Shown piece after piece: positions 1-64,000 of a stretch of 64,000 nt of DNA. The notes below the pieces were generated by a model. The model saw only the letters and a list, made by a program, of their open reading frames with translations, did no database searches and was not told where the DNA came from. This DNA is from an uncultured Eubacteriales bacterium (lineage in GTDB: Bacteria; Bacillota; Clostridia; Oscillospirales; CAG-272). Location of the stretch: positions 5,054-69,053 of the forward strand of contig CAJLXA010000004.1 of the NCBI GenBank assembly GCA_905210485.1, in the 5' to 3' direction. Made by a program: the position numbers and the translations under genes. Within the stretch, counting starts at the first letter, position 1, and every line of letters begins with the position of its first letter.

Positions 1-1
1 T

Positions 2-187
2 CTTTGCCTGCCGGAAAATCCCGTTCTGCAAAGCGTAACCACCGACGGCATTACAAAATCCGAGACCGTTCTCGCCGACGGCGGCACCTATGTTTTCCGC
101 TATGACGGCGGGCCTTTGCCGTCCGAGATCACCTGCGACAGCGGTATGCGCCACACGCGGCTCCGCCTGCTTTCCGATACCGAATGA
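2..187 (+). CDS. 3' end of an unidentified CDS running in from the left window edge
   Basis: Frame is open from position 2. The TGA at 185-187 overlaps the alr ATG at 184 (ATGA coupling). The last 61 aa (..GTYVFRYDGGPLPSEITCDSGMRHTRLRLLSDTE) carry no recognisable motif. Confidence 0.35.
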   Translation, partial: LCLPENPVLQSVTTDGITKSETVLADGGTYVFRYDGGPLPSEITCDSGMRHTRLRLLSDTE

Positions 188-1257
188 ATACGGCGTACAT
201 TTCATTAAGCCGTATAAATGCAAACTATAGTTTACTTTCTAAAGATAAAAATCTGATTGCCGTTGTCAAGGCGGACGCCTACGGGCACGGACTTCTGCCC
301 ACGGCGCGCGCGCTGTACGACGGGGGAGCGCGCTTCTTTGCCGTTGCGGATGGCGAGGAGGCGCTGACGCTCTCGCGCACATTCCGGGACGCGGATGTTC
401 TTCTGTTCGGATTCCCCGACGAATCGTATATCCTGCCGCTTCTTTCCCACAACGTGATTTTCACGGTTTCCGACAGGCGCGGCGCCGTCCTCCTGTCCCG
501 TCTTGCCGCCGAAAGCGGCAGAACCGCAAGGGTGCATATCGCCCTCAACAGCGGTATGAACCGTATGGGTTTTTCCCTGTCCCCGGACGACCGCGACATG
601 TCCCTTTACACCATACAGCGGCTGTCAAAACTCCCGCACTTTGCCATCGAAGGTATCTATTCGCATCTCGCGACCGCGCCGCAGGATCCGCTGTACGCCG
701 TCCAGTATGAACGGTTTTTTTCCGCCGTACGCGAACTTATCTGCTTTCTCCCTGCGCCCGCGGTACATATTTTTGCCACGCCCGCTCTTGCCTCCGCGCC
801 GCCGCGCGATCTTTTGCTCCCGCGCTTTTACTACCGGGCGGGGCTTTCGCTTTACGGATACGGCCATAAGGACGTCAAACCCGCCATGACGGTGACCGGA
901 CGGATTATCGGCAGTTTTGTCCTCCGCAAAGGCGAAAAAGTAGGCTACGGCGGCGACTATCGCGCCGTGCGCGACACGCACATTGCCGTGGTCGGCATCG
1001 GATATGCGGACGGACTGCCGCGATGTGCGCCGGGCGCCTTTTTCAGCGCCCGCGGCGAACGCTTTCCCCTCATCGGACGGGTCAGCATGAACCAGTCGAC
1101 GATTGACTGCGGCCACACGCCTCCGACGGTCGGCGACTCCGTCACGGTGATCGGCGCGAACGGCGAAGAAACGGCGGCCATGTGCGCGGCCTCCGGCTGT
1201 ATTCCGTATGAACTGCTGATGATCGGCAACCGTGTAAAGCGGATATATACATCATAA
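184..1257 (+). CDS. alr: alanine racemase
   Basis: 357 aa. PLP-lysine motif 'AVVKADAYGHG' lies near the N-terminus, and length and architecture fit Alr. Confidence 0.9.
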   Translation: MNTAYISLSRINANYSLLSKDKNLIAVVKADAYGHGLLPTARALYDGGARFFAVADGEEALTLSRTFRDADVLLFGFPDESYILPLLSHNVIFTVSDRRGAVLLSRLAAESGRTARVHIALNSGMNRMGFSLSPDDRDMSLYTIQRLSKLPHFAIEGIYSHLATAPQDPLYAVQYERFFSAVRELICFLPAPAVHIFATPALASAPPRDLLLPRFYYRAGLSLYGYGHKDVKPAMTVTGRIIGSFVLRKGEKVGYGGDYRAVRDTHIAVVGIGYADGLPRCAPGAFFSARGERFPLIGRVSMNQSTIDCGHTPPTVGDSVTVIGANGEETAAMCAASGCIPYELLMIGNRVKRIYTS

Positions 1258-1316
1258 AACCGAACAAAACGACCCCCGCGCGGACAATTCCGCAATACAA
1301 TATAAGGACTCTCAAC

Positions 1317-2210
1317 ATGGAAAAAAACGGCGTTATCATTATCAATAAAGAAGAGGGCATGACCTCGCAGACCGTCGTCAACCGTGTGAAACGATTGCTC
1401 GGACTGCAAAAAGCGGGGCACACCGGCACGCTCGACCCGATGGCGACCGGCGTTCTGCCGGTGCTTTGCGACCGCGGCGTCAAATGCAGCGAATATCTTC
1501 TTTCGTCCGTAAAGCATTATACGGCCACCATGCGCCTCGGCGTCATGACCGATACCGAAGACATAACGGGCAACGTTCTTTCGACCTCGGACGCCATTCC
1601 GTCCGAGGAAGCCGTGCTTGCGGCCGTGCCGCACTTTATCGGCGAAATCTCCCAGATCCCGCCGATGTATTCCGCCCTGAAGAAAAACGGGCGAAAACTC
1701 GTCGACCTTGCGCGGCAGGGCATTACGGTCGAACGCGAACCGCGCCGTATCACCGTGTACAGGCTCTCGGCAAAAAAGGTGGACCGCGAAAATTACCGTC
1801 TTGACGTAGTGTGCTCAAAAGGGACCTATATCCGCACGCTCTGCGCGGACATCGGAGAATTTCTCGGATGCCATGCGGCGATGGCCGCGCTTTGCCGCGC
1901 GGAAAGCGGCGGTTTTTCCCTGAACGACGCCGTAACGCTCGGCGAACTGGAAGCGATGACGGAAGAAGAACGCTGTCGGCGCATTATCCCCGTCGAAACG
2001 CTTTTCCGGGACAAGCCCGCGCTGAAACTGTCCGCTTTTTACAGCCGTCTTGCTAAAAACGGTTGCGAAATATACCTCCGTAAAATCGGCGTTGACGTTC
2101 CCGTCGGGACAAGATTCCGCCTCTATGACAGCGACGGCGTCTTCTTCGGAATCGGCGACGCGGAAAGTTTCCCGGACGGGGACGCCGTGCGCGTTTTAAA
2201 GCATTTCTGA
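1317..2210 (+). CDS. truB: tRNA pseudouridine(55) synthase
   Basis: 297 aa with the TruB catalytic motif 'GHTGTLDPMATGVLPV'. Confidence 0.9.
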   Translation: MEKNGVIIINKEEGMTSQTVVNRVKRLLGLQKAGHTGTLDPMATGVLPVLCDRGVKCSEYLLSSVKHYTATMRLGVMTDTEDITGNVLSTSDAIPSEEAVLAAVPHFIGEISQIPPMYSALKKNGRKLVDLARQGITVEREPRRITVYRLSAKKVDRENYRLDVVCSKGTYIRTLCADIGEFLGCHAAMAALCRAESGGFSLNDAVTLGELEAMTEEERCRRIIPVETLFRDKPALKLSAFYSRLAKNGCEIYLRKIGVDVPVGTRFRLYDSDGVFFGIGDAESFPDGDAVRVLKHF

Positions 2211-2316
2211 CGGACGGTAAGTCGCCGTCTCCGAGAGTATGACGGCCGATCCGGCATTGCCGGAAAAATACCCCCGCATGACATACACGCATGACACAAC
2301 GGAAAGGAGCGACCTT

Positions 2317-5300
2317 ATGGGAAGCCGCGTCTTCACGCCCGAACAATCGGCGGCTATCGCCGAACGAAAAAAAACGCTTCTGGTATCGGCGGCGGCCGGA
2401 TCCGGCAAAACCGCCACGCTGACCGAACGCATCATTGTTTCACTGACCGATAAAGAAAACCCCGCCGACATATCGCGTATGCTGATCGTCACCTACACAC
2501 GGGCGGCGGCGCAGGAACTCCGCACCCGTATCGGCGACGCCGTGAGAGCCGCTCTCGCCAATGATCCCCGCAACCGCCATCTTTCCCGCCAGCTTCTGCT
2601 TCTCCCCGGCGCCAAAATCAAAACCATCGACGCCTTTTGCGGCGATATTCTGCGCACCGGCGCCACCACGATCGGACTCTCGCCGCAATTCCGCGTTGCC
2701 GACGAGACCGAACGTATGCTCCTGGCGCGGGACATCATGGACGGACTGATTGACGATCTCTATGCCGGCGGTGCGGACGGCATTACCGCCGACGAATTTG
2801 CCGCCATGGCCGAAGAGATCTGCGGCGTAAGAAACGACGACTCGCTTGCCGACATTCTTTTGGAACTGGCGGACAACCTTTCCGGCTACGCCGAGGGCAG
2901 CCGGCGCCTTTTCGGTTATGCCGACCGCGCCGCCGAAGACGCGGAACGCGAAATACTGAAAACGCCATACGGCATAGCGACGCGGCGCGCCGCCGCCGAT
3001 CTTGCCGACCATTACCTTGCCGCATACGAAGCGCTTATCCGCGATATATCCGCCGAGGCTCCCGACTCCAAATGGATCGCGTTTCTCACCGCAGAATGCG
3101 CCGCCATACGCGGATTCCGGGATTCTCTTTCCCGTACCTATGCCGAGGCGCGATCGGTCGCATACGCTTTTCCCTTTGCGACCGCCCCCTCCGTCCCCGC
3201 GAAAAAGCGCACCGCGGCCGAAGATTTCGCGCGAACCGTTCGCATGACATTCAAAAAAGATTTTCAATCGTTATGTAAATCACGGTTTACATGTTCAGCG
3301 GAATATTATAAAGAATCCATTGTCCGCACGGCGCGCTTCACGTCGCTTCTCGCCAAGGTGATCGACCTTTTCAATGTGCGCTTCCGCGCCGAAAAAAAGC
3401 GGCGCGCCATCTGCGACTTCGGCGACCTTGAAACCTATACGTTGTCTCTGCTTATAAAAGACGGGGAACCCACCCGTCTCGCGCGCACGCTGTCGCAGGC
3501 ATACGACTACATCTACATTGATGAGTATCAGGACGTGAACTCCATGCAACACCGGATATTCACCGCCATCGGCCGGGAAAACAATATCTTCATGGTCGGC
3601 GACGTGAAGCAAAGCATCTATTCGTTCCGCCATGCGGAGCCGGATATTTTCACGCACCTGAAACGCACTTTTCCGCCGCTCTCCGCGGCCGGGGATTCTC
3701 CCGCGGCCACCATCTTCATGTCGAGAAATTTCCGCTGTGACCGCAATGTCATTTCGTTCACGAACGCCGTTTTCGACCGCCTTTTCGGCGCGGCCGGCGA
3801 ATCCATCGCCTATGAGGCGGGCGACCGTCTCGAATACGGAAAGAATCAGCCGGAAAACGACGTTCCCGTTACGCTTGCGCTTTTTGGCGCGCATGCTGAC
3901 GATGACGACGACGATGAAATATCCGATGACGCGGACAGTGCCCCCGACGATACGGAAAACGCGTCCCCCGTTTTTGACGCCGAAATCCGCTATGTTGTGG
4001 AGGAAATCCGCCGTCTTCTCCGCGACGGCCGTCTGGATAACGGCGAAAAAATCCGTCCGAAAGACATCGCCGTTCTGCTCCGCAACGGCAAAGGCGATGC
4101 CGAAAAGTTCCGCCGCGCACTGGAAAGCGGCGGTATTCCCGCCGCGGCCGACGACGCGCGCGACTTCTTCCTGAATCCCGAAATTCTGCTTGTTCTCTCG
4201 CTCCTGCACGCCATTGACAATCCGCGGCGCGATATACCGCTGGCCGGACTTCTGCGTTCGCCGCTTTACCGCTTCACAATGGACGAACTTTGCCGGATAC
4301 GCGCGGAGGGCGAACGCGGCGAAACGCTGTACGACGCCGTTCTCCGCTACCGCGATAACCACCCGGACAACGAAAAGGTCTCCTTTTTCATAACGGAACT
4401 GGAACGCTTCCGCGATATGGCGGAGGGAATCCCCGTAGACGAACTGATCCGCCGCCTGTATGCCGACACCGCGCTCGTCACTCTGGCGGATAACGGTAAA
4501 AACGGCAAAGACGCGCGGAAAAATCTGTTACTGCTTTACCACTATGCGCGGACGTTTGAAGCCTCTTCTTTCCGCGGGCTCTATCAGTTCATTTCCTATA
4601 TCGACGAAATCATACGTCAGAAGAAAACCGTCCCGGCAACAAAAGGCGACGCCGGCGATACGGACGCCGTGCGCATCATGACCGTGCACCATTCCAAGGG
4701 TCTTGAATTCCCCGTATGTTTCCTTGCGCGCACCGGCCGCGCCTTCAGTACGCAAAGCATCAAAAAGCCGCTTCTCTTCGACCCCGCGCTCGGCACGGCC
4801 GTCCGCTTCCGTGACGAAACGGGACTTGCGCTCACGGATAATCCCGTGCGGCGCGCCGTCATATCCGGCATAACCGAAGCGCAGAACGAAGAAGAAATGC
4901 GCGTCCTGTATGTCGCCCTGACGCGTGCGCGCGAACGCCTCTATGTCACCGGCAGTGCGCCCGCGCGGGGAAATGTGGAAAAACTGCTGGAACGCGCCGC
5001 CTGCGACCGACGCTTTTTCTCACGCTATACCGCCAAAACCGCACGTACGCACCTCGACATGATTCTTGCCGCGCTGAACGGGCGCGCCGCGTTTTACACG
5101 CAGATTACGCCGGAAGAAAGCGAAACGGAAACGGCGGAAGTAATCCACGCGGAAGCCGCCGCCCCCGCAAACGCCGCCGTCGACGCGGAACCCCTCGCGC
5201 GCCGTTTTTCATTCCGCTACCCGTATCTCGCCGTTTCGCTTCTGCCAAGCAAGCTCTCGGTCTCCAAACTGTCCCCGACGGCGCTCGACAGCCGGGACGA

Positions 5301-5973
5301 CGGCGAAGTTGTCCTCACCGTAAGCGACGAAGACCGCACGCCGAAAAAGACCCCGCTTCCGCGTTTCATGCGCGAAGTGCGCGAACCGACCGCCGCCGAA
5401 CGCGGCACCGCCACGCACCTCTTTATGCAGTTCTGCGATTTTTCCCGCCTGCGCACCGACACCGCCGCAACCGAACTTTGCCGCCTTGCCGACCTGCATT
5501 TCATCGACAAAGCGGACGCGGACATCGTCTTCGTCGACGAAGCGGAAGCGTTCCGCCGTTCGGCGCTCTTCCGCGAACTCGGCGGCGCCGCGAAAATCTA
5601 CCGCGAACTGCGTTTTCACGCGCGTTTCCCCGCGGTAAACTTCACCCGCGATCCCGCGTTGCAAAAAGCGCTGAAAGACGAATTCCTGCTGGTGCAGGGC
5701 GTTATCGACTGCATATACTTCCGCAGTGACGGCACCTATGTCCTGCTCGACTACAAAACCGATCGCGTGGGCAGAACGGAATCCCGCGCGGCCGCCGCGG
5801 AAAGGCTCCGCCTCCGGCATACGGAGCAACTGTCCTATTACGCCGCCGCCGCAACGCATATTTTCGGCGCGCCGCCCGCCGATGTCCTTTTGTATTCTCT
5901 CCCGCTTGCCGACACCGTAAAAATTGATCCTCTGCCGATAGACGCCTTATCGCTGCCGATGGAAAATCCATAA
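2317..5973 (+). CDS. addA: AddA-like UvrD-family helicase / RecB-type nuclease
   Basis: Walker A 'AAAGSGKT', 'IDEYQDVN', and a C-terminal PD-(D/E)XK nuclease motif 'GVIDCIY..LLDYKTD'. Start set at ATG 2317 behind GGAAAGGAG; the tracked ORF opens at 2239. Confidence 0.8.
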   Translation: MGSRVFTPEQSAAIAERKKTLLVSAAAGSGKTATLTERIIVSLTDKENPADISRMLIVTYTRAAAQELRTRIGDAVRAALANDPRNRHLSRQLLLLPGAKIKTIDAFCGDILRTGATTIGLSPQFRVADETERMLLARDIMDGLIDDLYAGGADGITADEFAAMAEEICGVRNDDSLADILLELADNLSGYAEGSRRLFGYADRAAEDAEREILKTPYGIATRRAAADLADHYLAAYEALIRDISAEAPDSKWIAFLTAECAAIRGFRDSLSRTYAEARSVAYAFPFATAPSVPAKKRTAAEDFARTVRMTFKKDFQSLCKSRFTCSAEYYKESIVRTARFTSLLAKVIDLFNVRFRAEKKRRAICDFGDLETYTLSLLIKDGEPTRLARTLSQAYDYIYIDEYQDVNSMQHRIFTAIGRENNIFMVGDVKQSIYSFRHAEPDIFTHLKRTFPPLSAAGDSPAATIFMSRNFRCDRNVISFTNAVFDRLFGAAGESIAYEAGDRLEYGKNQPENDVPVTLALFGAHADDDDDDEISDDADSAPDDTENASPVFDAEIRYVVEEIRRLLRDGRLDNGEKIRPKDIAVLLRNGKGDAEKFRRALESGGIPAAADDARDFFLNPEILLVLSLLHAIDNPRRDIPLAGLLRSPLYRFTMDELCRIRAEGERGETLYDAVLRYRDNHPDNEKVSFFITELERFRDMAEGIPVDELIRRLYADTALVTLADNGKNGKDARKNLLLLYHYARTFEASSFRGLYQFISYIDEIIRQKKTVPATKGDAGDTDAVRIMTVHHSKGLEFPVCFLARTGRAFSTQSIKKPLLFDPALGTAVRFRDETGLALTDNPVRRAVISGITEAQNEEEMRVLYVALTRARERLYVTGSAPARGNVEKLLERAACDRRFFSRYTAKTARTHLDMILAALNGRAAFYTQITPEESETETAEVIHAEAAAPANAAVDAEPLARRFSFRYPYLAVSLLPSKLSVSKLSPTALDSRDDGEVVLTVSDEDRTPKKTPLPRFMREVREPTAAERGTATHLFMQFCDFSRLRTDTAATELCRLADLHFIDKADADIVFVDEAEAFRRSALFRELGGAAKIYRELRFHARFPAVNFTRDPALQKALKDEFLLVQGVIDCIYFRSDGTYVLLDYKTDRVGRTESRAAAAERLRLRHTEQLSYYAAAATHIFGAPPADVLLYSLPLADTVKIDPLPIDALSLPMENP

Positions 5974-6008
5974 TTTTGTAAATCATATTTTACATAATTA
6001 TGGATAAA

Positions 6009-6046
6009 AAGGAATCTGCAACCTATTGCGGATTCCTTTTTTATTT
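6009..6046 (+). terminator. rho-independent terminator after addA
   Basis: Stem GGAATCTGCAA (6011-6021) / TTGCGGATTCC (6026-6036), followed by TTTTTT. Confidence 0.75.
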
Positions 6047-6195
6047 TGTGCGCCGATTGTATTATATATGGAAGAAAAACGGATATACTGAATGAAAGTG
6101 CCAACAAATACCGCAAGAACGCTGTTATTACCATTCATAAAATCAGACGCGGCGGCAACATTAAAAACAGAGAAAGAAAATCGGGGTAAAAATAA

Positions 6196-7353
6196 ATGAA
6201 CAAACAAAAACGATGCGTCGCGTTCCTGCTCGCGGCGATCTCCTTATTTCTGCCGTCGTCGCTCGTCTGTTCGGCCCGCGGCGAAACGGACATTGCACCT
6301 TGTTTTCAGACCATTGCCGGCGAAGAGAAAACGATTTCGGAAAAAAACGTTTCCGTATCGCCGCCCGGCGTTTACACCTACCTTGACAACGCCGTGCTTC
6401 CCACAGATAAGACCGCCGGAAAGCGCGAAGTTCTGCTCGGCGGCATGAACTTCGGCGTCCGCATTTCTTCGGACGGCGTTCTGGTCGTGGGTCTCGGCGA
6501 CAACGACGGCAAGGCCATGAAAGACTCTCCCGCCTATAAAGCGGGAATTCGCACCAAAGATATTATCATTGCCATCAACGGCAAAAAAGTCATGACGACC
6601 GAAGACGTTGCGGCCGCTATACACGCCGCCGGTAAACAGCCGCTTGTTATCCTGTGCCGGCGCATGGGAAACGAAAAGGAATTTACCGTGCAACCGGAAA
6701 CCGATAAAAACGGCGAACCGCGTATCGGCGTGTGGCTCCGCGACAGTTCGGCCGGCATCGGCACCGTCACTTTTATTGACCCGCAGAACGGCGCGTTCGG
6801 CGGCCTCGGCCACGGCATATGCGATATGGATACGGGCAACCTGATCCCTCTCCGCCGCGGTGAAGTACGCGACGCGGTCATCACGGGTCTTACGCGCGGC
6901 GAAACGGGGAAACCCGGTGAAATGCGCGGCTATCTCGGCAAAAACAAATGCGGCTCTCTGATCGCCAACACCGGCGCAGGCGTCTTCGGCGTCTATACGC
7001 AGATTCCGTCGGGCGGCGTGATGATTCCCGTTGCTTCGCCGGAAGAAGTCACGGTCGGCGACGCCACTCTGTATACCACGTTGGACTGCGGCGAAATCCG
7101 TCCGTACAGTATCCGTATTACCGGCATTGACCGCGCCGGAGCGGAAACCAAGTCTTTCACCCTGGAAGTGACCGACAAGACCCTGCTCCAGAAGAGCGGC
7201 GGCATCATTCAGGGCATGAGCGGCAGTCCGATCGTCCAGAACGGGAAACTTGTCGGCGCCGTCACGCATGTTCTGATTTCCGATCCCAAAAACGGATACG
7301 GAATATTCCTTAACAACATGATAAACGCTATGCCGGAACTTCTGCGGCCGTAA
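6196..7353 (+). CDS. spoIVB: stage IV sporulation protein B, S55 signalling peptidase
   Basis: N-terminal hydrophobic anchor, a PDZ-like segment, 'GIGTVTFIDPQNGAFGGLGHGI', and the catalytic Ser context 'GMSGSPI'. Confidence 0.85.
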   Translation: MNKQKRCVAFLLAAISLFLPSSLVCSARGETDIAPCFQTIAGEEKTISEKNVSVSPPGVYTYLDNAVLPTDKTAGKREVLLGGMNFGVRISSDGVLVVGLGDNDGKAMKDSPAYKAGIRTKDIIIAINGKKVMTTEDVAAAIHAAGKQPLVILCRRMGNEKEFTVQPETDKNGEPRIGVWLRDSSAGIGTVTFIDPQNGAFGGLGHGICDMDTGNLIPLRRGEVRDAVITGLTRGETGKPGEMRGYLGKNKCGSLIANTGAGVFGVYTQIPSGGVMIPVASPEEVTVGDATLYTTLDCGEIRPYSIRITGIDRAGAETKSFTLEVTDKTLLQKSGGIIQGMSGSPIVQNGKLVGAVTHVLISDPKNGYGIFLNNMINAMPELLRP

Positions 7354-7362
7354 CGGCGCCAA

Positions 7363-7405
7363 AATGTAAAAACACAGAACCGTAACGGTTCTGTGTTTTT
7401 ACATT
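7363..7405. terminator. bidirectional terminator between convergent spoIVB and the lipoprotein gene
   Basis: Perfect 20-bp inverted repeat AATGTAAAAACACAGAACCG / CGGTTCTGTGTTTTTACATT with a 3-nt loop. A/T runs lie inside the stem on both sides. Confidence 0.8.
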
Positions 7406-7443
7406 CGTGTTTTCTTCGCTTAAGACGGTTTGTTTCCGCCGGA

Positions 7444-9315
7444 TCACGCCGGCTCTTTGTCTATATCCCAGTTCAGTCCCGAACGGAGAATGAACTTCTC
7501 CAGTTCCGTGTCAAACGCACCAACGTCTTCGTATATTCTATACCTAAGCACAGTATTCGCTGCAAAAAATATTTCTTTGTACGCCTCCAAATCAGACATT
7601 CCAGCAAATTGATCTTCATTTAACCACACATTGTAAACGCAGGGAACATACTTTACTTCACCGAATTTTTGAAGTTTCAATATTCCTATAACGTTGTAAC
7701 TAAGCTCATCGCCGCGTTTATGGCAATGATGTTGTTCCTGCCAAGTTTTGCAGATAGTAATGTCATAGCCTGCGTTCAGATATGATTTAATGTCATCCGG
7801 AACATTTTCTGCTCCGGACTTTGCAAGGTCAATGATGCTCTGTAATGCATTATATTTGTCCGTGTCTGCAAATTCGGTAATTCTTCGAGAAGTTCCCGTG
7901 GAATATTTTATTTTAAAGCCATCTTCAAATGAGCTATCCTGTTCAATCCTCTCTTGAACTGCTAAAAATCCTTCGTCGCCACAGTCAACAAGTGCACTCA
8001 AACCATTTCCTTCCAAACTTATGAACATTAATTTTCTTCCATTACGGCTTACTAGTGTATCAGTTTCAAATTCTTTTATTCTATCCAAAATTCTTATGTT
8101 TTCTTCCAAATCTTTTGAAATTTCAACTGTTTTCTCTAGTGTGTTATATGTCTTTTTATTACCTTCAACGCTCAAATCTTCTTTTTCTATTCTGAATGTA
8201 TAACTGCCTGCTGTTTTTACATGTTTCAGCACATCAACAGTTGGAACGTCTAATTGTTCAACTTCTTTACCATCTAAAAATATGTGATAGCACCAATTAT
8301 GCATCTGGTCTTTTTCCGTATCCTCCCACGTTATGTATTGATTGTCTTTATCATACACAATGTTGAACAATGCCTTTGTTACGTTAGGGTCGTCGGTCGG
8401 TTGGTTGTCCTCTGCTTCATCGCTGTCGGTTATCCCCATCATGTCTTTGATTTCCTTTGTGAGATTGGGATATGCCGTCACATCGGCGGGGCGTGTCACT
8501 TTCGGTATATTGTCGAACGTGTACGTGCTTACCGATTCCCACCGGTAGGCCATCTTCGTGCCGCCTATTTTACATTCACAATCTACGCTCGTCACTGTCT
8601 TATCAAGATTACCTCTGGCGTCAAAATACACCTTGATAACGCAGTTCTTTGTGTTTATATCGGCGTTTTCGGGGATTCCCAGAGCCTCAACAAAACCCGA
8701 CATACTGTCGGCCACCGACACGCCGTCCACATCTATGGTATAATAGTACAGGTCACCGTCCCGCTGATACGTGATACCGCGGAACCATTCTTTCGCTATT
8801 TCCATCAGACCCTCGCTCTCGGAAGAGGCGTCCAATCCGGCCATGCGGTATCCGGCTTTCATAAAACTGTTATAGGAAATATTGGCATAGGCTTTGTCTG
8901 ACACGCCGTCTTCCGTCGCATCTATGTACATATCGTTTCCGAGGAAACTCATTTCGGAAAGAGAAACGGTCTTGTGCTGCTGTCCTCCCGATTCGAGCGT
9001 TGTTTCCGTTCTGTCGGTTATGCGCGCGCAAGTGCCGTTTTCACCCGGCTGACGGTCATTGCGTACCACTTCGCTTGACGAATAGTATTGAATATCCAGA
9101 ACAGAGCCGTCGGCCATCGTGACGCTGCCCGTGGCGGTCTCCGTGGTGGTCTGCACGGAACGGCCGATGTTCTTATCGACATACTCCGCGGCCGCCTGAT
9201 AAAGTTCATACGGCGTTTTACCGTTCAGCGTTTTCTCGCCGTTGTCGCACGCGGCAAGGCAGGCAATGGCGGTCAGAATAACCGCGGTCAAAAACAAGCA
9301 TATTGTTCTTTTCAT
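7444..9315 (-). CDS. large lipoprotein of unknown function (two-part composition)
   Basis: ATG at 9315 behind AAGGGG. Signal peptide plus lipobox 'LTAVILTAIACLAAC|DNG'. No catalytic motif recognised. The acidic linker 'DSDEAEDNQPTDDPN' separates a GC-normal N-terminal half from an AT-rich C-terminal half. Confidence 0.7.
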   Translation of the reverse strand: MKRTICLFLTAVILTAIACLAACDNGEKTLNGKTPYELYQAAAEYVDKNIGRSVQTTTETATGSVTMADGSVLDIQYYSSSEVVRNDRQPGENGTCARITDRTETTLESGGQQHKTVSLSEMSFLGNDMYIDATEDGVSDKAYANISYNSFMKAGYRMAGLDASSESEGLMEIAKEWFRGITYQRDGDLYYYTIDVDGVSVADSMSGFVEALGIPENADINTKNCVIKVYFDARGNLDKTVTSVDCECKIGGTKMAYRWESVSTYTFDNIPKVTRPADVTAYPNLTKEIKDMMGITDSDEAEDNQPTDDPNVTKALFNIVYDKDNQYITWEDTEKDQMHNWCYHIFLDGKEVEQLDVPTVDVLKHVKTAGSYTFRIEKEDLSVEGNKKTYNTLEKTVEISKDLEENIRILDRIKEFETDTLVSRNGRKLMFISLEGNGLSALVDCGDEGFLAVQERIEQDSSFEDGFKIKYSTGTSRRITEFADTDKYNALQSIIDLAKSGAENVPDDIKSYLNAGYDITICKTWQEQHHCHKRGDELSYNVIGILKLQKFGEVKYVPCVYNVWLNEDQFAGMSDLEAYKEIFFAANTVLRYRIYEDVGAFDTELEKFILRSGLNWDIDKEPA

Positions 9316-9425
9316 GAGTTTACCCCTTATTTTATTTTTATTTTTCATTATGATATAACGATAGGAAAAAGCGCGGCCGCCGAACGGGCGCATCGGACGG
9401 CGGTCATGCGCTTCCTGCGGAGCGG

Positions 9426-9695
9426 TTAACCGAAAATGCCAGCGGCACCTGCCGCGCCGCCGACGGCGACAAGAATGATAACCAACAGCACGGCAATAAT
9501 AATGAATGTGCAGAAAAAGCTTCTTGCGAAACTGCGGCGATTGATATTGCTGTCACTGAGTGCAAACACAATCAGGCATATCTGTCCGATCAGCGGAATG
9601 GCGAAAAGAATGGTCAGGAAAAAATAACTCCATGCGCCGATCGGCCGGTATTTATCCGGAATTTTTGCGATCTCGTTCAGTTCAATTTGCGTCAT
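9426..9695 (-). CDS. small two-TM membrane protein, unknown function
   Basis: 89 aa with two long hydrophobic segments and a Gly/Ala tail. No motif recognised. Confidence 0.5.
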   Translation of the reverse strand: MTQIELNEIAKIPDKYRPIGAWSYFFLTILFAIPLIGQICLIVFALSDSNINRRSFARSFFCTFIIIAVLLVIILVAVGGAAGAAGIFG

Positions 9696-9885
9696 AATCT
9701 TATCCTCGCTTTATTTCATCATGTCCGGCTTTCCGTATACATCCGCGCCGAAACGCATACTAAAAATAGCCATCTGTCTGCATTATACTACAATAATTAT
9801 CCAATGTCAACATAATTGACTATTTAAAATGGTAATATGACCAATTCATGTGTGCGATAATAGAGGCTGTAAGGGGGGCGACAAG

Positions 9886-10200
9886 ATGGACTATGAACAA
9901 CTGATCCGCAAACGGCTGACGGAACTCCGGCTGAAAAAAGGCCTTTCGGAATGTAAACTCAGTTACGAACTGGGACACAGCAAAGGATATATTCAAAGCA
10001 TCACATCGGGACATGCTTTGCCGTCAATGAGTGAATTTCTGTATATGTGCCGTTATTTTGACATCACACCGGCGGAGTTTTTCTCCGACAACATCGACGA
10101 AGAACAGGTTACGCACCGCTTGTCGGAAATCACCGAGCGCCTGTCTCCCGAAGACCGGGCTCTGCTCCTGTCTTTTGCCGAACGGCTTTTTCGCGGGTAA
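9886..10200 (+). CDS. XRE-family helix-turn-helix transcriptional regulator
   Basis: HTH_3-like 'LRLKKGLSECKLSYELGHSKGYIQSITSG'. ATG 9886 follows a GGGGGG RBS. Confidence 0.8.
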   Translation: MDYEQLIRKRLTELRLKKGLSECKLSYELGHSKGYIQSITSGHALPSMSEFLYMCRYFDITPAEFFSDNIDEEQVTHRLSEITERLSPEDRALLLSFAERLFRG

Positions 10201-10250
10201 AAATCGCGCCGGAGAAAGCAAAACCGCCGTCTTTCCGTTATATCGCCTAT

Positions 10251-10291
10251 AAAAAACCTTGAGGGGACAAAATGTCTCATCAAGGTTTTTT
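10251..10291. terminator. terminator hairpin after the XRE gene (A-run / T-run flanked)
   Basis: AAAAAA-CCTTGA..(17-nt loop with internal pairing)..TCAAGG-TTTTTT. Confidence 0.65.
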
Positions 10292-10460
10292 CTGTTTTTT
10301 CTATAGGATATTCGTTTTTTCCATAAGATATTATATTCAAAGAGGGAAACGGCGTTCCTCCGTCATGCGGGCGGCAAAATTTCCGGCCGCGGGCACCGAC
10401 CGTAAGATTCCGGTGAAAGTCCGGAAAAAAGCGACCGCACCCGTTGACGGCAATCGCGGA

Positions 10461-10572
10461 ACATGGCGTGCGTTGCGGGTGCGGCGTGCGTTGCGGGTGT
10501 GGCGTGCGTTGCGGGACATGGCGTGCGTTGCGGGACATGGCGTGCGTTGCGGGGCGCGGTGTGCGCTTTGCC
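10461..10572. repeat. tandem array: 5 perfect copies of GGCGTGCGTTGCGGG plus one degenerate copy
   Basis: Cores at 10465-79, 10483-97, 10501-15, 10520-34 and 10539-53. Spacers are TGC, TGT, ACAT, ACAT (period 18-19 nt). A degenerate copy GGTGTGCGCTTTGCC ends at 10572. Confidence 0.95.
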
Positions 10573-10585
10573 GAAAGAGCGTTTA

Positions 10586-10621
10586 TACAAAAGGCCCGCG
10601 GCGCCGGAAAAGCGCCGCGGG
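10586..10621 (-). terminator. terminator hairpin after pgsA
   Basis: CCCGCGGCGC (10595-10604) / GCGCCGCGGG (10612-10621). On the minus strand it is followed by CCTTTTGTAT, a weak U-tract. Confidence 0.6.
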
Positions 10622-10640
10622 ACAAAGACATATTTGGTTT

Positions 10641-11237
10641 TCAGTCGCTTTCGCGCACGACAGGGAAATAAGCGCGGAGATAATCGGCGCCCGACCAGAG
10701 GGTCGTCACAATCATGACGGCGGAGAAAATATAGGTCAGAAGATAAACGCCCTGCGAAACGAGGGAGGGAAGCAGAAGCGGCTCAAGAATCATGGCGAGA
10801 ATACCGAAAATCTGGCTCACCGTTTTCATCTTTCCGAGGAAACTGGCCGCGACCACAACGCCGCTCTGCCCCGATACGACGAGCCGGAGCGACGTAACGC
10901 CGAGTTCGCGGAAAACAATGATAACCGTTACCCACAAAAGAATCGGCGTGATGTCGGTGAGAACAACGCACATGGTGATGAGCGCCGAAAACACCATAAA
11001 CTTATCGGCAAGCGGATCAATGAATTTGCCGAAATTGGTAACAAGGCCGTATTTACGGGCGATTTTGCCGTCCAGCATATCGGTGAGAGAGGTGACCGCA
11101 AAAATGATCGCCGGAACAACGCGGCCGGCTATCGGCATCGCCTGCATATAGTACAGCGCGGCAACAAAGAACGGTACGAGAACGCACCTTAAAAGCGAGA
11201 GCGCGTTCGGCAGATTCATAATGCCTTTTTTATTCAT
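10641..11237 (-). CDS. pgsA: CDP-diacylglycerol--glycerol-3-phosphate 3-phosphatidyltransferase
   Basis: CDP-alcohol phosphatidyltransferase motif 'DMLDGKIARKYGLVTNFGKFIDPLADK'. ATGA overlap with the rimO stop. Confidence 0.9.
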   Translation of the reverse strand: MNKKGIMNLPNALSLLRCVLVPFFVAALYYMQAMPIAGRVVPAIIFAVTSLTDMLDGKIARKYGLVTNFGKFIDPLADKFMVFSALITMCVVLTDITPILLWVTVIIVFRELGVTSLRLVVSGQSGVVVAASFLGKMKTVSQIFGILAMILEPLLLPSLVSQGVYLLTYIFSAVMIVTTLWSGADYLRAYFPVVRESD

Positions 11238-12562
11238 GACTGCTCCTTTACGCCGACAAGATCGTAATCTTCGGCCTCGGTAATTTTCACGCGGACAAAC
11301 GTGCCGGGTTCAATCTTCTCTTTTGTGAGAAAATACACTTTACCGTCCACGTCGGGCGCGTCGGCCTCACTGCGGCCGTAGTAACATTCGGCGACGGGGT
11401 CGTATCCCTCCGTCAGGACGGTGACCGTCGTACCGATCTTCTTTTCCAGCAGGGAAAGGGAAATATCGGCCTGCGTTTCCATCAGAATATCGTAGCGATC
11501 CTGTTTTGTCTGTTCCGGAATCTGATCCGGCATCGTCGCCGCCGGCGTTCCCTCTTCGGGGGAATAGATAAACGCGCCGAAGCGGTCGAACTTTTCCTTT
11601 TTGATATACGCGCACAGTTCCGCAAAATCCTCCTCCGTTTCGCCGGGGAAGCCGACGATGGCGGTGGTGCGGAGCGTGATACCCGGCACGGATTCGCGCA
11701 GGCGGCGCACCGCGTCGCGGATCACGGCGCTGTTGCCGTGGCGGTTCATGGCGGTGAGAATACGGTCGGAATAATGCTGAATCGGAATATCCATATATTT
11801 CAGAAGCCGCGGGTTGTCGCGCAGTTCGTACACAAGCTCGTCCGTGATCTTGTCGGGATAGCAATAGAGAAGACGAATCCACGGAATGGAGGTCTCTTCG
11901 GTAATACGGCGTACAAGTTCCGCAAGGCTGTAGCGGCCGTAAAGATCAAGGCCGTAGCGCGACGTGTCCTGCGAGATCAGATTCAGTTCTTTCACGCCGA
12001 GCCGTTCGAGGTCGCGCGCCTCCGCGATGAGGTCTTCCATCGGGCGACTGCGGAAGCGGCCGCGGATAAGCGGAATGGCGCAATAAGTACAGCGGTTGTC
12101 GCACCCTTCGGCAATCTTCAGGTATGCCGTATATTCAGGCGTGGTCAGGACGCGGTCTCCGCCTAGGGGAGAGGTCTCCTTATCGTCAAAACTGCTGTAT
12201 TTTTCGCCCCTGTCCACCGCACGGATAGCCTCTACGATATGGGACAGACTGCCCACGCCGACAATGGCGTCCACTTCCGGCATTTCGCGGAACACTTCGT
12301 CCCGGTATCGTTCCACAAGGCAACCTGTGGCGATGATACCGCGGAGATGGCGCATGGTCTTCAGCGTTGCGACGTCAAGGATATTGTCGATCGACTCCTG
12401 TTTTGCGCTTTCAATGAAGCCGCAGGTATTGACGATCACAATATCGGCGTCTATATCTTCGGAAACGATCTCATAACCGGCGTCGGCGATTTTTTTCAGC
12501 ATCACTTCGGTATCCACCAGATTTTTTGCGCATCCGAGGGAGATAAAACCGATTTTTGTCAT
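11234..12562 (-). CDS. rimO: ribosomal protein S12 methylthiotransferase
   Basis: N-terminal 'IGFISLGCAKNLVDTE', radical-SAM 'CDNRCTYCAIP', and a C-terminal TRAM-like domain. Confidence 0.9.
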   Translation of the reverse strand: MTKIGFISLGCAKNLVDTEVMLKKIADAGYEIVSEDIDADIVIVNTCGFIESAKQESIDNILDVATLKTMRHLRGIIATGCLVERYRDEVFREMPEVDAIVGVGSLSHIVEAIRAVDRGEKYSSFDDKETSPLGGDRVLTTPEYTAYLKIAEGCDNRCTYCAIPLIRGRFRSRPMEDLIAEARDLERLGVKELNLISQDTSRYGLDLYGRYSLAELVRRITEETSIPWIRLLYCYPDKITDELVYELRDNPRLLKYMDIPIQHYSDRILTAMNRHGNSAVIRDAVRRLRESVPGITLRTTAIVGFPGETEEDFAELCAYIKKEKFDRFGAFIYSPEEGTPAATMPDQIPEQTKQDRYDILMETQADISLSLLEKKIGTTVTVLTEGYDPVAECYYGRSEADAPDVDGKVYFLTKEKIEPGTFVRVKITEAEDYDLVGVKEQS

Positions 12563-12568
12563 ATAACC

Positions 12569-13108
12569 TCATTTCAGCAACCGCTCGAAGCGCGGCCGCA
12601 ATTTGATAAAATAGAAGCGGACAAAACGGGTGAGCACAAGGTCGTAAAACACAAACGTGATATTGGCGACGAAAAACAGTATGATCTTAAGATACAGCGG
12701 CGTGCTCCCGGTATCCAGCATGAAAACATAACAATAGAGAAAATACGCGCCGACAAGGACGGCGTTGAAATACAGGGTCTTCAGCGCGCGTGCCGCCGCG
12801 CGGGGCAGTTTTTCCATACGGAATTTGAGATACGGATAGATGCCCGCGAACCCGACATAGAGGCAGGGAACGAACTTTGACGGCAAAAACAAAAACGAAA
12901 GGACGGACGTTCCCGCGTAGATCAGGAACGGATAGCCCTGCTCCAGTTCCATCATGCCGAAAAGGACAAAGAGAGAAGAGAGCGCGAGCATGCACAGATC
13001 CATAACGTCAAGGAGCGTTCCTATCATAAGAAGCACCGTCGACAGGGCGACGGCCGCGGCCGCCAACGTCAGTTTCTTTACCGACAGATTCCGTCTGCTT
13101 TTCCTCAT
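12569..13108 (-). CDS. polytopic membrane protein, unknown function
   Basis: 179 aa with about 5 hydrophobic segments. Tightly packed between the J-domain gene and rimO. Confidence 0.55.
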   Translation of the reverse strand: MRKSRRNLSVKKLTLAAAAVALSTVLLMIGTLLDVMDLCMLALSSLFVLFGMMELEQGYPFLIYAGTSVLSFLFLPSKFVPCLYVGFAGIYPYLKFRMEKLPRAAARALKTLYFNAVLVGAYFLYCYVFMLDTGSTPLYLKIILFFVANITFVFYDLVLTRFVRFYFIKLRPRFERLLK

Positions 13109-13112
13109 GGCG

Positions 13113-13739
13113 TCAGCAACGCGGCCCGCAGGAATTGCAAAGGCACTGCATGCACATCATAGAGGCGCAGAAATCGCAGGCGTCGCAGTCGGTACTGCGG
13201 CGGGGGTTTCCGTCCCCGTAATAGGTCTGGCCGAAAGCGTTCGATTTGTCGTTGAACATTTCTTTCGCTTTCTGATATTCCGCGTTACCGGGGTCCATAT
13301 CGCATGCAATCTCCAGTTCGCGCATGGCGTCTCCCGTCCAGCCGCGGCGCATCAGGACAACGGAGCGCAGGTAATGCCAGTCGGCCGTGCGGGCGCTTTC
13401 GGGAATGGTATTGAGAAGCCTTTCGGCCTCGCCGAAACGGCCGTTGTTGAGCAAAACGCGTGCCTGATAGTACGGCGAATTCGGGTCGCCGCCCGCCGTG
13501 TAATGCTGTTGACTGCCTCCGGCGGTTCCCGCGCCGCTTTTCTCGCGGGCGCGCGCCTTGCTGATCTCGTCGTACGCCTCGTTTATCTCTTTCATTTTTT
13601 CGTTGGCGAGATCGGCGAGAGGATTATCCGCGCTGTAGTTATCGGGGTGATACTTGCGCGCTAAAGCGCGATAAGCGTTTTTCACCTCTTCGTCGGTGGC
13701 GTTCGGGGATATGCCGAGTACCTTGTAGGGGTCGTTCAT
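13113..13739 (-). CDS. J-domain protein with TPR-like middle and Cys-rich tail
   Basis: J domain '[31 protein letters not shown]'. C-terminal tail '[24 protein letters not shown]'. Confidence 0.85.
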
Positions 13740-14578
13740 TATGCATTTCCTTTCCGGTCAAGACGAACGTCAAGACCGAGATACAGTATATTTTTTATCA
13801 GCGCCGTCAGTTCGGGATCGCCGTCCTGCGGCAAGCCGGACAACGCCTTTTCGAGATCGTAGAGATCAAGGCGGATGGCGTCGGCCGCGGCCTTGCGGTT
13901 TTCCGCCGTCATCGGACGGTCGCCGTAAAGCGCGCGATAGGGATTGTAGCGATCTTTTTTCACATCGTCGGCATAGTCGTCATAAGCGTCGATCTTGTAC
14001 ACGATCCGTCCGAGGTGAAAACCGATTTCGTAAAGCGGTGTATCGCACGGCATTCCCTCCGCGAAGCACAGCCCCAGAATCTTCCCGGACACTTCGGCCG
14101 GCGCGTCAACCGACGGAACGTTTTCCCTCTCGATAGCGGAAAGTTCCGTAAGCAGGCCGTCGATATTCTTTCTTAAAGACGTATGTCCCGCCTTTTTTTC
14201 CATATGCCGCATAAGGGGGGAGAGGAGCGCGGCGCGCAGTTTTTTCGCGCCGTGTTCATCGCCGTAATCATCGCGGTTCTTCGCCGCCGCGAGAATGGCG
14301 AAGATTGCCGCGCCCTCGCGGAGCGATTCCGTAACGGCCGCTTCCTTATGTTTTTTCCACGGGTGGGCGGCGCAACGGCGCGTCACCGTGGCGATATGCT
14401 TTTCCCGGTACAGACAGCGCGTCATCAAGAGAAAAACCGTGTCGTAATTCAGAAGAAACGAGGAGAAAAAGCCGGTCTCCTTTTTCATGGCGCGGCAAAG
14501 GCCGCAATAAAGCGCGCGGTAATACTCATATTCGCGGACGCGCAGTTCGGGCGTCCACGGCCGGACATAACCGAACAC
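13739..14578 (-). CDS. conserved hypothetical protein (DUF5685-like, recalled from memory)
   Basis: GTG start at 14578 behind GGAGGTGA. N-terminus '[33 protein letters not shown]'. Its TAA overlaps the ATG of the J-domain gene by 1 nt. Confidence 0.55.
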
Positions 14579-14690
14579 GGCGTTTCACCTCCGCGGAAAA
14601 TCTTTACTTATATTGTAGTCCGTTCGCACGGAAAATCCGTCACGGAAACGTATACGGGTTGTAAATTCTTTTTAAAGAATCGGCTCTCCG

Positions 14691-17117
14691 TCAGTTTTTC
14701 GCTCTTTTGGCGGCATACCCGGAGACTGCGGCGGAAATCTTCTGCCACAGGAACTTCAGAAGTATGTGCAGGGGGATTGCGATCAGAACGATGACGCCGA
14801 GCGTCAGAAGCACTTCACGGGAAAGCACCGATACGCCGAAGTCGAAAAGATCGTGGTACAGAACAGAGAACACAAACGCGCAGAGACCGAGGCCGATGAA
14901 CGCGAAGGCCAGCGTTCCGATGCGGAAACGGTTCAGGGGAATACAGAGGAACACGAGGTTGACAAGACCCGCCATCGTGAACGCAAGCGTGAGAAGCGAC
15001 AGGTAGGCGGCGTTATCCGGGAACAGGCCGAATCCATTATGCATAATCATGACGGAGATCGTGGCGAAGAACATAAGCAGCGCGTCGGGAACGCATTTCT
15101 TCAGCACCTGCTTCAAGAAACTGCCCTCGATCAGGTTTTTGTTCGGTTCAAGCGCCAGAATGACGGACGGAATACCCGTAACGAACACTTCGAGCATGGT
15201 CAGCATATTGGTTTCAAACGGATACTTCTGTCCGAAGATCACGCAACCGACCGAAAGGAGAATCACGCAGAAGGTTTTCATAAGGAAAAGGGAAGACGCA
15301 CGCTGGACGTTATTCACGACCTGCCGCCCCTCGCATACCACGCTGGGGAGAGAAGCGAAATTATTGTTCATCAGAACAATGTTGCTGAGGCCGCGGGCGA
15401 CGTCGCTGCCGTCCGCCATGGCGATGGAGCAATCCGCTTCTTTCAGGGCAAGCGTATCGTTGACGCCGTCGCCGGTCATGGCCACGACGTATCCCTTTGC
15501 TTTCAGAGTTTTCACAAGCGTATGCTTCTGTTCGGGAGAAACGCGGCCGAAAACCGTATAGTCGTCGGCAATTCCGGCAACTTCCTCTTCGGTCATGCCC
15601 TCAAGCGATATGCAACGGTCGGCATTTTCCACGCCGACGCGGCGGGCGATACTGGCAACGGTTATCGGGTTGTCGCCGGAGATGATCTTGATATGTACGC
15701 GGTTTTCACGGAACCAGCGAATGGTGTCGTACGCTTCTTCGCGGATATGATCTTCCAGTACGATCAATGCGGCGGGCGTCATGGGAGGGAGCGCGTCCTC
15801 GGTCAGCGTCTCGTCGGATTTTGCAAGAAGAAGGACGCGTTTGCCGTCTTTCGCGTAAGCGTCGATTTCGGCAAGAATGTCGTCGGGAAGTTTTCCCACA
15901 TTCAGGAATTCGGGAGCGCCGATGGCATATGTGCCGAAGTTTTCAAGCGATGTGGCGGTGTATTTCCGTTTTGACGAAAAGGGAATGTTATACAGCGCCG
16001 CGGGAATATCTTCCGCCGTATAATGCCGGATCAGCGCCTGCGACGTAAAGTTCTGCGATGTCTGCGCCGCCATGATACCGGCGACCGCGCGGGCGATGTC
16101 CACGTCCTCCGTAAGTTTACGGTCGCAGGCCACGCGCATCGTACCGTCGGTGATGGTGCCCGTTTTGTCAAGGCACAGCATATTGGTGCGGGACAGCATT
16201 TCCACGCTGTAAATATCGCGTACAAGCGTTTGTTTATACTTCAGTTTGATAACGCCGATCGACAGGGCGACCGTGATAAGCAGGAACATGCCCGCAGGAA
16301 TCATGCCCTGTACCGATCCCGTCGTTGCCAGAAGCGCGCGGTACACGTCGCCGCCGGTCGTGCGGTAATTGTTGAAAAACATCAGCGCGGCAAACGGAAG
16401 AATACAGATGCCGATGACGCGGATAAAGCGGTTGATGTCGCGGAAAAGATCGGAATTCGGACTTTTGAAGGCTTTGGCGGCCTTGGCGATCTGCTGAATA
16501 TAACTGTCCGCGCCGACTTTATCAATGCGGGCGCGAAGTCCGCCGGCCGAAACAAAGCTCCCGGCATATACCGTGTCGCCGGCCTCTTTCTTGATACCGT
16601 CGGATTCGCCGGTCAGCAGGCTTTCGTTCATTTCGGCCTTACCGTCGACCACCACGGCGTCCGCCGGAATCTGCGAACCGGTTTCAAAGCAGACGATGTC
16701 ATCAATCACCAGTTCTTCCGGGGGCAGGAGCATATGCTCGCCGTCGCGTATCACGTCGATACGGGGCGCCACCACAAGCGCGAGCTGTTCCACCTGCCGT
16801 TTGGCGCGGATTTCCTGAATAATGGCAAGGGCGGTATTGGCAAGAATCACGACGATGAAAAACAGATGGCCGATACTCGTAACGTCGGGGCGCAAAATAA
16901 GGATCGCCAGATTGACGGCAAATATAATCAGCCAGATGAGGTTAAAGAATGTGCAGATATTGTCCGCAAAAATCTTTTTGTAAGTCTTGGCGCTGGGGTC
17001 GGGAATAATATTCTGGTACCCCTTTTTTTTGCGTTCTTCGGCTTCGGCGGCGGTAAGCCCCTTTTCGGGATCGGGACAAAGACGCGCAATCGGCGCTCTT
17101 TCAACGGTCTTTTTCAT
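14691..17117 (-). CDS. cation-translocating P-type ATPase
   Basis: 'LTGESD', phosphorylation site 'CLDKTGTITDG', hinge 'MTGDGVNDTLALKEAD', and about 10 TM segments. ATG 17117 behind GGAGA. Confidence 0.9.
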   Translation of the reverse strand: MKKTVERAPIARLCPDPEKGLTAAEAEERKKKGYQNIIPDPSAKTYKKIFADNICTFFNLIWLIIFAVNLAILILRPDVTSIGHLFFIVVILANTALAIIQEIRAKRQVEQLALVVAPRIDVIRDGEHMLLPPEELVIDDIVCFETGSQIPADAVVVDGKAEMNESLLTGESDGIKKEAGDTVYAGSFVSAGGLRARIDKVGADSYIQQIAKAAKAFKSPNSDLFRDINRFIRVIGICILPFAALMFFNNYRTTGGDVYRALLATTGSVQGMIPAGMFLLITVALSIGVIKLKYKQTLVRDIYSVEMLSRTNMLCLDKTGTITDGTMRVACDRKLTEDVDIARAVAGIMAAQTSQNFTSQALIRHYTAEDIPAALYNIPFSSKRKYTATSLENFGTYAIGAPEFLNVGKLPDDILAEIDAYAKDGKRVLLLAKSDETLTEDALPPMTPAALIVLEDHIREEAYDTIRWFRENRVHIKIISGDNPITVASIARRVGVENADRCISLEGMTEEEVAGIADDYTVFGRVSPEQKHTLVKTLKAKGYVVAMTGDGVNDTLALKEADCSIAMADGSDVARGLSNIVLMNNNFASLPSVVCEGRQVVNNVQRASSLFLMKTFCVILLSVGCVIFGQKYPFETNMLTMLEVFVTGIPSVILALEPNKNLIEGSFLKQVLKKCVPDALLMFFATISVMIMHNGFGLFPDNAAYLSLLTLAFTMAGLVNLVFLCIPLNRFRIGTLAFAFIGLGLCAFVFSVLYHDLFDFGVSVLSREVLLTLGVIVLIAIPLHILLKFLWQKISAAVSGYAAKRAKN

Positions 17118-17183
17118 AGTTTCTCCGTAGTCATGAATTTCCGCACGCTTCGCGCGCGAAGATAGAATATACATACGCTATTT

Positions 17184-17212
17184 ATTGTAACACACCCCAC
17201 GGAAATTGTCAA
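17184..17212 (-). promoter_or_regulatory. sigma-70-type promoter for the P-type ATPase gene
   Basis: Minus strand reads TTGACA (17207-17212) - 17 nt - TACAAT (17184-17189). Confidence 0.55.
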
Positions 17213-17335
17213 TGAATTCGCGGGAATGTCTTTTGTTTTCTTTCGTTTACAAAAGCAGGAGAAACGCCCGAATATGCTTTTCATCTATGTCCTCCCGCGC
17301 CGGCGCCCATGTTCTTTTATCCCGCCGCGGCGGGA

Positions 17336-17376
17336 AAAGAAAAAACGGCGGGACTGAGTTTCCGCTCAGTCCCGCC
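17336..17376 (-). terminator. rho-independent terminator after the ABC exporter pair
   Basis: GGCGGGACTGAG / CTCAGTCCCGCC 12-bp stem, followed on the minus strand by GTTTTTTCTTTT. Confidence 0.8.
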
Positions 17377-17382
17377 CCGGCG

Positions 17383-19293
17383 TTACTCCAGTTCAAACGC
17401 GCCGGTATACAATTGATAATACGTGCCTTTTTCGGCAATAAGCGCCTCATGATTGCCGCGTTCGATAATCCGGCCGTGGTCAAGAACCATGATGACGTCG
17501 GAATTTCTGACCGTGGACAAGCGGTGCGCGATCACAAAGACCGTGCGCCCCTCCATCAGTTTATCCATACCGCGCTGTACAATGGCTTCGGTACGCGTGT
17601 CAATGGAGGAGGTCGCCTCGTCCAGAATCATGACCGGCGGATCGGCCACCGCCGCGCGGGCGATCGCCAGAAGCTGCCGCTGTCCCTGCGAAAGGTTACT
17701 GCCGTTTGCGTGAAGAACCGTGTCGTAGCCGTTCGGCAGACGCGAAATGAAATCGTCCGCGCCCGCAAGACGTGCCGCGGCGCGGCAGGCTTCGTCATCG
17801 GCGTCGAGGCGGCCGTATCGGATATTCTCCATGACCGTACCGCTGAAAAGATTCGTGTCCTGCAATACGATGCCGAGGGAACGGCGCAGGTCGGCCTTTT
17901 TTATCTTGTTGATATTGATGCCGTCATAACGTATTTTACCGTCGGCAATATCATAAAAGCGGTTGATAAGATTGGTTATGGTCGTTTTGCCCGCGCCCGT
18001 CGCGCCGACAAAGGCCACTTTCTGACCCGGTTCGGCATAGACGGAAACGCCGTGCAGCACGGTTTTCCCCTCTTCGTAACCGAAATCCACGTCCGTGAGG
18101 CGCACGTCGCCGCGGAGAAGCGTATAGGTGACGCTTCCGTCGTCTTTATGCGGATGCTTCCATGCCCAAATACCGGTATGCTCCGGCGTTTCCGTCAGAT
18201 TGCCGTTTTCGTCGTATCTGGCATTGACAAGCGTGACGTAGCCGTTGTCTTCCTCCGGCTTTTCGTCCATCAGCGAAAACAGGCGTTCGCCGCCCGCCGC
18301 GCCCATAACGATGGCGTTGATCTGCTGGGAAAGCTGGTTGATATTGCCCGTAAACTGCTTTGTCATGTTGAGGAACGGCACAAGAACGGTAATATTGAAA
18401 GCGAGGCCGGAAACGCTGACATTCGGCAGATTCGTCACGAGGAAAATACCGCCGATCACCGCCACCAGCACATAAAGCACGTTGCCGATATTCATAATGA
18501 TCGGGCCGAGCGTATTGGCATACGCATGGGCGCGGTAACTGTCTTCGTACAGCGCGTTGTTGATTGCGTCAAAATCGCGTTTGGAGGCGGTTTCATGCGA
18601 GAAAACCTTGACGACCTTCTGGCCGTTCATCATTTCCTGCACATAGCCTTCGGTTCTCGCAACGGCCTCCTGTTGCCGCACGAAATACCGCGCGGAGCCG
18701 CCGCCGATCTTCTTGGAGACAAACAGCATGGCCACAACGCCGAGCAATACGACGAGCGTCATCCACAGGCTGTAATAGATCATGATGGCCAGCACGGCAA
18801 GAACGATAATGGCCGAATTGAGAAGCGCGGGCAATGCCTCGGAGATCAACTGCCGCACAGCGTCGATGTCGTTTGTGTAGAAACTCATGATGTCGCCGTG
18901 TTTATGCGTGTCAAAGTAGCGGATCGGCAGGTTCTGCATACCGTCGAACATCGTGCGGCGCAGTTTCGCGAGGAATCCCTGCGTGATATGCGCCATCAGT
19001 TGCGTATAAAGCGTAATCGCCGCAATGGAGATGAGGTAGAGGATTACAAGAAGCGCAAGAAGCGGTACGATCTCTGCGGAGGCGCCCGTCCAGTCGCGCG
19101 CCGTATAATGCGTTTCGATGACTTCAAGAACCTTCTGGATAAAAACGGCGGGAATAGCCGCGGTCACCGACGATATGACGATACAGACGGCCGTAACGGG
19201 GACGAGAACGGGATAATAGCGGCAGAGCAGACGGATAAGGCGCATAAGCGTGCCAGCGCTCTTTTTCCGATCACGGTTATCAATCATTTTCAT
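17383..19293 (-). CDS. ABC exporter, fused permease/ATPase (heterodimer partner B)
   Basis: 6-TM N-terminal domain, Walker A 'GATGAGKTT', signature 'LSQGQRQ', Walker B 'MILDEATS'. Start set at ATG 19293 behind GGAGGA. Confidence 0.9.
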   Translation of the reverse strand: MKMIDNRDRKKSAGTLMRLIRLLCRYYPVLVPVTAVCIVISSVTAAIPAVFIQKVLEVIETHYTARDWTGASAEIVPLLALLVILYLISIAAITLYTQLMAHITQGFLAKLRRTMFDGMQNLPIRYFDTHKHGDIMSFYTNDIDAVRQLISEALPALLNSAIIVLAVLAIMIYYSLWMTLVVLLGVVAMLFVSKKIGGGSARYFVRQQEAVARTEGYVQEMMNGQKVVKVFSHETASKRDFDAINNALYEDSYRAHAYANTLGPIIMNIGNVLYVLVAVIGGIFLVTNLPNVSVSGLAFNITVLVPFLNMTKQFTGNINQLSQQINAIVMGAAGGERLFSLMDEKPEEDNGYVTLVNARYDENGNLTETPEHTGIWAWKHPHKDDGSVTYTLLRGDVRLTDVDFGYEEGKTVLHGVSVYAEPGQKVAFVGATGAGKTTITNLINRFYDIADGKIRYDGININKIKKADLRRSLGIVLQDTNLFSGTVMENIRYGRLDADDEACRAAARLAGADDFISRLPNGYDTVLHANGSNLSQGQRQLLAIARAAVADPPVMILDEATSSIDTRTEAIVQRGMDKLMEGRTVFVIAHRLSTVRNSDVIMVLDHGRIIERGNHEALIAEKGTYYQLYTGAFELE

Positions 19294-21028
19294 TCTGCTG
19301 TCCTCCGCTTGTCTGTTGTTCATACACTTCCCGGTAAATATCGCATGTCAGGAGAAGTTCCTTGTGCGTACCGGCCGCCGCGATCCGCCCCTGATCGAGA
19401 ACCAGAATCATATCGGCATCCTCAACGGAAGAGATACGCTGTGCGATGATGATCTTCGTTGTTTCGGGAATATAGGTACGGAATCCTGCGCGGATACAGG
19501 CGTCGGTTTTCGTATCGACGGCGCTTGTCGAGTCGTCGAGGATCAGAATCTTCGGCTTTTTCAGAAGCGCGCGGGCAATGCACAAACGCTGTTTCTGGCC
19601 GCCGGAAACATTGGTACCGCCCTGTTCGATATGCGTATCGTATCCTTCCGGGAAACCGCGCACAAAATGGTCCGCGGCGGCAAGGCGACACGCTTCTTCG
19701 ATCTCTTCATCGGTCGCGGCGGGATTGCCCCAACGGAGATTTTCTTTGATCGTTCCCGAAAACAAAAGGTTTTTCTGCAAAACCATCGCCACCGCGCCGC
19801 GGAGCGTGTCGATGTCATAATCGCGCACGTCCACGCCGCCGACCTTCACCGATCCGACGGAAACGTCGTAAAGCCGCGGAATCAGCTGAACCAGCGTGGA
19901 TTTTGAAGAACCGGTACCGCCGATCACTCCGACCGTCATGCCCGACGCAATATGCAGGTCAATATCGGCCAGCGCGTATTTTTCGGCGTTTTTGGCGTAT
20001 TTGAAAGAAACGTTATCGAAATCCACCGAACCGTCGGCCACGGCGGTAACGGGATGCGCGGGATTTTTCAGCGTAGGCTCTTCGCCGAGGACTTCGCAGA
20101 TACGCTTGGCGGATTCGACCGACATGGTGATGATAACATAGATCATCGCGAGCATCATAAGCGAAATGAGAATCTGCATGCCGTAGGTCAGCATGGCGGA
20201 GATCTGTCCGACGTCAAGATCGCGGCCGCCGCTTGTAATCGTCATGCGCGAACCGAAGAACAGAACGAAAATCATGTTGAAATACAGGCATATCTGCATG
20301 ACCGGGCGATCCCATGCAACGATGCGTTCCGCACGCGTGAAATCGGCGCAGATGTCGTCCGTTGCGGCGCCGAACTTCTTTTTCTCGTATTCTTCGCGGG
20401 CAAAGCCTTTGACAACGCGCATACCGCGGACGTTTTCTTCGATGGATTCGTTCAGGCGGTCATATTTCTTGAAGACGCTGCGGAACGCGGGCATGGCCTT
20501 TTTGCCAATCATAAACAGCGCAAACGCCAGCACGGGCACGGCGATGACAAACGCGGTAACGAGAAAGCCTCCCATTATGTAGGCCATCACGATGGAAAAG
20601 ACAAGCATAAGGGGACTGCGGATTGCGGTACGGATGATCATCATGTAAGACATCTGCACGTTCGACACGTCGGTCGTCATACGCGTGACGAGCGAAGAAG
20701 GGGAAAATTTGTCGATATTATCGAACGAATAGTCCTGCACTTTATAAAACAGATCATGCCGGAGATTCTTCGCAAAGCCGGCAGAGGCGCGGGAACAGGT
20801 ATATCCCGCAACGCCGCCGCAAACCAGCGACAGACAGGCCATCAGAACCAGAATAAGACCGATTTTTATAATCGTGGCGATCTCGGCGCCGGCCTTGATG
20901 CGGTTCACGAGATTGGAGGTGATAAAGGGGATAAACGTTTCGATAACCGCTTCGCCCAATATGAAAATCAGCGTGAGAATCGTTTCTTTTTTGTACTCTC
21001 TCACGCACTGCGCCAGCCTTTTCAGCAT
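19280..21028 (-). CDS. ABC exporter, fused permease/ATPase (heterodimer partner A)
   Basis: 6-TM domain, Walker A 'GGTGSSKST', signature 'VSGGQKQ', Walker B 'LILDDSTS'. Overlaps the downstream partner. Confidence 0.9.
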   Translation of the reverse strand: MLKRLAQCVREYKKETILTLIFILGEAVIETFIPFITSNLVNRIKAGAEIATIIKIGLILVLMACLSLVCGGVAGYTCSRASAGFAKNLRHDLFYKVQDYSFDNIDKFSPSSLVTRMTTDVSNVQMSYMMIIRTAIRSPLMLVFSIVMAYIMGGFLVTAFVIAVPVLAFALFMIGKKAMPAFRSVFKKYDRLNESIEENVRGMRVVKGFAREEYEKKKFGAATDDICADFTRAERIVAWDRPVMQICLYFNMIFVLFFGSRMTITSGGRDLDVGQISAMLTYGMQILISLMMLAMIYVIITMSVESAKRICEVLGEEPTLKNPAHPVTAVADGSVDFDNVSFKYAKNAEKYALADIDLHIASGMTVGVIGGTGSSKSTLVQLIPRLYDVSVGSVKVGGVDVRDYDIDTLRGAVAMVLQKNLLFSGTIKENLRWGNPAATDEEIEEACRLAAADHFVRGFPEGYDTHIEQGGTNVSGGQKQRLCIARALLKKPKILILDDSTSAVDTKTDACIRAGFRTYIPETTKIIIAQRISSVEDADMILVLDQGRIAAAGTHKELLLTCDIYREVYEQQTSGGQQNEND

Positions 21029-21129
21029 AAACGGGATTCCTTTCCGCCGCTATGCGGCATGTAAAGTCGAAAATAAGCCGTGAAAAAGAAGCGCCCGCGG
21101 GCACCTGTTCCACGACAGTCGGTTTTGCT

Positions 21130-21158
21130 ATTATACCGCGTATTTTTTTATTTGTCAC
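21130..21158 (-). promoter_or_regulatory. candidate promoter of the ABC exporter operon
   Basis: Minus strand reads GTGACA - 17 nt - TATAAT. The spacer is bracketed by the inverted repeat CCGCGT..ACGCGG. Confidence 0.45.
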
Positions 21159-21274
21159 GCGGAATTTCAAGCATTTAACAATTTATTTACAATACAATAT
21201 AAGGATTCGGATAAGAAAACGGGGAAAAAAGCCGAAAAAATGCTTTGATCCCCGTTTTTCCGTTATGTCGCCGT

Positions 21275-22477
21275 TCAGGCGTTCGTATAGTTGTCGAAAT
21301 ATCCCTGCACGAGAACGACCGGCGTTCCTTTATCGCCCGAACCGCTGGTCAGGTCGCAAAGAGAGCCGATAAGATCGGTCAATTGCCGCGGTGTTGTGCC
21401 CTGCGACGCCATGTTGCCCACAAGGTTGCCGTCTTTTTTGCGGATGCTTTCCGTAATGGCCTTTTTCAGCGCCTCGCCGGAAAGATCTTTGTAATCGTTG
21501 TCCGCAAGATACTTCAGTTTCAGTTCGTTCGGCGTACCGATAAGGCCGTCCGTAAAGGCGGGAGAAACCACGGGATCGGCAAGTTCCCAGATCTTACCCT
21601 GAGGATCTTTGAAGGCGCCGTCGCCGTATACCATCACTTCCACGTGTTTGCCCGTCGCGTTCAGGATACGCGCCTGAATATCGTCGACAAGCGGACGGCA
21701 TTCGCGGGGGAACAGTTTGACTTTGTCTTCGGTCGCCTTATTGGAGCCGAGAAGTCCGTATTTCGCATTGTAACCGCTTCCGTTCACCGGGGACGTCATG
21801 ATCTCGTCAAGACCGAGCGCCACGGCAGCGCCTGCCTCTTTCAGGATCCGTTTGGTGCGGGCGCGGGTATGAATGTCGCAATGGATCACGGTGTCTGTAT
21901 AATCGAGAATGGCCTTGGCGTGGTTCGCAAAGACGATTTCAACTTCCGCGCCGGCCTCGCGGCAAAGTTCGCCGTAATAGGATACATAGTCCACGCCCGT
22001 GAATTCATGTTTGTTTTCGCCGAACAGGGCGCGGTAACGTTCCAGCGTCAGAACGTCGCTGTAAGGATTTACTCCGGCCGCGTCGAGTTTATCGAGGCTG
22101 ACAAGCTGGTTACCCACTTCATCGGAAGGATAGCTCAGCATCAGGACGACCTTTTTCACGCCCATGGCGATACCGCGGAGACAGATGGCAAAACGGTTGC
22201 GGGAAAGGATCGGGAAAATCACACCGACGGTTTTGCCGCCCGTTTTTTCCTTTACGTCGGCCGCAATGGCGTCGACCGAGGCATAGTTACCCTGCGCGCG
22301 CGCCACGACCGATTCGGTAACCGCGATTACGTCGCGGTCGCGGATCGGAAAGCCTTCCGCCTCCGCCGCCTGCAATACACTGTCGGTCACGATTGCCGCG
22401 AGATCGTCTCCTTCGCGGATAATGGGGCAGCGGATACCGCGCGACACGGTACCGACTCTGCGTTCGTTTGTATTCAT
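21275..22477 (-). CDS. F420-0:gamma-glutamyl ligase (CofE)-like family protein, long variant
   Basis: ATG 22477 behind GGAGAGGA. N-terminal 'PIIREGDDLAAIV..VIAVTESVVARAQGNY' and C-terminal 'DLIGSLCDLTSGSGDKGTPVVLVQG' resemble CofE. About 400 aa versus about 250 aa for typical CofE. Confidence 0.5.
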   Translation of the reverse strand: MNTNERRVGTVSRGIRCPIIREGDDLAAIVTDSVLQAAEAEGFPIRDRDVIAVTESVVARAQGNYASVDAIAADVKEKTGGKTVGVIFPILSRNRFAICLRGIAMGVKKVVLMLSYPSDEVGNQLVSLDKLDAAGVNPYSDVLTLERYRALFGENKHEFTGVDYVSYYGELCREAGAEVEIVFANHAKAILDYTDTVIHCDIHTRARTKRILKEAGAAVALGLDEIMTSPVNGSGYNAKYGLLGSNKATEDKVKLFPRECRPLVDDIQARILNATGKHVEVMVYGDGAFKDPQGKIWELADPVVSPAFTDGLIGTPNELKLKYLADNDYKDLSGEALKKAITESIRKKDGNLVGNMASQGTTPRQLTDLIGSLCDLTSGSGDKGTPVVLVQGYFDNYTNA

Positions 22478-22817
22478 GATATTCCTCTCCGGAGCCGTAT
22501 TCGGACAACTCCTAAAATTTACTTCATACGCTTTTGCAGGGGCGGCAGAAACGCCGTCCGTGCAACGCACTCTTTCAGTATACCACATCTGCCGTTATTT
22601 TTCAAGGTTATGTCCGATTTTTATTTATACATTTCCCTTATACCGGGAATTCGGTTGCGTGATAAACAACGTCCGTGCAACGCGTGCGTATGCCGGAACA
22701 TCGGCCGGCCGTAGCGTATCATTCCGCCGCGGTTGTGAAATATCTGCAACTATACAAACTTAAGTTTACAATTTACTTGTTTTCGCGTCGCATTATACGT
22801 TGCGCGGCATGCGTCTT

Positions 22818-22849
22818 TATACCGTCCCCGACGAGCCGGGGACGGTATA
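22818..22849 (-). terminator. strong hairpin just after the DUF4097 gene stop (no clear U-tract)
   Basis: 13-bp perfect stem TATACCGTCCCCG / CGGGGACGGTATA. Confidence 0.5.
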
Positions 22850-22851
22850 CC

Positions 22852-23832
22852 TCATTTCTGTACAGAGATCCGTACACTGCCGCTTATCGTTTCGATCTCG
22901 CAAAGACCGCCGGAAGTGGAAGCCGGCGTATCGACCCGGCCGCTTTGGGTATGCGTTGCGAATATTTTATCCGAAAGCAGCGTGCCGCTGACATCGCCCG
23001 ACGTCGTTTTCACTTTGATGGACGCGGCGTCCGAGGAACGGAAGCGCACGGCGCCCGACGTCGTTGTGATATGGGCGGCACCCGATGCCGTTACCCCTTC
23101 AAGCGCGACTTCGCCGCTTGCGGTTTCCAGATTCAGACCGCCGCAGGCCATGTCTTTAAGCTGAATCCGGCCGCTGGCGGTGTGAGCGGTGACATGCGCG
23201 TCCGTCACCGCCGATGACTTAAACAATATGTTGCCGCTTGCGGTCGAAAGTTCCGCCGCCGAAAAAGACAGATTTCTCACCTCGATATTACCGCTTGCCG
23301 TTCCGAGCGTCAGCGTTTCCGCTTCCGCGTCACGGCACAGGATATTGCCGCTCGCACCGCCGACGGTGATACGGCCGAAGCGGCCGCAGGACGCGATCTC
23401 CGTATTGCCGCTTCCGATCGTCACCTGCATGTAGTCATACGCTTTCTGCGGCAGATAGACCGTCACCGACGCACCGACATTGCCGCAGGAGAAAAACACG
23501 ACGTGTTCGTTCCACGAACGGTTATCCGCAACAGATACCTGTAGTTTGCCGCCGACGATCTCCACGGTCGGCACGGCCTTTTTATGCGTATACGTCTCCA
23601 CGCGGCATACGCCGTCTTCGGCGAGCGCAAACTTCAGGTCTTCCGAGGAAAGCGCGACCGAAATCTCCGTAAATTCCTCACCGGGTGTGTATACATGCTT
23701 CTCCATGTCCGTGTTATTCACACCGATCTTGCCGATGTCCCAACCGGCCGCCGCCAAAGCAATAACGAACGTGACGCACCCGATAACAATCAGAATGACA
23801 GCCGTCAACAGACATTTATTTATATTTTTCAT
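22852..23832 (-). CDS. DUF4097-like repeat protein, third gene of the PadR module
   Basis: N-terminal TM segment, then repeated 'TASGNI / TTSGDV / TASGEV' strands. ATG 23832 behind AAAGGAG. Confidence 0.6.
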   Translation of the reverse strand: MKNINKCLLTAVILIVIGCVTFVIALAAAGWDIGKIGVNNTDMEKHVYTPGEEFTEISVALSSEDLKFALAEDGVCRVETYTHKKAVPTVEIVGGKLQVSVADNRSWNEHVVFFSCGNVGASVTVYLPQKAYDYMQVTIGSGNTEIASCGRFGRITVGGASGNILCRDAEAETLTLGTASGNIEVRNLSFSAAELSTASGNILFKSSAVTDAHVTAHTASGRIQLKDMACGGLNLETASGEVALEGVTASGAAHITTTSGAVRFRSSDAASIKVKTTSGDVSGTLLSDKIFATHTQSGRVDTPASTSGGLCEIETISGSVRISVQK

Positions 23833-23837
23833 ATTCG

Positions 23838-24431
23838 TCAACTCCTTTTAATAATGAGGGTTTTCAAACCGCGTATCAGTTTTTTCCCAATAAAGGCAAC
23901 GCCCTTCGCCACATATCCCGCGCCGACAAAAAGCAGGATTGCCGCGCCGGCCGCGACAAAGGCGACAGCCAGAAGAATAAGACATTCGACAAACCGTCCC
24001 ATAAACAAGGAGACGATGCCCGAAACAAAGCAGATCGGCGACGAAAGCACGAGCGCCAAAACCGTCGCATACACGGCGACCACAACCGACCACAGCACGA
24101 TATAAATGCCGAAGAACAAAACCGCCGCCGTCAACAGAAGAGACAGCCAGATCGGCGCGCCGAGCACGAGAAGCAGAATTTCCCATGTGCGCAAACGGCG
24201 TTGCGGTTTGACTTTTGCCGCCAGCACCTTGGTGAGCGGGGCTTCCATCAGGATCTGTTTTGCCGCGTCGGACGGCGACCCGATTGCCGCTACGGCGTCG
24301 TTTTCGTTCATACCGTCTTCCATGGCGTCGCTGATGATCTCTCTGTAATATTCTTCCGACTTGCGGATATCCTCTTCGGAAAGTCCCGAAAGAGAACGGC
24401 GCAGTCCGGCAAGAAATTCATTCTCGGTCAT
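23838..24431 (-). CDS. DUF1700-like membrane protein (PadR-associated sensor)
   Basis: 'MTENEFLAGLRRSLSGLSEEDIRKSEEYYREII' followed by several TM segments. Overlaps the padR stop. Confidence 0.6.
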   Translation of the reverse strand: MTENEFLAGLRRSLSGLSEEDIRKSEEYYREIISDAMEDGMNENDAVAAIGSPSDAAKQILMEAPLTKVLAAKVKPQRRLRTWEILLLVLGAPIWLSLLLTAAVLFFGIYIVLWSVVVAVYATVLALVLSSPICFVSGIVSLFMGRFVECLILLAVAFVAAGAAILLFVGAGYVAKGVAFIGKKLIRGLKTLIIKRS

Positions 24432-24747
24432 GACTTTCTTCCTCCCTTATCACAAATGCATACATTCTGTTCATTTCCTCCCAATCTTTCGTAAAAGACT
24501 CGATTCGCTCGCGTCCCCGCGGCGTAATACTGTAATACTTCCGAAGCCGGCCGTTATGTTCCACCGCTTTTACGGTGAGAAGCGACGCCGCCTCCAGCCG
24601 ACGTAAAATCGGATACAAAGTCGATTCCGATATTTCCACATACGGTTCTATATCCTTTACGATACGGTAACCGTAGGAATCCTTGTTCTTGATGGCCGCC
24701 AGTACGCAGACATCAAGAAATCCCCGTTTCAATTGAATGTCCATCAT
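24418..24747 (-). CDS. PadR-family transcriptional regulator
   Basis: Winged HTH 'LDVCVLAAIKNKDSYGYRIVKDI..STLYPILRRLE'. Tandem ATGs at 24747/24744 behind GGGAGG. Confidence 0.85.
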   Translation of the reverse strand: MMDIQLKRGFLDVCVLAAIKNKDSYGYRIVKDIEPYVEISESTLYPILRRLEAASLLTVKAVEHNGRLRKYYSITPRGRERIESFTKDWEEMNRMYAFVIREEESHDRE

Positions 24748-24766
24748 ATACCTCCCTTCGCATAAT

Positions 24767-24795
24767 ACTATACCACACACAGTATATGCTGTCAA
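24767..24795 (-). promoter_or_regulatory. near-consensus promoter of the padR operon
   Basis: Minus strand reads TTGACA (24790-24795) - 17 nt - TATAGT (24767-24772), with an extended TG. Confidence 0.6.
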
Positions 24796-24817
24796 GAGGA
24801 AACCGAAAACTTTTCAT

Positions 24818-24850
24818 AAAAAAACGTGCGGAGAACATTTTCTCCGCACG
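24818..24850 (-). terminator. orphan minus-strand rho-independent terminator upstream of the padR promoter
   Basis: CGTGCGGAGAA / TTCTCCGCACG 11-bp stem with a 4-nt loop, followed on the minus strand by 7 T. No minus-strand gene lies upstream of it. Confidence 0.7.
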
Positions 24851-24891
24851 GTCGGCGTTGTTTATTATCCGAAAACGGGTGAGGGCAGGGG

Positions 24892-25737
24892 TTGCCGGCG
24901 GTCTGCCGCAAGGGAAATCCGCTCGCATCGCAGTCGGGAATCAGCCGCATGATCAACGATCTCGAAAAAGAATGGGGATTTTCTCTCCTTGAAAGATGTC
25001 ACACAGGCGTCAGGCTGACGGGCGCGGGGGAAAAACTTCTGCCGTATGCGCAACATTTCTGCGACGGCTATATGGATCTGCAGTCGGAAGTGGACGCCCT
25101 GCGGGGCGCACGGACAGGAAAAATACGCATCGGCGTGTTTTCCAGCGTGGCCACGCACTGGATACCCGCCGTTATCAAGGCCTTTCAGCATGACTATCCG
25201 CTTGTGGATTATGAACTACTGCTCGGCGATTATAAAGAGATCGAAGAGTGGATACGTTCCGGACGGGTCGATTGCGGCTTTCTTATCACGTCCGTGGCGT
25301 CGGATCTTGAAACGATTCCGCTCATGCAGGATCCGTTTCTTGCCGTTCTTCCCGAAAATCACCCTCTGACGGCGAAAGAAAAGGTTTCTCTCTCCGCGTT
25401 ATGCGAAGAGCCGTTTCTCCTGCTTGAGCGCGGCTCCAACACGGAGATAGCCGATCTTTTCAAAAAACACGGCTGTATTCCGCAGGTGAATTTCACAACA
25501 TGGGACGACTACGCCATCATGGCCATGGCGGAAAGCGGCCTCGGCGTCGGTATTCTGCCCGAACTGATCCTGAAACGCACCCCGTACAGGATTGCCGCGC
25601 GAAAACTCGACGTGCCGGCCTACCGCGAAATCGTTCTGGCGCTTCGTTCCGTAAAAAACGCGCCGCTTGTCGTGAAACATTTCCTCGGTTATCTGAATTT
25701 CCGCGATTCCGGAAAAAACGGAACGCGTGAAACCTGA
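24892..25737 (+). pseudogene. LysR-family regulator lacking the first part of its wHTH (5'-truncated, possibly non-functional)
   Basis: The LysR substrate-binding domain is intact. Only the tail of the HTH is present ('SQSGISRMINDLEKEWGFSLLER'). An in-frame TGA lies at 24880-24882, only a TTG start is available, and no HTH-like sequence appears in any frame upstream. Confidence 0.55.
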
Positions 25738-25757
25738 CGCCGTTCCCGGATATAAAA

Positions 25758-25788
25758 AGAGGGGGCAGGATAAAGTCCTGCCCCCTCT
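25758..25788. terminator. terminator hairpin between convergent LysR and phosphoesterase genes
   Basis: 13-bp stem AGAGGGGGCAGGA / TCCTGCCCCCTCT. TTTTAT follows on the minus strand. Confidence 0.7.
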
Positions 25789-25813
25789 CTGCCGGGAAAG
25801 GCGTTTTTTTAAC

Positions 25814-27922
25814 TTATTTTCCGAGGGTATATTTCACAACCCAGCCGTTCGGAACGAAAAATCCGTATACGTCATTTCCGGCGCTGTCTTTGGCAACAAG
25901 GGGCGTTGCCGCCGAGCCGTCGGCATAACTGTAGGAGAGACGGTAGACATAGTGACAGAATCCCTCTCCGACGGTGATCTTGCCGTCCTTTACCGTAATG
26001 GTCGCGGTCCCGACATTATACCACGATTTTTCGTGATAATATTCCCGCTTACCGCCCGTTTCGCCGGCGGCATCATAGGTGAGATGATCGCCCGCAACGG
26101 CAACATCGGTGTAGGTCGCGTCAACGGAAAGGTCAATCTTCTTTTTCGTGCCGTCTTTGGCAAGGTAGAAATAATCGCGGAGCGGCGTGCGGTTTTCGTC
26201 GCGCGCGGCGGTAACGTATACATATTTCCCGTCGGCGTCAACAAGAACCGGCAGCCCCGTTTCGTCATAAAGATTACCGTAACGCAAAGAACCGTTTTTC
26301 GCCATCGTTTCGCCGCCGATTGTCAGAATATGATTGCCGTCGCGGAAAGACAAATGCGCGATCGTTTTGTAACGCGCCACTTCGGTTCCGTTTGCGTCAT
26401 TCAGAGCATAGGCTTCGATCTTTGTGCCGTTGTACACCACGTGCATTTTCAGATCCTCGCCGTTATCGCCGACAAAAACGAGGCTTTCCAGAAGTTCCGC
26501 ATTGCGGGAACTCATGGTCGCGCGGGTATAGCGCAGATCCATTCCGACCATCTGGGAGCTGGTCAGATTAAAAAGTCCTTCCTCGTAATAGCCGCTGAAG
26601 CGGTCGCGGTATACATCGGTATAACCGTCGGTTCTGAGATGCATACGGGTAAAGCTCCACGGATGATTTTCAAGATTGCCCCAAACGACGTTCTTGGAAT
26701 TACTGCGACAGTAGAAATAGGACGCGTCGGGATACGTGTCGAAATGCAGGGAAGAAATGGTCGTGCCGACGCAGAAAGAGGGAACGCCGCACACTTTGCC
26801 CGATGCTTCGCAATGGTTGTCGCCGTAGAAAATTCCTTTGACATTCGTACGCGTGGCAAGCGCTTCGCCAAGCGCCGCGTCGCCGTTCGAAAAAAGATGC
26901 GCCGCAAGATACGTCGTGTCATAGGAATCGGAGAGAATATCCTCCAGAACTTCCTCATTGCATCCGACGTACTGCGTAATATCACCGGCCACGTTTATCG
27001 ACGTGACATTAGGGTCATACACATAAGTAAACGGATTCAGAACCGCTACCGAAGCGATCTTCTCGTAGGACGTTCGGTTCATTTCCGAGGCGTTCGTATA
27101 ATAGGTATATCCCGCATCATGATATTTTTCAAGTTCGGAATCGGTAAGATTTGTCACAATACGGACTTTCCCGTCCATACGCACGGCGCGGACAAGGAAA
27201 TTATCGGGTTCATAGCCGAAAATGTCGCCGTAATGATAAAGGTTTTCCCAAGGTTCCCACGACACTTCGCCGGTTTCGTAGTCATAGAGGAAATCCCAGT
27301 CGTGGTTGCCGACGGCCACAAAATAGGGAATATGGAAATCGGTGAGCTGCGAAAAATACTTTTCTTTCAGCACATAATTGAAATCGAAGCCCGATCCCCA
27401 GAATTCGTCAAGCGATTCGCCGAGGAAGTAGGTTCCGGCAATGGCATTTCCGTTTTCCGCGGCTGATTCGTCGTAGCTACCCGCGGTATTGTTGTGCCGG
27501 TAATTGTTCCAATAGCGCTGATCGGACGGCAGGAATTTTCTGTAGCAACCGTCGTTTCTGCTGTTATCGCCGAGGAAAAGCACCATATCGTACTCGCCGC
27601 GGCGGTACATGGCGCAGAGTTCATCCATCACCATCTGCAAACGCGTTTCGTTGTCCCAGCCGAAGAACTCGGATTCGCCCCAGTAGGAATTGCTGTGCAG
27701 ATAACTGCCGCCGGTAACAGAACTTTTCTCATACGTACCGCTGAAATGCAGGTCGGTCACATAAAGAACCCGCAGTTCGCCGCCGGTTTTTTCAGGTTCT
27801 TCCTGTCTTTCCGATTCGGAATCTTTTTCGGAACTGTCGTCATTATCGTTCACGCTGCAGGAGACGCAACCGAAGAGGAAAATGAAAACGAGTAAAAGAG
27901 AAAGAAGTTTTTTCATCGTCAT
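25814..27922 (-). CDS. lipoprotein, calcineurin-like metallophosphoesterase with C-terminal beta-rich domain
   Basis: Lipobox 'LVFIFLFGC|VSCS'. Motifs 'VTDLHFSG', 'FLGDNSRND', 'VGNHDWD', 'YGDNHCE'. Collinear paralog of the C-terminal part of the 2772-aa protein. Confidence 0.75.
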   Translation of the reverse strand: MTMKKLLSLLLVFIFLFGCVSCSVNDNDDSSEKDSESERQEEPEKTGGELRVLYVTDLHFSGTYEKSSVTGGSYLHSNSYWGESEFFGWDNETRLQMVMDELCAMYRRGEYDMVLFLGDNSRNDGCYRKFLPSDQRYWNNYRHNNTAGSYDESAAENGNAIAGTYFLGESLDEFWGSGFDFNYVLKEKYFSQLTDFHIPYFVAVGNHDWDFLYDYETGEVSWEPWENLYHYGDIFGYEPDNFLVRAVRMDGKVRIVTNLTDSELEKYHDAGYTYYTNASEMNRTSYEKIASVAVLNPFTYVYDPNVTSINVAGDITQYVGCNEEVLEDILSDSYDTTYLAAHLFSNGDAALGEALATRTNVKGIFYGDNHCEASGKVCGVPSFCVGTTISSLHFDTYPDASYFYCRSNSKNVVWGNLENHPWSFTRMHLRTDGYTDVYRDRFSGYYEEGLFNLTSSQMVGMDLRYTRATMSSRNAELLESLVFVGDNGEDLKMHVVYNGTKIEAYALNDANGTEVARYKTIAHLSFRDGNHILTIGGETMAKNGSLRYGNLYDETGLPVLVDADGKYVYVTAARDENRTPLRDYFYLAKDGTKKKIDLSVDATYTDVAVAGDHLTYDAAGETGGKREYYHEKSWYNVGTATITVKDGKITVGEGFCHYVYRLSYSYADGSAATPLVAKDSAGNDVYGFFVPNGWVVKYTLGK

Positions 27923-27963
27923 TTGTGAATCCTCCCAATATATGCCTTTTTTATGATACCTTT

Positions 27964-27992
27964 ATTGTATCATATGCCTATAAAATTGTCAA
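27964..27992 (-). promoter_or_regulatory. near-consensus promoter of the 702-aa phosphoesterase gene
   Basis: Minus strand reads TTGACA (27987-27992) - 17 nt - TACAAT (27964-27969). Confidence 0.6.
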
Positions 27993-28057
27993 GGCGCAGA
28001 TTGACACGACTTTTTCACTCTTGGTGGATTTTTTGCGCACATTTTTCACCAAACGGA

Positions 28058-29920
28058 TCAATATTCTCCCTCGCCGTGAGTCCAGTCCAAGAAAGAGGGT
28101 TGTACATACGCCGTAATGCCTTTCGGCTCAAAATACCAGTCGCGATCGCCGTGCGTGGAAACATCTCCGTAACCGATCACGCAGAACCATGCGCTGTCAT
28201 AACGGTTGCCCATCAGTTCGTCGCGCGTGAGATCGAACGTAAAATGCTGGACGTCTTTATGTTCGGGAACAAAGTGACGGATCGGGAAGCCGTTACGGAT
28301 CACCGTGATCTTCTTCAGCGGATACCCGGTCATATGCAGTTCGATGTCCACATGGTAACTTTCCTTGTCAAAGGGCAGAATTCCGCCGGGGAGCGCGCCG
28401 TCCACCGTATAGGTCAGAAACGCGCCGGCATTGGTCGTTACGGAGAAATGACCCGCGCGGAGCGCCGTCACAATGCTGTTTGCGTCACGTTTTCCGTCCG
28501 TGAAAACATAGGCGCAACTCTGCCCCGGCTTATAACGCGTGCCGTCATGCGTATCGGTCGTGCACTGGTAATACATGCGGCGGTTATGATTATAAAGATC
28601 GAACAACGTGCGGAAAGAGGAGATATTCTCGACCATCGGAATATCCTTATGCTCGGTGGCCACCCACCAGGAGCGGAAGTACGGATTGGCGGCGGTATTG
28701 TTTGACGCATTGTCGGGGTGATTCAGCATCGGGCAGTAAAGATTTCCCTCGGGATTGTGCTGTTCGGCATAGCGGAGCCAGTACCCCTCGGACTTGCCTT
28801 TATAATCAATATTGAACGGCACATTGAGGAAGTTCATATGCGTGCGGTTATTGACGCATTCCTGACCGGGGATCGGGCTGAAACGTCCCTCTTCCGCCCA
28901 GGTGTAAACACCGTTGTCCACAATATTTTTTCCGCCGTGATCGGTAAGGAACATAAAGTCAAGGCCGTTGCAACGTCCGACTTTCGTAATTACGCGCGGC
29001 GTACAGCAGGCGTCTTCATAGCCGCTGTGAACATGGCAGTCGCCGCGGAGCCATCCCTCCGGCAACGTCAGGAGGCGGCGGAAACTGACGGTGGCCTCGG
29101 TGTCGTCGCCCGCGGGCATCGGCATCTCTACCATATCGTAATGCGCACCGGCGTCAAAGACAAGGCGCAGGTCGCCTTTCACATACGGTACTTTATGCGT
29201 TTCGCTGTAAAGGCGGTCGATCACCACGTCGATATGGGTTCCGCGCATAATGGAAACGCGATAATCCTCTTTTCCCGTGCAATGCGGCGTGAACCACGCA
29301 TAGGGGAACGGACGGTCGGGTTTTTTGAAGAACATGGCGTACCCGTTCCACGCGGAAATACGGAATTCACCGGTATGTTCCGCACAAACGCGGTAATAGC
29401 CGGGATCGCCGGCGGTCGTAATGTCGGTTTCATACCACGCGGCATAATCGGGAATCCACTTCGGGAGGATTTCCTCTCCGGACGGACGGAAAATGCGCGC
29501 CTTGGGGTTCTGCACGCGGAACGTCGTGATTGTCAGCGGTTCATCGGTTTCGGGAACGGCGACGTATACTTCCGCTTTGCCGGCGGGAAACAGCAGCGAT
29601 TCTTCGATAAACCGGGCATGCCATACGCCGGGACCTGTCAGAAGAAAAGGATAAGCGCCGCTTTCCTCGTCGGCGGAGAGAGTGAACGTGACTTTTTCCT
29701 GCGGAACGGCCGGGCTCAGCGTAACGGCGTAAACGCCTTTTTCCAGCGTTACGTCTTCACCGAAAACAACGCGGCGGCTATGGGTTGCCGTTTCGTCCAG
29801 CATCGTCATGACCGGGAGAGAAGCGCCCGTGCTGTCGCAACGGAAAACGGCGCCGTCACGCGTTGCATAAACAAAAAAGCGGGAAGTGTCGGTACCATTG
29901 AAAATAAGTTCTTGTTTCAT
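28058..29920 (-). CDS. PHP-domain (CehA/McbA-like) metal-dependent phosphoesterase with N-terminal beta-sandwich region
   Basis: ATG 29920 behind AAGGAG. No signal peptide. PHP motifs 'GDCHVHSG', 'FLTDHGG', 'TTDTHDG'. Confidence 0.65.
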   Translation of the reverse strand: MKQELIFNGTDTSRFFVYATRDGAVFRCDSTGASLPVMTMLDETATHSRRVVFGEDVTLEKGVYAVTLSPAVPQEKVTFTLSADEESGAYPFLLTGPGVWHARFIEESLLFPAGKAEVYVAVPETDEPLTITTFRVQNPKARIFRPSGEEILPKWIPDYAAWYETDITTAGDPGYYRVCAEHTGEFRISAWNGYAMFFKKPDRPFPYAWFTPHCTGKEDYRVSIMRGTHIDVVIDRLYSETHKVPYVKGDLRLVFDAGAHYDMVEMPMPAGDDTEATVSFRRLLTLPEGWLRGDCHVHSGYEDACCTPRVITKVGRCNGLDFMFLTDHGGKNIVDNGVYTWAEEGRFSPIPGQECVNNRTHMNFLNVPFNIDYKGKSEGYWLRYAEQHNPEGNLYCPMLNHPDNASNNTAANPYFRSWWVATEHKDIPMVENISSFRTLFDLYNHNRRMYYQCTTDTHDGTRYKPGQSCAYVFTDGKRDANSIVTALRAGHFSVTTNAGAFLTYTVDGALPGGILPFDKESYHVDIELHMTGYPLKKITVIRNGFPIRHFVPEHKDVQHFTFDLTRDELMGNRYDSAWFCVIGYGDVSTHGDRDWYFEPKGITAYVQPSFLDWTHGEGEY

Positions 29921-30003
29921 TGCGAAAAACTCCTTTTTACAATTGAAATGTACGCTTATGTTTACAAAAATGTTGGAATCAACAATGAGTCGCGCCAAAT
30001 GCA

Positions 30004-30080
30004 GCGGAACCGGAAAGAAAGCAAAAACGGGAACGGAAGTGGGGACGGGAACGGAAGCGAAAACGAGGATGGGAACGGAG
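30004..30080. repeat. short purine-rich direct repeats in the PHP gene upstream region
   Basis: ACGGGAACGGAAG at 30027-39 and 30045-57 (exact copies). ATGGGAACGGAG at 30069-80. Degenerate GCGGAACCGGAAAG at 30004-17. Confidence 0.85.
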
Positions 30081-30363
30081 CAGCGGTTTCCGCGCGCGGC
30101 ACAGATACGGGATGTTATACGCCGTCTTACTGCCGGAAATAAAGCCGGCCCCCGTCCGTTTCCATTTTACCACAGATATAAAGAAACGGGCGGTAAAAAT
30201 CAACATAAAAGCGCGTAAAAATGCGGTAAATCGGTATGAACGTCTTGTTCCCGCAACTACAGTCACATTATAGCGCCTGCCTGCGAACCTGTCAAGAGAA
30301 TTTTGCCGCGCACCCGACGAACGCCGACGACATAAAACAGAAAACGGCGCAAACCGCCGACCG

Positions 30364-30404
30364 AAAAAACCGCCCGCTTCCGCACAAAGTCGAAAGCGGG
30401 CGGT
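30364..30404 (-). terminator. rho-independent terminator of the megaprotein gene
   Basis: ACCGCCCGCTT / AAGCGGGCGGT stem, followed on the minus strand by TTTTTT. A second hairpin CCGTATATCGCT/AGCGATATACGG sits at 30438-30466. Confidence 0.75.
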
Positions 30405-30508
30405 TTGTCGGCGGGAAAATCTGCCCGTTGCCCGGCCGTATATCGCTGAAAGAGCGATATACGGCGGTTTCCGATTTCACGGAGGGGTCAAGACCCGTTT
30501 CGTGAAGA

Positions 30509-33500
30509 TCAGCGGTTAAACCATTCGCCGAGGTATTCCATATACGGAATATACATACCGTAGATGACATTGCCGTTTGCGTCGGTTTCGCGGCGAACGT
30601 CGCTTTCCGTAACGGTACTGCTGTCGGCATAGGTCAGGGTATGCACATAGGAGAAGTGGCAGTAACCCTCGCCGGCAACGATCTTGCCGTCGCGGATTAC
30701 GATCTGGGAGGACACTGTACTTGCCGTGTTGACCGCAGGATCGACGTAATACTTCGACTGTTTGAAATACGCATGATTCTGTACGTCTTCCGCCGTAACA
30801 AGATAAATATCGGTGATAACGATATTCTGTCCGCCGTTCGTTCTGGATTCCGCAAGCGTGCTTTCCAGGCTTACGAGTTCGCCGGCCTTGTTCTTATAGA
30901 ACCATTCGCGCTGATACGGAATATCGAGATCGCGGCCATAGGTTGCGTTGAATGTCTGCATCGACGCTTCGGAGGTCTTCTCCACGGCGGTATAGAATAC
31001 ATAGTCGCCGTTCTGATCGACATACACCCAGTCGCCCTTTTCGTCGTAGAGGTAATGACCCGAAATGTCGCCGTGAACGCCCACAAGATAATAGGTGGCG
31101 CCGTTAAAGGTAACGGCTTTACCCTCATCGGACATTGCCGTGAACACGCCGCTTCTTGCAAGGGTCAGTCCTTCGGCCTGGCCGAGCAACTGACCGGACA
31201 GCGTATAAACATTGCCCGCGGTATCAATGCGATACTTGTAGGACATGAACGTGCCTTTCGTGTATTCTTCCACGAGGTAGGAGAAACTCTGGCCGACCGT
31301 TACGGCGTCTCCGCCGACAAACACTTTGCGTGCGCCGGTCTTACCCTTGGCCGTGGCCTCGGCTTCGGTATAGAGTTTCGTGTCGCCCTTGTAGACGTAG
31401 TAGAAGTTGTGTGCGGCGAGCGACGCGGGAGCGGTGGCGCGGACATATTTTGCGTCCCAACCGGTCACGGTATCGAACGTCAGGCGTGCCTGCGTACCGT
31501 TTTCAAGGAAGAACGAGGGATGTACGCGGGTGGCGTACGAAGTGTCGCCGTGCACTCTCAGAACCATGTAGTTCCAGGAATGACGCGAGAAGTCGCCCCA
31601 GATTCTGTTGCCGATTTTGGGATTGCCGCGATCGTAATAATACTGATTGTCGGGTTCGGTATTGCCGTCGCCGTCGATATCGGCATAATAGTAGTCAATA
31701 TCGTATGCAGAAGAGAAGTGACCGACGACCCAGTAAGGAATCGTTGCGTAGTAATGCTCTTCGTCGTGCACGTCGCCGTAGAACGCGCCCTGTACATTGT
31801 CATAACCGTCAATCATCATTTCCATATCGGATTTAATTATCAGATGGCTGACCATGAACGTCTGGCCGTAACCTTCGGAAACGGTGCGATCCAGCATACT
31901 CTTGATCATATCCTGTTTCAGCGCGGCGCTGGAATAACGGATCGTCTGTCCCGTATAGTTCTTCACGCCGTCGATCGTGATAACGCCGACGTCGGTGAAA
32001 TATTGATAGGTATCCATACCGAATCCGTTCGTCATAACGAATGCGCCGAGTTTTTCGTCTGCGTCGGTGACAGTTTCTTCACTGACATAGAAATCGTAGC
32101 AATTCGTATCGGACGCGTATTTTTCTTTGAAAGCGCTGAGTTCCGCTTCGGTCATCGGCGTCAGGATCTTCACTTCGCCGTTACGGCGGATAACGCGAAC
32201 GAGGAAGTTCACGGAATCGCTGTCGGAATAGTGGATATACTCATCGTTGTCGTCGCGGAGGTACGAACCGTTATCGGTTTCGGTTCTGTGACCGAGCAGT
32301 TCCGCGTAATGGTACATATTTTCCCACGGCGTAAAGTCAAGGTCGTCTTTATTCTTGCTGTAGGTGTACTGATAGTCGTGGTTACCGTTTGTGATATAAT
32401 ACGGAATACCGTTTGCCGAAAGCTGATCGAAGAAGAGTTTCTTCACCACGTTCGACACGTTGATCGGAGATTCCCAGAAATCCGCGCAGGTCGGACCTTC
32501 AGGATCGTTATAGACCGTATTGCCTTTCTTAAGCAGGTCTTTATAGGTTACGTTGTTGATCTCAAACTTCACATACGGTGCGTCGTTCATCGCCTGGTCG
32601 CCGAGAATAAAGAGCAGGTCAAATTCGCCGTTCTTATATTTTTCGATGACTTCGTCCATGATGCGCTGGAGTTTTTCATCCGACGTCCAGCCGTAAATAT
32701 CATATTCCGCAGTGTAATAGTTGAATTCTTTCAGCGACTTCTGATTACCGACCGTCCAGCCGAATCTCTGAGAGGTTTTCAGCGTAGTGCCGTTGTAATA
32801 CTTCACCTGCTGCAGGGCATTCGTACCGGTGTAATGCGTATCGGTGAGGAGGAACGTGCGGAGCGTTTCTTCGCTCTTGTAAGTGTTCGGCTTCATCGTG
32901 TAAACCAGTTCGCCGAGCGCGCCGGTCTCTTCATCGTATTCATACACGCACGCCGAAACGGTAATGGTATTGATGCCGTTCTGCGCCGTACCGTTAAAGG
33001 TCTGCACCGAACCGTAATTCTTGTGGAGAGACGTAAGCTGATATGCGAAAGCGTTTCCGTTCGCGTCTTCGCCCGTGACGTCAACAAGAATCTTGTAGGT
33101 CTTGCCCGTGCAGTCGATAATGTCCATTGTCAGATCGAAGACGCCGGTATCCTTGTCTTCAAGCATATAAGAGGGCGATATGGCGATGGTTTCGTCTTCG
33201 CTATAATCGCCGACGCGGGTCAATGCCATCAGATTGAAGTGGAAATAGCCGCTGGAAACCACCATTTTCAGCGTATGCGTACCGGCTTTCAGGTTCAGCG
33301 TTCCGACCGAAAGCGGCATGGCGGTGGTGGAACAGTCGCCGAGCGTCTGTTTACCGAAGATCTTCTTTATCGGCAGGAACGAATTCGATTCGGCGGACAC
33401 CGTAATAACGGGGCCTTCGGTGGAACCGAGAACCGAGAGGTCGTATGCGCCGTCTTCGGGAACCGTGACATCGAAATAAACGATGGAGGGATAGTCCTTC

Positions 33501-36500
33501 GAGCCGCGGAGGAAGAAGCCGTTCTGGTAGAGATTGATGCTGGATCCGAGCGTACCGGATTTACCGAGCACATTGGTAAGCGACGTGTCGGCGGTCTTGA
33601 TCTCGGACGATGCGTAAACCACAGAGGCGCCGTCTGCTTTCATGAGCGCGGAGGGCGTGAAAGCGATGGAGTCAAGGCCGAGGCAGGTACCCGTCTGGTT
33701 GACGGTGATGCTGATGTTGAGTTTGTTTTCGCCGGCAAGAAGCCAGATATAGCTTTCGGCTTCTCCGTCAAATGCACCGTAACGCACTTCGGCCGAAACG
33801 GCGTAATCGCTGTCCTGCGTTGCCGTAGGCCATATCGTCGATTTGCCGAGACGCGCTTCGGCGGAGCCGTGCTTATTGAAAGCGGCGTAGGTTTCGTTCC
33901 GTATATTCACATACTGGATATAGCCGCCCGTCGTATTGCACTTCAGGTCGATGGCATAGGCGCCTTCTTTTTCGGCATAGACCGTAAAGGTGGCGGTATT
34001 ACCGTTTCTGAAAAGGCGGGTCTCGCCGTCATCAAGGAGAGACGCGCCGCTTGTCGCGTTCATCTCATCGGCGTGAACGGCAAAGGCATACGGGATATGC
34101 GCGAACGTTTCCGATTCGCTCTTCGTTACGGAGAAAGCGGAAGCGTCGATCTTCTTCACGCTGTTTTCGCCGCGGCATACAAGGATTTCGGACGCGGTGT
34201 GATAATCCGTATCCACCATAAAGACGCGGACGGACGCGATCGTTGCGCTTTCAATCGGCGTAACGGTGAAGGTAAGTTCTTCCGTATACTCGGATTTCAC
34301 GGCGTAGGTGCTGCCGACAAGGCTGTCTGCCTTATCGTAAGCGAGGCAGAGAACTTTACCGATGGGAAGACCCGTAGCGCGGACGCGCAGATCTGCCTGT
34401 GCGCCGAGCGAGACGGTCATGGTGTCGAGCGTCAGGCTGTTTGCGGGCGTTCCGATCTTCTTCAGAAGGAGATCGCCGACCGTTACATTGCCGTCTGCCG
34501 TCAGCGTGACGCGGTAGGTTTTGCCGCTTTCAAGCAATATGTCGCCGCCGATGTCGGTATCGGACAGGACAAACGCGCGTCCGGCAGGGACAGTAACGGA
34601 ACAGTTGCCTACCGTTTTATTGTCCGCAAGGCGTGTGACGATGAAAGAGAGGGTCGTCGTGTTGTCGGCGCCGAGCAGAGCATAGAAGTTGTAGAAGCCG
34701 GTATCTTCAGCCGTGAATTCATACGTAACGGAGGTTCCGTCCGTAAGCACGCGGCCGCCGGTCATGGTATCGGCCGTGCCGCCCGTAAGGGAGGACGCGG
34801 GGATACGGGCGCAGTCTTCGCCGGAAACGGCGGAGCGGCGGAATACAAGGTTGGAGACGCCGACCGGATAATCGTTGTCGTTTTCTTTCAGGCAATACAG
34901 CGTGACGGTGTTATCGCCCGCGGCAAGGTACATCTGAAGAAGCGTCAGCGTTTCTTTTTTCGCGGAAACGCGGAAATCTTCGTCGGACGGGTTCTTCACG
35001 GTATAGTCGGCAGTGCCGTCAAGCGAAGCGAACGCTTTTCCGTTCACTTTATCGCTCGCGGCGCCGATGGCGTATACACGGCCGCCGAGACGGTTCACGT
35101 CAGCCTCCAGCGTATACACGCCGGCCGTTCTCACATTGACCGTAAACGTCAGGGCATAGGTCGTATCGCCGACGGCTCTGAGGAGCACCGTACCGTCGGA
35201 GAGGCGGACGGCCTGCCCGAGCACCGCGTCTGCAAGAGAAACGGTTATATTATCGGGATTCGGCAGAGCGCGGGATACGAATTTTTCAAACGCGGTGTAT
35301 ATTCTTCTGTGACCGACTTCAGAAAGCGCGCCGTTCTTCACGCAGGAAGCGACGGTTTCCGCGTCGGAGAAGTCAAGACCGCTGTCGGAAGCGGGATCGA
35401 AGAATACAATGCCGCTTGTCTGCATCAGCGTCTGGAATGCGTCTTTATAGGCCGCGGCCGTATTGCCGGCGGCGTTTGCCGCTCCGTCGGACGGAATGGC
35501 GGAAACGGCGACGACCGTGCGGGAAGCGTCGGCCTGCGCGGCGGCAATGACCTGTGCAAGGCCGTTGCGGTAAGCGTCAAGCGAAGAATCCGCGAGATAG
35601 TCCGCGTTGCTTCCGAAAATCAGCACAATATCGGCCGACGGGATCGACAGCGTATCGGACGCGGCATAAGCGGGAACCGTATAAACGGTGGTCGTCATAT
35701 CGTATTTTGCGCCCATCATACCGAAAACGGTGCAGACTTCGTGATAGAGTCCGTGACCGAGCGTATCGGCACTGCCGATGACGGCGAGCGTTTTGTTTTT
35801 CAGCGCTTCGTCATAAAGCGTGTTGCCGGTGCTTTCGGCAAACAGACGGCTTTCATCAGCGGGCGTCAGGGTATAGACGGCGCCGCTGTAGGCGTCGGCC
35901 GCAAGAGAAAGGGCGTCTTTACCGTTTGCCTTTGCGGCAAAGCGGAGGCAGGTGTTGTTCTTTTCGGTGGTGACGGTATATACGAGACGGCCGCCGACCG
36001 CGCGGCAGGAAGCATAGGTGCCGGAAACGGCGCTGTAGCCGTTTGCCGTCAGGTTTTCTGTCGCTTCGGCGTCATAGGTGTATTCGCCGTTCCGGAGAGT
36101 ATATACCAATACGGCGGGCGCTTTGGCATAATCGTTTACATAGCCGGCCGCCGCGGTGAAGGTAAGGGTCGTTCCGGCGTCACGGATGAAGATAAGGTCA
36201 GTATAATAACCGTTGTCTGCGGAATAAGGCAGTCCGGCATCGGAGAGAAGACCCGCGTTATAGGAGGTATCCACCGTTGTATAGGCCTTTTCTTTTGCAA
36301 GTTCACGGCAGACAAAGCGAAAATCGGTATAACCGATGTTCGTATTGTTTCCGTTCTGCACGGTGACGGTATATTCCGTACCTTTGACAAGGGAAATACC
36401 CTCTGCAATCTTCGTGTCGATAACGGCGATCGACGCATTGGAGAACGCGTAGTTCGTGCCGGTCGTCCAGGGAGAGTTCTTGGCAAGGAACGTATACGGA

Positions 36501-38827
36501 ATCGAAGCGACCGGATTGTCCGGATCGTTCTTCGGCGCAATGATGACCGTAATATTGTTGTTGTTTTCCGACGCCACGTTCATATAGAGATCGAACGTGC
36601 CGGAAGCCGTGGCGGTGAACGTGTGCGTCACACTGCCGCCGCGGAACTGAATACCGCCGCCGCGGGTAGCGCCGTTCACGGTGGGGGCGTTGCCGTTCCC
36701 CGCGCTGCCGCTATAAGTGCCGGCGGCCGAGGCGTCCACATACATGGAGCCTGCCGTCTGCTTTGTTTCCAGCGCAAGCGAGAGGTTGTAAACGCCGATG
36801 GAAACGTCTTCGCCGCCATCGGGGCAAACGCTGAATGTAAAGTTATGTGTACCTTTTGTGAGGTAAATGAAGCCGAGCGTATCGCTTACGGCATAGGTCT
36901 CGTTCTGATTTTCCGCGGCGACCGTAAGATCCTTGTCGCCGTTGGTCTTGGCCTCTGTCGCGCTGTTGCCGAGACGTGTGGCCAAAGCGTGCGCGATCTG
37001 TTTGTCGGAGGAAAGGGATACGTACTGGATATAGGTATCCGCGCGGTTGGTCTTACCGTAGAGACGGTATACGCCCTCCACCTCGATGTCGGCGGTGAAC
37101 GTCAGGGTGCCCTTGTTCGGCACTTTGACGGTCTTGCCGTCCGAAAGGAGCGCACTGCCGCCGCCCATCGTCATATCCGCGGCATTGGCGGTGAAGATGG
37201 TTTTGGGATTTTCGGGTTCGCTTTCCGCGGTTTCCGGCTGATAGAACAGGAAAATATCGGCGAGCGCCATCTGGAAATTGGACGAAAGCGTGAGCGTAAG
37301 TTCACCGGCAGGCAGAATCAGCGTGCCGAGTGCGTCCGTATACAGCGTAGCGCGCGACGCGTCCAGGTATTTCAGACCGGTAGCGGTAATTGCGGACGTC
37401 GCCACCGTATTGCCGTCGGCGTTCTTGGCGGCTATGCTCAGCGTTCTGCCATCCGGCAGAGCCGTCATAAGTCCGATTCTGTATTTGCCCGCAACGGGAA
37501 CCGTTACGGTGTAATTGGCGTCGATTGTGGATTTGCCGGAGTTCGGGAAGTTCATAAACAGGAGATTGTTTACGCTCTTGCCGCCGAAATTCACCGTATT
37601 CTCACGGCTGACCGTCTGGGCGTCGGCATCTTTCAGATCTTCCGCGCCGAGCAGTACCGTGGTGTCTTCGATCTCGTCAGCCAACGTGAGGCGGGCGGCC
37701 GAAACCGAAAGCGGATTCTGTGCGCTTGCGGAAGAGGATACGACGCTGATCTTGTTTATCCCCGAATCCAGCGTGACAAAGCATTTGAAATCGACCATTT
37801 CCGCGTCGGAAGCCACGGCGCCGTCGTCGCTTACCGCGGTTTTGTCGGACAGCGACTGCATACGGGCGGTATAAGCGCGGTTATTCACATAGATCGTCAC
37901 CGAGTTCAACTGTCCTTTGTTCGCCGCTTTCAGCGTAAGGCCGTAAACGCCCGGCAGGGCTTTATCCACCGTAAACGAAAGTCCGGCTACGGAAGTCGGC
38001 AGGACGATGGTCTTATCGTAACCGTCGGTGGCGGCGACCGTTCTGGCGTCGGTGTTCGCGGCGGTAAAGTTTTCGCCGTCAAGGCCGCAGACAGCCATCA
38101 CGCGGCGAAGCGTTCTGGCGGTATAGTATACCGATTCGGTGTCCTCTTCGTTTTCCCTGTATTTATTAAGGAAATAATCCGAGAGTTCGTAAAGCGTGGT
38201 CGCGGCACCGTATTCGCCGTCGGCAGAACCGAAAACATCGCCGGCCGCACGCGTATAGGTAATCGTGGTATTGCCGTCTTTCGTCAGGGCGAGAAACGCG
38301 CAATAGACAAGGCCGTAACCCTTATAGGCGTCCGCAGTCTGGTAACCTTCGGAAAAAACGGTCGTATAGGCGAAGGTCGCTTCCGTCGCGCTATATGTAA
38401 GGAAACGCATCGTCGCATAATCGGGACGAACGCCGTTTTCCTTCGTGGCATACACCGTAACGGCGGCGACATACGAGTCCTCCGCGGTATCGTTCACGAA
38501 TCCCGCTTCGGTCTTTTTCACCTTCATGTTATCGGCGGTATAACGGCTTTCACCCCGTTTTTCGCCGATACCCATCATGGCGCCGTAAGCAACGGTATAA
38601 CCTTTGGCTTCCAAAGCCTTTACCGCCGCCTGATCAACGCGGAACAGGGAACGGATGCCGGGTTCTTCTTTATACCGTGCGGCAAGCCCCTCATACGTGA
38701 TGATTTCTTCCGCCGTATCCGGCTCGCTCGCCAGAGCGGGCAGGGACGACAGGAAAACGCTGCACAGCATCACCGCCAGAAGCAGGACGGTTACGAGGCC
38801 GTGTACGTTTCGTTTTGCTTTTTTCAT
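30509..38827 (-). CDS. 2772-aa secreted multi-module protein with C-terminal metallophosphoesterase
   Basis: ATG 38827 behind AAAGGAGGA. Sec signal 'LLLAVMLCSVFLSSLPALASE'. At least 8 beta-sandwich-like modules, a degenerate SGNH-like segment, then 'LLTDTHYTG', 'ILGDQAMND', 'TNGNHDYQY', 'YGDVHDEEH'. Confidence 0.85.
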   Translation of the reverse strand: MKKAKRNVHGLVTVLLLAVMLCSVFLSSLPALASEPDTAEEIITYEGLAARYKEEPGIRSLFRVDQAAVKALEAKGYTVAYGAMMGIGEKRGESRYTADNMKVKKTEAGFVNDTAEDSYVAAVTVYATKENGVRPDYATMRFLTYSATEATFAYTTVFSEGYQTADAYKGYGLVYCAFLALTKDGNTTITYTRAAGDVFGSADGEYGAATTLYELSDYFLNKYRENEEDTESVYYTARTLRRVMAVCGLDGENFTAANTDARTVAATDGYDKTIVLPTSVAGLSFTVDKALPGVYGLTLKAANKGQLNSVTIYVNNRAYTARMQSLSDKTAVSDDGAVASDAEMVDFKCFVTLDSGINKISVVSSSASAQNPLSVSAARLTLADEIEDTTVLLGAEDLKDADAQTVSRENTVNFGGKSVNNLLFMNFPNSGKSTIDANYTVTVPVAGKYRIGLMTALPDGRTLSIAAKNADGNTVATSAITATGLKYLDASRATLYTDALGTLILPAGELTLTLSSNFQMALADIFLFYQPETAESEPENPKTIFTANAADMTMGGGSALLSDGKTVKVPNKGTLTFTADIEVEGVYRLYGKTNRADTYIQYVSLSSDKQIAHALATRLGNSATEAKTNGDKDLTVAAENQNETYAVSDTLGFIYLTKGTHNFTFSVCPDGGEDVSIGVYNLSLALETKQTAGSMYVDASAAGTYSGSAGNGNAPTVNGATRGGGIQFRGGSVTHTFTATASGTFDLYMNVASENNNNITVIIAPKNDPDNPVASIPYTFLAKNSPWTTGTNYAFSNASIAVIDTKIAEGISLVKGTEYTVTVQNGNNTNIGYTDFRFVCRELAKEKAYTTVDTSYNAGLLSDAGLPYSADNGYYTDLIFIRDAGTTLTFTAAAGYVNDYAKAPAVLVYTLRNGEYTYDAEATENLTANGYSAVSGTYASCRAVGGRLVYTVTTEKNNTCLRFAAKANGKDALSLAADAYSGAVYTLTPADESRLFAESTGNTLYDEALKNKTLAVIGSADTLGHGLYHEVCTVFGMMGAKYDMTTTVYTVPAYAASDTLSIPSADIVLIFGSNADYLADSSLDAYRNGLAQVIAAAQADASRTVVAVSAIPSDGAANAAGNTAAAYKDAFQTLMQTSGIVFFDPASDSGLDFSDAETVASCVKNGALSEVGHRRIYTAFEKFVSRALPNPDNITVSLADAVLGQAVRLSDGTVLLRAVGDTTYALTFTVNVRTAGVYTLEADVNRLGGRVYAIGAASDKVNGKAFASLDGTADYTVKNPSDEDFRVSAKKETLTLLQMYLAAGDNTVTLYCLKENDNDYPVGVSNLVFRRSAVSGEDCARIPASSLTGGTADTMTGGRVLTDGTSVTYEFTAEDTGFYNFYALLGADNTTTLSFIVTRLADNKTVGNCSVTVPAGRAFVLSDTDIGGDILLESGKTYRVTLTADGNVTVGDLLLKKIGTPANSLTLDTMTVSLGAQADLRVRATGLPIGKVLCLAYDKADSLVGSTYAVKSEYTEELTFTVTPIESATIASVRVFMVDTDYHTASEILVCRGENSVKKIDASAFSVTKSESETFAHIPYAFAVHADEMNATSGASLLDDGETRLFRNGNTATFTVYAEKEGAYAIDLKCNTTGGYIQYVNIRNETYAAFNKHGSAEARLGKSTIWPTATQDSDYAVSAEVRYGAFDGEAESYIWLLAGENKLNISITVNQTGTCLGLDSIAFTPSALMKADGASVVYASSEIKTADTSLTNVLGKSGTLGSSINLYQNGFFLRGSKDYPSIVYFDVTVPEDGAYDLSVLGSTEGPVITVSAESNSFLPIKKIFGKQTLGDCSTTAMPLSVGTLNLKAGTHTLKMVVSSGYFHFNLMALTRVGDYSEDETIAISPSYMLEDKDTGVFDLTMDIIDCTGKTYKILVDVTGEDANGNAFAYQLTSLHKNYGSVQTFNGTAQNGINTITVSACVYEYDEETGALGELVYTMKPNTYKSEETLRTFLLTDTHYTGTNALQQVKYYNGTTLKTSQRFGWTVGNQKSLKEFNYYTAEYDIYGWTSDEKLQRIMDEVIEKYKNGEFDLLFILGDQAMNDAPYVKFEINNVTYKDLLKKGNTVYNDPEGPTCADFWESPINVSNVVKKLFFDQLSANGIPYYITNGNHDYQYTYSKNKDDLDFTPWENMYHYAELLGHRTETDNGSYLRDDNDEYIHYSDSDSVNFLVRVIRRNGEVKILTPMTEAELSAFKEKYASDTNCYDFYVSEETVTDADEKLGAFVMTNGFGMDTYQYFTDVGVITIDGVKNYTGQTIRYSSAALKQDMIKSMLDRTVSEGYGQTFMVSHLIIKSDMEMMIDGYDNVQGAFYGDVHDEEHYYATIPYWVVGHFSSAYDIDYYYADIDGDGNTEPDNQYYYDRGNPKIGNRIWGDFSRHSWNYMVLRVHGDTSYATRVHPSFFLENGTQARLTFDTVTGWDAKYVRATAPASLAAHNFYYVYKGDTKLYTEAEATAKGKTGARKVFVGGDAVTVGQSFSYLVEEYTKGTFMSYKYRIDTAGNVYTLSGQLLGQAEGLTLARSGVFTAMSDEGKAVTFNGATYYLVGVHGDISGHYLYDEKGDWVYVDQNGDYVFYTAVEKTSEASMQTFNATYGRDLDIPYQREWFYKNKAGELVSLESTLAESRTNGGQNIVITDIYLVTAEDVQNHAYFKQSKYYVDPAVNTASTVSSQIVIRDGKIVAGEGYCHFSYVHTLTYADSSTVTESDVRRETDANGNVIYGMYIPYMEYLGEWFNR
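31750..32870 (-). other. calcineurin-like metallophosphoesterase catalytic region of the megaprotein
   Basis: D-x-H (32834-32842), GD..ND (about 32585-32615), GNHD (about 32375-32400) and GD-x-H (about 31760-31790) motifs occur in canonical order. Confidence 0.7.
33411..37960 (-). repeat. array of about 140-170-aa beta-sandwich (CBM-like) modules inside the megaprotein
   Basis: Recurrent signature G-x-[YF]-x-[LIF] after F/Y-T-[FV]: 'GVYGLTL', 'GKYRIGL', 'GVYRLYG', 'GTFDLYM', 'GVYTLEA', 'GFYNFYA', 'GAYAIDL', 'GAYDLSV'. These fall at about 37930, 37475, 37070, 36575, 35105, 34680, 33940 and 33435. Confidence 0.6.
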
Positions 38828-38895
38828 GTGCAAAATCCTCCTTTTTCCGTTATATTGGTACAGAATTTTATGCATAATGATGGTATCACGCTTAT

Positions 38896-38901
38896 ATTAT
38901 A
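38896..38901 (-). promoter_or_regulatory. candidate -10 (TATAAT) of the megaprotein gene, poor -35
   Basis: Minus strand reads ..AAGACA-17 nt-TATAAT, about 70 nt upstream of the ATG. The weak -35 would fit activator dependence. Confidence 0.4.
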
Positions 38902-39015
38902 GCAAACCCAAACGCTACTGTCTTGTGCAATCCTCAACTTATTGTGTGTTTTCTAAAAAATTTACAAAAAAAATAGGTATTTTCTGCAAATTTTGTATGT
39001 TTTTTGAAAAAACAG

Positions 39016-39044
39016 TTGTAAATATCCCTGTCATATGTTACAAT
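39016..39044 (+). promoter_or_regulatory. promoter of the AraC-family gene
   Basis: TTGTAA (39016-21) - 17 nt - TACAAT (39039-44). Confidence 0.55.
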
Positions 39045-39103
39045 GAAAGAGAAACGTGCCGGGTCACTGCGCCCCGCGTCGCAAAGCAAAGGAGACCGGA
39101 AAA

Positions 39104-40051
39104 ATGAACAGTAATCATTATAATCAAATGTTATCTTTGGACATCAGAGTGGCGCCCGGAAGTGAAACCGTCTACTGCCTCATGCAACCGGAGAGTCCGG
39201 GAAAAATACGCCCCGCCGTGGAATACGATTGCCTGTTCCGCGTCGGAAAAACGCGTTGCACGCCGGACTACTACTGTCATTTCTACCCGGCTTATCACAC
39301 CTGCTTCATGTATTTTATATCCGGTTCGGGAACGCTCTACCACGACAAGACGGAGTATCACCCCGTGACGGGCGATCTCTTTATCCTGCATGCCGGCTCC
39401 GAATGGGAATATATGACCGATCCGAAAGACCCGTGGGAACTGATATGGCTGAACAGCCAGACGTCCATCGGCGGTGCACTTCTGGAAATGTACGAACTGG
39501 AAGACAAAGTATGCGTTCACAATGCGGACGTCTACCCCGTTATGAACACGATTTTCGACATCATGTCCCATGTGGACAAACGTCCGTGGGAACTGCGCGA
39601 CAACGTGATGAACCGTTTTCTTCATCTGATACAGCAGACCGCGCAGGCGGCGCAGTTCCGCCACGGCGACACAAAACAGCTCCGTGACGCCAACATCATG
39701 AAAGAATATATCGACGCGCACATCATGGAAAATATACGTCTGTCCGACGTCAGCCGTCTTGTTTACCGCTCCGACGGCGGCGCAACCACGATCTTCCGAA
39801 AAGCCTACGGACTTTCGGTCAAAGAATATATTCTGCAGACGAAACTGGAGATCGCGTCACGGCTCCTGATCGAAACGCCGTATACCGTCACGGCGATCTC
39901 GGACATGCTGACATTCTGCGACGCACAGCATTTCTCGCGTATTTTCCGCTCCCGGTACAACATGGCGCCGCTGGCTTACCGTAAAAACATGCGGGAGATC
40001 GACTCCCGGAACAGCGGCGTTTCCCACGAGGTCCGATTGCCGGAAAGATAA
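39104..40051 (+). CDS. AraC-family transcriptional regulator (cupin sensor + HTH_18)
   Basis: N-terminal cupin-like 'FISGSGTLYHDKTEYHPVTGDLFILHAG'. C-terminal 'YGLSVKEYILQTKLEIASRLL..ISDMLTFCDAQHFSRIFRSRYNMAPLAYR'. ATG 39104 behind GGAGA. Confidence 0.85.
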   Translation: MNSNHYNQMLSLDIRVAPGSETVYCLMQPESPGKIRPAVEYDCLFRVGKTRCTPDYYCHFYPAYHTCFMYFISGSGTLYHDKTEYHPVTGDLFILHAGSEWEYMTDPKDPWELIWLNSQTSIGGALLEMYELEDKVCVHNADVYPVMNTIFDIMSHVDKRPWELRDNVMNRFLHLIQQTAQAAQFRHGDTKQLRDANIMKEYIDAHIMENIRLSDVSRLVYRSDGGATTIFRKAYGLSVKEYILQTKLEIASRLLIETPYTVTAISDMLTFCDAQHFSRIFRSRYNMAPLAYRKNMREIDSRNSGVSHEVRLPER

Positions 40052-40081
40052 CCGCAAAAAAGGTCTGCCCCCGAAAAACGA

Positions 40082-40123
40082 CAGCAGGAATACAAATGAA
40101 CGTTTGTATTCCTGCTGATTTTT
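40082..40123 (+). terminator. rho-independent terminator after the AraC gene
   Basis: 15-bp stem CAGCAGGAATACAAA / TTTGTATTCCTGCTG, followed by ATTTTT. Confidence 0.8.
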
Positions 40124-40208
40124 ATGATACGGAAGAAAGAGAGGCAGGGGCAACCTACCGTTTGCCGGGCGGTAAAAGCGCGTCTTCCGGCGCGGCCGAA
40201 AAATACGG

Positions 40209-41723
40209 TCAGTCGGCCGGAAACACGACGGCGATCTCCGACAGCCGCGTAAGAACGTCCTGCTTCAGGCTGATGAACGCGACATAGCGGCGCAGGGCGC
40301 CGTTGCCGTAATAGGCATTATAGGCGGTTTCGTAGGCTTTCTGTTTTTCGGCGTCGGTGCTGTTTGTCATATACGCGAGATACTCATTATAGATCCCGTT
40401 CAGTTTATCGTCGGCAACGGTGACGCCGAGCGCCTTGGCGGCCGCGTGGTAAATGAGATACTCCTCCACATTGGTTTCGGCGAGTTCCCGGATCCTGTTT
40501 TCCACCTCTTCTTCGGTGGCCGGCGTTCCGTCGGTATTTTTAAACAGCGTCTTTTCATAATCCAATAAGGTAGGATACTGTGAACTGCCGTTCTTTTCGA
40601 CATAGACGTCGTACTCCACACGGATATACGCCCGCACCTCGGTCTCCGCGGCGGTAAGCGCTTTTTTCGGATAAGCGGTCACAGTGGCAAGACGGTACAG
40701 TTCCGCGTCACAGGCTTCGGACAGGGCGCTTTTATAGGTTTCGTTCTCCACGCTCTGCAGATACGATTTCACCACGGCGCGGAACTCTTCCACGGCGTTT
40801 TCGGAGTCAATCTTGCCACCCGTCACTTCCTTAATAAATTCGCGCGTCAATTCCGGAATAACGGGGCGCGTGAAGGACAGAGGAACGATATGAAAGGTAA
40901 CGTTTTTTCCGACGTAGTTTTTGAAGTCGGTATTTTCGTAACTTTCGGGCAGGGTCAGCGTAATGTCGAAAGTTTTCTCTTCGGTAATGACGAAATGCGG
41001 CGTAATATCCGCTTTGATGATCCGGCTGTATTCGTCAATGTAACTATAGGCTTCCTTTGCGGTCTCGCCAATCGTGAGGCCGATCAGAGAAGCGTTCAGA
41101 TTTTTTTCAAAGTCGCTGTCGGCGCGGGAAAGATCCATACGGGAAAAGGCGCGGCTTTCCGCCAGCCTTACGATGGCGCCGTCGGTATCTTCATAATAAA
41201 AGACAATACTGGCGATAACGGTATCGTTTTCTTTGACCGTACCGCTTTTTGTCTCCACAAGTTTATAGTCCGACGGGACAAGGGCGCTGTTTATGATCGG
41301 ATCTTCAAACTCCGCGTCACGATCCTTGATGAAACTGTCGCCGCCTTCGCCGAGCAGAACGCTCACGGTCTTTCCCGTATAATTGGTAAGCCCCTCTATC
41401 GGGCGGCCGTTTTCCGCCGTGGCATAATACAGGAATGTCAGCGTGTCGCCCGCCGCGACCGCCACATCGGTCAGTTCTTTATCGCTTGCGGCCTTTTTTT
41501 GAAGTTCCGCGATATAGTCGTTTACGTCCTGATCGCCGACAACGGCGGCGGGTTTCACTTTAACGGTGAAACCGTTCAGCGTTGCGCTGTCAAGCGACAC
41601 ATAGGGGGTCAGATTTTCACGCGCATAATCATAGACGGCATTTCCGCAGGAAAAAAGTCCGCCGACGAGGATCGTGAGGACAAGAAAAAGGGGGATATGC
41701 GCGAGGCGCTTTTTCTGTTTCAT
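40209..41723 (-). CDS. lipoprotein with trigger-factor-like region
   Basis: ATG 41723 behind GAAGGAAG. Lipobox 'LVGGLFSC|GN'. 'GKNVTFHIVPLSFTRPVIPELTREFIKEVTGG' resembles the trigger-factor PPIase/C-domain junction. Confidence 0.55.
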   Translation of the reverse strand: MKQKKRLAHIPLFLVLTILVGGLFSCGNAVYDYARENLTPYVSLDSATLNGFTVKVKPAAVVGDQDVNDYIAELQKKAASDKELTDVAVAAGDTLTFLYYATAENGRPIEGLTNYTGKTVSVLLGEGGDSFIKDRDAEFEDPIINSALVPSDYKLVETKSGTVKENDTVIASIVFYYEDTDGAIVRLAESRAFSRMDLSRADSDFEKNLNASLIGLTIGETAKEAYSYIDEYSRIIKADITPHFVITEEKTFDITLTLPESYENTDFKNYVGKNVTFHIVPLSFTRPVIPELTREFIKEVTGGKIDSENAVEEFRAVVKSYLQSVENETYKSALSEACDAELYRLATVTAYPKKALTAAETEVRAYIRVEYDVYVEKNGSSQYPTLLDYEKTLFKNTDGTPATEEEVENRIRELAETNVEEYLIYHAAAKALGVTVADDKLNGIYNEYLAYMTNSTDAEKQKAYETAYNAYYGNGALRRYVAFISLKQDVLTRLSEIAVVFPAD

Positions 41724-41831
41724 AGATCTTCCTTCTTTATCATTCTGTTTTCCGAACATCTCCGCGCGGCGTGCCGCACGCACAAATGTAATGCAATGTA
41801 AACATTTCTTTACATTTGATTCTGGTACCGG

Positions 41832-42761
41832 TTATATACCGTTATCCGTATCGGGGAAACGGACGGTCACTTTATACTTGCAAAGGAGCGCTTCCGGCCG
41901 ATAGGATTCCTTTGAACGGCGGAGGCCTTCGTCCCCGTCGTCCTCCTCGCGGTTCACATACCGTATGTCCGCCGCCACGCGGGAGACGGCTTCACGGACA
42001 AGAAGCGGATACGCGCCGCGTATCTCGCGCCGCGCCTTTTCCACATGCATATAGAAAACGCCGCGGCGGATTTCTCCGATGGAGAAGCCGATGATGTCCC
42101 CGTTCACTTCAAGAACAAAGCCGATACATTCCGCTTCACGCATGGCGCGGATAAGCCTTTCCGCCGCCGCGCCCTCCCGCCGGGCGCCGGGGGAATCATC
42201 CTCTTCGGACAATCGGTAATCGCGGTAAAACGACAGCAGAGACTCCGTATCGTTTTCCGTGATTTCGCGGAACGTATACTGTTCATACGTATTCAGGAAC
42301 GCATGAATATGATTGCGTTTGGCCGCCAGTTTTTTTCCGGCAAACGTGGAAAGCGACTGCGCGGAATACAGATAATCGGATTCCGCGTCGCTGTAGGTGC
42401 ATGTCGCGCGGCCGGGATAGCAGGCACAGACGGCCATGGCCTGTTCCTCCGTCAGCGCCGACAGCGTAACGTCGCCGTGCGTTTCGCGGTGGAGGGCTTC
42501 CGTAATCTCGGCTTCGTGACCCGTTATCGGAGACGCGGGCGCGTAAACACGGTGAAGTTCCGCGCCTGCGTCCCGTTCATCGGCGACCTCGTCCGTGGCC
42601 GACAGAAAGGGAACGCCATAGACCGTTCCGAATGTGATCCGATAAAAATCCGCCCACATATACAGGTAGCCGAGCGTCATATCGGCAAAAAGCGTTTCCG
42701 CCCCGGCAATATGGCGCGAAAGAAGCGACAGGTTATTCTTGGTTACGGGCAAAAAATTCAT
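41832..42761 (-). CDS. DUF2156-like (lysyl-PG synthase C-terminal / GNAT-fold-like) protein
   Basis: 309 aa. N-terminus '[28 protein letters not shown]'. ATGA overlap with the rnhA stop. Family assignment is from memory only. Confidence 0.45.
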
Positions 42762-43207
42762 ACTGCGGCACCGCGGAAAGAATCGGCGGCCGCCGTGGCG
42801 AGCGCGTCACAGCGCTCGTTATAGGCGTGGCCGTCATGACCCTTTACCCAGATGAAATTCACGTTGTGCAAAGAGAGAAGCGAAGAAAGTTTTTCCCAGA
42901 GGTCGATATTCTTCACCTCGTCTTTTTTGCCGCGGCGGTAATTCTGACGTTGCCAGCCGGCGATCCAGCCGAGGGTGACGGCATCGACAAGGTATTTGGA
43001 GTCCGAACACAATTCGACGTGGCATGGCTCGCGCAGAGCGGAAAGGCCGTTTATGGCGGCGAGAAGTTCCATGCGGTTATTGGTCGTGACGGGTTCGCCG
43101 CCCGACATCTCTTTTTCATGCTCGCCGTAAACGAGAATACAGCCCCAGCCGCCCGGTCCGGGATTTCCGCGGCAGGCGCCGTCCGTATAGATTTTGACTT
43201 CTTTCAT
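42758..43207 (-). CDS. rnhA: ribonuclease HI
   Basis: '[17 protein letters not shown]', '[11 protein letters not shown]', '[15 protein letters not shown]'. Confidence 0.9.
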
Positions 43208-43282
43208 ATATCCGATGTGTCCGTTTCCCGGCCGGTTCCGACCGATTTACATTAGAGAGAGGAGAGAAAAGTGCGTCTCTCC

Positions 43283-43326
43283 AAAACGAACCGCAGAGGT
43301 ACTGTCTTCACCCTGCGGTTCGTTTT
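43283..43326 (-). terminator. terminator after the 702-aa lipoprotein gene
   Basis: GAACCGCAG / CTGCGGTTC stem with a 16-nt loop, flanked by AAAAC and GTTTT. Confidence 0.6.
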
Positions 43327-43371
43327 CCGGATTATACGCCGGCGGCGCATACGGCCGCGCGATATACCCGA

Positions 43372-45480
43372 TTATTTTTCTTCGTTCTTATATTCAAACG
43401 AAATGTGGTACTGGTCGGAAGTATCGTCATAGAGTTCTTCCATCACTTTGTCAAACAGAACGCCTACTTTCACGTTTTCCATGTTTCCGTAGGTGTCTTT
43501 CACATAATCGTCGACGCTGTTGTACCACTTCAGATTGAGGTAGTTCACAATGGATTCGCCGTACTGCATAATGTATGTGTAGTACTGCGCGTTGTTCTGG
43601 TTCACCTGTGCTTCCAGGTTTGCCTCGATCGTCTTCATATCTTCTTTTGTAATGGATACGCCGAGTTTTTCCGCAATGGTATAAATGATGAGACGGGGTT
43701 TCAGTGCGTCAATGGCCATAGCGTCAACGGCTTCGCGGATTTTGTCTTTTGATTCCGCTTTAGTGGTATGCTGAAGCCATTCTTCAAAATCGGTATAGGT
43801 GTTGTCGCCGTCTTTCACGCTACCGCTGTTCGTCACATAAAAAGTGTAGCGCTGATTCTGATAGTATTCTTTATAATAATCGTCTTTCAGCGACTGCGGT
43901 ACGTCCACCGTTGCATTGGCCGCAAAGAGCTTCCACATAGCGGTGATGGCGTTCTGCTTTTTGGTTGCCTCTTCGTAAAGCGAGAGATACTGCGCCACGG
44001 CATAATCCACAACGGCATCTTCTTCGGTTCCGAGCGTATTGCCGTCTTTATCGGTGTAAACGCCGTCTTTCAGCGTGAAGAGTTCTTTGCCGTAATAGTT
44101 GTTGTAATACTTGGTTTCGGTAACCGTATCGCCGTCTTTGGTCTCCGATTTATAGAGATAGAGATACAGTTTATTGCCGTTTTTGTCGGAGGCGTTGTTG
44201 GCGAGGGAGGAATCGGCCAGCTTCTCAAGCGTGACCTTTTCTTCGGGGGTCTTTACGCCGGCGATATAATAATCGTAGGTGACTTCCTTACGGTCTTCAC
44301 CTTCACCCTCGGTCACCGTTACTGTGTTCCATTCGGCAGTGTAAGCAGACGCAACCTTGTATTCGAGTTTGACTTCCTCTGAAGTAAGCGTCACGCCCTC
44401 ATCGTCGGCTTTATACAGCGTTTTGGTCGACGAATTGAAAGCGTTACCCGATTCGTCGATATACATCTGTTTTGTAATGGTATAGGACGAACCGACCTTG
44501 CGTTCGCCGTCCTTAATGTCGTTATAGATCCACTGTTTCACATCTTCCAGCGGGATCGACGCCATATCGAGGATATACGCGTCCTTGCCGATATCCTTTA
44601 CCGATACTTCGGTTGCGGCGTCATCGGTCTTGGTGTACTTCGCGGTCAGCGTCACTTTAACGAGGTCATGCTTCAGAACCACGTGTTCGCTGTCGGCGAG
44701 TTTCGACGCGGAAACCAGCTGTTTGCCGACGAGTGCGGCATGGAGCGCGGAGGACACCGCGTTGTTTTCATAATAGGGATCGAAAGAAACGCCGCCGGAA
44801 AGCGTGTTCTTCGAGAAATCGTAGCTCCAGTTCTTTTCGGTGGAGGTTTTGCCGTCGGAGAGTTTCGTATAGTAGATGGTGAACAGGTCGTTTTCGCCGA
44901 GCGTGAGATCGGTCATGGGCATTTTCGCAACCGAGATCGTCAGTTTCAGCGTGGTATCGGCGCCGTTCGTTTCGTCAAGGGTCAGCGTTTGTTTCTTATC
45001 CACGGTGGCGGCCTTCATTTTGGCGGTCGTCGTATATTCGGTGCCGACCTTGGCGCCTTCTTCGGTTCCCATAAGTTCAACAATCTTCTTATAAATGACG
45101 AGTTCAACGTCTTTATAATCGGTTTCGGCCTTATTCAGGTCGATTTCCAGAGAATCGTTATCATAAACGTTGGTATCCTTATCGTCGTCGCCCTTCTGGG
45201 TGCCGTCCACATGAATCGTCAGAACGTCCTTGTTCTGTACTTTTTCATCGGTCTTGCGGTTTTCCTTGGCGGCGGCAAGCGCGGCAAGGAAATCGTGCTT
45301 GGCGTCGGCCGTCGTCGCCACGGTATAGGCCTCGGCCGTGATGGTCTGACCTTTGAGAAGGCCGTCGAGGTCGATCGTCACGTAAGCGGACGACTTCTTA
45401 TAGTTGAAAGAGCAGGAGGTCATTGCGAGGCTGAAGAGCATCACAAGAACCAAAAGGAGACTTGTCACGGTTTTTTTCAT
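43372..45480 (-). CDS. 702-aa Lys/Thr/Asp-rich lipoprotein, unknown function
   Basis: Lipobox 'LFSLAMTSC|S'. AGAGGAAT RBS. Its C-terminal 'RLIIYTIAEKLGVSITKEDMKTI' parallels 'EYLIYHAAAKALGVTVADDKLNGI' of the 524-aa lipoprotein. Confidence 0.7.
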   Translation of the reverse strand: MKKTVTSLLLVLVMLFSLAMTSCSFNYKKSSAYVTIDLDGLLKGQTITAEAYTVATTADAKHDFLAALAAAKENRKTDEKVQNKDVLTIHVDGTQKGDDDKDTNVYDNDSLEIDLNKAETDYKDVELVIYKKIVELMGTEEGAKVGTEYTTTAKMKAATVDKKQTLTLDETNGADTTLKLTISVAKMPMTDLTLGENDLFTIYYTKLSDGKTSTEKNWSYDFSKNTLSGGVSFDPYYENNAVSSALHAALVGKQLVSASKLADSEHVVLKHDLVKVTLTAKYTKTDDAATEVSVKDIGKDAYILDMASIPLEDVKQWIYNDIKDGERKVGSSYTITKQMYIDESGNAFNSSTKTLYKADDEGVTLTSEEVKLEYKVASAYTAEWNTVTVTEGEGEDRKEVTYDYYIAGVKTPEEKVTLEKLADSSLANNASDKNGNKLYLYLYKSETKDGDTVTETKYYNNYYGKELFTLKDGVYTDKDGNTLGTEEDAVVDYAVAQYLSLYEEATKKQNAITAMWKLFAANATVDVPQSLKDDYYKEYYQNQRYTFYVTNSGSVKDGDNTYTDFEEWLQHTTKAESKDKIREAVDAMAIDALKPRLIIYTIAEKLGVSITKEDMKTIEANLEAQVNQNNAQYYTYIMQYGESIVNYLNLKWYNSVDDYVKDTYGNMENVKVGVLFDKVMEELYDDTSDQYHISFEYKNEEK

Positions 45481-45663
45481 GGTGATTCCTCTTTTATAAT
45501 GAAACTTTATTTTTCCGACGGCAAAAAGCCGACTATATGGTTTTACTCAACTATTATACCATATAATTTTTAAAATGCAAATGTTTTTTTCATATTCGCC
45601 GTATTTTTCAGAATATTTTCACGAAACGTTGTATTTTTCCACAAAAATCGGTTATTTTTTCCA

Positions 45664-47685
45664 TCATTCGCCGTATTTCACGGCGTCTTTTACGGTTTCA
45701 CCGTCGGCCATCCGCAACAGATAAGCGGTCATCGTTTTCACAATGGGGTTTTCAATATAGAAGAAAGCGGTTCCGGATTCCTTTCCTTCCTCCGCAATAT
45801 ACACAAGGGTGCGGTTCACGGAATACGGGATAAACCGGTAAACGAACGTGCGGTGGTCTGTCAGCGTAACGGTGAGGGTCAGTACGGCTTCGCCGTTTTC
45901 CGCAAGATCCCGGCGCTGCTCCTGCGTCAGATCGGAAATACCGGCGTATTCCTGCAATAAAAGGTAATAATAAAACGATTCAAAGGAACTGTAGTCATAC
46001 TGCGACGTATCGGTGCCGCTATTGTCGGTGACCGTCATCGGAAGCGTGGTATAGACGGTCTTTCCGCCTTCGGTTCTGGTTCTGACGCTTTTCACGTCGA
46101 AAAGGACGCTTTTGCGAAGGTCGCTGTATGTGATGTCAAAACGGATTTTATCAAAAAGAGCGGTATAACTGGAGATCAGCGTGGGTTTTACCCATGTGTA
46201 CAGGTCATAATCCAGAAATTTCAGCGTATCCGCCTGCACGACGGCAATGATGTCGTAATATTCGCTTTCGACGTAATAGGTGCCGTCATCGTTTTTCTGC
46301 CCGATCCGCAGGACAATCTCGGTGTAATCTTCCTCGTCTATCGTTACGCTGTTGGAAACGATAGTAGACAAAGCGTCCGACGTCGATTCGTTGATCTTAT
46401 ATTTTTTCGGAACACGATAACGCAACGTCGTATAAAGGGAGAGGTCCTCGCGGTCGGCGGCGGTAACGCCGATTTTGTACACCGAATCGCCGGTGAGGGA
46501 AGCAAAACCGGAGAGAATGTTCATGATGACGTTATCGTTCGTCGTGTAAGAGGTGAGCGCAGAGGGACCGTCGAAGCGGTAGAGCGGATTGCCGAAGAAC
46601 GGATCCCGATCCGCCGATCCCGGTACGAACGAAAACGCAACGCCCGTTTCGGTCTCCAGTACATATTCCACCTTGTTTACCGTATAGGTCTCGGTCACAT
46701 GCACCGTTTCGCCCGCCGTATTCTGCACATCGTACAGACGCGCGGCGCGGACGCCGTCCAGCGCTTCGCCGATCGGAAGTCCTTTCAGAGCGGAGGCAAT
46801 GAATGCGCTGCCGGACGCGCCGAGGCGGTAACGCGCGGTATATTCGGCCGTCACCGTTTCGGTATCCGTATCGGAACGGGTCGTCGTACGGATAACGCGC
46901 ACAGCCACGATCACGCCGTTCTTATCGGGAACGGTGCCGCTTTCGCGGCGCGTGGCCTTTTCCACGGAAAATCCGTCGACAAAATAAGACGCATACTGCT
47001 GGGATTCGGCAGGAGCGAGAACCGCGGAAACAAATTGCCCCGCGCCGCCGTTCACAAGATCGCCGAGCGTCGGCGACAGAGTGACGTAGATGGTGTCGCG
47101 CCCTTCGACGCGGCAATAATAACCGTTTTTGTCCGCGGTCATATCGCCGATATAAACACGGTAGGTCGTTCCGTTCTCGGAGAGCGTTTTCCCGTAGGTT
47201 TCAAGTTCAAAATAAGAGGGGTCGTCCTCTTGCGCAAGGCCGTACGAAGAATAAAGCGCGGCGGCGTCCTCTCCCTGCGCGACGCGGATGCGGACAAACG
47301 CGTTTCCGGTCGCGGAAACGGCGGAACTGACGGTCTCTTCATTGATAACGAGATCGGTATACTGTTTTCCGTTCTTTTCGATAAGAAAATCCAGATAATT
47401 ATCCGCCGCGGGGTGAACGAGCGAATAGGTTTCCTTTTGATTTTTGAATGTGATCTTCTTTATATTTTTGCTGTAATCGCCGTCTTTCGGTGTATTACGG
47501 GTGAACGGGCCGATCAGGGTGACGTTATTGTACCGCGTACCCTCTCCGTCTTCCGGTTTCACGGAGGAACTGTCCTCTTCTTCACGGTCGGTGAGAGACA
47601 AAGGAAGCACGACGGCAACGCCGATCAGGACAAGCGAAAGAAGAACGGCCGCAAGAACGATAAAGAATTTTTTCTGTTGTTGCAT
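45664..47685 (-). CDS. N-terminally anchored DUF4340-like protein
   Basis: AAGGAGG RBS. TM 'FFIVLAAVLLSLVLIGVAVVL'. Lies immediately downstream of the GldG genes, the usual place for DUF4340. Confidence 0.5.
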   Translation of the reverse strand: MQQQKKFFIVLAAVLLSLVLIGVAVVLPLSLTDREEEDSSSVKPEDGEGTRYNNVTLIGPFTRNTPKDGDYSKNIKKITFKNQKETYSLVHPAADNYLDFLIEKNGKQYTDLVINEETVSSAVSATGNAFVRIRVAQGEDAAALYSSYGLAQEDDPSYFELETYGKTLSENGTTYRVYIGDMTADKNGYYCRVEGRDTIYVTLSPTLGDLVNGGAGQFVSAVLAPAESQQYASYFVDGFSVEKATRRESGTVPDKNGVIVAVRVIRTTTRSDTDTETVTAEYTARYRLGASGSAFIASALKGLPIGEALDGVRAARLYDVQNTAGETVHVTETYTVNKVEYVLETETGVAFSFVPGSADRDPFFGNPLYRFDGPSALTSYTTNDNVIMNILSGFASLTGDSVYKIGVTAADREDLSLYTTLRYRVPKKYKINESTSDALSTIVSNSVTIDEEDYTEIVLRIGQKNDDGTYYVESEYYDIIAVVQADTLKFLDYDLYTWVKPTLISSYTALFDKIRFDITYSDLRKSVLFDVKSVRTRTEGGKTVYTTLPMTVTDNSGTDTSQYDYSSFESFYYYLLLQEYAGISDLTQEQRRDLAENGEAVLTLTVTLTDHRTFVYRFIPYSVNRTLVYIAEEGKESGTAFFYIENPIVKTMTAYLLRMADGETVKDAVKYGE

Positions 47686-47695
47686 ACCTGCCTCC

Positions 47696-49378
47696 TTACA
47701 GATGTTTACGGCGCAGAACGATATACGCCGCGGCGGCGGGGACGATCAGCGCGGGAAGCACAAAAACGAATATTGTCCAGCCGGCTTTGCCGCCCGTTGT
47801 CAGGGGATACATGGTGCGCACGCATTTATAACCCGTTTTCGTGCCGATGTCGGTTTCGGTGACGATCTTGTCGTCACCGCGGCGGAAGACATAGGTGACG
47901 TTCTCCACCGCGTCGTCGCTTTCATAACGTTTGCCGCCGTAATTTGCGGAATTGAGGTCGGTGGCGGAACCGAGATCGGAAGAAGCATAAACGTCGGTCA
48001 TCGTCAGAACGCGGAGAGCGGCCGCGAGAATGTCGCGGTTACCGTACGCACTGCTGCCGAGATAGGTTTCGTCAAGAATTTCGCTCGTGCCGAACGCGCC
48101 GAGATAGGAATAGGTATAGGTGCCGTCTTCGGCAAAATAGGCGGTAACGCCCAGCATCGCCAGCGTATATCCCTCGTCTTCCGACAGGATGTCCCCGCTT
48201 GTCATGTCATAGGCGCGCACCTTGTCGGGCGCCAGAAGAAACGGCGAAATCTTCCTTGAAACGCGATCGGTAAGATTTTTCTCGGTAACGTCGCGCCATG
48301 TGGAAGACAGGGAGGACGTACGCGGAACGACGGTACGCGGAGCGGCCGTAAGATTGGAAACGGCGGAATACAGCGCATTGGAGACAGGCGACGTCGTTTT
48401 GTCGGTATACACGGCCGAGAGCTTTTCCCGCTCACTGCCGATCACCGACGCGTCACGGTAACGGATCACGTCGTCATTCACGGCAATGCCCCACGAAGAA
48501 AGGTAATCTCCGATGGCGGGAAGTGAAGACATGGGTGTGCCGGGATCGCGGAAGAAGAGCATACTGCCGCGCGCTTCAAGATAGCGGTCGATCTTTTCGA
48601 CGGCGGGGCGGCTGTAGTAGCCGGTATAATCTCCGTCGCCGTAATCGGTCGTCGGCCCGTTCATGATAAGCAGAACGCAGTCGTCGGGGATTGCTTCTGC
48701 CCGGTCGAGGTCGATCGTTGCAACGCGCATACCGAGATCCTGCAGGAGATTATAAAACGAGGTCAGAGAAGCATTGCCCGGATTCTCATTGTTATCCGGA
48801 TCGTAGACGGTCTCCCCGTGACCGACCGTGAAATACGCGCAGGGGACGGGAACACCGGTCACCGAAAGAATCATGGTGGCCAGCTGATACTCGCCTTTAT
48901 AGGCGTAGTATTCGCCCTCTTCGTCAAGGCTGTAGAAAATCTGGGACGCGGCGATACGCACTTTTTTCTCGTAACTGACGATAACGTCATCCTTTGTCAG
49001 TTCGCTCGCCGTCGTGGTCTTATAGGCGTCGGCGGCATGCGGGTCGCGGGAGAGGGAAAGCGTTTCCACATGGATGTTTTCCAGTTGCGAGGACAGTTTT
49101 TTCGCCGTGATGTAAACGGGACGGAGAAGAGAATCGCCGAGAAGAATGTCCGGATCGGCGCAGAACGTGATCGTTACGTCCCCCTCCACGTTTTTCAGTT
49201 CCTCCGTCATTTTCGGGGACAAAGTGTAAATCCCCTCGGTTGTCATATCGCCGAAGAAGTTATTTTCACGCACAAGATAAAAGAGAAAGAGATTGCCCGC
49301 AAGGCAAAGAAGGACGGCGACCGCCGTTACGGCGCGAAGAAACCATGTGCGTTTCTTCCTGTTTTTTAACAGTGTCAT
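47696..49378 (-). CDS. GldG-family ABC-transporter auxiliary protein (paralog 2)
   Basis: ATG 49378 behind AAGGAGA. TM segments at both ends. 'AYFTVGHGETVYD', 'IPDDCVLLIMNGPTTDY', 'IDRYLEARGSMLFFRDP'. Confidence 0.7.
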   Translation of the reverse strand: MTLLKNRKKRTWFLRAVTAVAVLLCLAGNLFLFYLVRENNFFGDMTTEGIYTLSPKMTEELKNVEGDVTITFCADPDILLGDSLLRPVYITAKKLSSQLENIHVETLSLSRDPHAADAYKTTTASELTKDDVIVSYEKKVRIAASQIFYSLDEEGEYYAYKGEYQLATMILSVTGVPVPCAYFTVGHGETVYDPDNNENPGNASLTSFYNLLQDLGMRVATIDLDRAEAIPDDCVLLIMNGPTTDYGDGDYTGYYSRPAVEKIDRYLEARGSMLFFRDPGTPMSSLPAIGDYLSSWGIAVNDDVIRYRDASVIGSEREKLSAVYTDKTTSPVSNALYSAVSNLTAAPRTVVPRTSSLSSTWRDVTEKNLTDRVSRKISPFLLAPDKVRAYDMTSGDILSEDEGYTLAMLGVTAYFAEDGTYTYSYLGAFGTSEILDETYLGSSAYGNRDILAAALRVLTMTDVYASSDLGSATDLNSANYGGKRYESDDAVENVTYVFRRGDDKIVTETDIGTKTGYKCVRTMYPLTTGGKAGWTIFVFVLPALIVPAAAAYIVLRRKHL

Positions 49379-49394
49379 GTTTTTCTCCTTTTCA

Positions 49395-50852
49395 TCAGCG
49401 TTTTCTGCGATACAGGCATACGGCGGTCGCAGTACCCGCCAGAAGAAGCGGCAAAACGGCAACCATCAGAATAAAGATACGATTGGCGGTACCCACCGTC
49501 AGATTGTCGAGCGCGGCGGTTTCAATCGGGAGAACGGTACAACCGGCGGGTGCCGTCGGACAGCCGTACTCTGCAAGCAATGCATAAAAAAGGTCGCTGT
49601 TGCCGTAGTTTTTGCTGTTTATAACATCGTCGTAATTCATATACCCACTGGCGGCAAGATAGAGTTTTCCGCCGGCGGCGGTGTCCGCCATTGCCGACAG
49701 AACCTTCTTTCCGCGCCCCTCCGACGCCGTTTCGGCGGTATCGGACGTAAAGAGAACAGGATATACGGCCGCCCCTTTGTCGTTATCCTGATACAGCGTC
49801 AGGGGAGCGGCGTCGCGGTAAACGACGCGCGCTGCATTGTATTTCTGCGCCGTTTCGCCCACGGACGCGCCCTTGCCGTCGGCGGCATAAACGGCGGCGG
49901 CGGTCTTTCCGTCGCGGGTGATGCCGTTTTCATAATCGTACAGGAGTTCGTCCGAGAACGAAAGACCGTATTTCAGAAGCAGGCTCCGCAGATTCGTCAT
50001 GCGCCGGCAGGCGTCGTTTGCCGCGTCGAAAGTCAGGTAAAGGCGACCGCCGCCGTCTATATAACTTTCAAGGCGGGAGAGTTCGGTTTTTACCGTACTG
50101 CCCTCTCCGGCTTTTTCAAAATCGTAGAGCGGATTGGATATGATAAGAAGCGCGCAATCGTCGGGAACGTCGGACTCGGAAAGTCTCACGGTTCCGACGC
50201 GGTAGCCGGACAATACCAGTTTTGTCGTAAGGCCGGAGATCGCAAAATTTTCCCCGTGATCGACAGTGAAATAAGCGGTAGGGTGATCTTCGCTTTTCGT
50301 CTGCACCCACAGGCAGGCGGCGGCAAAGACCTCTTCGCCGTTATAGGCGGTGATCTCGCGGTTCGCGTTCAGAATAAAAAAGTCGGAGAGGGAGAAATGG
50401 CGCAGGTCCTCTTCGCTTTCAAAGATGACCGAGGTTTCGGACAGGGTGACTTCCTGACCTTTATCCCGGAATTTTTCTTCATACGCAAGAACGGCGCGGT
50501 GATCGGTATAGATGCTGTAGGGCGTGAGAAGCTCCACCTTGTCGGGATAGGCGGCGGCATATTGCTTCGCGGTTTCATACACAAGGCGGTAGGCGGTATT
50601 TTTTTCAAGGTCGGCCTCGGTCATGCAAAACCGCACCGCAACTTTGTGTTCCGCAGCGGCGAACTTTTCCGCCATGGAATCGCCGATCTCATGCGTATAT
50701 TTATCGGCGGTGTAAAAATACCACGAAAAGCGCGTGGCGAGCGCGTATACGAGAATATTCAGAACGAGAACGACGCCGAGAAACAAAGCCGTTGTCATAC
50801 GGCCGATTCCGCGCCGCGACAGGCGCGACAGGGATTTCATCGGAAACTGCAT
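49395..50852 (-). CDS. GldG-family ABC-transporter auxiliary protein (paralog 1)
   Basis: GAGGAGG RBS. TM segments at both ends. 'AYFTVDHGENF', 'VPDDCALLIISNPLYDF', 'LESYIDGGGRLYLTFD'. Confidence 0.65.
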   Translation of the reverse strand: MQFPMKSLSRLSRRGIGRMTTALFLGVVLVLNILVYALATRFSWYFYTADKYTHEIGDSMAEKFAAAEHKVAVRFCMTEADLEKNTAYRLVYETAKQYAAAYPDKVELLTPYSIYTDHRAVLAYEEKFRDKGQEVTLSETSVIFESEEDLRHFSLSDFFILNANREITAYNGEEVFAAACLWVQTKSEDHPTAYFTVDHGENFAISGLTTKLVLSGYRVGTVRLSESDVPDDCALLIISNPLYDFEKAGEGSTVKTELSRLESYIDGGGRLYLTFDAANDACRRMTNLRSLLLKYGLSFSDELLYDYENGITRDGKTAAAVYAADGKGASVGETAQKYNAARVVYRDAAPLTLYQDNDKGAAVYPVLFTSDTAETASEGRGKKVLSAMADTAAGGKLYLAASGYMNYDDVINSKNYGNSDLFYALLAEYGCPTAPAGCTVLPIETAALDNLTVGTANRIFILMVAVLPLLLAGTATAVCLYRRKR

Positions 50853-50866
50853 ACGGGCCTCCTCTG

Positions 50867-51571
50867 TCAGGACGTGCGACGTCTGTCAAACACGCGCACT
50901 GTGAAAAAGAGGAAGACGGCCGTCACGGAAAGATAATAGATCAGCGCCGCGATGTCGAAAATGCCGCTCGTAAAGTTGCCGAAACGGGAGAAAACCGAAA
51001 AGCACTCGAAAACAAAGCGGATTCCGTAACCGCTGAACAGCGTGGCAAGCAGGGAAAGGAGGAGGAAAACAAGAAGAATTCCCATGGTACCGATCGCGGC
51101 CGCCAACTGATTTTCGGTAACGGAAGATACGAAGACGCCGACGGCGATAAAACACATGCCGGCAAGGAGCACCGCGAAATAGTTACCGAACAGCATGGCG
51201 GTTTTCACGGCGGCATAGCGGTAGAGAATCAGAAAGTAAAGCGACGAAACGGTATGCGAAGCGAAAAACAGCGTGAACGCCGCGAGGAATTTTCCCATCA
51301 CCATTCCGGTAAGCGAAACGGGAGAAGTCAGAAGAAGCTGCTCCGTGCGTTGCTTTTTTTCTTCGCTGAACAGTTTCATCGTGAGAAGCGGAAGAAGAAC
51401 GACAAAGGCGTACAGCATTGTCGTATAGTAGGCCGTAACGTCGGCGCTCATCTGAAAAAGCGTCGTGTAGCAGAACACCGCGCCGGCAACCGCCAGAAAT
51501 ACGCCGAGATAAATATATCCCAGCGGGGTCGTGAAATAGGCGCGCATTTCTCTCTTATATATGGCTTTCAT
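50867..51571 (-). CDS. ABC-2 type permease (GldF-like)
   Basis: 234 aa with 6 TM segments. N-terminus 'MKAIYKREMRAYFTTPLGYIYLGVF'. Confidence 0.7.
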   Translation of the reverse strand: MKAIYKREMRAYFTTPLGYIYLGVFLAVAGAVFCYTTLFQMSADVTAYYTTMLYAFVVLLPLLTMKLFSEEKKQRTEQLLLTSPVSLTGMVMGKFLAAFTLFFASHTVSSLYFLILYRYAAVKTAMLFGNYFAVLLAGMCFIAVGVFVSSVTENQLAAAIGTMGILLVFLLLSLLATLFSGYGIRFVFECFSVFSRFGNFTSGIFDIAALIYYLSVTAVFLFFTVRVFDRRRTS

Positions 51572-51575
51572 ACTG

Positions 51576-52538
51576 TCACCTCTTCGCTTTCTTTACGGGA
51601 GATACCTGTCCGTCCACAAGGCGGAGGAAAATTTCTTCCAGATCCATTTCGGCCTTTTCAAATCCGAGAAGCGGCCAGTCTTCACGGGCACAGAGATAAA
51701 ATATGGATTTTCTGATGTCCACACCGGGCTCGCTTTCGATGGTATACACATAGGCGTCGCCCTCGCGGGTGTCGCCCGCCACGGCGCTACGGATACCGCC
51801 GACTTTGCGGAGCGCGGAAAGCACCGCGCTTCTCTGCGGCGCGGAAATGCGGGCGCGGAAGCGGTTATGCCCCTCGATCGTGCGGGTGAGATCATCGGTC
51901 CGCGCGTCCGCGACGAGAACGCCGCGGTCAATGATAAGAATCCGTTCGCAGACAGCTTGTACTTCCGACAGGATATGGGTGCTGAGGATCACGGTATGGC
52001 TCTTGGAAAGATGGCGGAGGAGATTGCGCACCTCGATGATCTGTTTCGGATCCAGTCCCACCGTCGGTTCGTCGAAGATCAGAACGGGCGGATTGCCGAC
52101 CAGCGCCTCCGCGATACCGACGCGCTGGCGATAGCCTTTCGACAGGTTGCGGATAAGGCGCGGACGCACCTCGGAGAGCCTGACGGCGTCGCATATTTCG
52201 TCAAGATGTTCCTTTTTCGGAAAGGTACAGCCTTTCAGTTCATATACGAATCCGAGATATTCGTCCACCGTCATATCGGGGTAGAGCGGCGGCTGTTCGG
52301 GCAGGTAGCCGATCTTCTTCTTTGCGGCAAAGGGGTCGTCCTGAATGTCGATACCGTCGACCGATGCCGTACCCGACGTGGGAGCAAGATAGCCGGTAAG
52401 AATATTCATGGTCGTACTTTTCCCGGCGCCGTTCGGGCCGAGGAGGCCGACGATCTCTCCCTCTCCGATCTCAAAACTCACGTCGTCAAGTGCCGTGTTA
52501 CCGCCGTAGCGCTTTACAAGATGTTCTGCTTTTATCAT
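51576..52538 (-). CDS. ABC transporter ATP-binding protein (GldA-like)
   Basis: Walker A 'GPNGAGKST', signature 'LSKGYRQR', Walker B 'LIFDEPTVGLD'. Confidence 0.9.
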   Translation of the reverse strand: MIKAEHLVKRYGGNTALDDVSFEIGEGEIVGLLGPNGAGKSTTMNILTGYLAPTSGTASVDGIDIQDDPFAAKKKIGYLPEQPPLYPDMTVDEYLGFVYELKGCTFPKKEHLDEICDAVRLSEVRPRLIRNLSKGYRQRVGIAEALVGNPPVLIFDEPTVGLDPKQIIEVRNLLRHLSKSHTVILSTHILSEVQAVCERILIIDRGVLVADARTDDLTRTIEGHNRFRARISAPQRSAVLSALRKVGGIRSAVAGDTREGDAYVYTIESEPGVDIRKSIFYLCAREDWPLLGFEKAEMDLEEIFLRLVDGQVSPVKKAKR

Positions 52539-52791
52539 GGAGTTCCTTTCTCTTTGTCACAGGCGGGGCGCAACGCCCCGGCGACGCCGGCAAAAAATCG
52601 GGGCAGATTGCTTCCGGCGGTGCGACGGAAAATGAAAAAACAAAAATTGTACTTTAAATATTGTAGCATTGAAATATAAACAAATTGTGAACTCCGCCGT
52701 ATTTCTATGTGAAAGTTGGGAACATATCCGCAAAAAGCGACGATTTTTTCGGGTAAAATGTCCATGGAACGACAAAACGACATAAAACGAT

Positions 52792-52820
52792 AAAAGAAAA
52801 GACCGGGAAAACACCCGGTC
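52792..52820 (-). terminator. terminator after the DAK2-domain gene
   Basis: GACCGGG / CCCGGTC stem, followed on the minus strand by TTTTCTTTT. Confidence 0.65.
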
Positions 52821-52836
52821 TTTCGGAAACGTCGGT

Positions 52837-54510
52837 TTATTCAACGACAAAAATGAATTGATAAATATCCTGCTTCCCGTCGATCTCATAAATCTCCACC
52901 GCAGGGAACCGCGCTTTCAGGTCGGCGCGGACGTCATCCATGTCTTCGCGCGTAGCTTCCTTGCCGCAGATGACAATGATCACTTCTTTATCGGTCATAT
53001 CCAGTTTTCCGAACATGGCCTTGGCGGCCGAAGCCGCGTCCTTTTCACAGGACAGCAGTTCTTTTCCCGTGATACCGATAAAATCGCCCGCATGAATGTC
53101 CATACCGCCAAGGTGGGTATCGCGTACCGCATAGGTCACGGAAGCGGTCGTAACGCCGTTCATCGCGTCGCGGAGATTCTGCATGATCTCGTCCGTGTCC
53201 TTGGAATCAAAGTCCATCATGGAGAGCGCGGCGTATCCGTCGCCGATTGTATGGCTTTCCAGAACGCGCACGTCGCTGTCCCGGTAAAGTCCGGCCGCCG
53301 CACGCGCCGCCAGAATGATGTTGCCGTTATTCGGCATGACGATGACGGTATCCGCGTTGGCCTCGCGGAACGCTTCAACGAAATCCTCCGCGGAGGGATT
53401 CATCGTCTGGCCGCCGGGAACGATGACATCCGCGCCGAGCTGACGGAAAGTTTCGGCGATGCCGTCGCCCGACGCGACCGCCACGATGCCGATTTTCTTA
53501 CGCGGTTTGTTTTCCGTCGCTTTTTTCGGAGCGGGCGTATAGCGGTTCTCCACCGTCGCTTCGCTGTGCTGAAGAGACATGTTTTCCACCTTGACGGTGA
53601 GGAACTCGCCGTATTGCTGGCAGAATTCAAAAACCTTGCCGGGAGTCATCGTATGTACATGTAACTTTACAATACTGCCTGTTTTTACGGCGACAATGGA
53701 ATTGCCGATTGTCTTCAGATAGTCGGAGATCGTGGCGACGTCAAAGGCCTCCGTATCGACCTTGCTGTTCTGAAGTTGCAAAAGGCACTCGGTGCAATAG
53801 CCGAATTCCATCACGCTGTCGGCCGTGAATCCCGACGTATCCACCGTTTTCGCGTTGCCGGGAAGCGCGCTGGCCGTTCCCTCGATCGGCTCGCCGTGCA
53901 GAATCTTGTTCATACCTTCCATGACATAGACAAGCCCGGCGCCGCCGCTGTCGATAACGCCGGCTTCTTTCAGAACGGGAAGAAGATCCGGCGTACGTTC
54001 CAGCGACGCATGCATTTCGTCGATAAAATCGGAAAGAAAAGTTTCGGGAGTGCTGTCGCGTTCGATACGCGACACCGCATATGCCGTCGATTCGCGCGCC
54101 ACCGTCAGAATCGTTCCCTCGGTCGGCGTCATAACGGCGTTATACGCCTGCTTCACGCCGGATTCAAAGGCGCGGCCGAGCGCCGCGGCGTCCGCGGCCG
54201 CAACGCCCTCCAGTCCTTTGGCGATACCGCCGAAGAACTGCGACAGGATCACGCCGGAATTGCCGCGCGCGGAAAGAAGCATACCGTCGGCGACGATCTT
54301 CGCCATTTCGCCGATCTCCACCGTTGCGGCATTGGCGGCAGAAGCCGCGCCGCCCTCCACGGTCATGCGCATATTGTCGCCCGTATCGCCGTCCGGAATC
54401 GGAAACACGTTGAGGTCGTTCACGATTTCCGCGTTATAGCCGAGATTGCGTGCGCCGCCGACCACCATTTCTTTATAAAGATTGCCGTCAAGCATGAGAG
54501 TTGCCATCAT
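52837..54510 (-). CDS. fakA: DAK2-domain protein of the YloV/FakA (fatty acid kinase subunit A) family
   Basis: N-terminal DhaL/DAK2 'NVFPIPDGDTGDNM', about 555 aa, adjacent to a DegV gene. Confidence 0.8.
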   Translation of the reverse strand: MMATLMLDGNLYKEMVVGGARNLGYNAEIVNDLNVFPIPDGDTGDNMRMTVEGGAASAANAATVEIGEMAKIVADGMLLSARGNSGVILSQFFGGIAKGLEGVAAADAAALGRAFESGVKQAYNAVMTPTEGTILTVARESTAYAVSRIERDSTPETFLSDFIDEMHASLERTPDLLPVLKEAGVIDSGGAGLVYVMEGMNKILHGEPIEGTASALPGNAKTVDTSGFTADSVMEFGYCTECLLQLQNSKVDTEAFDVATISDYLKTIGNSIVAVKTGSIVKLHVHTMTPGKVFEFCQQYGEFLTVKVENMSLQHSEATVENRYTPAPKKATENKPRKKIGIVAVASGDGIAETFRQLGADVIVPGGQTMNPSAEDFVEAFREANADTVIVMPNNGNIILAARAAAGLYRDSDVRVLESHTIGDGYAALSMMDFDSKDTDEIMQNLRDAMNGVTTASVTYAVRDTHLGGMDIHAGDFIGITGKELLSCEKDAASAAKAMFGKLDMTDKEVIIVICGKEATREDMDDVRADLKARFPAVEIYEIDGKQDIYQFIFVVE

Positions 54511-54548
54511 CCATCACCTGTAAAAGAAAATTTCGTTTGCCTGTTTTA

Positions 54549-55442
54549 TCAGGACTCGCCGGCGAAAGTAACTTCTTCGCCGAACGCATAAAGACCGATG
54601 GTCGAAGGGCCGACAGAGGAACCGATGATCGGGCCGATGTAGTTCACATAGATATCCCGGCAGGGAATCTCCTCTTTCACTTTGTCTTTCAGATATTCAA
54701 CTTCTTCGGGATCGCAGTCCGCATGAACAAGATAAATCGTCTGATTCTGTGCGTCGCGGATAGCCTCTTTCATACGGCGTACCACTTCGTCTATCGAATT
54801 CTTTCTGCCTTTCGCTTTGGCAATCGGCGTCTGGTAGCCGTTTTTATCGCAGACAAGAATGGGTTTCACGCCGAAGAGATTGCCGAAGAACGCCTTTGTG
54901 GCTTTCACGCGGCCGGCGCGGGCAAGGCAGTTCAGGTCGTTCACCGTCACAAACTGATTCACCGTTTTGCGGATCGGCATAACGGCGTCATAGATCTCTT
55001 TTGCGGATTTTCCGGCGTCGCGCTCTTCCGCGGCGCGAATGGCCAGCATGCCCTCGCCCATGCAGGAATTGAGGGCGTCGATGCAATAGATCTCACGATC
55101 GGGGAATTCTTCTTTCAGCTGTTTTGCCACTACGGCGCCCGTATTGATTGAACCGCTCTGTTTTTCGCAGCAGCCTATGTAGACAATGTCGTATCCCTCC
55201 GTGAGATACAGGCGGAATATACGCATAAATTCCGCGGCGGGAACCTGTACCGTCATAACGCGTTCGCCGCGGCGCATGATGTCGTAAAGTTCTTTCGGTT
55301 CGTAATACTCCCATGTAAGGGACGCTTCGGTTTCCTTACCGTTATAAACCGTTTTCATTCTCGCATAATCAATATCGTATTTTGCGAGCAGTTCACCTGA
55401 AAGATCAGAGCAGGAATCCGTGATGATTTTTACCTTGTTCAT
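54549..55442 (-). CDS. DegV-family fatty-acid-binding protein (FakB-like)
   Basis: 'MNKVKIITDSCSDLS' N-terminus, 297 aa, DegV length and architecture. Confidence 0.85.
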   Translation of the reverse strand: MNKVKIITDSCSDLSGELLAKYDIDYARMKTVYNGKETEASLTWEYYEPKELYDIMRRGERVMTVQVPAAEFMRIFRLYLTEGYDIVYIGCCEKQSGSINTGAVVAKQLKEEFPDREIYCIDALNSCMGEGMLAIRAAEERDAGKSAKEIYDAVMPIRKTVNQFVTVNDLNCLARAGRVKATKAFFGNLFGVKPILVCDKNGYQTPIAKAKGRKNSIDEVVRRMKEAIRDAQNQTIYLVHADCDPEEVEYLKDKVKEEIPCRDIYVNYIGPIIGSSVGPSTIGLYAFGEEVTFAGES

Positions 55443-55515
55443 GATGATTCTCCTTTAAAATACAGTAAAATGTAAATAAAAGTTTTCTTTATATCGGATA
55501 TTTCCGAAAACGTCG

Positions 55516-56115
55516 TCAATCCGCTTTCGGAAAATCGCCGTCAAGTATTTTGGCCGCTTCGGCCTTATGCTTCCGTGTTTTCACGCGCACCGTATACATG
55601 GTATCCCACATATTTTCCGCGCCGTCGGCCGCGAGAGCAATGCCGGCAATCAGTTTGATATGCGCGCTGTCGGCGGCAAAGAAGACCGTGATGATGCCGA
55701 GCACGCCGACAACCGACGCCGTGATGAGCAGAATGAGCCACTTATGCATGCCGAAAGTACGGGCGTCGATGGCCGTCTGCAATTTCATCATACCGTCGAG
55801 AATAACATAGATGCCCACGACATACGGAAGAGTGCTTTCAAAATTCACCGGGGAAATGAAGATCAGAATACCGAGAATGAAGCAGAAAGTACCCGCCGCA
55901 AAACCGTTCTGGAACGCCAGTCTGTACAGGTCGTTTGAAAAATAACCGAACACACGCGCAAATCCCATCAGGATACAGGCGCCGGAAAAAAACCAGCGCA
56001 TCCATTCAAGCGGCGCCGAGGGAATGATAATGAAAAACATTCCGGACAAAAAGAGAAGTATCGACGTCACCGCAGCGATGACCTTTGCCTGTTTTACCGT
56101 ACTGACTCTGTTCAT
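55516..56115 (-). CDS. DUF308/HdeD-like membrane protein
   Basis: ATG 56115 behind AAAGGAG. About 6 TM segments with a repeated Gly-rich helix pattern. Confidence 0.5.
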   Translation of the reverse strand: MNRVSTVKQAKVIAAVTSILLFLSGMFFIIIPSAPLEWMRWFFSGACILMGFARVFGYFSNDLYRLAFQNGFAAGTFCFILGILIFISPVNFESTLPYVVGIYVILDGMMKLQTAIDARTFGMHKWLILLITASVVGVLGIITVFFAADSAHIKLIAGIALAADGAENMWDTMYTVRVKTRKHKAEAAKILDGDFPKAD

Positions 56116-56258
56116 AATACTCCTTTTACGCGAAAAAAGCCGCTTGCACGGTTTTTCGTATTCCGACGAAACGGCGACATTCCGGCAATGAAATTTCCGG
56201 GCGCCGTTCCGGGCATTTTTATATATTGTAGCACATGCCGCCCGCGCTGTCATGAGTT

Positions 56259-56295
56259 AAAAAGAAAGCAGATGCCCGATTTTTGGGCATCTGCT
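56259..56295 (-). terminator. terminator after the TetR gene
   Basis: AGCAGATGCCC / GGGCATCTGCT 11-bp stem, followed on the minus strand by TTCTTTTT. Confidence 0.75.
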
Positions 56296-56305
56296 CTTTA
56301 TTTGT

Positions 56306-56884
56306 TCAAAATTCAGACGTTTTTCGCGTTTTGTCTATATTTTCCCAGCCGGACAGCATGGAAGGAAAAAGATTTCCGAAAAGCCGCGTGAATTTTCCGC
56401 ATATCGCCTCCGGGTCTTCCTTGCAACCGCTTTTCAGCCAATCGGTATAAATGCCCATTAGGGCATGCCGGCAACAGTCGGTCAGAAAATCAACGTCTCC
56501 GGGCGGGCAATCGTCTCCGCCAAGACTGAGGAAATACTGTCTGATCGAGCGGGCGAGAACCGAAAAAAGGCAGGTGGTCATGCCGTCACGGCCGACCGAG
56601 GCATAGATATTCTGCACCGCTTTCTGATGCTTCAGCGTGAAATCCGCAAGGCGACGGAAACTATCCGTGGGGGAAAGCACCGCGTCCTCGCTCCGCGCGG
56701 AGATATGCTCGGATTCGCACAGTTCTTCGATCACGCCGTATATATCCTGAAAATAATAGTAAAAAGTATTGCGGTTCACACCGCAATCGTCCACAATGTC
56801 GCGCACCGTAATCTTGTCAAAGGATTTCCGGGCGGCAATATTCAGAAACGAATCCACAATGGCCCTTTTCGTAAAAGGCGGCAT
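56306..56884 (-). CDS. TetR-family transcriptional regulator
   Basis: 'FDKITVRDIVDDCGVNRNTFYYYFQDIY' HTH. ATG 56884 behind AAAGAGGG. Confidence 0.8.
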   Translation of the reverse strand: MPPFTKRAIVDSFLNIAARKSFDKITVRDIVDDCGVNRNTFYYYFQDIYGVIEELCESEHISARSEDAVLSPTDSFRRLADFTLKHQKAVQNIYASVGRDGMTTCLFSVLARSIRQYFLSLGGDDCPPGDVDFLTDCCRHALMGIYTDWLKSGCKEDPEAICGKFTRLFGNLFPSMLSGWENIDKTRKTSEF

Positions 56885-57020
56885 ACAGCACCCTCTTTCC
56901 TGTTGTTTTTGCACGGATAATGTCGGATTCCGCGTTCAGCGTTCGGAAGACAGCTTTTTACCTTTAGTCATTATTTTACCACATTTCAGAAAATATTGCA
57001 ACCGTTTTTGCGAAATTCCG

Positions 57021-57740
57021 TTACAGCCCCGAAAACAGACCGTCTTCACCGCCGGAAAGATCGGGCGGCATAAAGAGATTCCACGGATAGACGGAAAAGT
57101 CGGGAAGAGCGGTAAAAGCAAGGCGGCGCCCGTCCCGCGGGTGAAGAAAAGAAAGGCAGGCGGCGTACAGCGCGCCGTGCGGCGCTTTGTCGCGCGCGCC
57201 GTATTTACCGTCGCCGCAAAGAGGGCATTGCCGCGACGCAAACTGTACGCGTATCTGATGCGTACGCCCGGTATATAGCCTTACCGCCGTCAGGGAAATG
57301 CCGTTTTCCGTTGCCATCACCCGATAAAGAAGCCGCGCTTCTTTCACGCCCCTCCGCCGGCTGTCCGCAACAAAAGAACGGTTTCTCCGCGCGTCGTGAT
57401 ACAGATAATCGCGCATTTCCCCGAAAGACGGCGAGAGGATCCCCTGCGCGGCGGCAAGGTAGATTTTCGTCGTTCCGCCGTCGGCGATCCCCCACGACAG
57501 CGCCGCCGCGGCCGCCGTATTTCTTGCATAGACCGTAAGTCCGCCCGTCGTGCGGTCGAGGCGATGCACGACAAAAACGCGCGGGTCTTCGCCGCGCTCA
57601 CGGAAAAAGTCGGCAAGATATGCCGTCATGTCGCGGTCGCCGGAAGGATCCGGCTGTGCGGGAACGCCGTACGGTTTTATACAGACGGCAATATCCCGGT
57701 CGAGATACACCGGGGAAAAAGCACTGTGGTTTTCGTTCAT
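57021..57740 (-). CDS. RluA-family pseudouridine synthase
   Basis: Catalytic 'HRLDRTTGGLTVYARN' and 'GRTHQIRVQFA'. ATG 57740 behind GGAGA. Confidence 0.8.
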   Translation of the reverse strand: MNENHSAFSPVYLDRDIAVCIKPYGVPAQPDPSGDRDMTAYLADFFRERGEDPRVFVVHRLDRTTGGLTVYARNTAAAAALSWGIADGGTTKIYLAAAQGILSPSFGEMRDYLYHDARRNRSFVADSRRRGVKEARLLYRVMATENGISLTAVRLYTGRTHQIRVQFASRQCPLCGDGKYGARDKAPHGALYAACLSFLHPRDGRRLAFTALPDFSVYPWNLFMPPDLSGGEDGLFSGL

Positions 57741-57863
57741 ACAGAATCTCCGTTCGGTTTTCCGGCCGTATCGCGGGCGGCGGAAGAATGTGCCGCGGCG
57801 ACAGTCCGGTCGGCCCGGTTTATTTTTCACAAAAGAACAGGCGCGGACGATGTCCGCCCGGAC

Positions 57864-59039
57864 TCACACGCGGTCGATATGGGTCACCGCGTAATAATGC
57901 GGATCGCCGTCGTGAATTTCTTTTTCGACCCGCTCGCGTATCGCGCCGTCCGACAGCCGGCATTCAAAGGGCACCGCAATATCGAAAATCAGGTTGGAAT
58001 GTGTGGCGCCGCGCACGATACGGAAATCATGGATATCGAAACTCGAATCGACCTTCTTCACGGCAATCAGCGCCATTTCCCGATAGACCTGCGTATCCAT
58101 ATCGGTGGCGACGGGATCCACATGGATTGTGCAGAGAATACCGTATTCTTCGGAAAGCCGCCGCTCGATATTGTCAATTTCGTCATGCACCGTAAACATA
58201 TCCCGCCGTCCGTCCACTTCGGCGTGAACCGACGCGACCGTATTGCCGGGGCCGTAATGGTGTACGGCGATGTCGTGAACGCCGAGAACTTCCGGCGAAG
58301 AGGAAACGACCGCCGTGATCTCGGCGATCTCTTCGGGCGTCGGCGCGCCTCCGAGGATCAGGTTTTTCGTTTCATTCAATATTTTCAGACCGGCAATCAG
58401 TATCAGCACCGAAACCAGAATACCCATTGCGCCGTCAATATATTTCGTAAAGGCATAGTGCGGAAAGAGGAGGGACACCACAACGCCGCAAAGCACGGCA
58501 AAAGTGGAAGCGGCGTCCGACAGGCTGTCGGTGGCGGTGGCGCGCATCACTTCGGAATCCACCTTTTTGCCGATCTTCCTGTTAAAATAAGCAAGCCAGA
58601 GTTTAAACAGGATTGCAACGCCGAGCAAAACCGCGGTAAGAACGCCGACGCCGGTTTCTTCTTTCGGGTGGATCAGGTTTTCCACAGAAGTGGTAAACAG
58701 TTCAAATCCGATAACAAGAACCAGCATACTGACGATCATGGACGTCACATATTCCATGCGCGCATGACCGTGCGGATGATGACGGTCGGCGGGTTTTGAG
58801 GAGATTCGGAAACTGACAAAAGTGATGACCGAAGAGCCGGCATCCGACAGGTTATTGACCGCATCGGCCACAATGGAGACCGATGAAGAAAGAAGACCTA
58901 CCGTAAGTTTCAATACCGAAAGCAAGAGATTCACCGCCACCCCGACAGCCGAGGTCAGCGTACCGTAAGCGGTGCGCACTTTTTTGTCCTTTACGTTTTC
59001 GCTGTCGCGTATAAACCATTTCACAAGAAGACTTGTCAT
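57864..59039 (-). CDS. cation diffusion facilitator (CDF) family metal efflux transporter
   Basis: 6-TM domain with 'ADAVNNLSDAG' and 'TDSLSDAAST' metal-site helices, plus a C-terminal cytoplasmic domain. Confidence 0.85.
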   Translation of the reverse strand: MTSLLVKWFIRDSENVKDKKVRTAYGTLTSAVGVAVNLLLSVLKLTVGLLSSSVSIVADAVNNLSDAGSSVITFVSFRISSKPADRHHPHGHARMEYVTSMIVSMLVLVIGFELFTTSVENLIHPKEETGVGVLTAVLLGVAILFKLWLAYFNRKIGKKVDSEVMRATATDSLSDAASTFAVLCGVVVSLLFPHYAFTKYIDGAMGILVSVLILIAGLKILNETKNLILGGAPTPEEIAEITAVVSSSPEVLGVHDIAVHHYGPGNTVASVHAEVDGRRDMFTVHDEIDNIERRLSEEYGILCTIHVDPVATDMDTQVYREMALIAVKKVDSSFDIHDFRIVRGATHSNLIFDIAVPFECRLSDGAIRERVEKEIHDGDPHYYAVTHIDRV

Positions 59040-59210
59040 AACGACCTCTCCGTTAAGAATCCGGAAAGCCGGAACATAAAAACGCTCCCGGCAATCCGCA
59101 TATACGTAAATAATACTTTACATTTCTATTGTATTTATTTAAAAGCAAACGACTTTGCAACTGCATGCACCGGGCGTGTTCCGCACATGCTTATACCGCG
59201 GCGCGACAGA

Positions 59211-59966
59211 TCATTTCCGAAGAAAAGAGATTCCGTGCAGAACCGAAAGCGCTTCCGCAACGCCGTCTTCTTCGCCCGTCGTACGGTAAGTAGCGTAGGC
59301 GTCAAGAGCGGCCGGCGCATGACCGATAACGGCCGATTTTCCGGCATACGCCAGCATTGCCGCGTCGTTCAGGCTGTCGCCTATCGCCGTCATTTCTTCA
59401 CGCGGTATACCGAATTTTTCGGAAAGAACGCGCATCGGCGACGATTTGTCGTGCCCGTTCAATACGCCCTCCACATAGGTCGGGAAAGGAATCCGCGTCA
59501 ACGTCGGCGTTTTGAAGTCTTCGGGCAATTCGGGAACGAGAAACGAAATTTTAGCAATCTTTCCGGCGGCGGGAGAAGCGAGAAAATCCTCTATCCCATC
59601 GTCGGACAGATAGGTTCCCGGACCTTTCAGAGCGGCAATATAAAAATATGCGTGCTCGGTACCTTCCATCACAAACGGTATTTTTCTGCTGACGGCGTCG
59701 CGGACAATGGCGGTCACGGCCTCTTTTTCCATAGCCAGAGAATAGATTTCCCGTCCTTCGTAAAAAAGATATACCGAGCCGCAGATAAGACCGTCGAAAG
59801 GAAAAGCGTCAAGGCAGGACTGCGGCACAAAGCCGCGGCCGCGCCCCGTATTCAAAAACAGTTTATGTCCGGCCTCCCGCGCCGCGTACAATGCGCGCAG
59901 GTTTTCGTTCGAGATTTTTCCGTGAAAGGCCAATGTACCGTCAAAATCAAGAAAAATGTACGCCAT
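59211..59966 (-). CDS. Cof-type HAD-IIB family hydrolase
   Basis: 'IFLDFDGTLAF' motif I, 'GDSLNDAAML' motif IV. Confidence 0.8.
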   Translation of the reverse strand: MAYIFLDFDGTLAFHGKISNENLRALYAAREAGHKLFLNTGRGRGFVPQSCLDAFPFDGLICGSVYLFYEGREIYSLAMEKEAVTAIVRDAVSRKIPFVMEGTEHAYFYIAALKGPGTYLSDDGIEDFLASPAAGKIAKISFLVPELPEDFKTPTLTRIPFPTYVEGVLNGHDKSSPMRVLSEKFGIPREEMTAIGDSLNDAAMLAYAGKSAVIGHAPAALDAYATYRTTGEEDGVAEALSVLHGISFLRK

Positions 59967-60018
59967 AGTTTACCTTTTAAAATATATTTGCAATCATGAA
60001 GAGTCGCACTTGCAGGAA

Positions 60019-60047
60019 ACGGCAAGCGGGCAATGCCCGCCTGCCGT
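60019..60047 (-). terminator. hairpin after serS (weak U-tract)
   Basis: ACGGCAAGCGGGC / GCCCGCCTGCCGT stem with one mismatch. Confidence 0.5.
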
Positions 60048-60111
60048 TATCCTCGGCGGAACCGTGGTTCTGCCGACCGTGCGGTATACAGGGCGCTTCC
60101 TGACGGAGCGC

Positions 60112-61398
60112 TTATTTTTTCGGGATCAGTTTTTCGGTACCGCCCATGTAGGGACGGAGAACAACAGGGATCTTCACGCTGCCGTCGGCTTCCAGGTTGT
60201 TCTCAAGGAAAGCGATCAGCATACGCGGAGGAGCAACGACGGTATTGTTCAGGGTATGGGCAAGGTATTTACCGTCTTTACCGTTTATGCGGATCCGCAG
60301 ACGGCGCGCCTGCGCGTCGCCGAGGTTCGAGCAGGAACCGACTTCAAAATATTTTTTCTGACGGGGGGACCATGCCTCCACGTCGCAGGATTTCACTTTA
60401 AGATCGGCAAGGTCGCCGGAGCAGCACTCCAGTGTGCGGACGGGAATGTCAAGGCTACGGAAAAGATCGACCGTGTTTTTCCAGAGTTTATCGTACCACA
60501 TCTTGGAATCTTCGGGTTTGCAGACCACGATCATTTCCTGTTTTTCAAACTGATGGATACGGTAAACGCCGCGTTCTTCGATACCGTGCGCGCCTTTTTC
60601 CTTGCGGAAACAGGGCGAGTAACTGGTAAGCGTATAGGGCAATTCTTCTTCGGGGAGGATCTGGTCAATAAATTTACCGATCATCGAATGTTCGCTTGTA
60701 CCGATAAGATAGAGGTCTTCGCCCTCGATCTTATACATCATGGCGTCCATTTCGGCAAAACTCATAACGCCGGTCACCACGTCGCTGCGGATCATGAAAG
60801 GCGGCACGCAATAAGTGAAGCCGCGGTTGATCATAAAGTCGCGGGCATAGGAAATAACGGCGCTGTGAAGGCGTGCGATATCGCCCATCAGATAATAAAA
60901 TCCGTTTCCGGCAACGCGGCGCGCGGAATCCAGGTCAATGCCGTTGAAACGTTCCATGATCTCGGTGTGATAGGGGATTTCAAAATCCGGCACCACCGGC
61001 TCGCCGAAGCGTTCGATCTCTTTATTTTCGCTGTCGTCCTTGCCGATCGGAACACTGGGGTCGATGATGTTCGGAATCGTCATCATGATCGTTTTGATCT
61101 TTTCTTCGAGTTCCGCTTCTTTCGCTTCGTCGGCGGCAAGGCGCGCGGCCTGATCGGCCACCGCTTTTTTCACTTCTTCCGCTTCCTCGCGTTTCCCCTG
61201 CGCCATCAATGCGCCGATGGATTTCGACAGTTTATTGCGGTTGGCGCGGAGATCGTCCGCTTCTTTTTTCACGGCGCGGTTTTCCGCGTCCAGTTTCAGC
61301 ACCTCATCGACAAGCGGCAGTTTTTTGTGCTGAAATTTGTTTTCGATGTTCTTCTTTACAACATCGGGGTTTTCGCGTACAAACTTGATATCAAGCAT
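60112..61398 (-). CDS. serS: seryl-tRNA synthetase
   Basis: 'MLDIKFVRENPD' N-terminus and coiled-coil arm. Class II motifs 'CFRKEKGAHG' and 'GSCSNLGDAQARRL'. The tracked ORF extends spuriously to 61497. Confidence 0.95.
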   Translation of the reverse strand: MLDIKFVRENPDVVKKNIENKFQHKKLPLVDEVLKLDAENRAVKKEADDLRANRNKLSKSIGALMAQGKREEAEEVKKAVADQAARLAADEAKEAELEEKIKTIMMTIPNIIDPSVPIGKDDSENKEIERFGEPVVPDFEIPYHTEIMERFNGIDLDSARRVAGNGFYYLMGDIARLHSAVISYARDFMINRGFTYCVPPFMIRSDVVTGVMSFAEMDAMMYKIEGEDLYLIGTSEHSMIGKFIDQILPEEELPYTLTSYSPCFRKEKGAHGIEERGVYRIHQFEKQEMIVVCKPEDSKMWYDKLWKNTVDLFRSLDIPVRTLECCSGDLADLKVKSCDVEAWSPRQKKYFEVGSCSNLGDAQARRLRIRINGKDGKYLAHTLNNTVVAPPRMLIAFLENNLEADGSVKIPVVLRPYMGGTEKLIPKK

Positions 61399-61735
61399 TT
61401 TGTAAACCTTTCTTTGCATTTCTTTATTTATTATGTAATAGAACCAACAAAAGAAGTTGCCGTATCGGCATGATAATGCAGATCCGGGCACAGGCAACGT
61501 CCGTCTGCGGACTGAACGCAGGCGCCCAGTATAAAAGAAACGGACGATGCCTGCCGTTATGTCGCGGTTCTTCCGGACGGCAATCGGAAGCGTATGAAAA
61601 GCACCCGCGTGAATTTATCGCGAATCCACCGGAGAACAGACCTGAGCTTCGGGGAAGATGGTGCAGAGATCGCAACGGCGCCGAACGCAACGTTTTTCGA
61701 TGAACGCAAAAACTTGCCGCACAGAGACTATATAA

Positions 61736-61965
61736 AAACAAAAAAGCCCCACGTCCCGTAATCATGGGACGAAGAGACTCCGTGGTGCCACCCAAATTGC
61801 CGCCGTTCGGCGACCGCTCGCAGGTTCTGTACGGGGAACCGCCCCGCGGCTTTCGCCGCGCGCTCGGGAATGGAAAGAAAAAGTACGGACAGCGACTTGC
61901 ACCCACCGTCGCCTCTCTGAGTCCGAAAATTTTTCCCGTTTCTTTCATCGCGCCTGTTCTGTTTT
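61736..61965 (-). promoter_or_regulatory. T-box riboswitch leader, specifier UCC (Ser)
   Basis: On the minus strand: K-turn 'GCGCGAUGA..CGAGCGCGC', 'AGAGAG', distal 'GGUGGGUGCAAG'. Specifier 'UCC-A' (61872-61874) lies just 5' of the lower helix UUCCC/GGGAA. T-box 'AAUUUGGGUGGCACCACGG' (61780-61798). Terminator CGUCCC..GGGACG followed by a U6 tract. Confidence 0.85.
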
Positions 61966-61971
61966 ATCTGT

Positions 61972-62000
61972 ATTATATCCCACCTCGGCGGAAATTGCAA
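61972..62000 (-). promoter_or_regulatory. promoter of the serS T-box leader
   Basis: Minus strand reads TTGCAA (61995-62000) - 17 nt - TATAAT (61972-61977). Confidence 0.7.
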
Positions 62001-62483
62001 GAGTTTTGTGAAATTTTTCTCCGATGGAAATAAAAATTTCCCGTACTTTACCTTAAAGCGCAGAAAGGCGTTATTGTATTTCCGATCGGAGTCCGGGCGA
62101 TACAACGGTCGGTAAACGTAATCTCCACGCGGTTTTCCTGCTCCCGCAGGAAGAAAACGCTTTGAAGATAGAAAACCAAAAAGAGCAGAGCGGATTGTCA
62201 GGAGATGCGCAACAGTTTCCCGGATTCAGGGTTCTGTAAATCCTGTGCGGAACGAAAACTCAAGACCTTGCGGGGGGATTCGGCGTTGATTAACGAAAGA
62301 TGCCGCAAAAATGTTTTCAAGGAGATGTAGAATGGATTTCTGCCCTTAGGATAAAACACCTGCGAAGCAGACCTCCACTGTTTTCATGAGTTTTTGGCCG
62401 CGCGCAATAAGATTCCGCAAAACGGACGTCAAATTCCATGCCTTTTCAATCGTTTGCCAATCGGCAAATCCGGAAGCGCGGAC

Positions 62484-62508
62484 GAAAAAAGGGGCGCAAA
62501 ACGCGCCC
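62484..62508 (-). terminator. rho-independent terminator after fba
   Basis: GGGGCGC / GCGCCCC stem with a 4-nt loop, followed on the minus strand by TTTTTT. Confidence 0.85.
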
Positions 62509-62525
62509 CTTTCGGAATCAGCGGA

Positions 62526-63389
62526 TCAGGCCTTGCCGACAGAGCCGAACAGCTCCATTTTCTCCTTGACTTTTGCCTTGATGGCGGCAGTACCGGGGGC
62601 AAGCAGTTTGCGCGGGTCAAAGCCCTTGCCGGTAAGGTCTTTGCCCTCTTCGATATATTTGCGGGTAGCTTCAGCAAAAACGAGCTGGCACTCGGTGTTC
62701 ACATTGATTTTGGACACGCCGAGGTCGATCGCGTGGCAGATCTGGTCATCGGGAATACCCGTACCGCCGTGAAGAACGAGCGGCATCTTGCCGACCTTAG
62801 CCGAAATCTTTTCCAGCGTGGGGAAAGAAAGGCCGGGCCAGTTTGCCGGATATTTACCGTGAATATTGCCGATACCTGCGGCGAGCATGGTTACGCCGAG
62901 ATCGGCAATCGTTTTGCATTCATCGGGGTCGGCACATTCGCCCATGCCGACAACGCCGTCTTCTTCGCCGCCGATTGCGCCGACTTCGGCTTCAAGGGAA
63001 ATGCCCAGTTTGCCTGTCAGTTCGACAAGCGCGCGCGTCTTTGCGATATTTTCATCAATCGGGAAATGCGAACCGTCAAACATAACGGAAGAAAAACCGG
63101 CGTCGATGCAGGCAAGTGCGCCCTCATAGGAGCCGTGGTCGAGATGCAGTGCCACAGGAACCGTGATCTTCAGTCCTTCCAGCATGCCTTTTACCATACC
63201 GACAACGGTCTTATAGCCGCACATATATTTGCCGGCGCCCTCGGATACGCCGAGAATAACGGGAGATTTAAGTTCTTCGGCCGTTTCGAGAATAGCCTTG
63301 GTCCATTCCAAGTTATTGATGTTAAACTGGCCGACGGCATAGTGGCCGGCTTTTGCTTTTTCCAGCATTTCTTTTGCGGAAACCAACAT
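62526..63389 (-). CDS. fba: class II fructose-1,6-bisphosphate aldolase
   Basis: 'GHYAVGQFNINNLEW', 'VALHLDHGSY', 'LVLHGGTGIPDD'. GGAGGT RBS. Confidence 0.9.
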   Translation of the reverse strand: MLVSAKEMLEKAKAGHYAVGQFNINNLEWTKAILETAEELKSPVILGVSEGAGKYMCGYKTVVGMVKGMLEGLKITVPVALHLDHGSYEGALACIDAGFSSVMFDGSHFPIDENIAKTRALVELTGKLGISLEAEVGAIGGEEDGVVGMGECADPDECKTIADLGVTMLAAGIGNIHGKYPANWPGLSFPTLEKISAKVGKMPLVLHGGTGIPDDQICHAIDLGVSKINVNTECQLVFAEATRKYIEEGKDLTGKGFDPRKLLAPGTAAIKAKVKEKMELFGSVGKA

Positions 63390-63433
63390 AGTAAATTACC
63401 TCCGAAAATTTTATTCGTCTTGAGAACAAATAT

Positions 63434-63462
63434 ATTATACACGCTTTTTTCAAAAAACGCAA
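63434..63462 (-). promoter_or_regulatory. promoter of fba
   Basis: Minus strand reads TTGCGT (63457-62) - 17 nt - TATAAT (63434-39). Confidence 0.65.
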
Positions 63463-63559
63463 GTAGTTAATCTATTTGTTTCCCTTAATTTTGAAAATTC
63501 TTCCGCTTTTTTATAGATTTTGTCGCGCCGCCCCTCCGTAAGGCATTTTCCTGTTGCTT

Positions 63560-64000
63560 TATTCACCGCTACGCACACGCCGCGCACGGTGTGCCTTAAC
63601 GCGGCATACGGCGGATTCTACGGCGATATACGCACACTGCGCATGAGGAAAAATGCGGCGGTATGGCGACTCTGCGTTATCTGCGGACAACGGCCGGTAC
63701 GCATGAAGAGATGCCGCATGCGGCGCGGTCTTTTTTTGAAACCTCCCGCCTGCTACGCGCACGAGGCATAGAAAAAATGGTGATACGCAACGTGTATAGC
63801 GTGCGTAAAACGCACCGATATGTGCAATGATACGCATGAAGAAACGGCAAAAAAGAGGGAAACGCTGATGTATACCCGACTGCAACGCACACAATGTGCA
63901 TGGGTGACGAAGTTATGCTTCGCGCGCACTTGCGCTGTATAAGCGATCGCCACGCGCACGATACGCATGAAGCGATGGCGCAATTGCAAAATGGAAGAGG
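63560..64000. repeat. gene-free field of degenerate dispersed repeats, continues past the window edge
   Basis: 10-nt motif copies: GCGCATGAGG 63639, ACGCATGAAG 63699, GCGCACGAGG 63757, ACGCATGAAG 63832, TGTGCATGGG 63895, ACGCATGAAG 63963 (spacing 58-75 nt). Many ACGC[AG]CA words lie between them. Confidence 0.6.

Follow-up and report, generated by a model that had tools for sequence, protein, structure and literature searches.

A rare family of predicted extracytoplasmic metallophosphoesterases, with lipoprotein and giant secreted members, in uncultured gut Eubacteriales

An uncultured clostridial bacterium from the human gut encodes two members of a new, uncharacterized family inside the calcineurin-like metallophosphoesterase (MPE) superfamily, a lipoprotein (gene 1) and a 2772-residue secreted megaprotein (gene 3). 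In the reading we favor, to which we assign a probability of roughly 55%, these paralogs represent a rare extracytoplasmic MPE family acting on a phosphate ester of a polymeric glycan or glycoconjugate under AraC regulation, and the phosphorylated substrate is probably met at the cell surface. Short members such as gene 1 would be lipoproteins tethered to the membrane, and long ones such as gene 3 would be Sec-secreted and extended ahead of the catalytic module by a conserved N-terminal domain, by Ig-like spacers and by as many as eight jelly-roll modules. The jelly-roll array would keep the enzyme on its polymer, and the two-metal centre would hydrolyze a phosphate ester of that polymer (a bridging phosphodiester or a phospho-substituent). 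A cupin-type AraC regulator would turn on gene 3 upon a small-molecule cue, and gene 2 may process an imported breakdown product. Teichoic acid, phosphoglycan and eDNA, named as substrates in a first-pass annotation of this DNA, are purely conjectural candidates.

Gene models and transcription units

The minus-strand genes are numbered 1 to 3, and araC lies on the plus strand (Table 1). The four open reading frames are found at the coordinates expected from the first-pass annotation, with all the motifs that it quoted, and are considered real genes since their products have homologs and confident structure models. An AAAGGAG ribosome-binding site accompanies the start codon of gene 2 (ATG at 29920), which also agrees with the starts of its homologs, and an AAGGAGG site accompanies that of gene 3 (ATG at 38827). 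The translations also bear out the lipobox of gene 1, the absence of a signal peptide from gene 2 and the Sec-type signal of gene 3 (KKAKR, a hydrophobic stretch, then PALA/SE).

Table 1. Positions of genes, transcription signals and parts of the megaprotein
Feature	Position	Strand	Description
gene 1	25814..27922	-	702-aa lipoprotein, stand-alone MPE + C-terminal-domain module; lipobox LFGC
gene 2	28058..29920	-	620-aa cytoplasmic protein, CehA/McbA-type PHP domain
gene 3	30509..38827	-	2772-aa secreted megaprotein
araC	39104..40051	+	315 aa, cupin + HTH_18, divergent from gene 3
gene 1 terminator hairpin	25754..25788	-	13-bp GC-rich stem, then T run; read from sequence
gene 3 terminator	30364..30403	-	intrinsic, CCGCCCGCTT...AAGCGGGCGG, followed by T6
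gene 1 promoter (predicted)	27964..27992	-	TTGACA-17-TACAAT with TG, 11/12 positions
gene 2 promoter (predicted)	30267..30295	-	perfect sigma-70 TTGACA-17-TATAAT
gene 3 promoter (predicted)	38896..38924	-	AAGACA-17-TG-n-TATAAT, 10/12; extended -10, -35 = 4/6
araC candidate promoter	39016..39044	+	TTGTAA-17-TACAAT with TG, 9/12 positions
Sec signal peptide, gene 3	38711..38827	-	~39 aa, ALA/SE cleavage site; from translation
N-terminal domain, gene 3 aa 45-255	38063..38695	-	kept only in giant family members
jelly-roll modules M1 to M4, gene 3 aa 260-838	36314..38050	-	
conserved domain X, gene 3 aa 840-1010	35798..36310	-	
SGNH/GDSL-like insert, gene 3 aa 1010-1200	35228..35800	-	Pfam Lipase_GDSL_2 E 3.9e-5, below gathering score
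jelly-roll pair M5-M6, gene 3 aa 1201-1451	34475..35227	-	CBM_35 sub-threshold
Ig-like linker domain, gene 3 aa 1455-1590	34058..34465	-	also in P0018, P0021, P0022, P0024
jelly-roll pair M7-M8 + Ig-like domain, gene 3 aa 1590-1990	32858..34060	-	hmmsearch
MPE-fold catalytic domain, gene 3 aa 1993-2440	31508..32851	-	predicted
beta-rich C-terminal domain, gene 3 aa 2440-2772	30512..31510	-	always after MPE domain

The terminators annotated earlier after genes 1 and 3 are both readable as hairpins, with a weaker extra hairpin (30345..30359) beside that of gene 3, and the near-consensus promoter of gene 1 is likewise present. The perfect promoter of gene 2 had been overlooked; it is separated from the gene by a ~340-nt leader that has no Rfam match and no unusual folding (z = +0.62). 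For gene 3 the TATAAT -10 element stands, but the description of its promoter as having no good -35 was overstated, as the hexamer matches at four of six positions and the -10 is extended, and activator dependence is accordingly a weaker proposal than was claimed. The overall number of promoter-like sites (11) equals that expected from shuffled sequence (11.0), so that only the position and quality of the sites argue for the predicted promoters. With its own predicted promoter for each gene, and with the terminators, the three genes appear to form separate transcription units rather than an operon. The window (the whole 64,000-nucleotide stretch analyzed) contains neither a glycoside hydrolase nor a sugar transporter.

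The metallophosphoesterase module and its family

Sequence comparison identifies gene 1 as a full-length paralog of the last ~790 residues of gene 3 (BLASTP E 2e-63), a relationship missed when its calcineurin-type motifs were first, and correctly, recorded. The shared module of ~800 aa joins an MPE domain that carries large insertions to a beta-rich domain of ~330 aa, specific to the family, on its C-terminal side. Pfam Metallophos matches gene 1 above the gathering score (E 1.9e-6) and gene 3 below it (E 0.0039). In Foldseek searches with the AF2 model of the module (pLDDT 81.7, pTM 0.87), every top match is a metallophosphoesterase, in the PDB (best matches purple acid phosphatases and 2nxf) as well as in BFVD (viral calcineurin-like phosphoesterases), and 5'-nucleotidases (CD73 and viral 5'-nucleotidases) are found among the lower matches.

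The active-site motifs of gene 3 (D1996-x-H1998, G-D2077...N2081-D2082, G-N2149-H2150-D, H2328 and G-D2352-x-H2354) are invariant or nearly so among 16 aligned sequences. The last motif reads GDxH instead of the usual GHxH, but no change is seen at the other metal ligands or at the GNHD histidine in sequences whose identity to the gene 3 module is only 30-55%, suggesting selection on the MPE active site. The metal-ligand motifs, whose loss the first-pass annotation had named as a possible objection, are conserved apart from this variant. Genes 1 and 3 each carry what looks like an intact calcineurin-type MPE domain, which would be catalytic.

The module family is very rare: a search of 1.84 billion representative proteins gives 22 clusters at E<1e-30. 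Its hosts are uncultured, spore-forming Eubacteriales of the gut that make up a narrow lineage. Genes 1 and 3 are members from the source bacterium, and the metagenome-assembled genome GCA_965341435.1 has five paralogs. The module is always at the C-terminus of giant members, family relatives between 1.9 and 3.0 thousand aa long are built like gene 3, and short members have lipoboxes. As the sole constant element of the family, which also occurs alone as a lipoprotein, the module appears to be its functional core and not an appendage.

Megaprotein architecture, gene neighborhoods and alternative readings

Gene 3 comprises eight jelly-roll modules of ~130 aa, two Ig-like domains and three domains without known relatives, of which the N-terminal and C-terminal domains have no Pfam or PDB relative and domain X has no Pfam match. 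The SGNH/GDSL-like insert has no counterpart in family relatives, and its canonical GDS serine is missing (the motif reads GSA). All extended family members have the M7-M8-Ig unit ahead of the MPE module; the AF2 model of this unit (pLDDT 87.6) resembles the sugar-binding jelly rolls of GH2 enzymes in Foldseek, and CBM6/35 proteins make up almost all the top matches in a profile search of the PDB (best E 1.2e-4). The Pfam CBM_35 match to the gene 3 modules is sub-threshold (E 5.8e-4), and none of the modules reaches a CBM gathering score. The repeats had been described as CBM-like beta-sandwiches, and this agrees with both fold and profile: the eight modules are distantly related to CBM6/35, with putative sugar binding. 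Glycoside hydrolase, peptidase, LPXTG, SLH and dockerin domains could not be detected, as also noted earlier.

The araC product gives a clear Pfam match to cupin and HTH domains, and its gene shares a divergent region of 276 bp with gene 3, as first annotated. At three further loci (L010, L013 and L016) the module gene adjoins an AraC gene whose product is 39-40% identical to that of araC over its full length, and a specific AraC subfamily appears from these loci to be a conserved partner of the module family; no such pairing is present at L009, L011, L012 and L014, the remaining module loci examined. Gene contexts were compared at about 10 loci, a small sample because all relatives come from metagenome-assembled fragments.

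Gene 2 is best described as a separate, cytoplasmic PHP-fold metallohydrolase of CehA/McbA type. Its C-terminal ~280 aa form a PHP-type domain, which matches NCBIfam NF038032 (CehA/McbA metallohydrolase, PHP-like; E 5.5e-30, residues 289-566) above the cut-off, while a Pfam search gives no match and the PDB only weak ones (the PHP proteins 3e0f and PolX); the N-terminal ~290 aa have no assigned function. In 14 homologs the ligands HxH, D, E, H, H and DxH show no variation. The PHP motifs recorded earlier are thus present, but the view of the locus as three phosphoesterases holds for the MPE domains of genes 1 and 3 and not for gene 2, whose characterized CehA/McbA relatives cleave carbamate esters. 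At the loci examined, gene 2 homologs never lie beside module genes; in L006 and L017 they sit within glycoside-hydrolase arrays, and relatives of gene 2 would accordingly belong to glycan-catabolic gene arrays. Only position connects gene 2 with genes 1 and 3, and that in this one species. Of the proposed co-occurrence of the trio with AraC, the regulator pairing recurs and the gene 2 adjacency does not, and together with the separate promoters and intervening terminators this speaks against a three-gene system.

Housekeeping and sporulation genes, and not sugar-utilization loci, surround the module loci. This setting is consistent with a tenable, if rather unlikely, alternative in which the enzymes turn over or remodel the envelope, cutting phosphodiester-linked wall polymers of the producer or of neighboring Gram-positive cells (teichoic-acid-like polymers, or repeat-unit-phosphate polysaccharides, which some clostridia possess) for growth, sporulation/germination or phosphate salvage and not for foraging on dietary or host glycans. 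The lipoprotein nature of gene 1 and other short members, at the membrane-wall interface, the multiple paralogs per genome, and the involvement of the MPE-related enzyme PhoD in teichoic acid degradation in Bacillus also suit such a role. However, no wall-binding domain (SLH, CW_binding, LysM or SH3) is detectable, catabolic induction is the more usual task of AraC-type regulators that bear a cupin ligand domain, and the glycoside hydrolase neighbors at other loci (GH123 adjoining the module gene in L014 and L016; GH3 and GH2, with an aldose epimerase, in L012) point to exogenous glycans.

It is improbable that the genes are chance neighbors and the megaprotein mainly an adhesin or matrix protein, with an altered or non-phosphoesterase MPE-like domain. 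The separate transcription signals, the unlinked gene 2 homologs of other genomes, the GDxH variant, the lost nucleophile of the SGNH-like insert and the three domains without assigned function would fit, but the conservation of the remaining ligands and of the GNHD histidine, and the constancy of the module, argue for a selected active site in a functional core. Slightly more improbable still is the scavenging of nucleic acids or nucleotides, for which the MPE domain would attack eDNA, RNA or (cyclic) nucleotides as a nuclease, phosphodiesterase or enzyme of 5'-nucleotidase type and the beta-sandwich modules would be spacers or adhesins: surface-anchored MPE enzymes of Gram-positive bacteria often act on nucleotides (e.g. 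CpdB and a cell-wall-associated nucleotidase of Enterococcus) and 5'-nucleotidases occur among the lower fold matches, but the best ones are of purple acid phosphatase and ADPRibase-Mn types, the module has neither a 5'-nucleotidase C-terminal domain nor a sequence-level match to UshA, CpdB or SbcD, eight CBM6/35-like modules are unexpected in a nuclease, and glycoside hydrolases are the neighbors at other loci.

Comparison with known systems

No characterized system with this layout was found, in agreement with the first-pass annotation. Within the calcineurin-like superfamily (PF00149), the nearest solved folds are the mammalian purple acid phosphatases 1war and 1qhw and the ADPRibase-Mn-like dimetal phosphatase 2nxf. 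The module shares the alpha/beta-sandwich fold and the conserved DxH, GDx(n)D, GNHD and lone His of PF00149, and is predicted to be extracytoplasmic like many bacterial MPEs. In contrast to these structures, it is only 7-9% identical to them in Foldseek alignments and has no sequence-level PDB match; it lacks the DxG and GDxxY tyrosine-ligand signatures of purple acid phosphatases, and differs from its PF00149 relatives in GDxH, the large insertions and the follower domain.

The gene 3 modules resemble CBM6/CBM35 (2bgo, 2cdo, 2vzp and 1uxz) in their jelly-roll beta-sandwich, these being the best, though weak, profile matches, and in their tandem arrangement beside the predicted catalytic domain of a secreted enzyme. 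Unlike CBM6/CBM35, they score below Pfam gathering levels and are joined to a phosphoesterase-fold domain instead of a glycoside hydrolase. Gene 2 has the conserved His/Asp/Glu metal ligands of the CehA/McbA carbaryl hydrolases and exceeds their curated cut-off, but adds an unrelated N-terminal domain and has its relatives in glycoside-hydrolase arrays of gut Firmicutes, whereas the only characterized CehA/McbA members come from pseudomonads and rhizobia of soil, where they hydrolyze carbamate esters (PMC8292978).

Bacillus subtilis PhoD, a secreted phosphodiesterase (PMC4223295), is similar to the proposed enzymes in being secreted, related to purple acid phosphatases and able to free phosphate from organic compounds; it has no detectable sequence similarity to the module family and differs in its PhoD-like Pfam family, Tat export, Pho regulon control and lack of binding modules. 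GlcNAc-PDase, a sugar-specific phosphodiesterase of gut clostridia (PMC10704324), differs from genes 1 and 3 in its endonuclease/exonuclease/phosphatase superfamily fold and its small, single-domain build without a CBM-like array, but provides a precedent for gut Clostridia with dedicated enzymes that take phosphodiester-linked groups off glycans, the type of activity proposed here.

Module shared by genes 1 and 3

Three consecutive minus-strand genes encode a lipoprotein (gene 1), a cytoplasmic PHP-type protein (gene 2) and a secreted megaprotein (gene 3). BLASTP aligns the whole of gene 1 (E 2e-63, 26% identity) to the ~790 residues at the end of gene 3, and the alignment runs past the metallophosphoesterase (MPE) domain to a common C-terminal signature, DGKI.AGEG.CH.SY…ADGS…GN.VYG; the two are thus paralogues of one ~800-aa module, rather than independent phosphoesterases. 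Gene 1 matches Pfam Metallophos (PF00149, also carried by the relatives P0016, P0017, P0020, P0023 and P0033) with 28.9 bits (gathering cut-off 21.5, E 1.9e-6), and gene 3 stays below the cut-off with 18.1 bits (E 0.0039). The ~330 residues that follow the MPE domain are kept family-wide and match nothing known.

Calcineurin-like MPEs bind their metals through the signature DxH / GDxxD / GNH[DE] / H / GHxH. Across 16 aligned module sequences (30-55% identical to the gene 3 module), D20-x-H22, G100-D101…N105-D106, G172-N173-H174(-D), H352 and G375-D376-x-H378 are (near-)invariant, corresponding in gene 3 to D1996, H1998, D2077, N2081/D2082, N2149/H2150, H2328 and D2352/H2354. The first-pass annotation had named loss of the metal ligands as counting against its reading: motifs 1-4 are retained, but the fifth is altered to GDxH in place of GHxH, invariantly in all 16 sequences, and its Asp could ligate metal. 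Judged by its sequence, the module thus carries the classical ligand set save this final GDxH. An AF2 model built from the same alignment (mean pLDDT 81.7, pTM 0.87) has as its best Foldseek matches in the PDB (E 3e-5 to 6e-4, 7-9% identity) the dimetal phosphatase 2nxf and purple acid phosphatases, followed more weakly by CD73, Mre11, SbcD and Dbr1; the top matches in BFVD are annotated as calcineurin-like phosphoesterases, and all significant matches in both databases are metallophosphoesterases. Neither gene 1 nor the module profile has a sequence-level PDB match. The phosphoesterase assignment of the C-terminus therefore holds for the fold, although gene 3 itself is sub-threshold in Pfam, and from the modelled fold and the conserved ligands we infer catalysis. 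Purple acid phosphatases are defined by GDxG / GDxxY (tyrosinate ligand) / GNH[DE] / VxxH / GHxH, and the module resembles them at the fold level only: its motif I is DxH, motif II is GDxxxND without Tyr at +3, and motif V is GDxH, so membership is rejected.

A word-indexed search with gene 1 returns nothing beyond gene 1 itself, and the family (proteins with the module) was recovered only when 1.84 billion cluster representatives were searched exhaustively with HMMER, which gives 37 homologues at E≤1e-3, 22 of them with the full module (E<1e-30). Eight of the latter have 1.9-3.0 thousand residues with the module at the extreme C-terminus, and others have 700-1300; the short forms carry lipoboxes and the giants Sec signals. 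Scans with a 6-sequence alignment as query find the family in one MAG ('Eubacteriales bacterium' SGB_4631) among 185,579 species-representative genomes, and on two contigs of the JGI metagenomes. The sequence of the window itself is found again in human-gut metagenomes, and gene 1 is on record as about 17 sequence variants at at least 90% identity. At one locus (L009), three tandem paralogues follow a gene for a DtxR/MntR-type metal-dependent repressor; at the syntenic site of another MAG (L014), one paralogue follows the same repressor.

The rest of gene 3 contains an array of beta-sandwich modules. Whole-protein self-BLASTP detects no internal repeats, and fragment-wise phmmer with an iterated HMM was needed to delineate eight copies of a ~130-aa module. 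In all extended family members the catalytic module is preceded by the last pair of these and an Ig-like domain. The AF2 model of residues 1585-1990 (pLDDT 87.6) is a jelly-roll beta-sandwich, whose Foldseek matches (E about 3e-6) are Cry protoxin domains and the arrays of sugar-binding jelly rolls and Ig domains in GH2 enzymes. The top matches of the corresponding profile to PDB sequences are almost all CBM6/CBM35, and weak (1.2e-4 to 0.15; 8zvk at 1.2e-4, then 2bgo, 2cdo, 2vzp and 1uxz). The description of the modules as CBM-like is thus supported at the level of modelled fold and weak profile similarity, but not as family membership: they share the jelly-roll beta-sandwich of CBM6/CBM35 and fall below the family-model threshold (best Pfam CBM_35 score 20.6 bits, cut-off 28, E 5.8e-4). 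A ~210-aa N-terminal domain, without relatives in Pfam or the PDB, is common to gene 3 and the other giants, and residues 840-1010 and two Ig-like linkers are also kept in relatives. Residues 1010-1200 resemble SGNH/GDSL hydrolases (24.7 bits against the GDSL model, cut-off 32.9, E 3.9e-5). A true hydrolase is rejected on the sub-threshold score and the missing nucleophile: the segment reads VIGSADT at the expected GDS (GDS to GSA), and no DxxH block is seen in it. It has no PDB sequence match, and since it lacks both the GDS serine and a counterpart in family relatives a degenerate insert is the probable reading. The relatives P0022 and P0024 have an intact SGNH domain (GDS, GRND) at a different position.

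A 2753-aa ORF lies antisense to gene 3 in its codon register. It is open because gene 3 contains no TTA, CTA or TCA codon in 2772, where ~12 are expected from their 0.43% frequency in 16 other genes of the window. In the homologues at L016 and L008 the antisense frame is interrupted by stops, so the ORF is put down to codon usage and rejected as a gene. Long shadow ORFs also accompany many other genes of the window.

Transcription units and the AraC regulator

The coordinates of the four genes in the first-pass annotation agree with the ORF list and translations, which contain every motif string it had quoted; its terminators after genes 1 and 3 and its near-consensus gene 1 promoter are likewise read in the sequence. 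Upstream alternative starts exist for gene 2 (TTG 29998), gene 3 (ATG 38875) and araC (GVG 39056), and the shorter ATG starts of all three are preceded by good ribosome-binding sites; that of gene 2 is also where 13 homologues begin. The product of gene 1 starts with a lipoprotein signal (…FLFGC) and gene 3 with a Sec signal (MKKAKRN, hydrophobic core, PALA/SE), and no signal peptide is found in the gene 2 translation.

Coordinates of features in the window and in homologous loci
Feature	Source	Coordinates	Strand	Remarks
Gene 1	window	25814..27922	-	702 aa
Gene 2	window	28058..29920	-	620 aa
Gene 3	window	30509..38827	-	2772 aa
araC	window	39104..40051	+	315 aa
Terminator after gene 1	window	25754..25788	-	hairpin + T run, from sequence
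Terminator after gene 3	window	30364..30403	-	hairpin + T run; weaker second at 30345..30359
Gene 1 promoter	window	27964..27992	-	TTGACA-17-TACAAT, upstream TG
Gene 2 promoter	window	30267..30295	-	perfect sigma-70 consensus, TTGACA-17-TATAAT; just downstream of gene 3 terminators
Gene 3 promoter	window	38896..38924	-	AAGACA-17-TGnTATAAT
Gene 2 promoter and leader	window	29921..30295	-	leader of ~340 nt
C/T-rich stretch in gene 2 leader	window	about 30025..30075		three-fold CCGTTCCC repeat
~130-aa modules of gene 3	window	aa 260-380, 420-527, 553-684, 717-838, 1201-1329, 1346-1451, 1590-1723, 1759-1863
SGNH/GDSL-like insert of gene 3	window	35228..35800	-	aa 1010-1200
Antisense ORF	window	30641..38902	+	2753 aa
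Low-GC island	window	6000..10000		GC 46-50%, ~54% elsewhere
ORF in low-GC island	window	7444..9393	-	649 aa
PadR, HAAS, DUF4097 genes	window	22852..24795	-	compact trio
Trigger-factor-like lipoprotein	window	40209..41783	-	524 aa
Trigger-factor-like lipoprotein	window	43372..45480	-	702 aa
Secreted protein	L003	4271..9790	+	1839 aa
Glycoside-hydrolase array	L006	1449..17612
Glycoside-hydrolase array	L017	804..12347
Tandem family paralogues	L009	10001..19520		1206, 899, 892 aa
GH123	L014	13544..15178	-
GH123	L016	12220..13929	+

Genes 1, 2 and 3 are read as three transcription units and not an operon, since each has its own promoter and terminators follow genes 3 and 1. The genes, motifs and terminators of the proposed three-gene layout stand, but the perfect promoter of gene 2 had been overlooked, and the claim that gene 3 has no good -35 and is hence activator dependent was overstated, its -35 matching at 4/6 positions beside an extended -10. 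Taken as a class, promoter-like sites show no enrichment (11 observed, 11.0 expected in shuffled sequence), so these calls rest on their quality and placement. The gene 2 leader is unusually long and contains a C/T-rich repeat stretch; Rfam recognises no riboswitch or other structured RNA in it, and shuffled sequence folds at least as stably (z = +0.62).

The regulator (HTH_18 E 1.4e-14, HTH_AraC E 2.8e-12, AraC_binding E 2.2e-8 in Pfam) is of the AraC/XylS type, with a C-terminal double HTH and an N-terminal cupin ligand domain. AraCs 39-40% identical to it over the full length, ligand domain included, adjoin family genes at three other loci, divergently (L010), upstream on the same strand (L013), or divergently from a ~3000-aa megaprotein gene (L016), and the remaining AraCs of those contigs resemble it in the HTH region only. 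This full-length likeness supports a dedicated regulator-target pair. The pairing is absent from L009, L011, L012 and L014, and the three AraC-target intergenic regions share only AT-rich chance matches by way of an operator. Of the expected conservation in relatives, the AraC pairing is therefore found at L010, L013 and L016 but not at those four loci, and the trio of genes does not recur in L003-L017.

Two lipoproteins encoded beyond araC weakly resemble the trigger factor C-terminal domain and may be extracytoplasmic chaperone-like proteins; any connection with the folding of the megaprotein is speculative. The second is equal in length to gene 1 and unrelated in sequence, and is rejected as a relative. 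Next to a LysR gene convergent on gene 1 is a compact set of three genes, for a PadR regulator, a HAAS-domain protein and a DUF4097 'toastrack' protein. The low-GC island contains an ORF without Pfam match (GC3 0.48, 2% TTA/CTA/TCA) that was probably acquired horizontally.

Gene 2 and the glycan-related neighbourhoods

Gene 2 matches NCBIfam NF038032 ('CehA/McbA family metallohydrolase') over residues 289-566 (104.9 bits, cut-off 80, E 5.5e-30), and has no Pfam match, PHP (PF02811) included. The ligands H296-x-H298, D327, E354, H361, H401 and D456-x-H458 are invariant in 14 equal-length homologues, down to 24% identity, and the gene 2 profile weakly matches PHP proteins of the PDB (3e0f, PolX) over the first motif only. 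The ligand set and these matches support membership of the PHP superfamily. Of this family, CehA and McbA have been characterised: they cleave carbaryl at its carbamate ester and depend on histidines in a PHP-like domain (PMC8292978). Of the 'three phosphoesterases' of the first-pass annotation, gene 2 thus stands as a PHP-superfamily protein, but its phosphoesterase chemistry was an assumption that cannot be carried over from carbamate ester hydrolases.

Homologues of gene 2 and module genes co-occur in two MAGs, and are never adjacent in the other loci examined. Distant homologues (36-40% identity) lie inside same-strand glycoside-hydrolase arrays at L006 and L017, one with GH116, GH94 and GH39, the other with GH20, GH31/36, GH95 and a HAD sugar phosphatase. 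Sugar ABC transporter genes accompany these arrays, and that of L006 additionally has a separate small Metallophos gene and a PHP gene. At L003 a gene 2 homologue is directly preceded by the gene for a secreted protein with at least five of the gene 3 jelly-roll modules, in which neither an MPE domain nor any other catalytic domain is recognizable; the flanks of this MAG (Ala racemase, TruB, AddA-like helicase) show synteny with the beginning of the window. The 522-aa protein upstream of the gene 2 homologue at L004 has no Pfam match, and its BLASTP match to gene 3 is insignificant (E 0.041).

Family genes have glycan-related neighbours of their own. A GH123 gene (beta-N-acetylgalactosaminidase family) directly adjoins a family gene at two independent loci, L014 and L016, in the latter immediately downstream of the megaprotein gene with the divergent AraC; this recurrence is a possible clue to the substrate. 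At L012, GH3, GH2 and aldose epimerase genes are near the module gene. The window itself contains no glycoside hydrolase or sugar transporter gene, and a single operon or Gram-positive polysaccharide-utilization locus is rejected on this ground together with the separate promoters, the terminators and the unconserved trio.

Proposed function and comparison with known systems

The best-supported reading is that the family, a rare one, consists of enzymes with the metallophosphoesterase fold, secreted or at the surface, whose CBM6/35-like arrays would target them to a polymeric glycan or glycoconjugate, under the control of a dedicated AraC. Gene 2 is best read as a cytoplasmic PHP-type hydrolase that is transcribed on its own, has a glycan-catabolic context and is linked to the other genes by position only. 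The three-gene phosphoesterase 'system' does not survive as a unit, its members being separate transcription units that do not recur together in L003-L017: three adjacent motif-bearing genes need not form one system.

A more specific proposal, to which we give a probability of about one in five, joins a new class of MPE-fold glycan-directed phosphodiesterase, CBM6/35-like docking, partnership with GH123 and a finishing step by the gene 2 family. If true, surface enzymes would dock on phosphodiester-linked polymers containing GalNAc/GlcNAc and cut the phosphate bridges, with the adjacent GH123 beta-N-acetylgalactosaminidase working alongside and the cytoplasmic PHP-type enzyme finishing the imported phosphosugars. 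The polymer could be a teichoic acid or a repeat-unit-phosphate wall polysaccharide of some other Gram-positive gut bacterium; the alternative candidates are glycoconjugates of host or diet that carry phosphate. The enzymes might instead remodel the wall polymers of the producer itself, which we consider unlikely; the GH123, GH3 and GH2 neighbours point to exogenous glycans. We give little credence to the reading in which the genes form no functional unit and the megaprotein is mainly an adhesin: the trio is indeed unconserved, and the metal ligands of the module are (near-)invariant. Scavenging of nucleic acids or nucleotides is about as improbable: CD73 is among the weaker structural matches, and eight CBM6/35-like modules would not be expected in a nuclease.

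Phosphate-bridged glycans include teichoic acids, capsules, phosphomannans and zwitterion-modified glycans. To our knowledge their breakdown by gut bacteria is poorly understood, and very few dedicated enzymes are known. The glycan-directed reading makes a metallophosphoesterase with a carbohydrate-binding-like array a concrete candidate for this chemistry. Gene 1, a soluble 660-aa lipoprotein paralogue, is expected to be easy to express, and the pair of AraC and megaprotein gene offers a route to the inducing signal. Whatever its substrate, the family is a highly divergent branch of the metallophosphoesterase superfamily, and it contains three conserved domains for which no relatives are known.

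The superfamilies involved are already known, and CBM-fused enzymes are commonplace. The novelty lies in an ~800-aa module that is both rare and extremely divergent, in its being fused, instead of a glycoside hydrolase, to eight CBM-like modules, in the three conserved domains that lack known relatives, and in the conserved pairing with an AraC subfamily.
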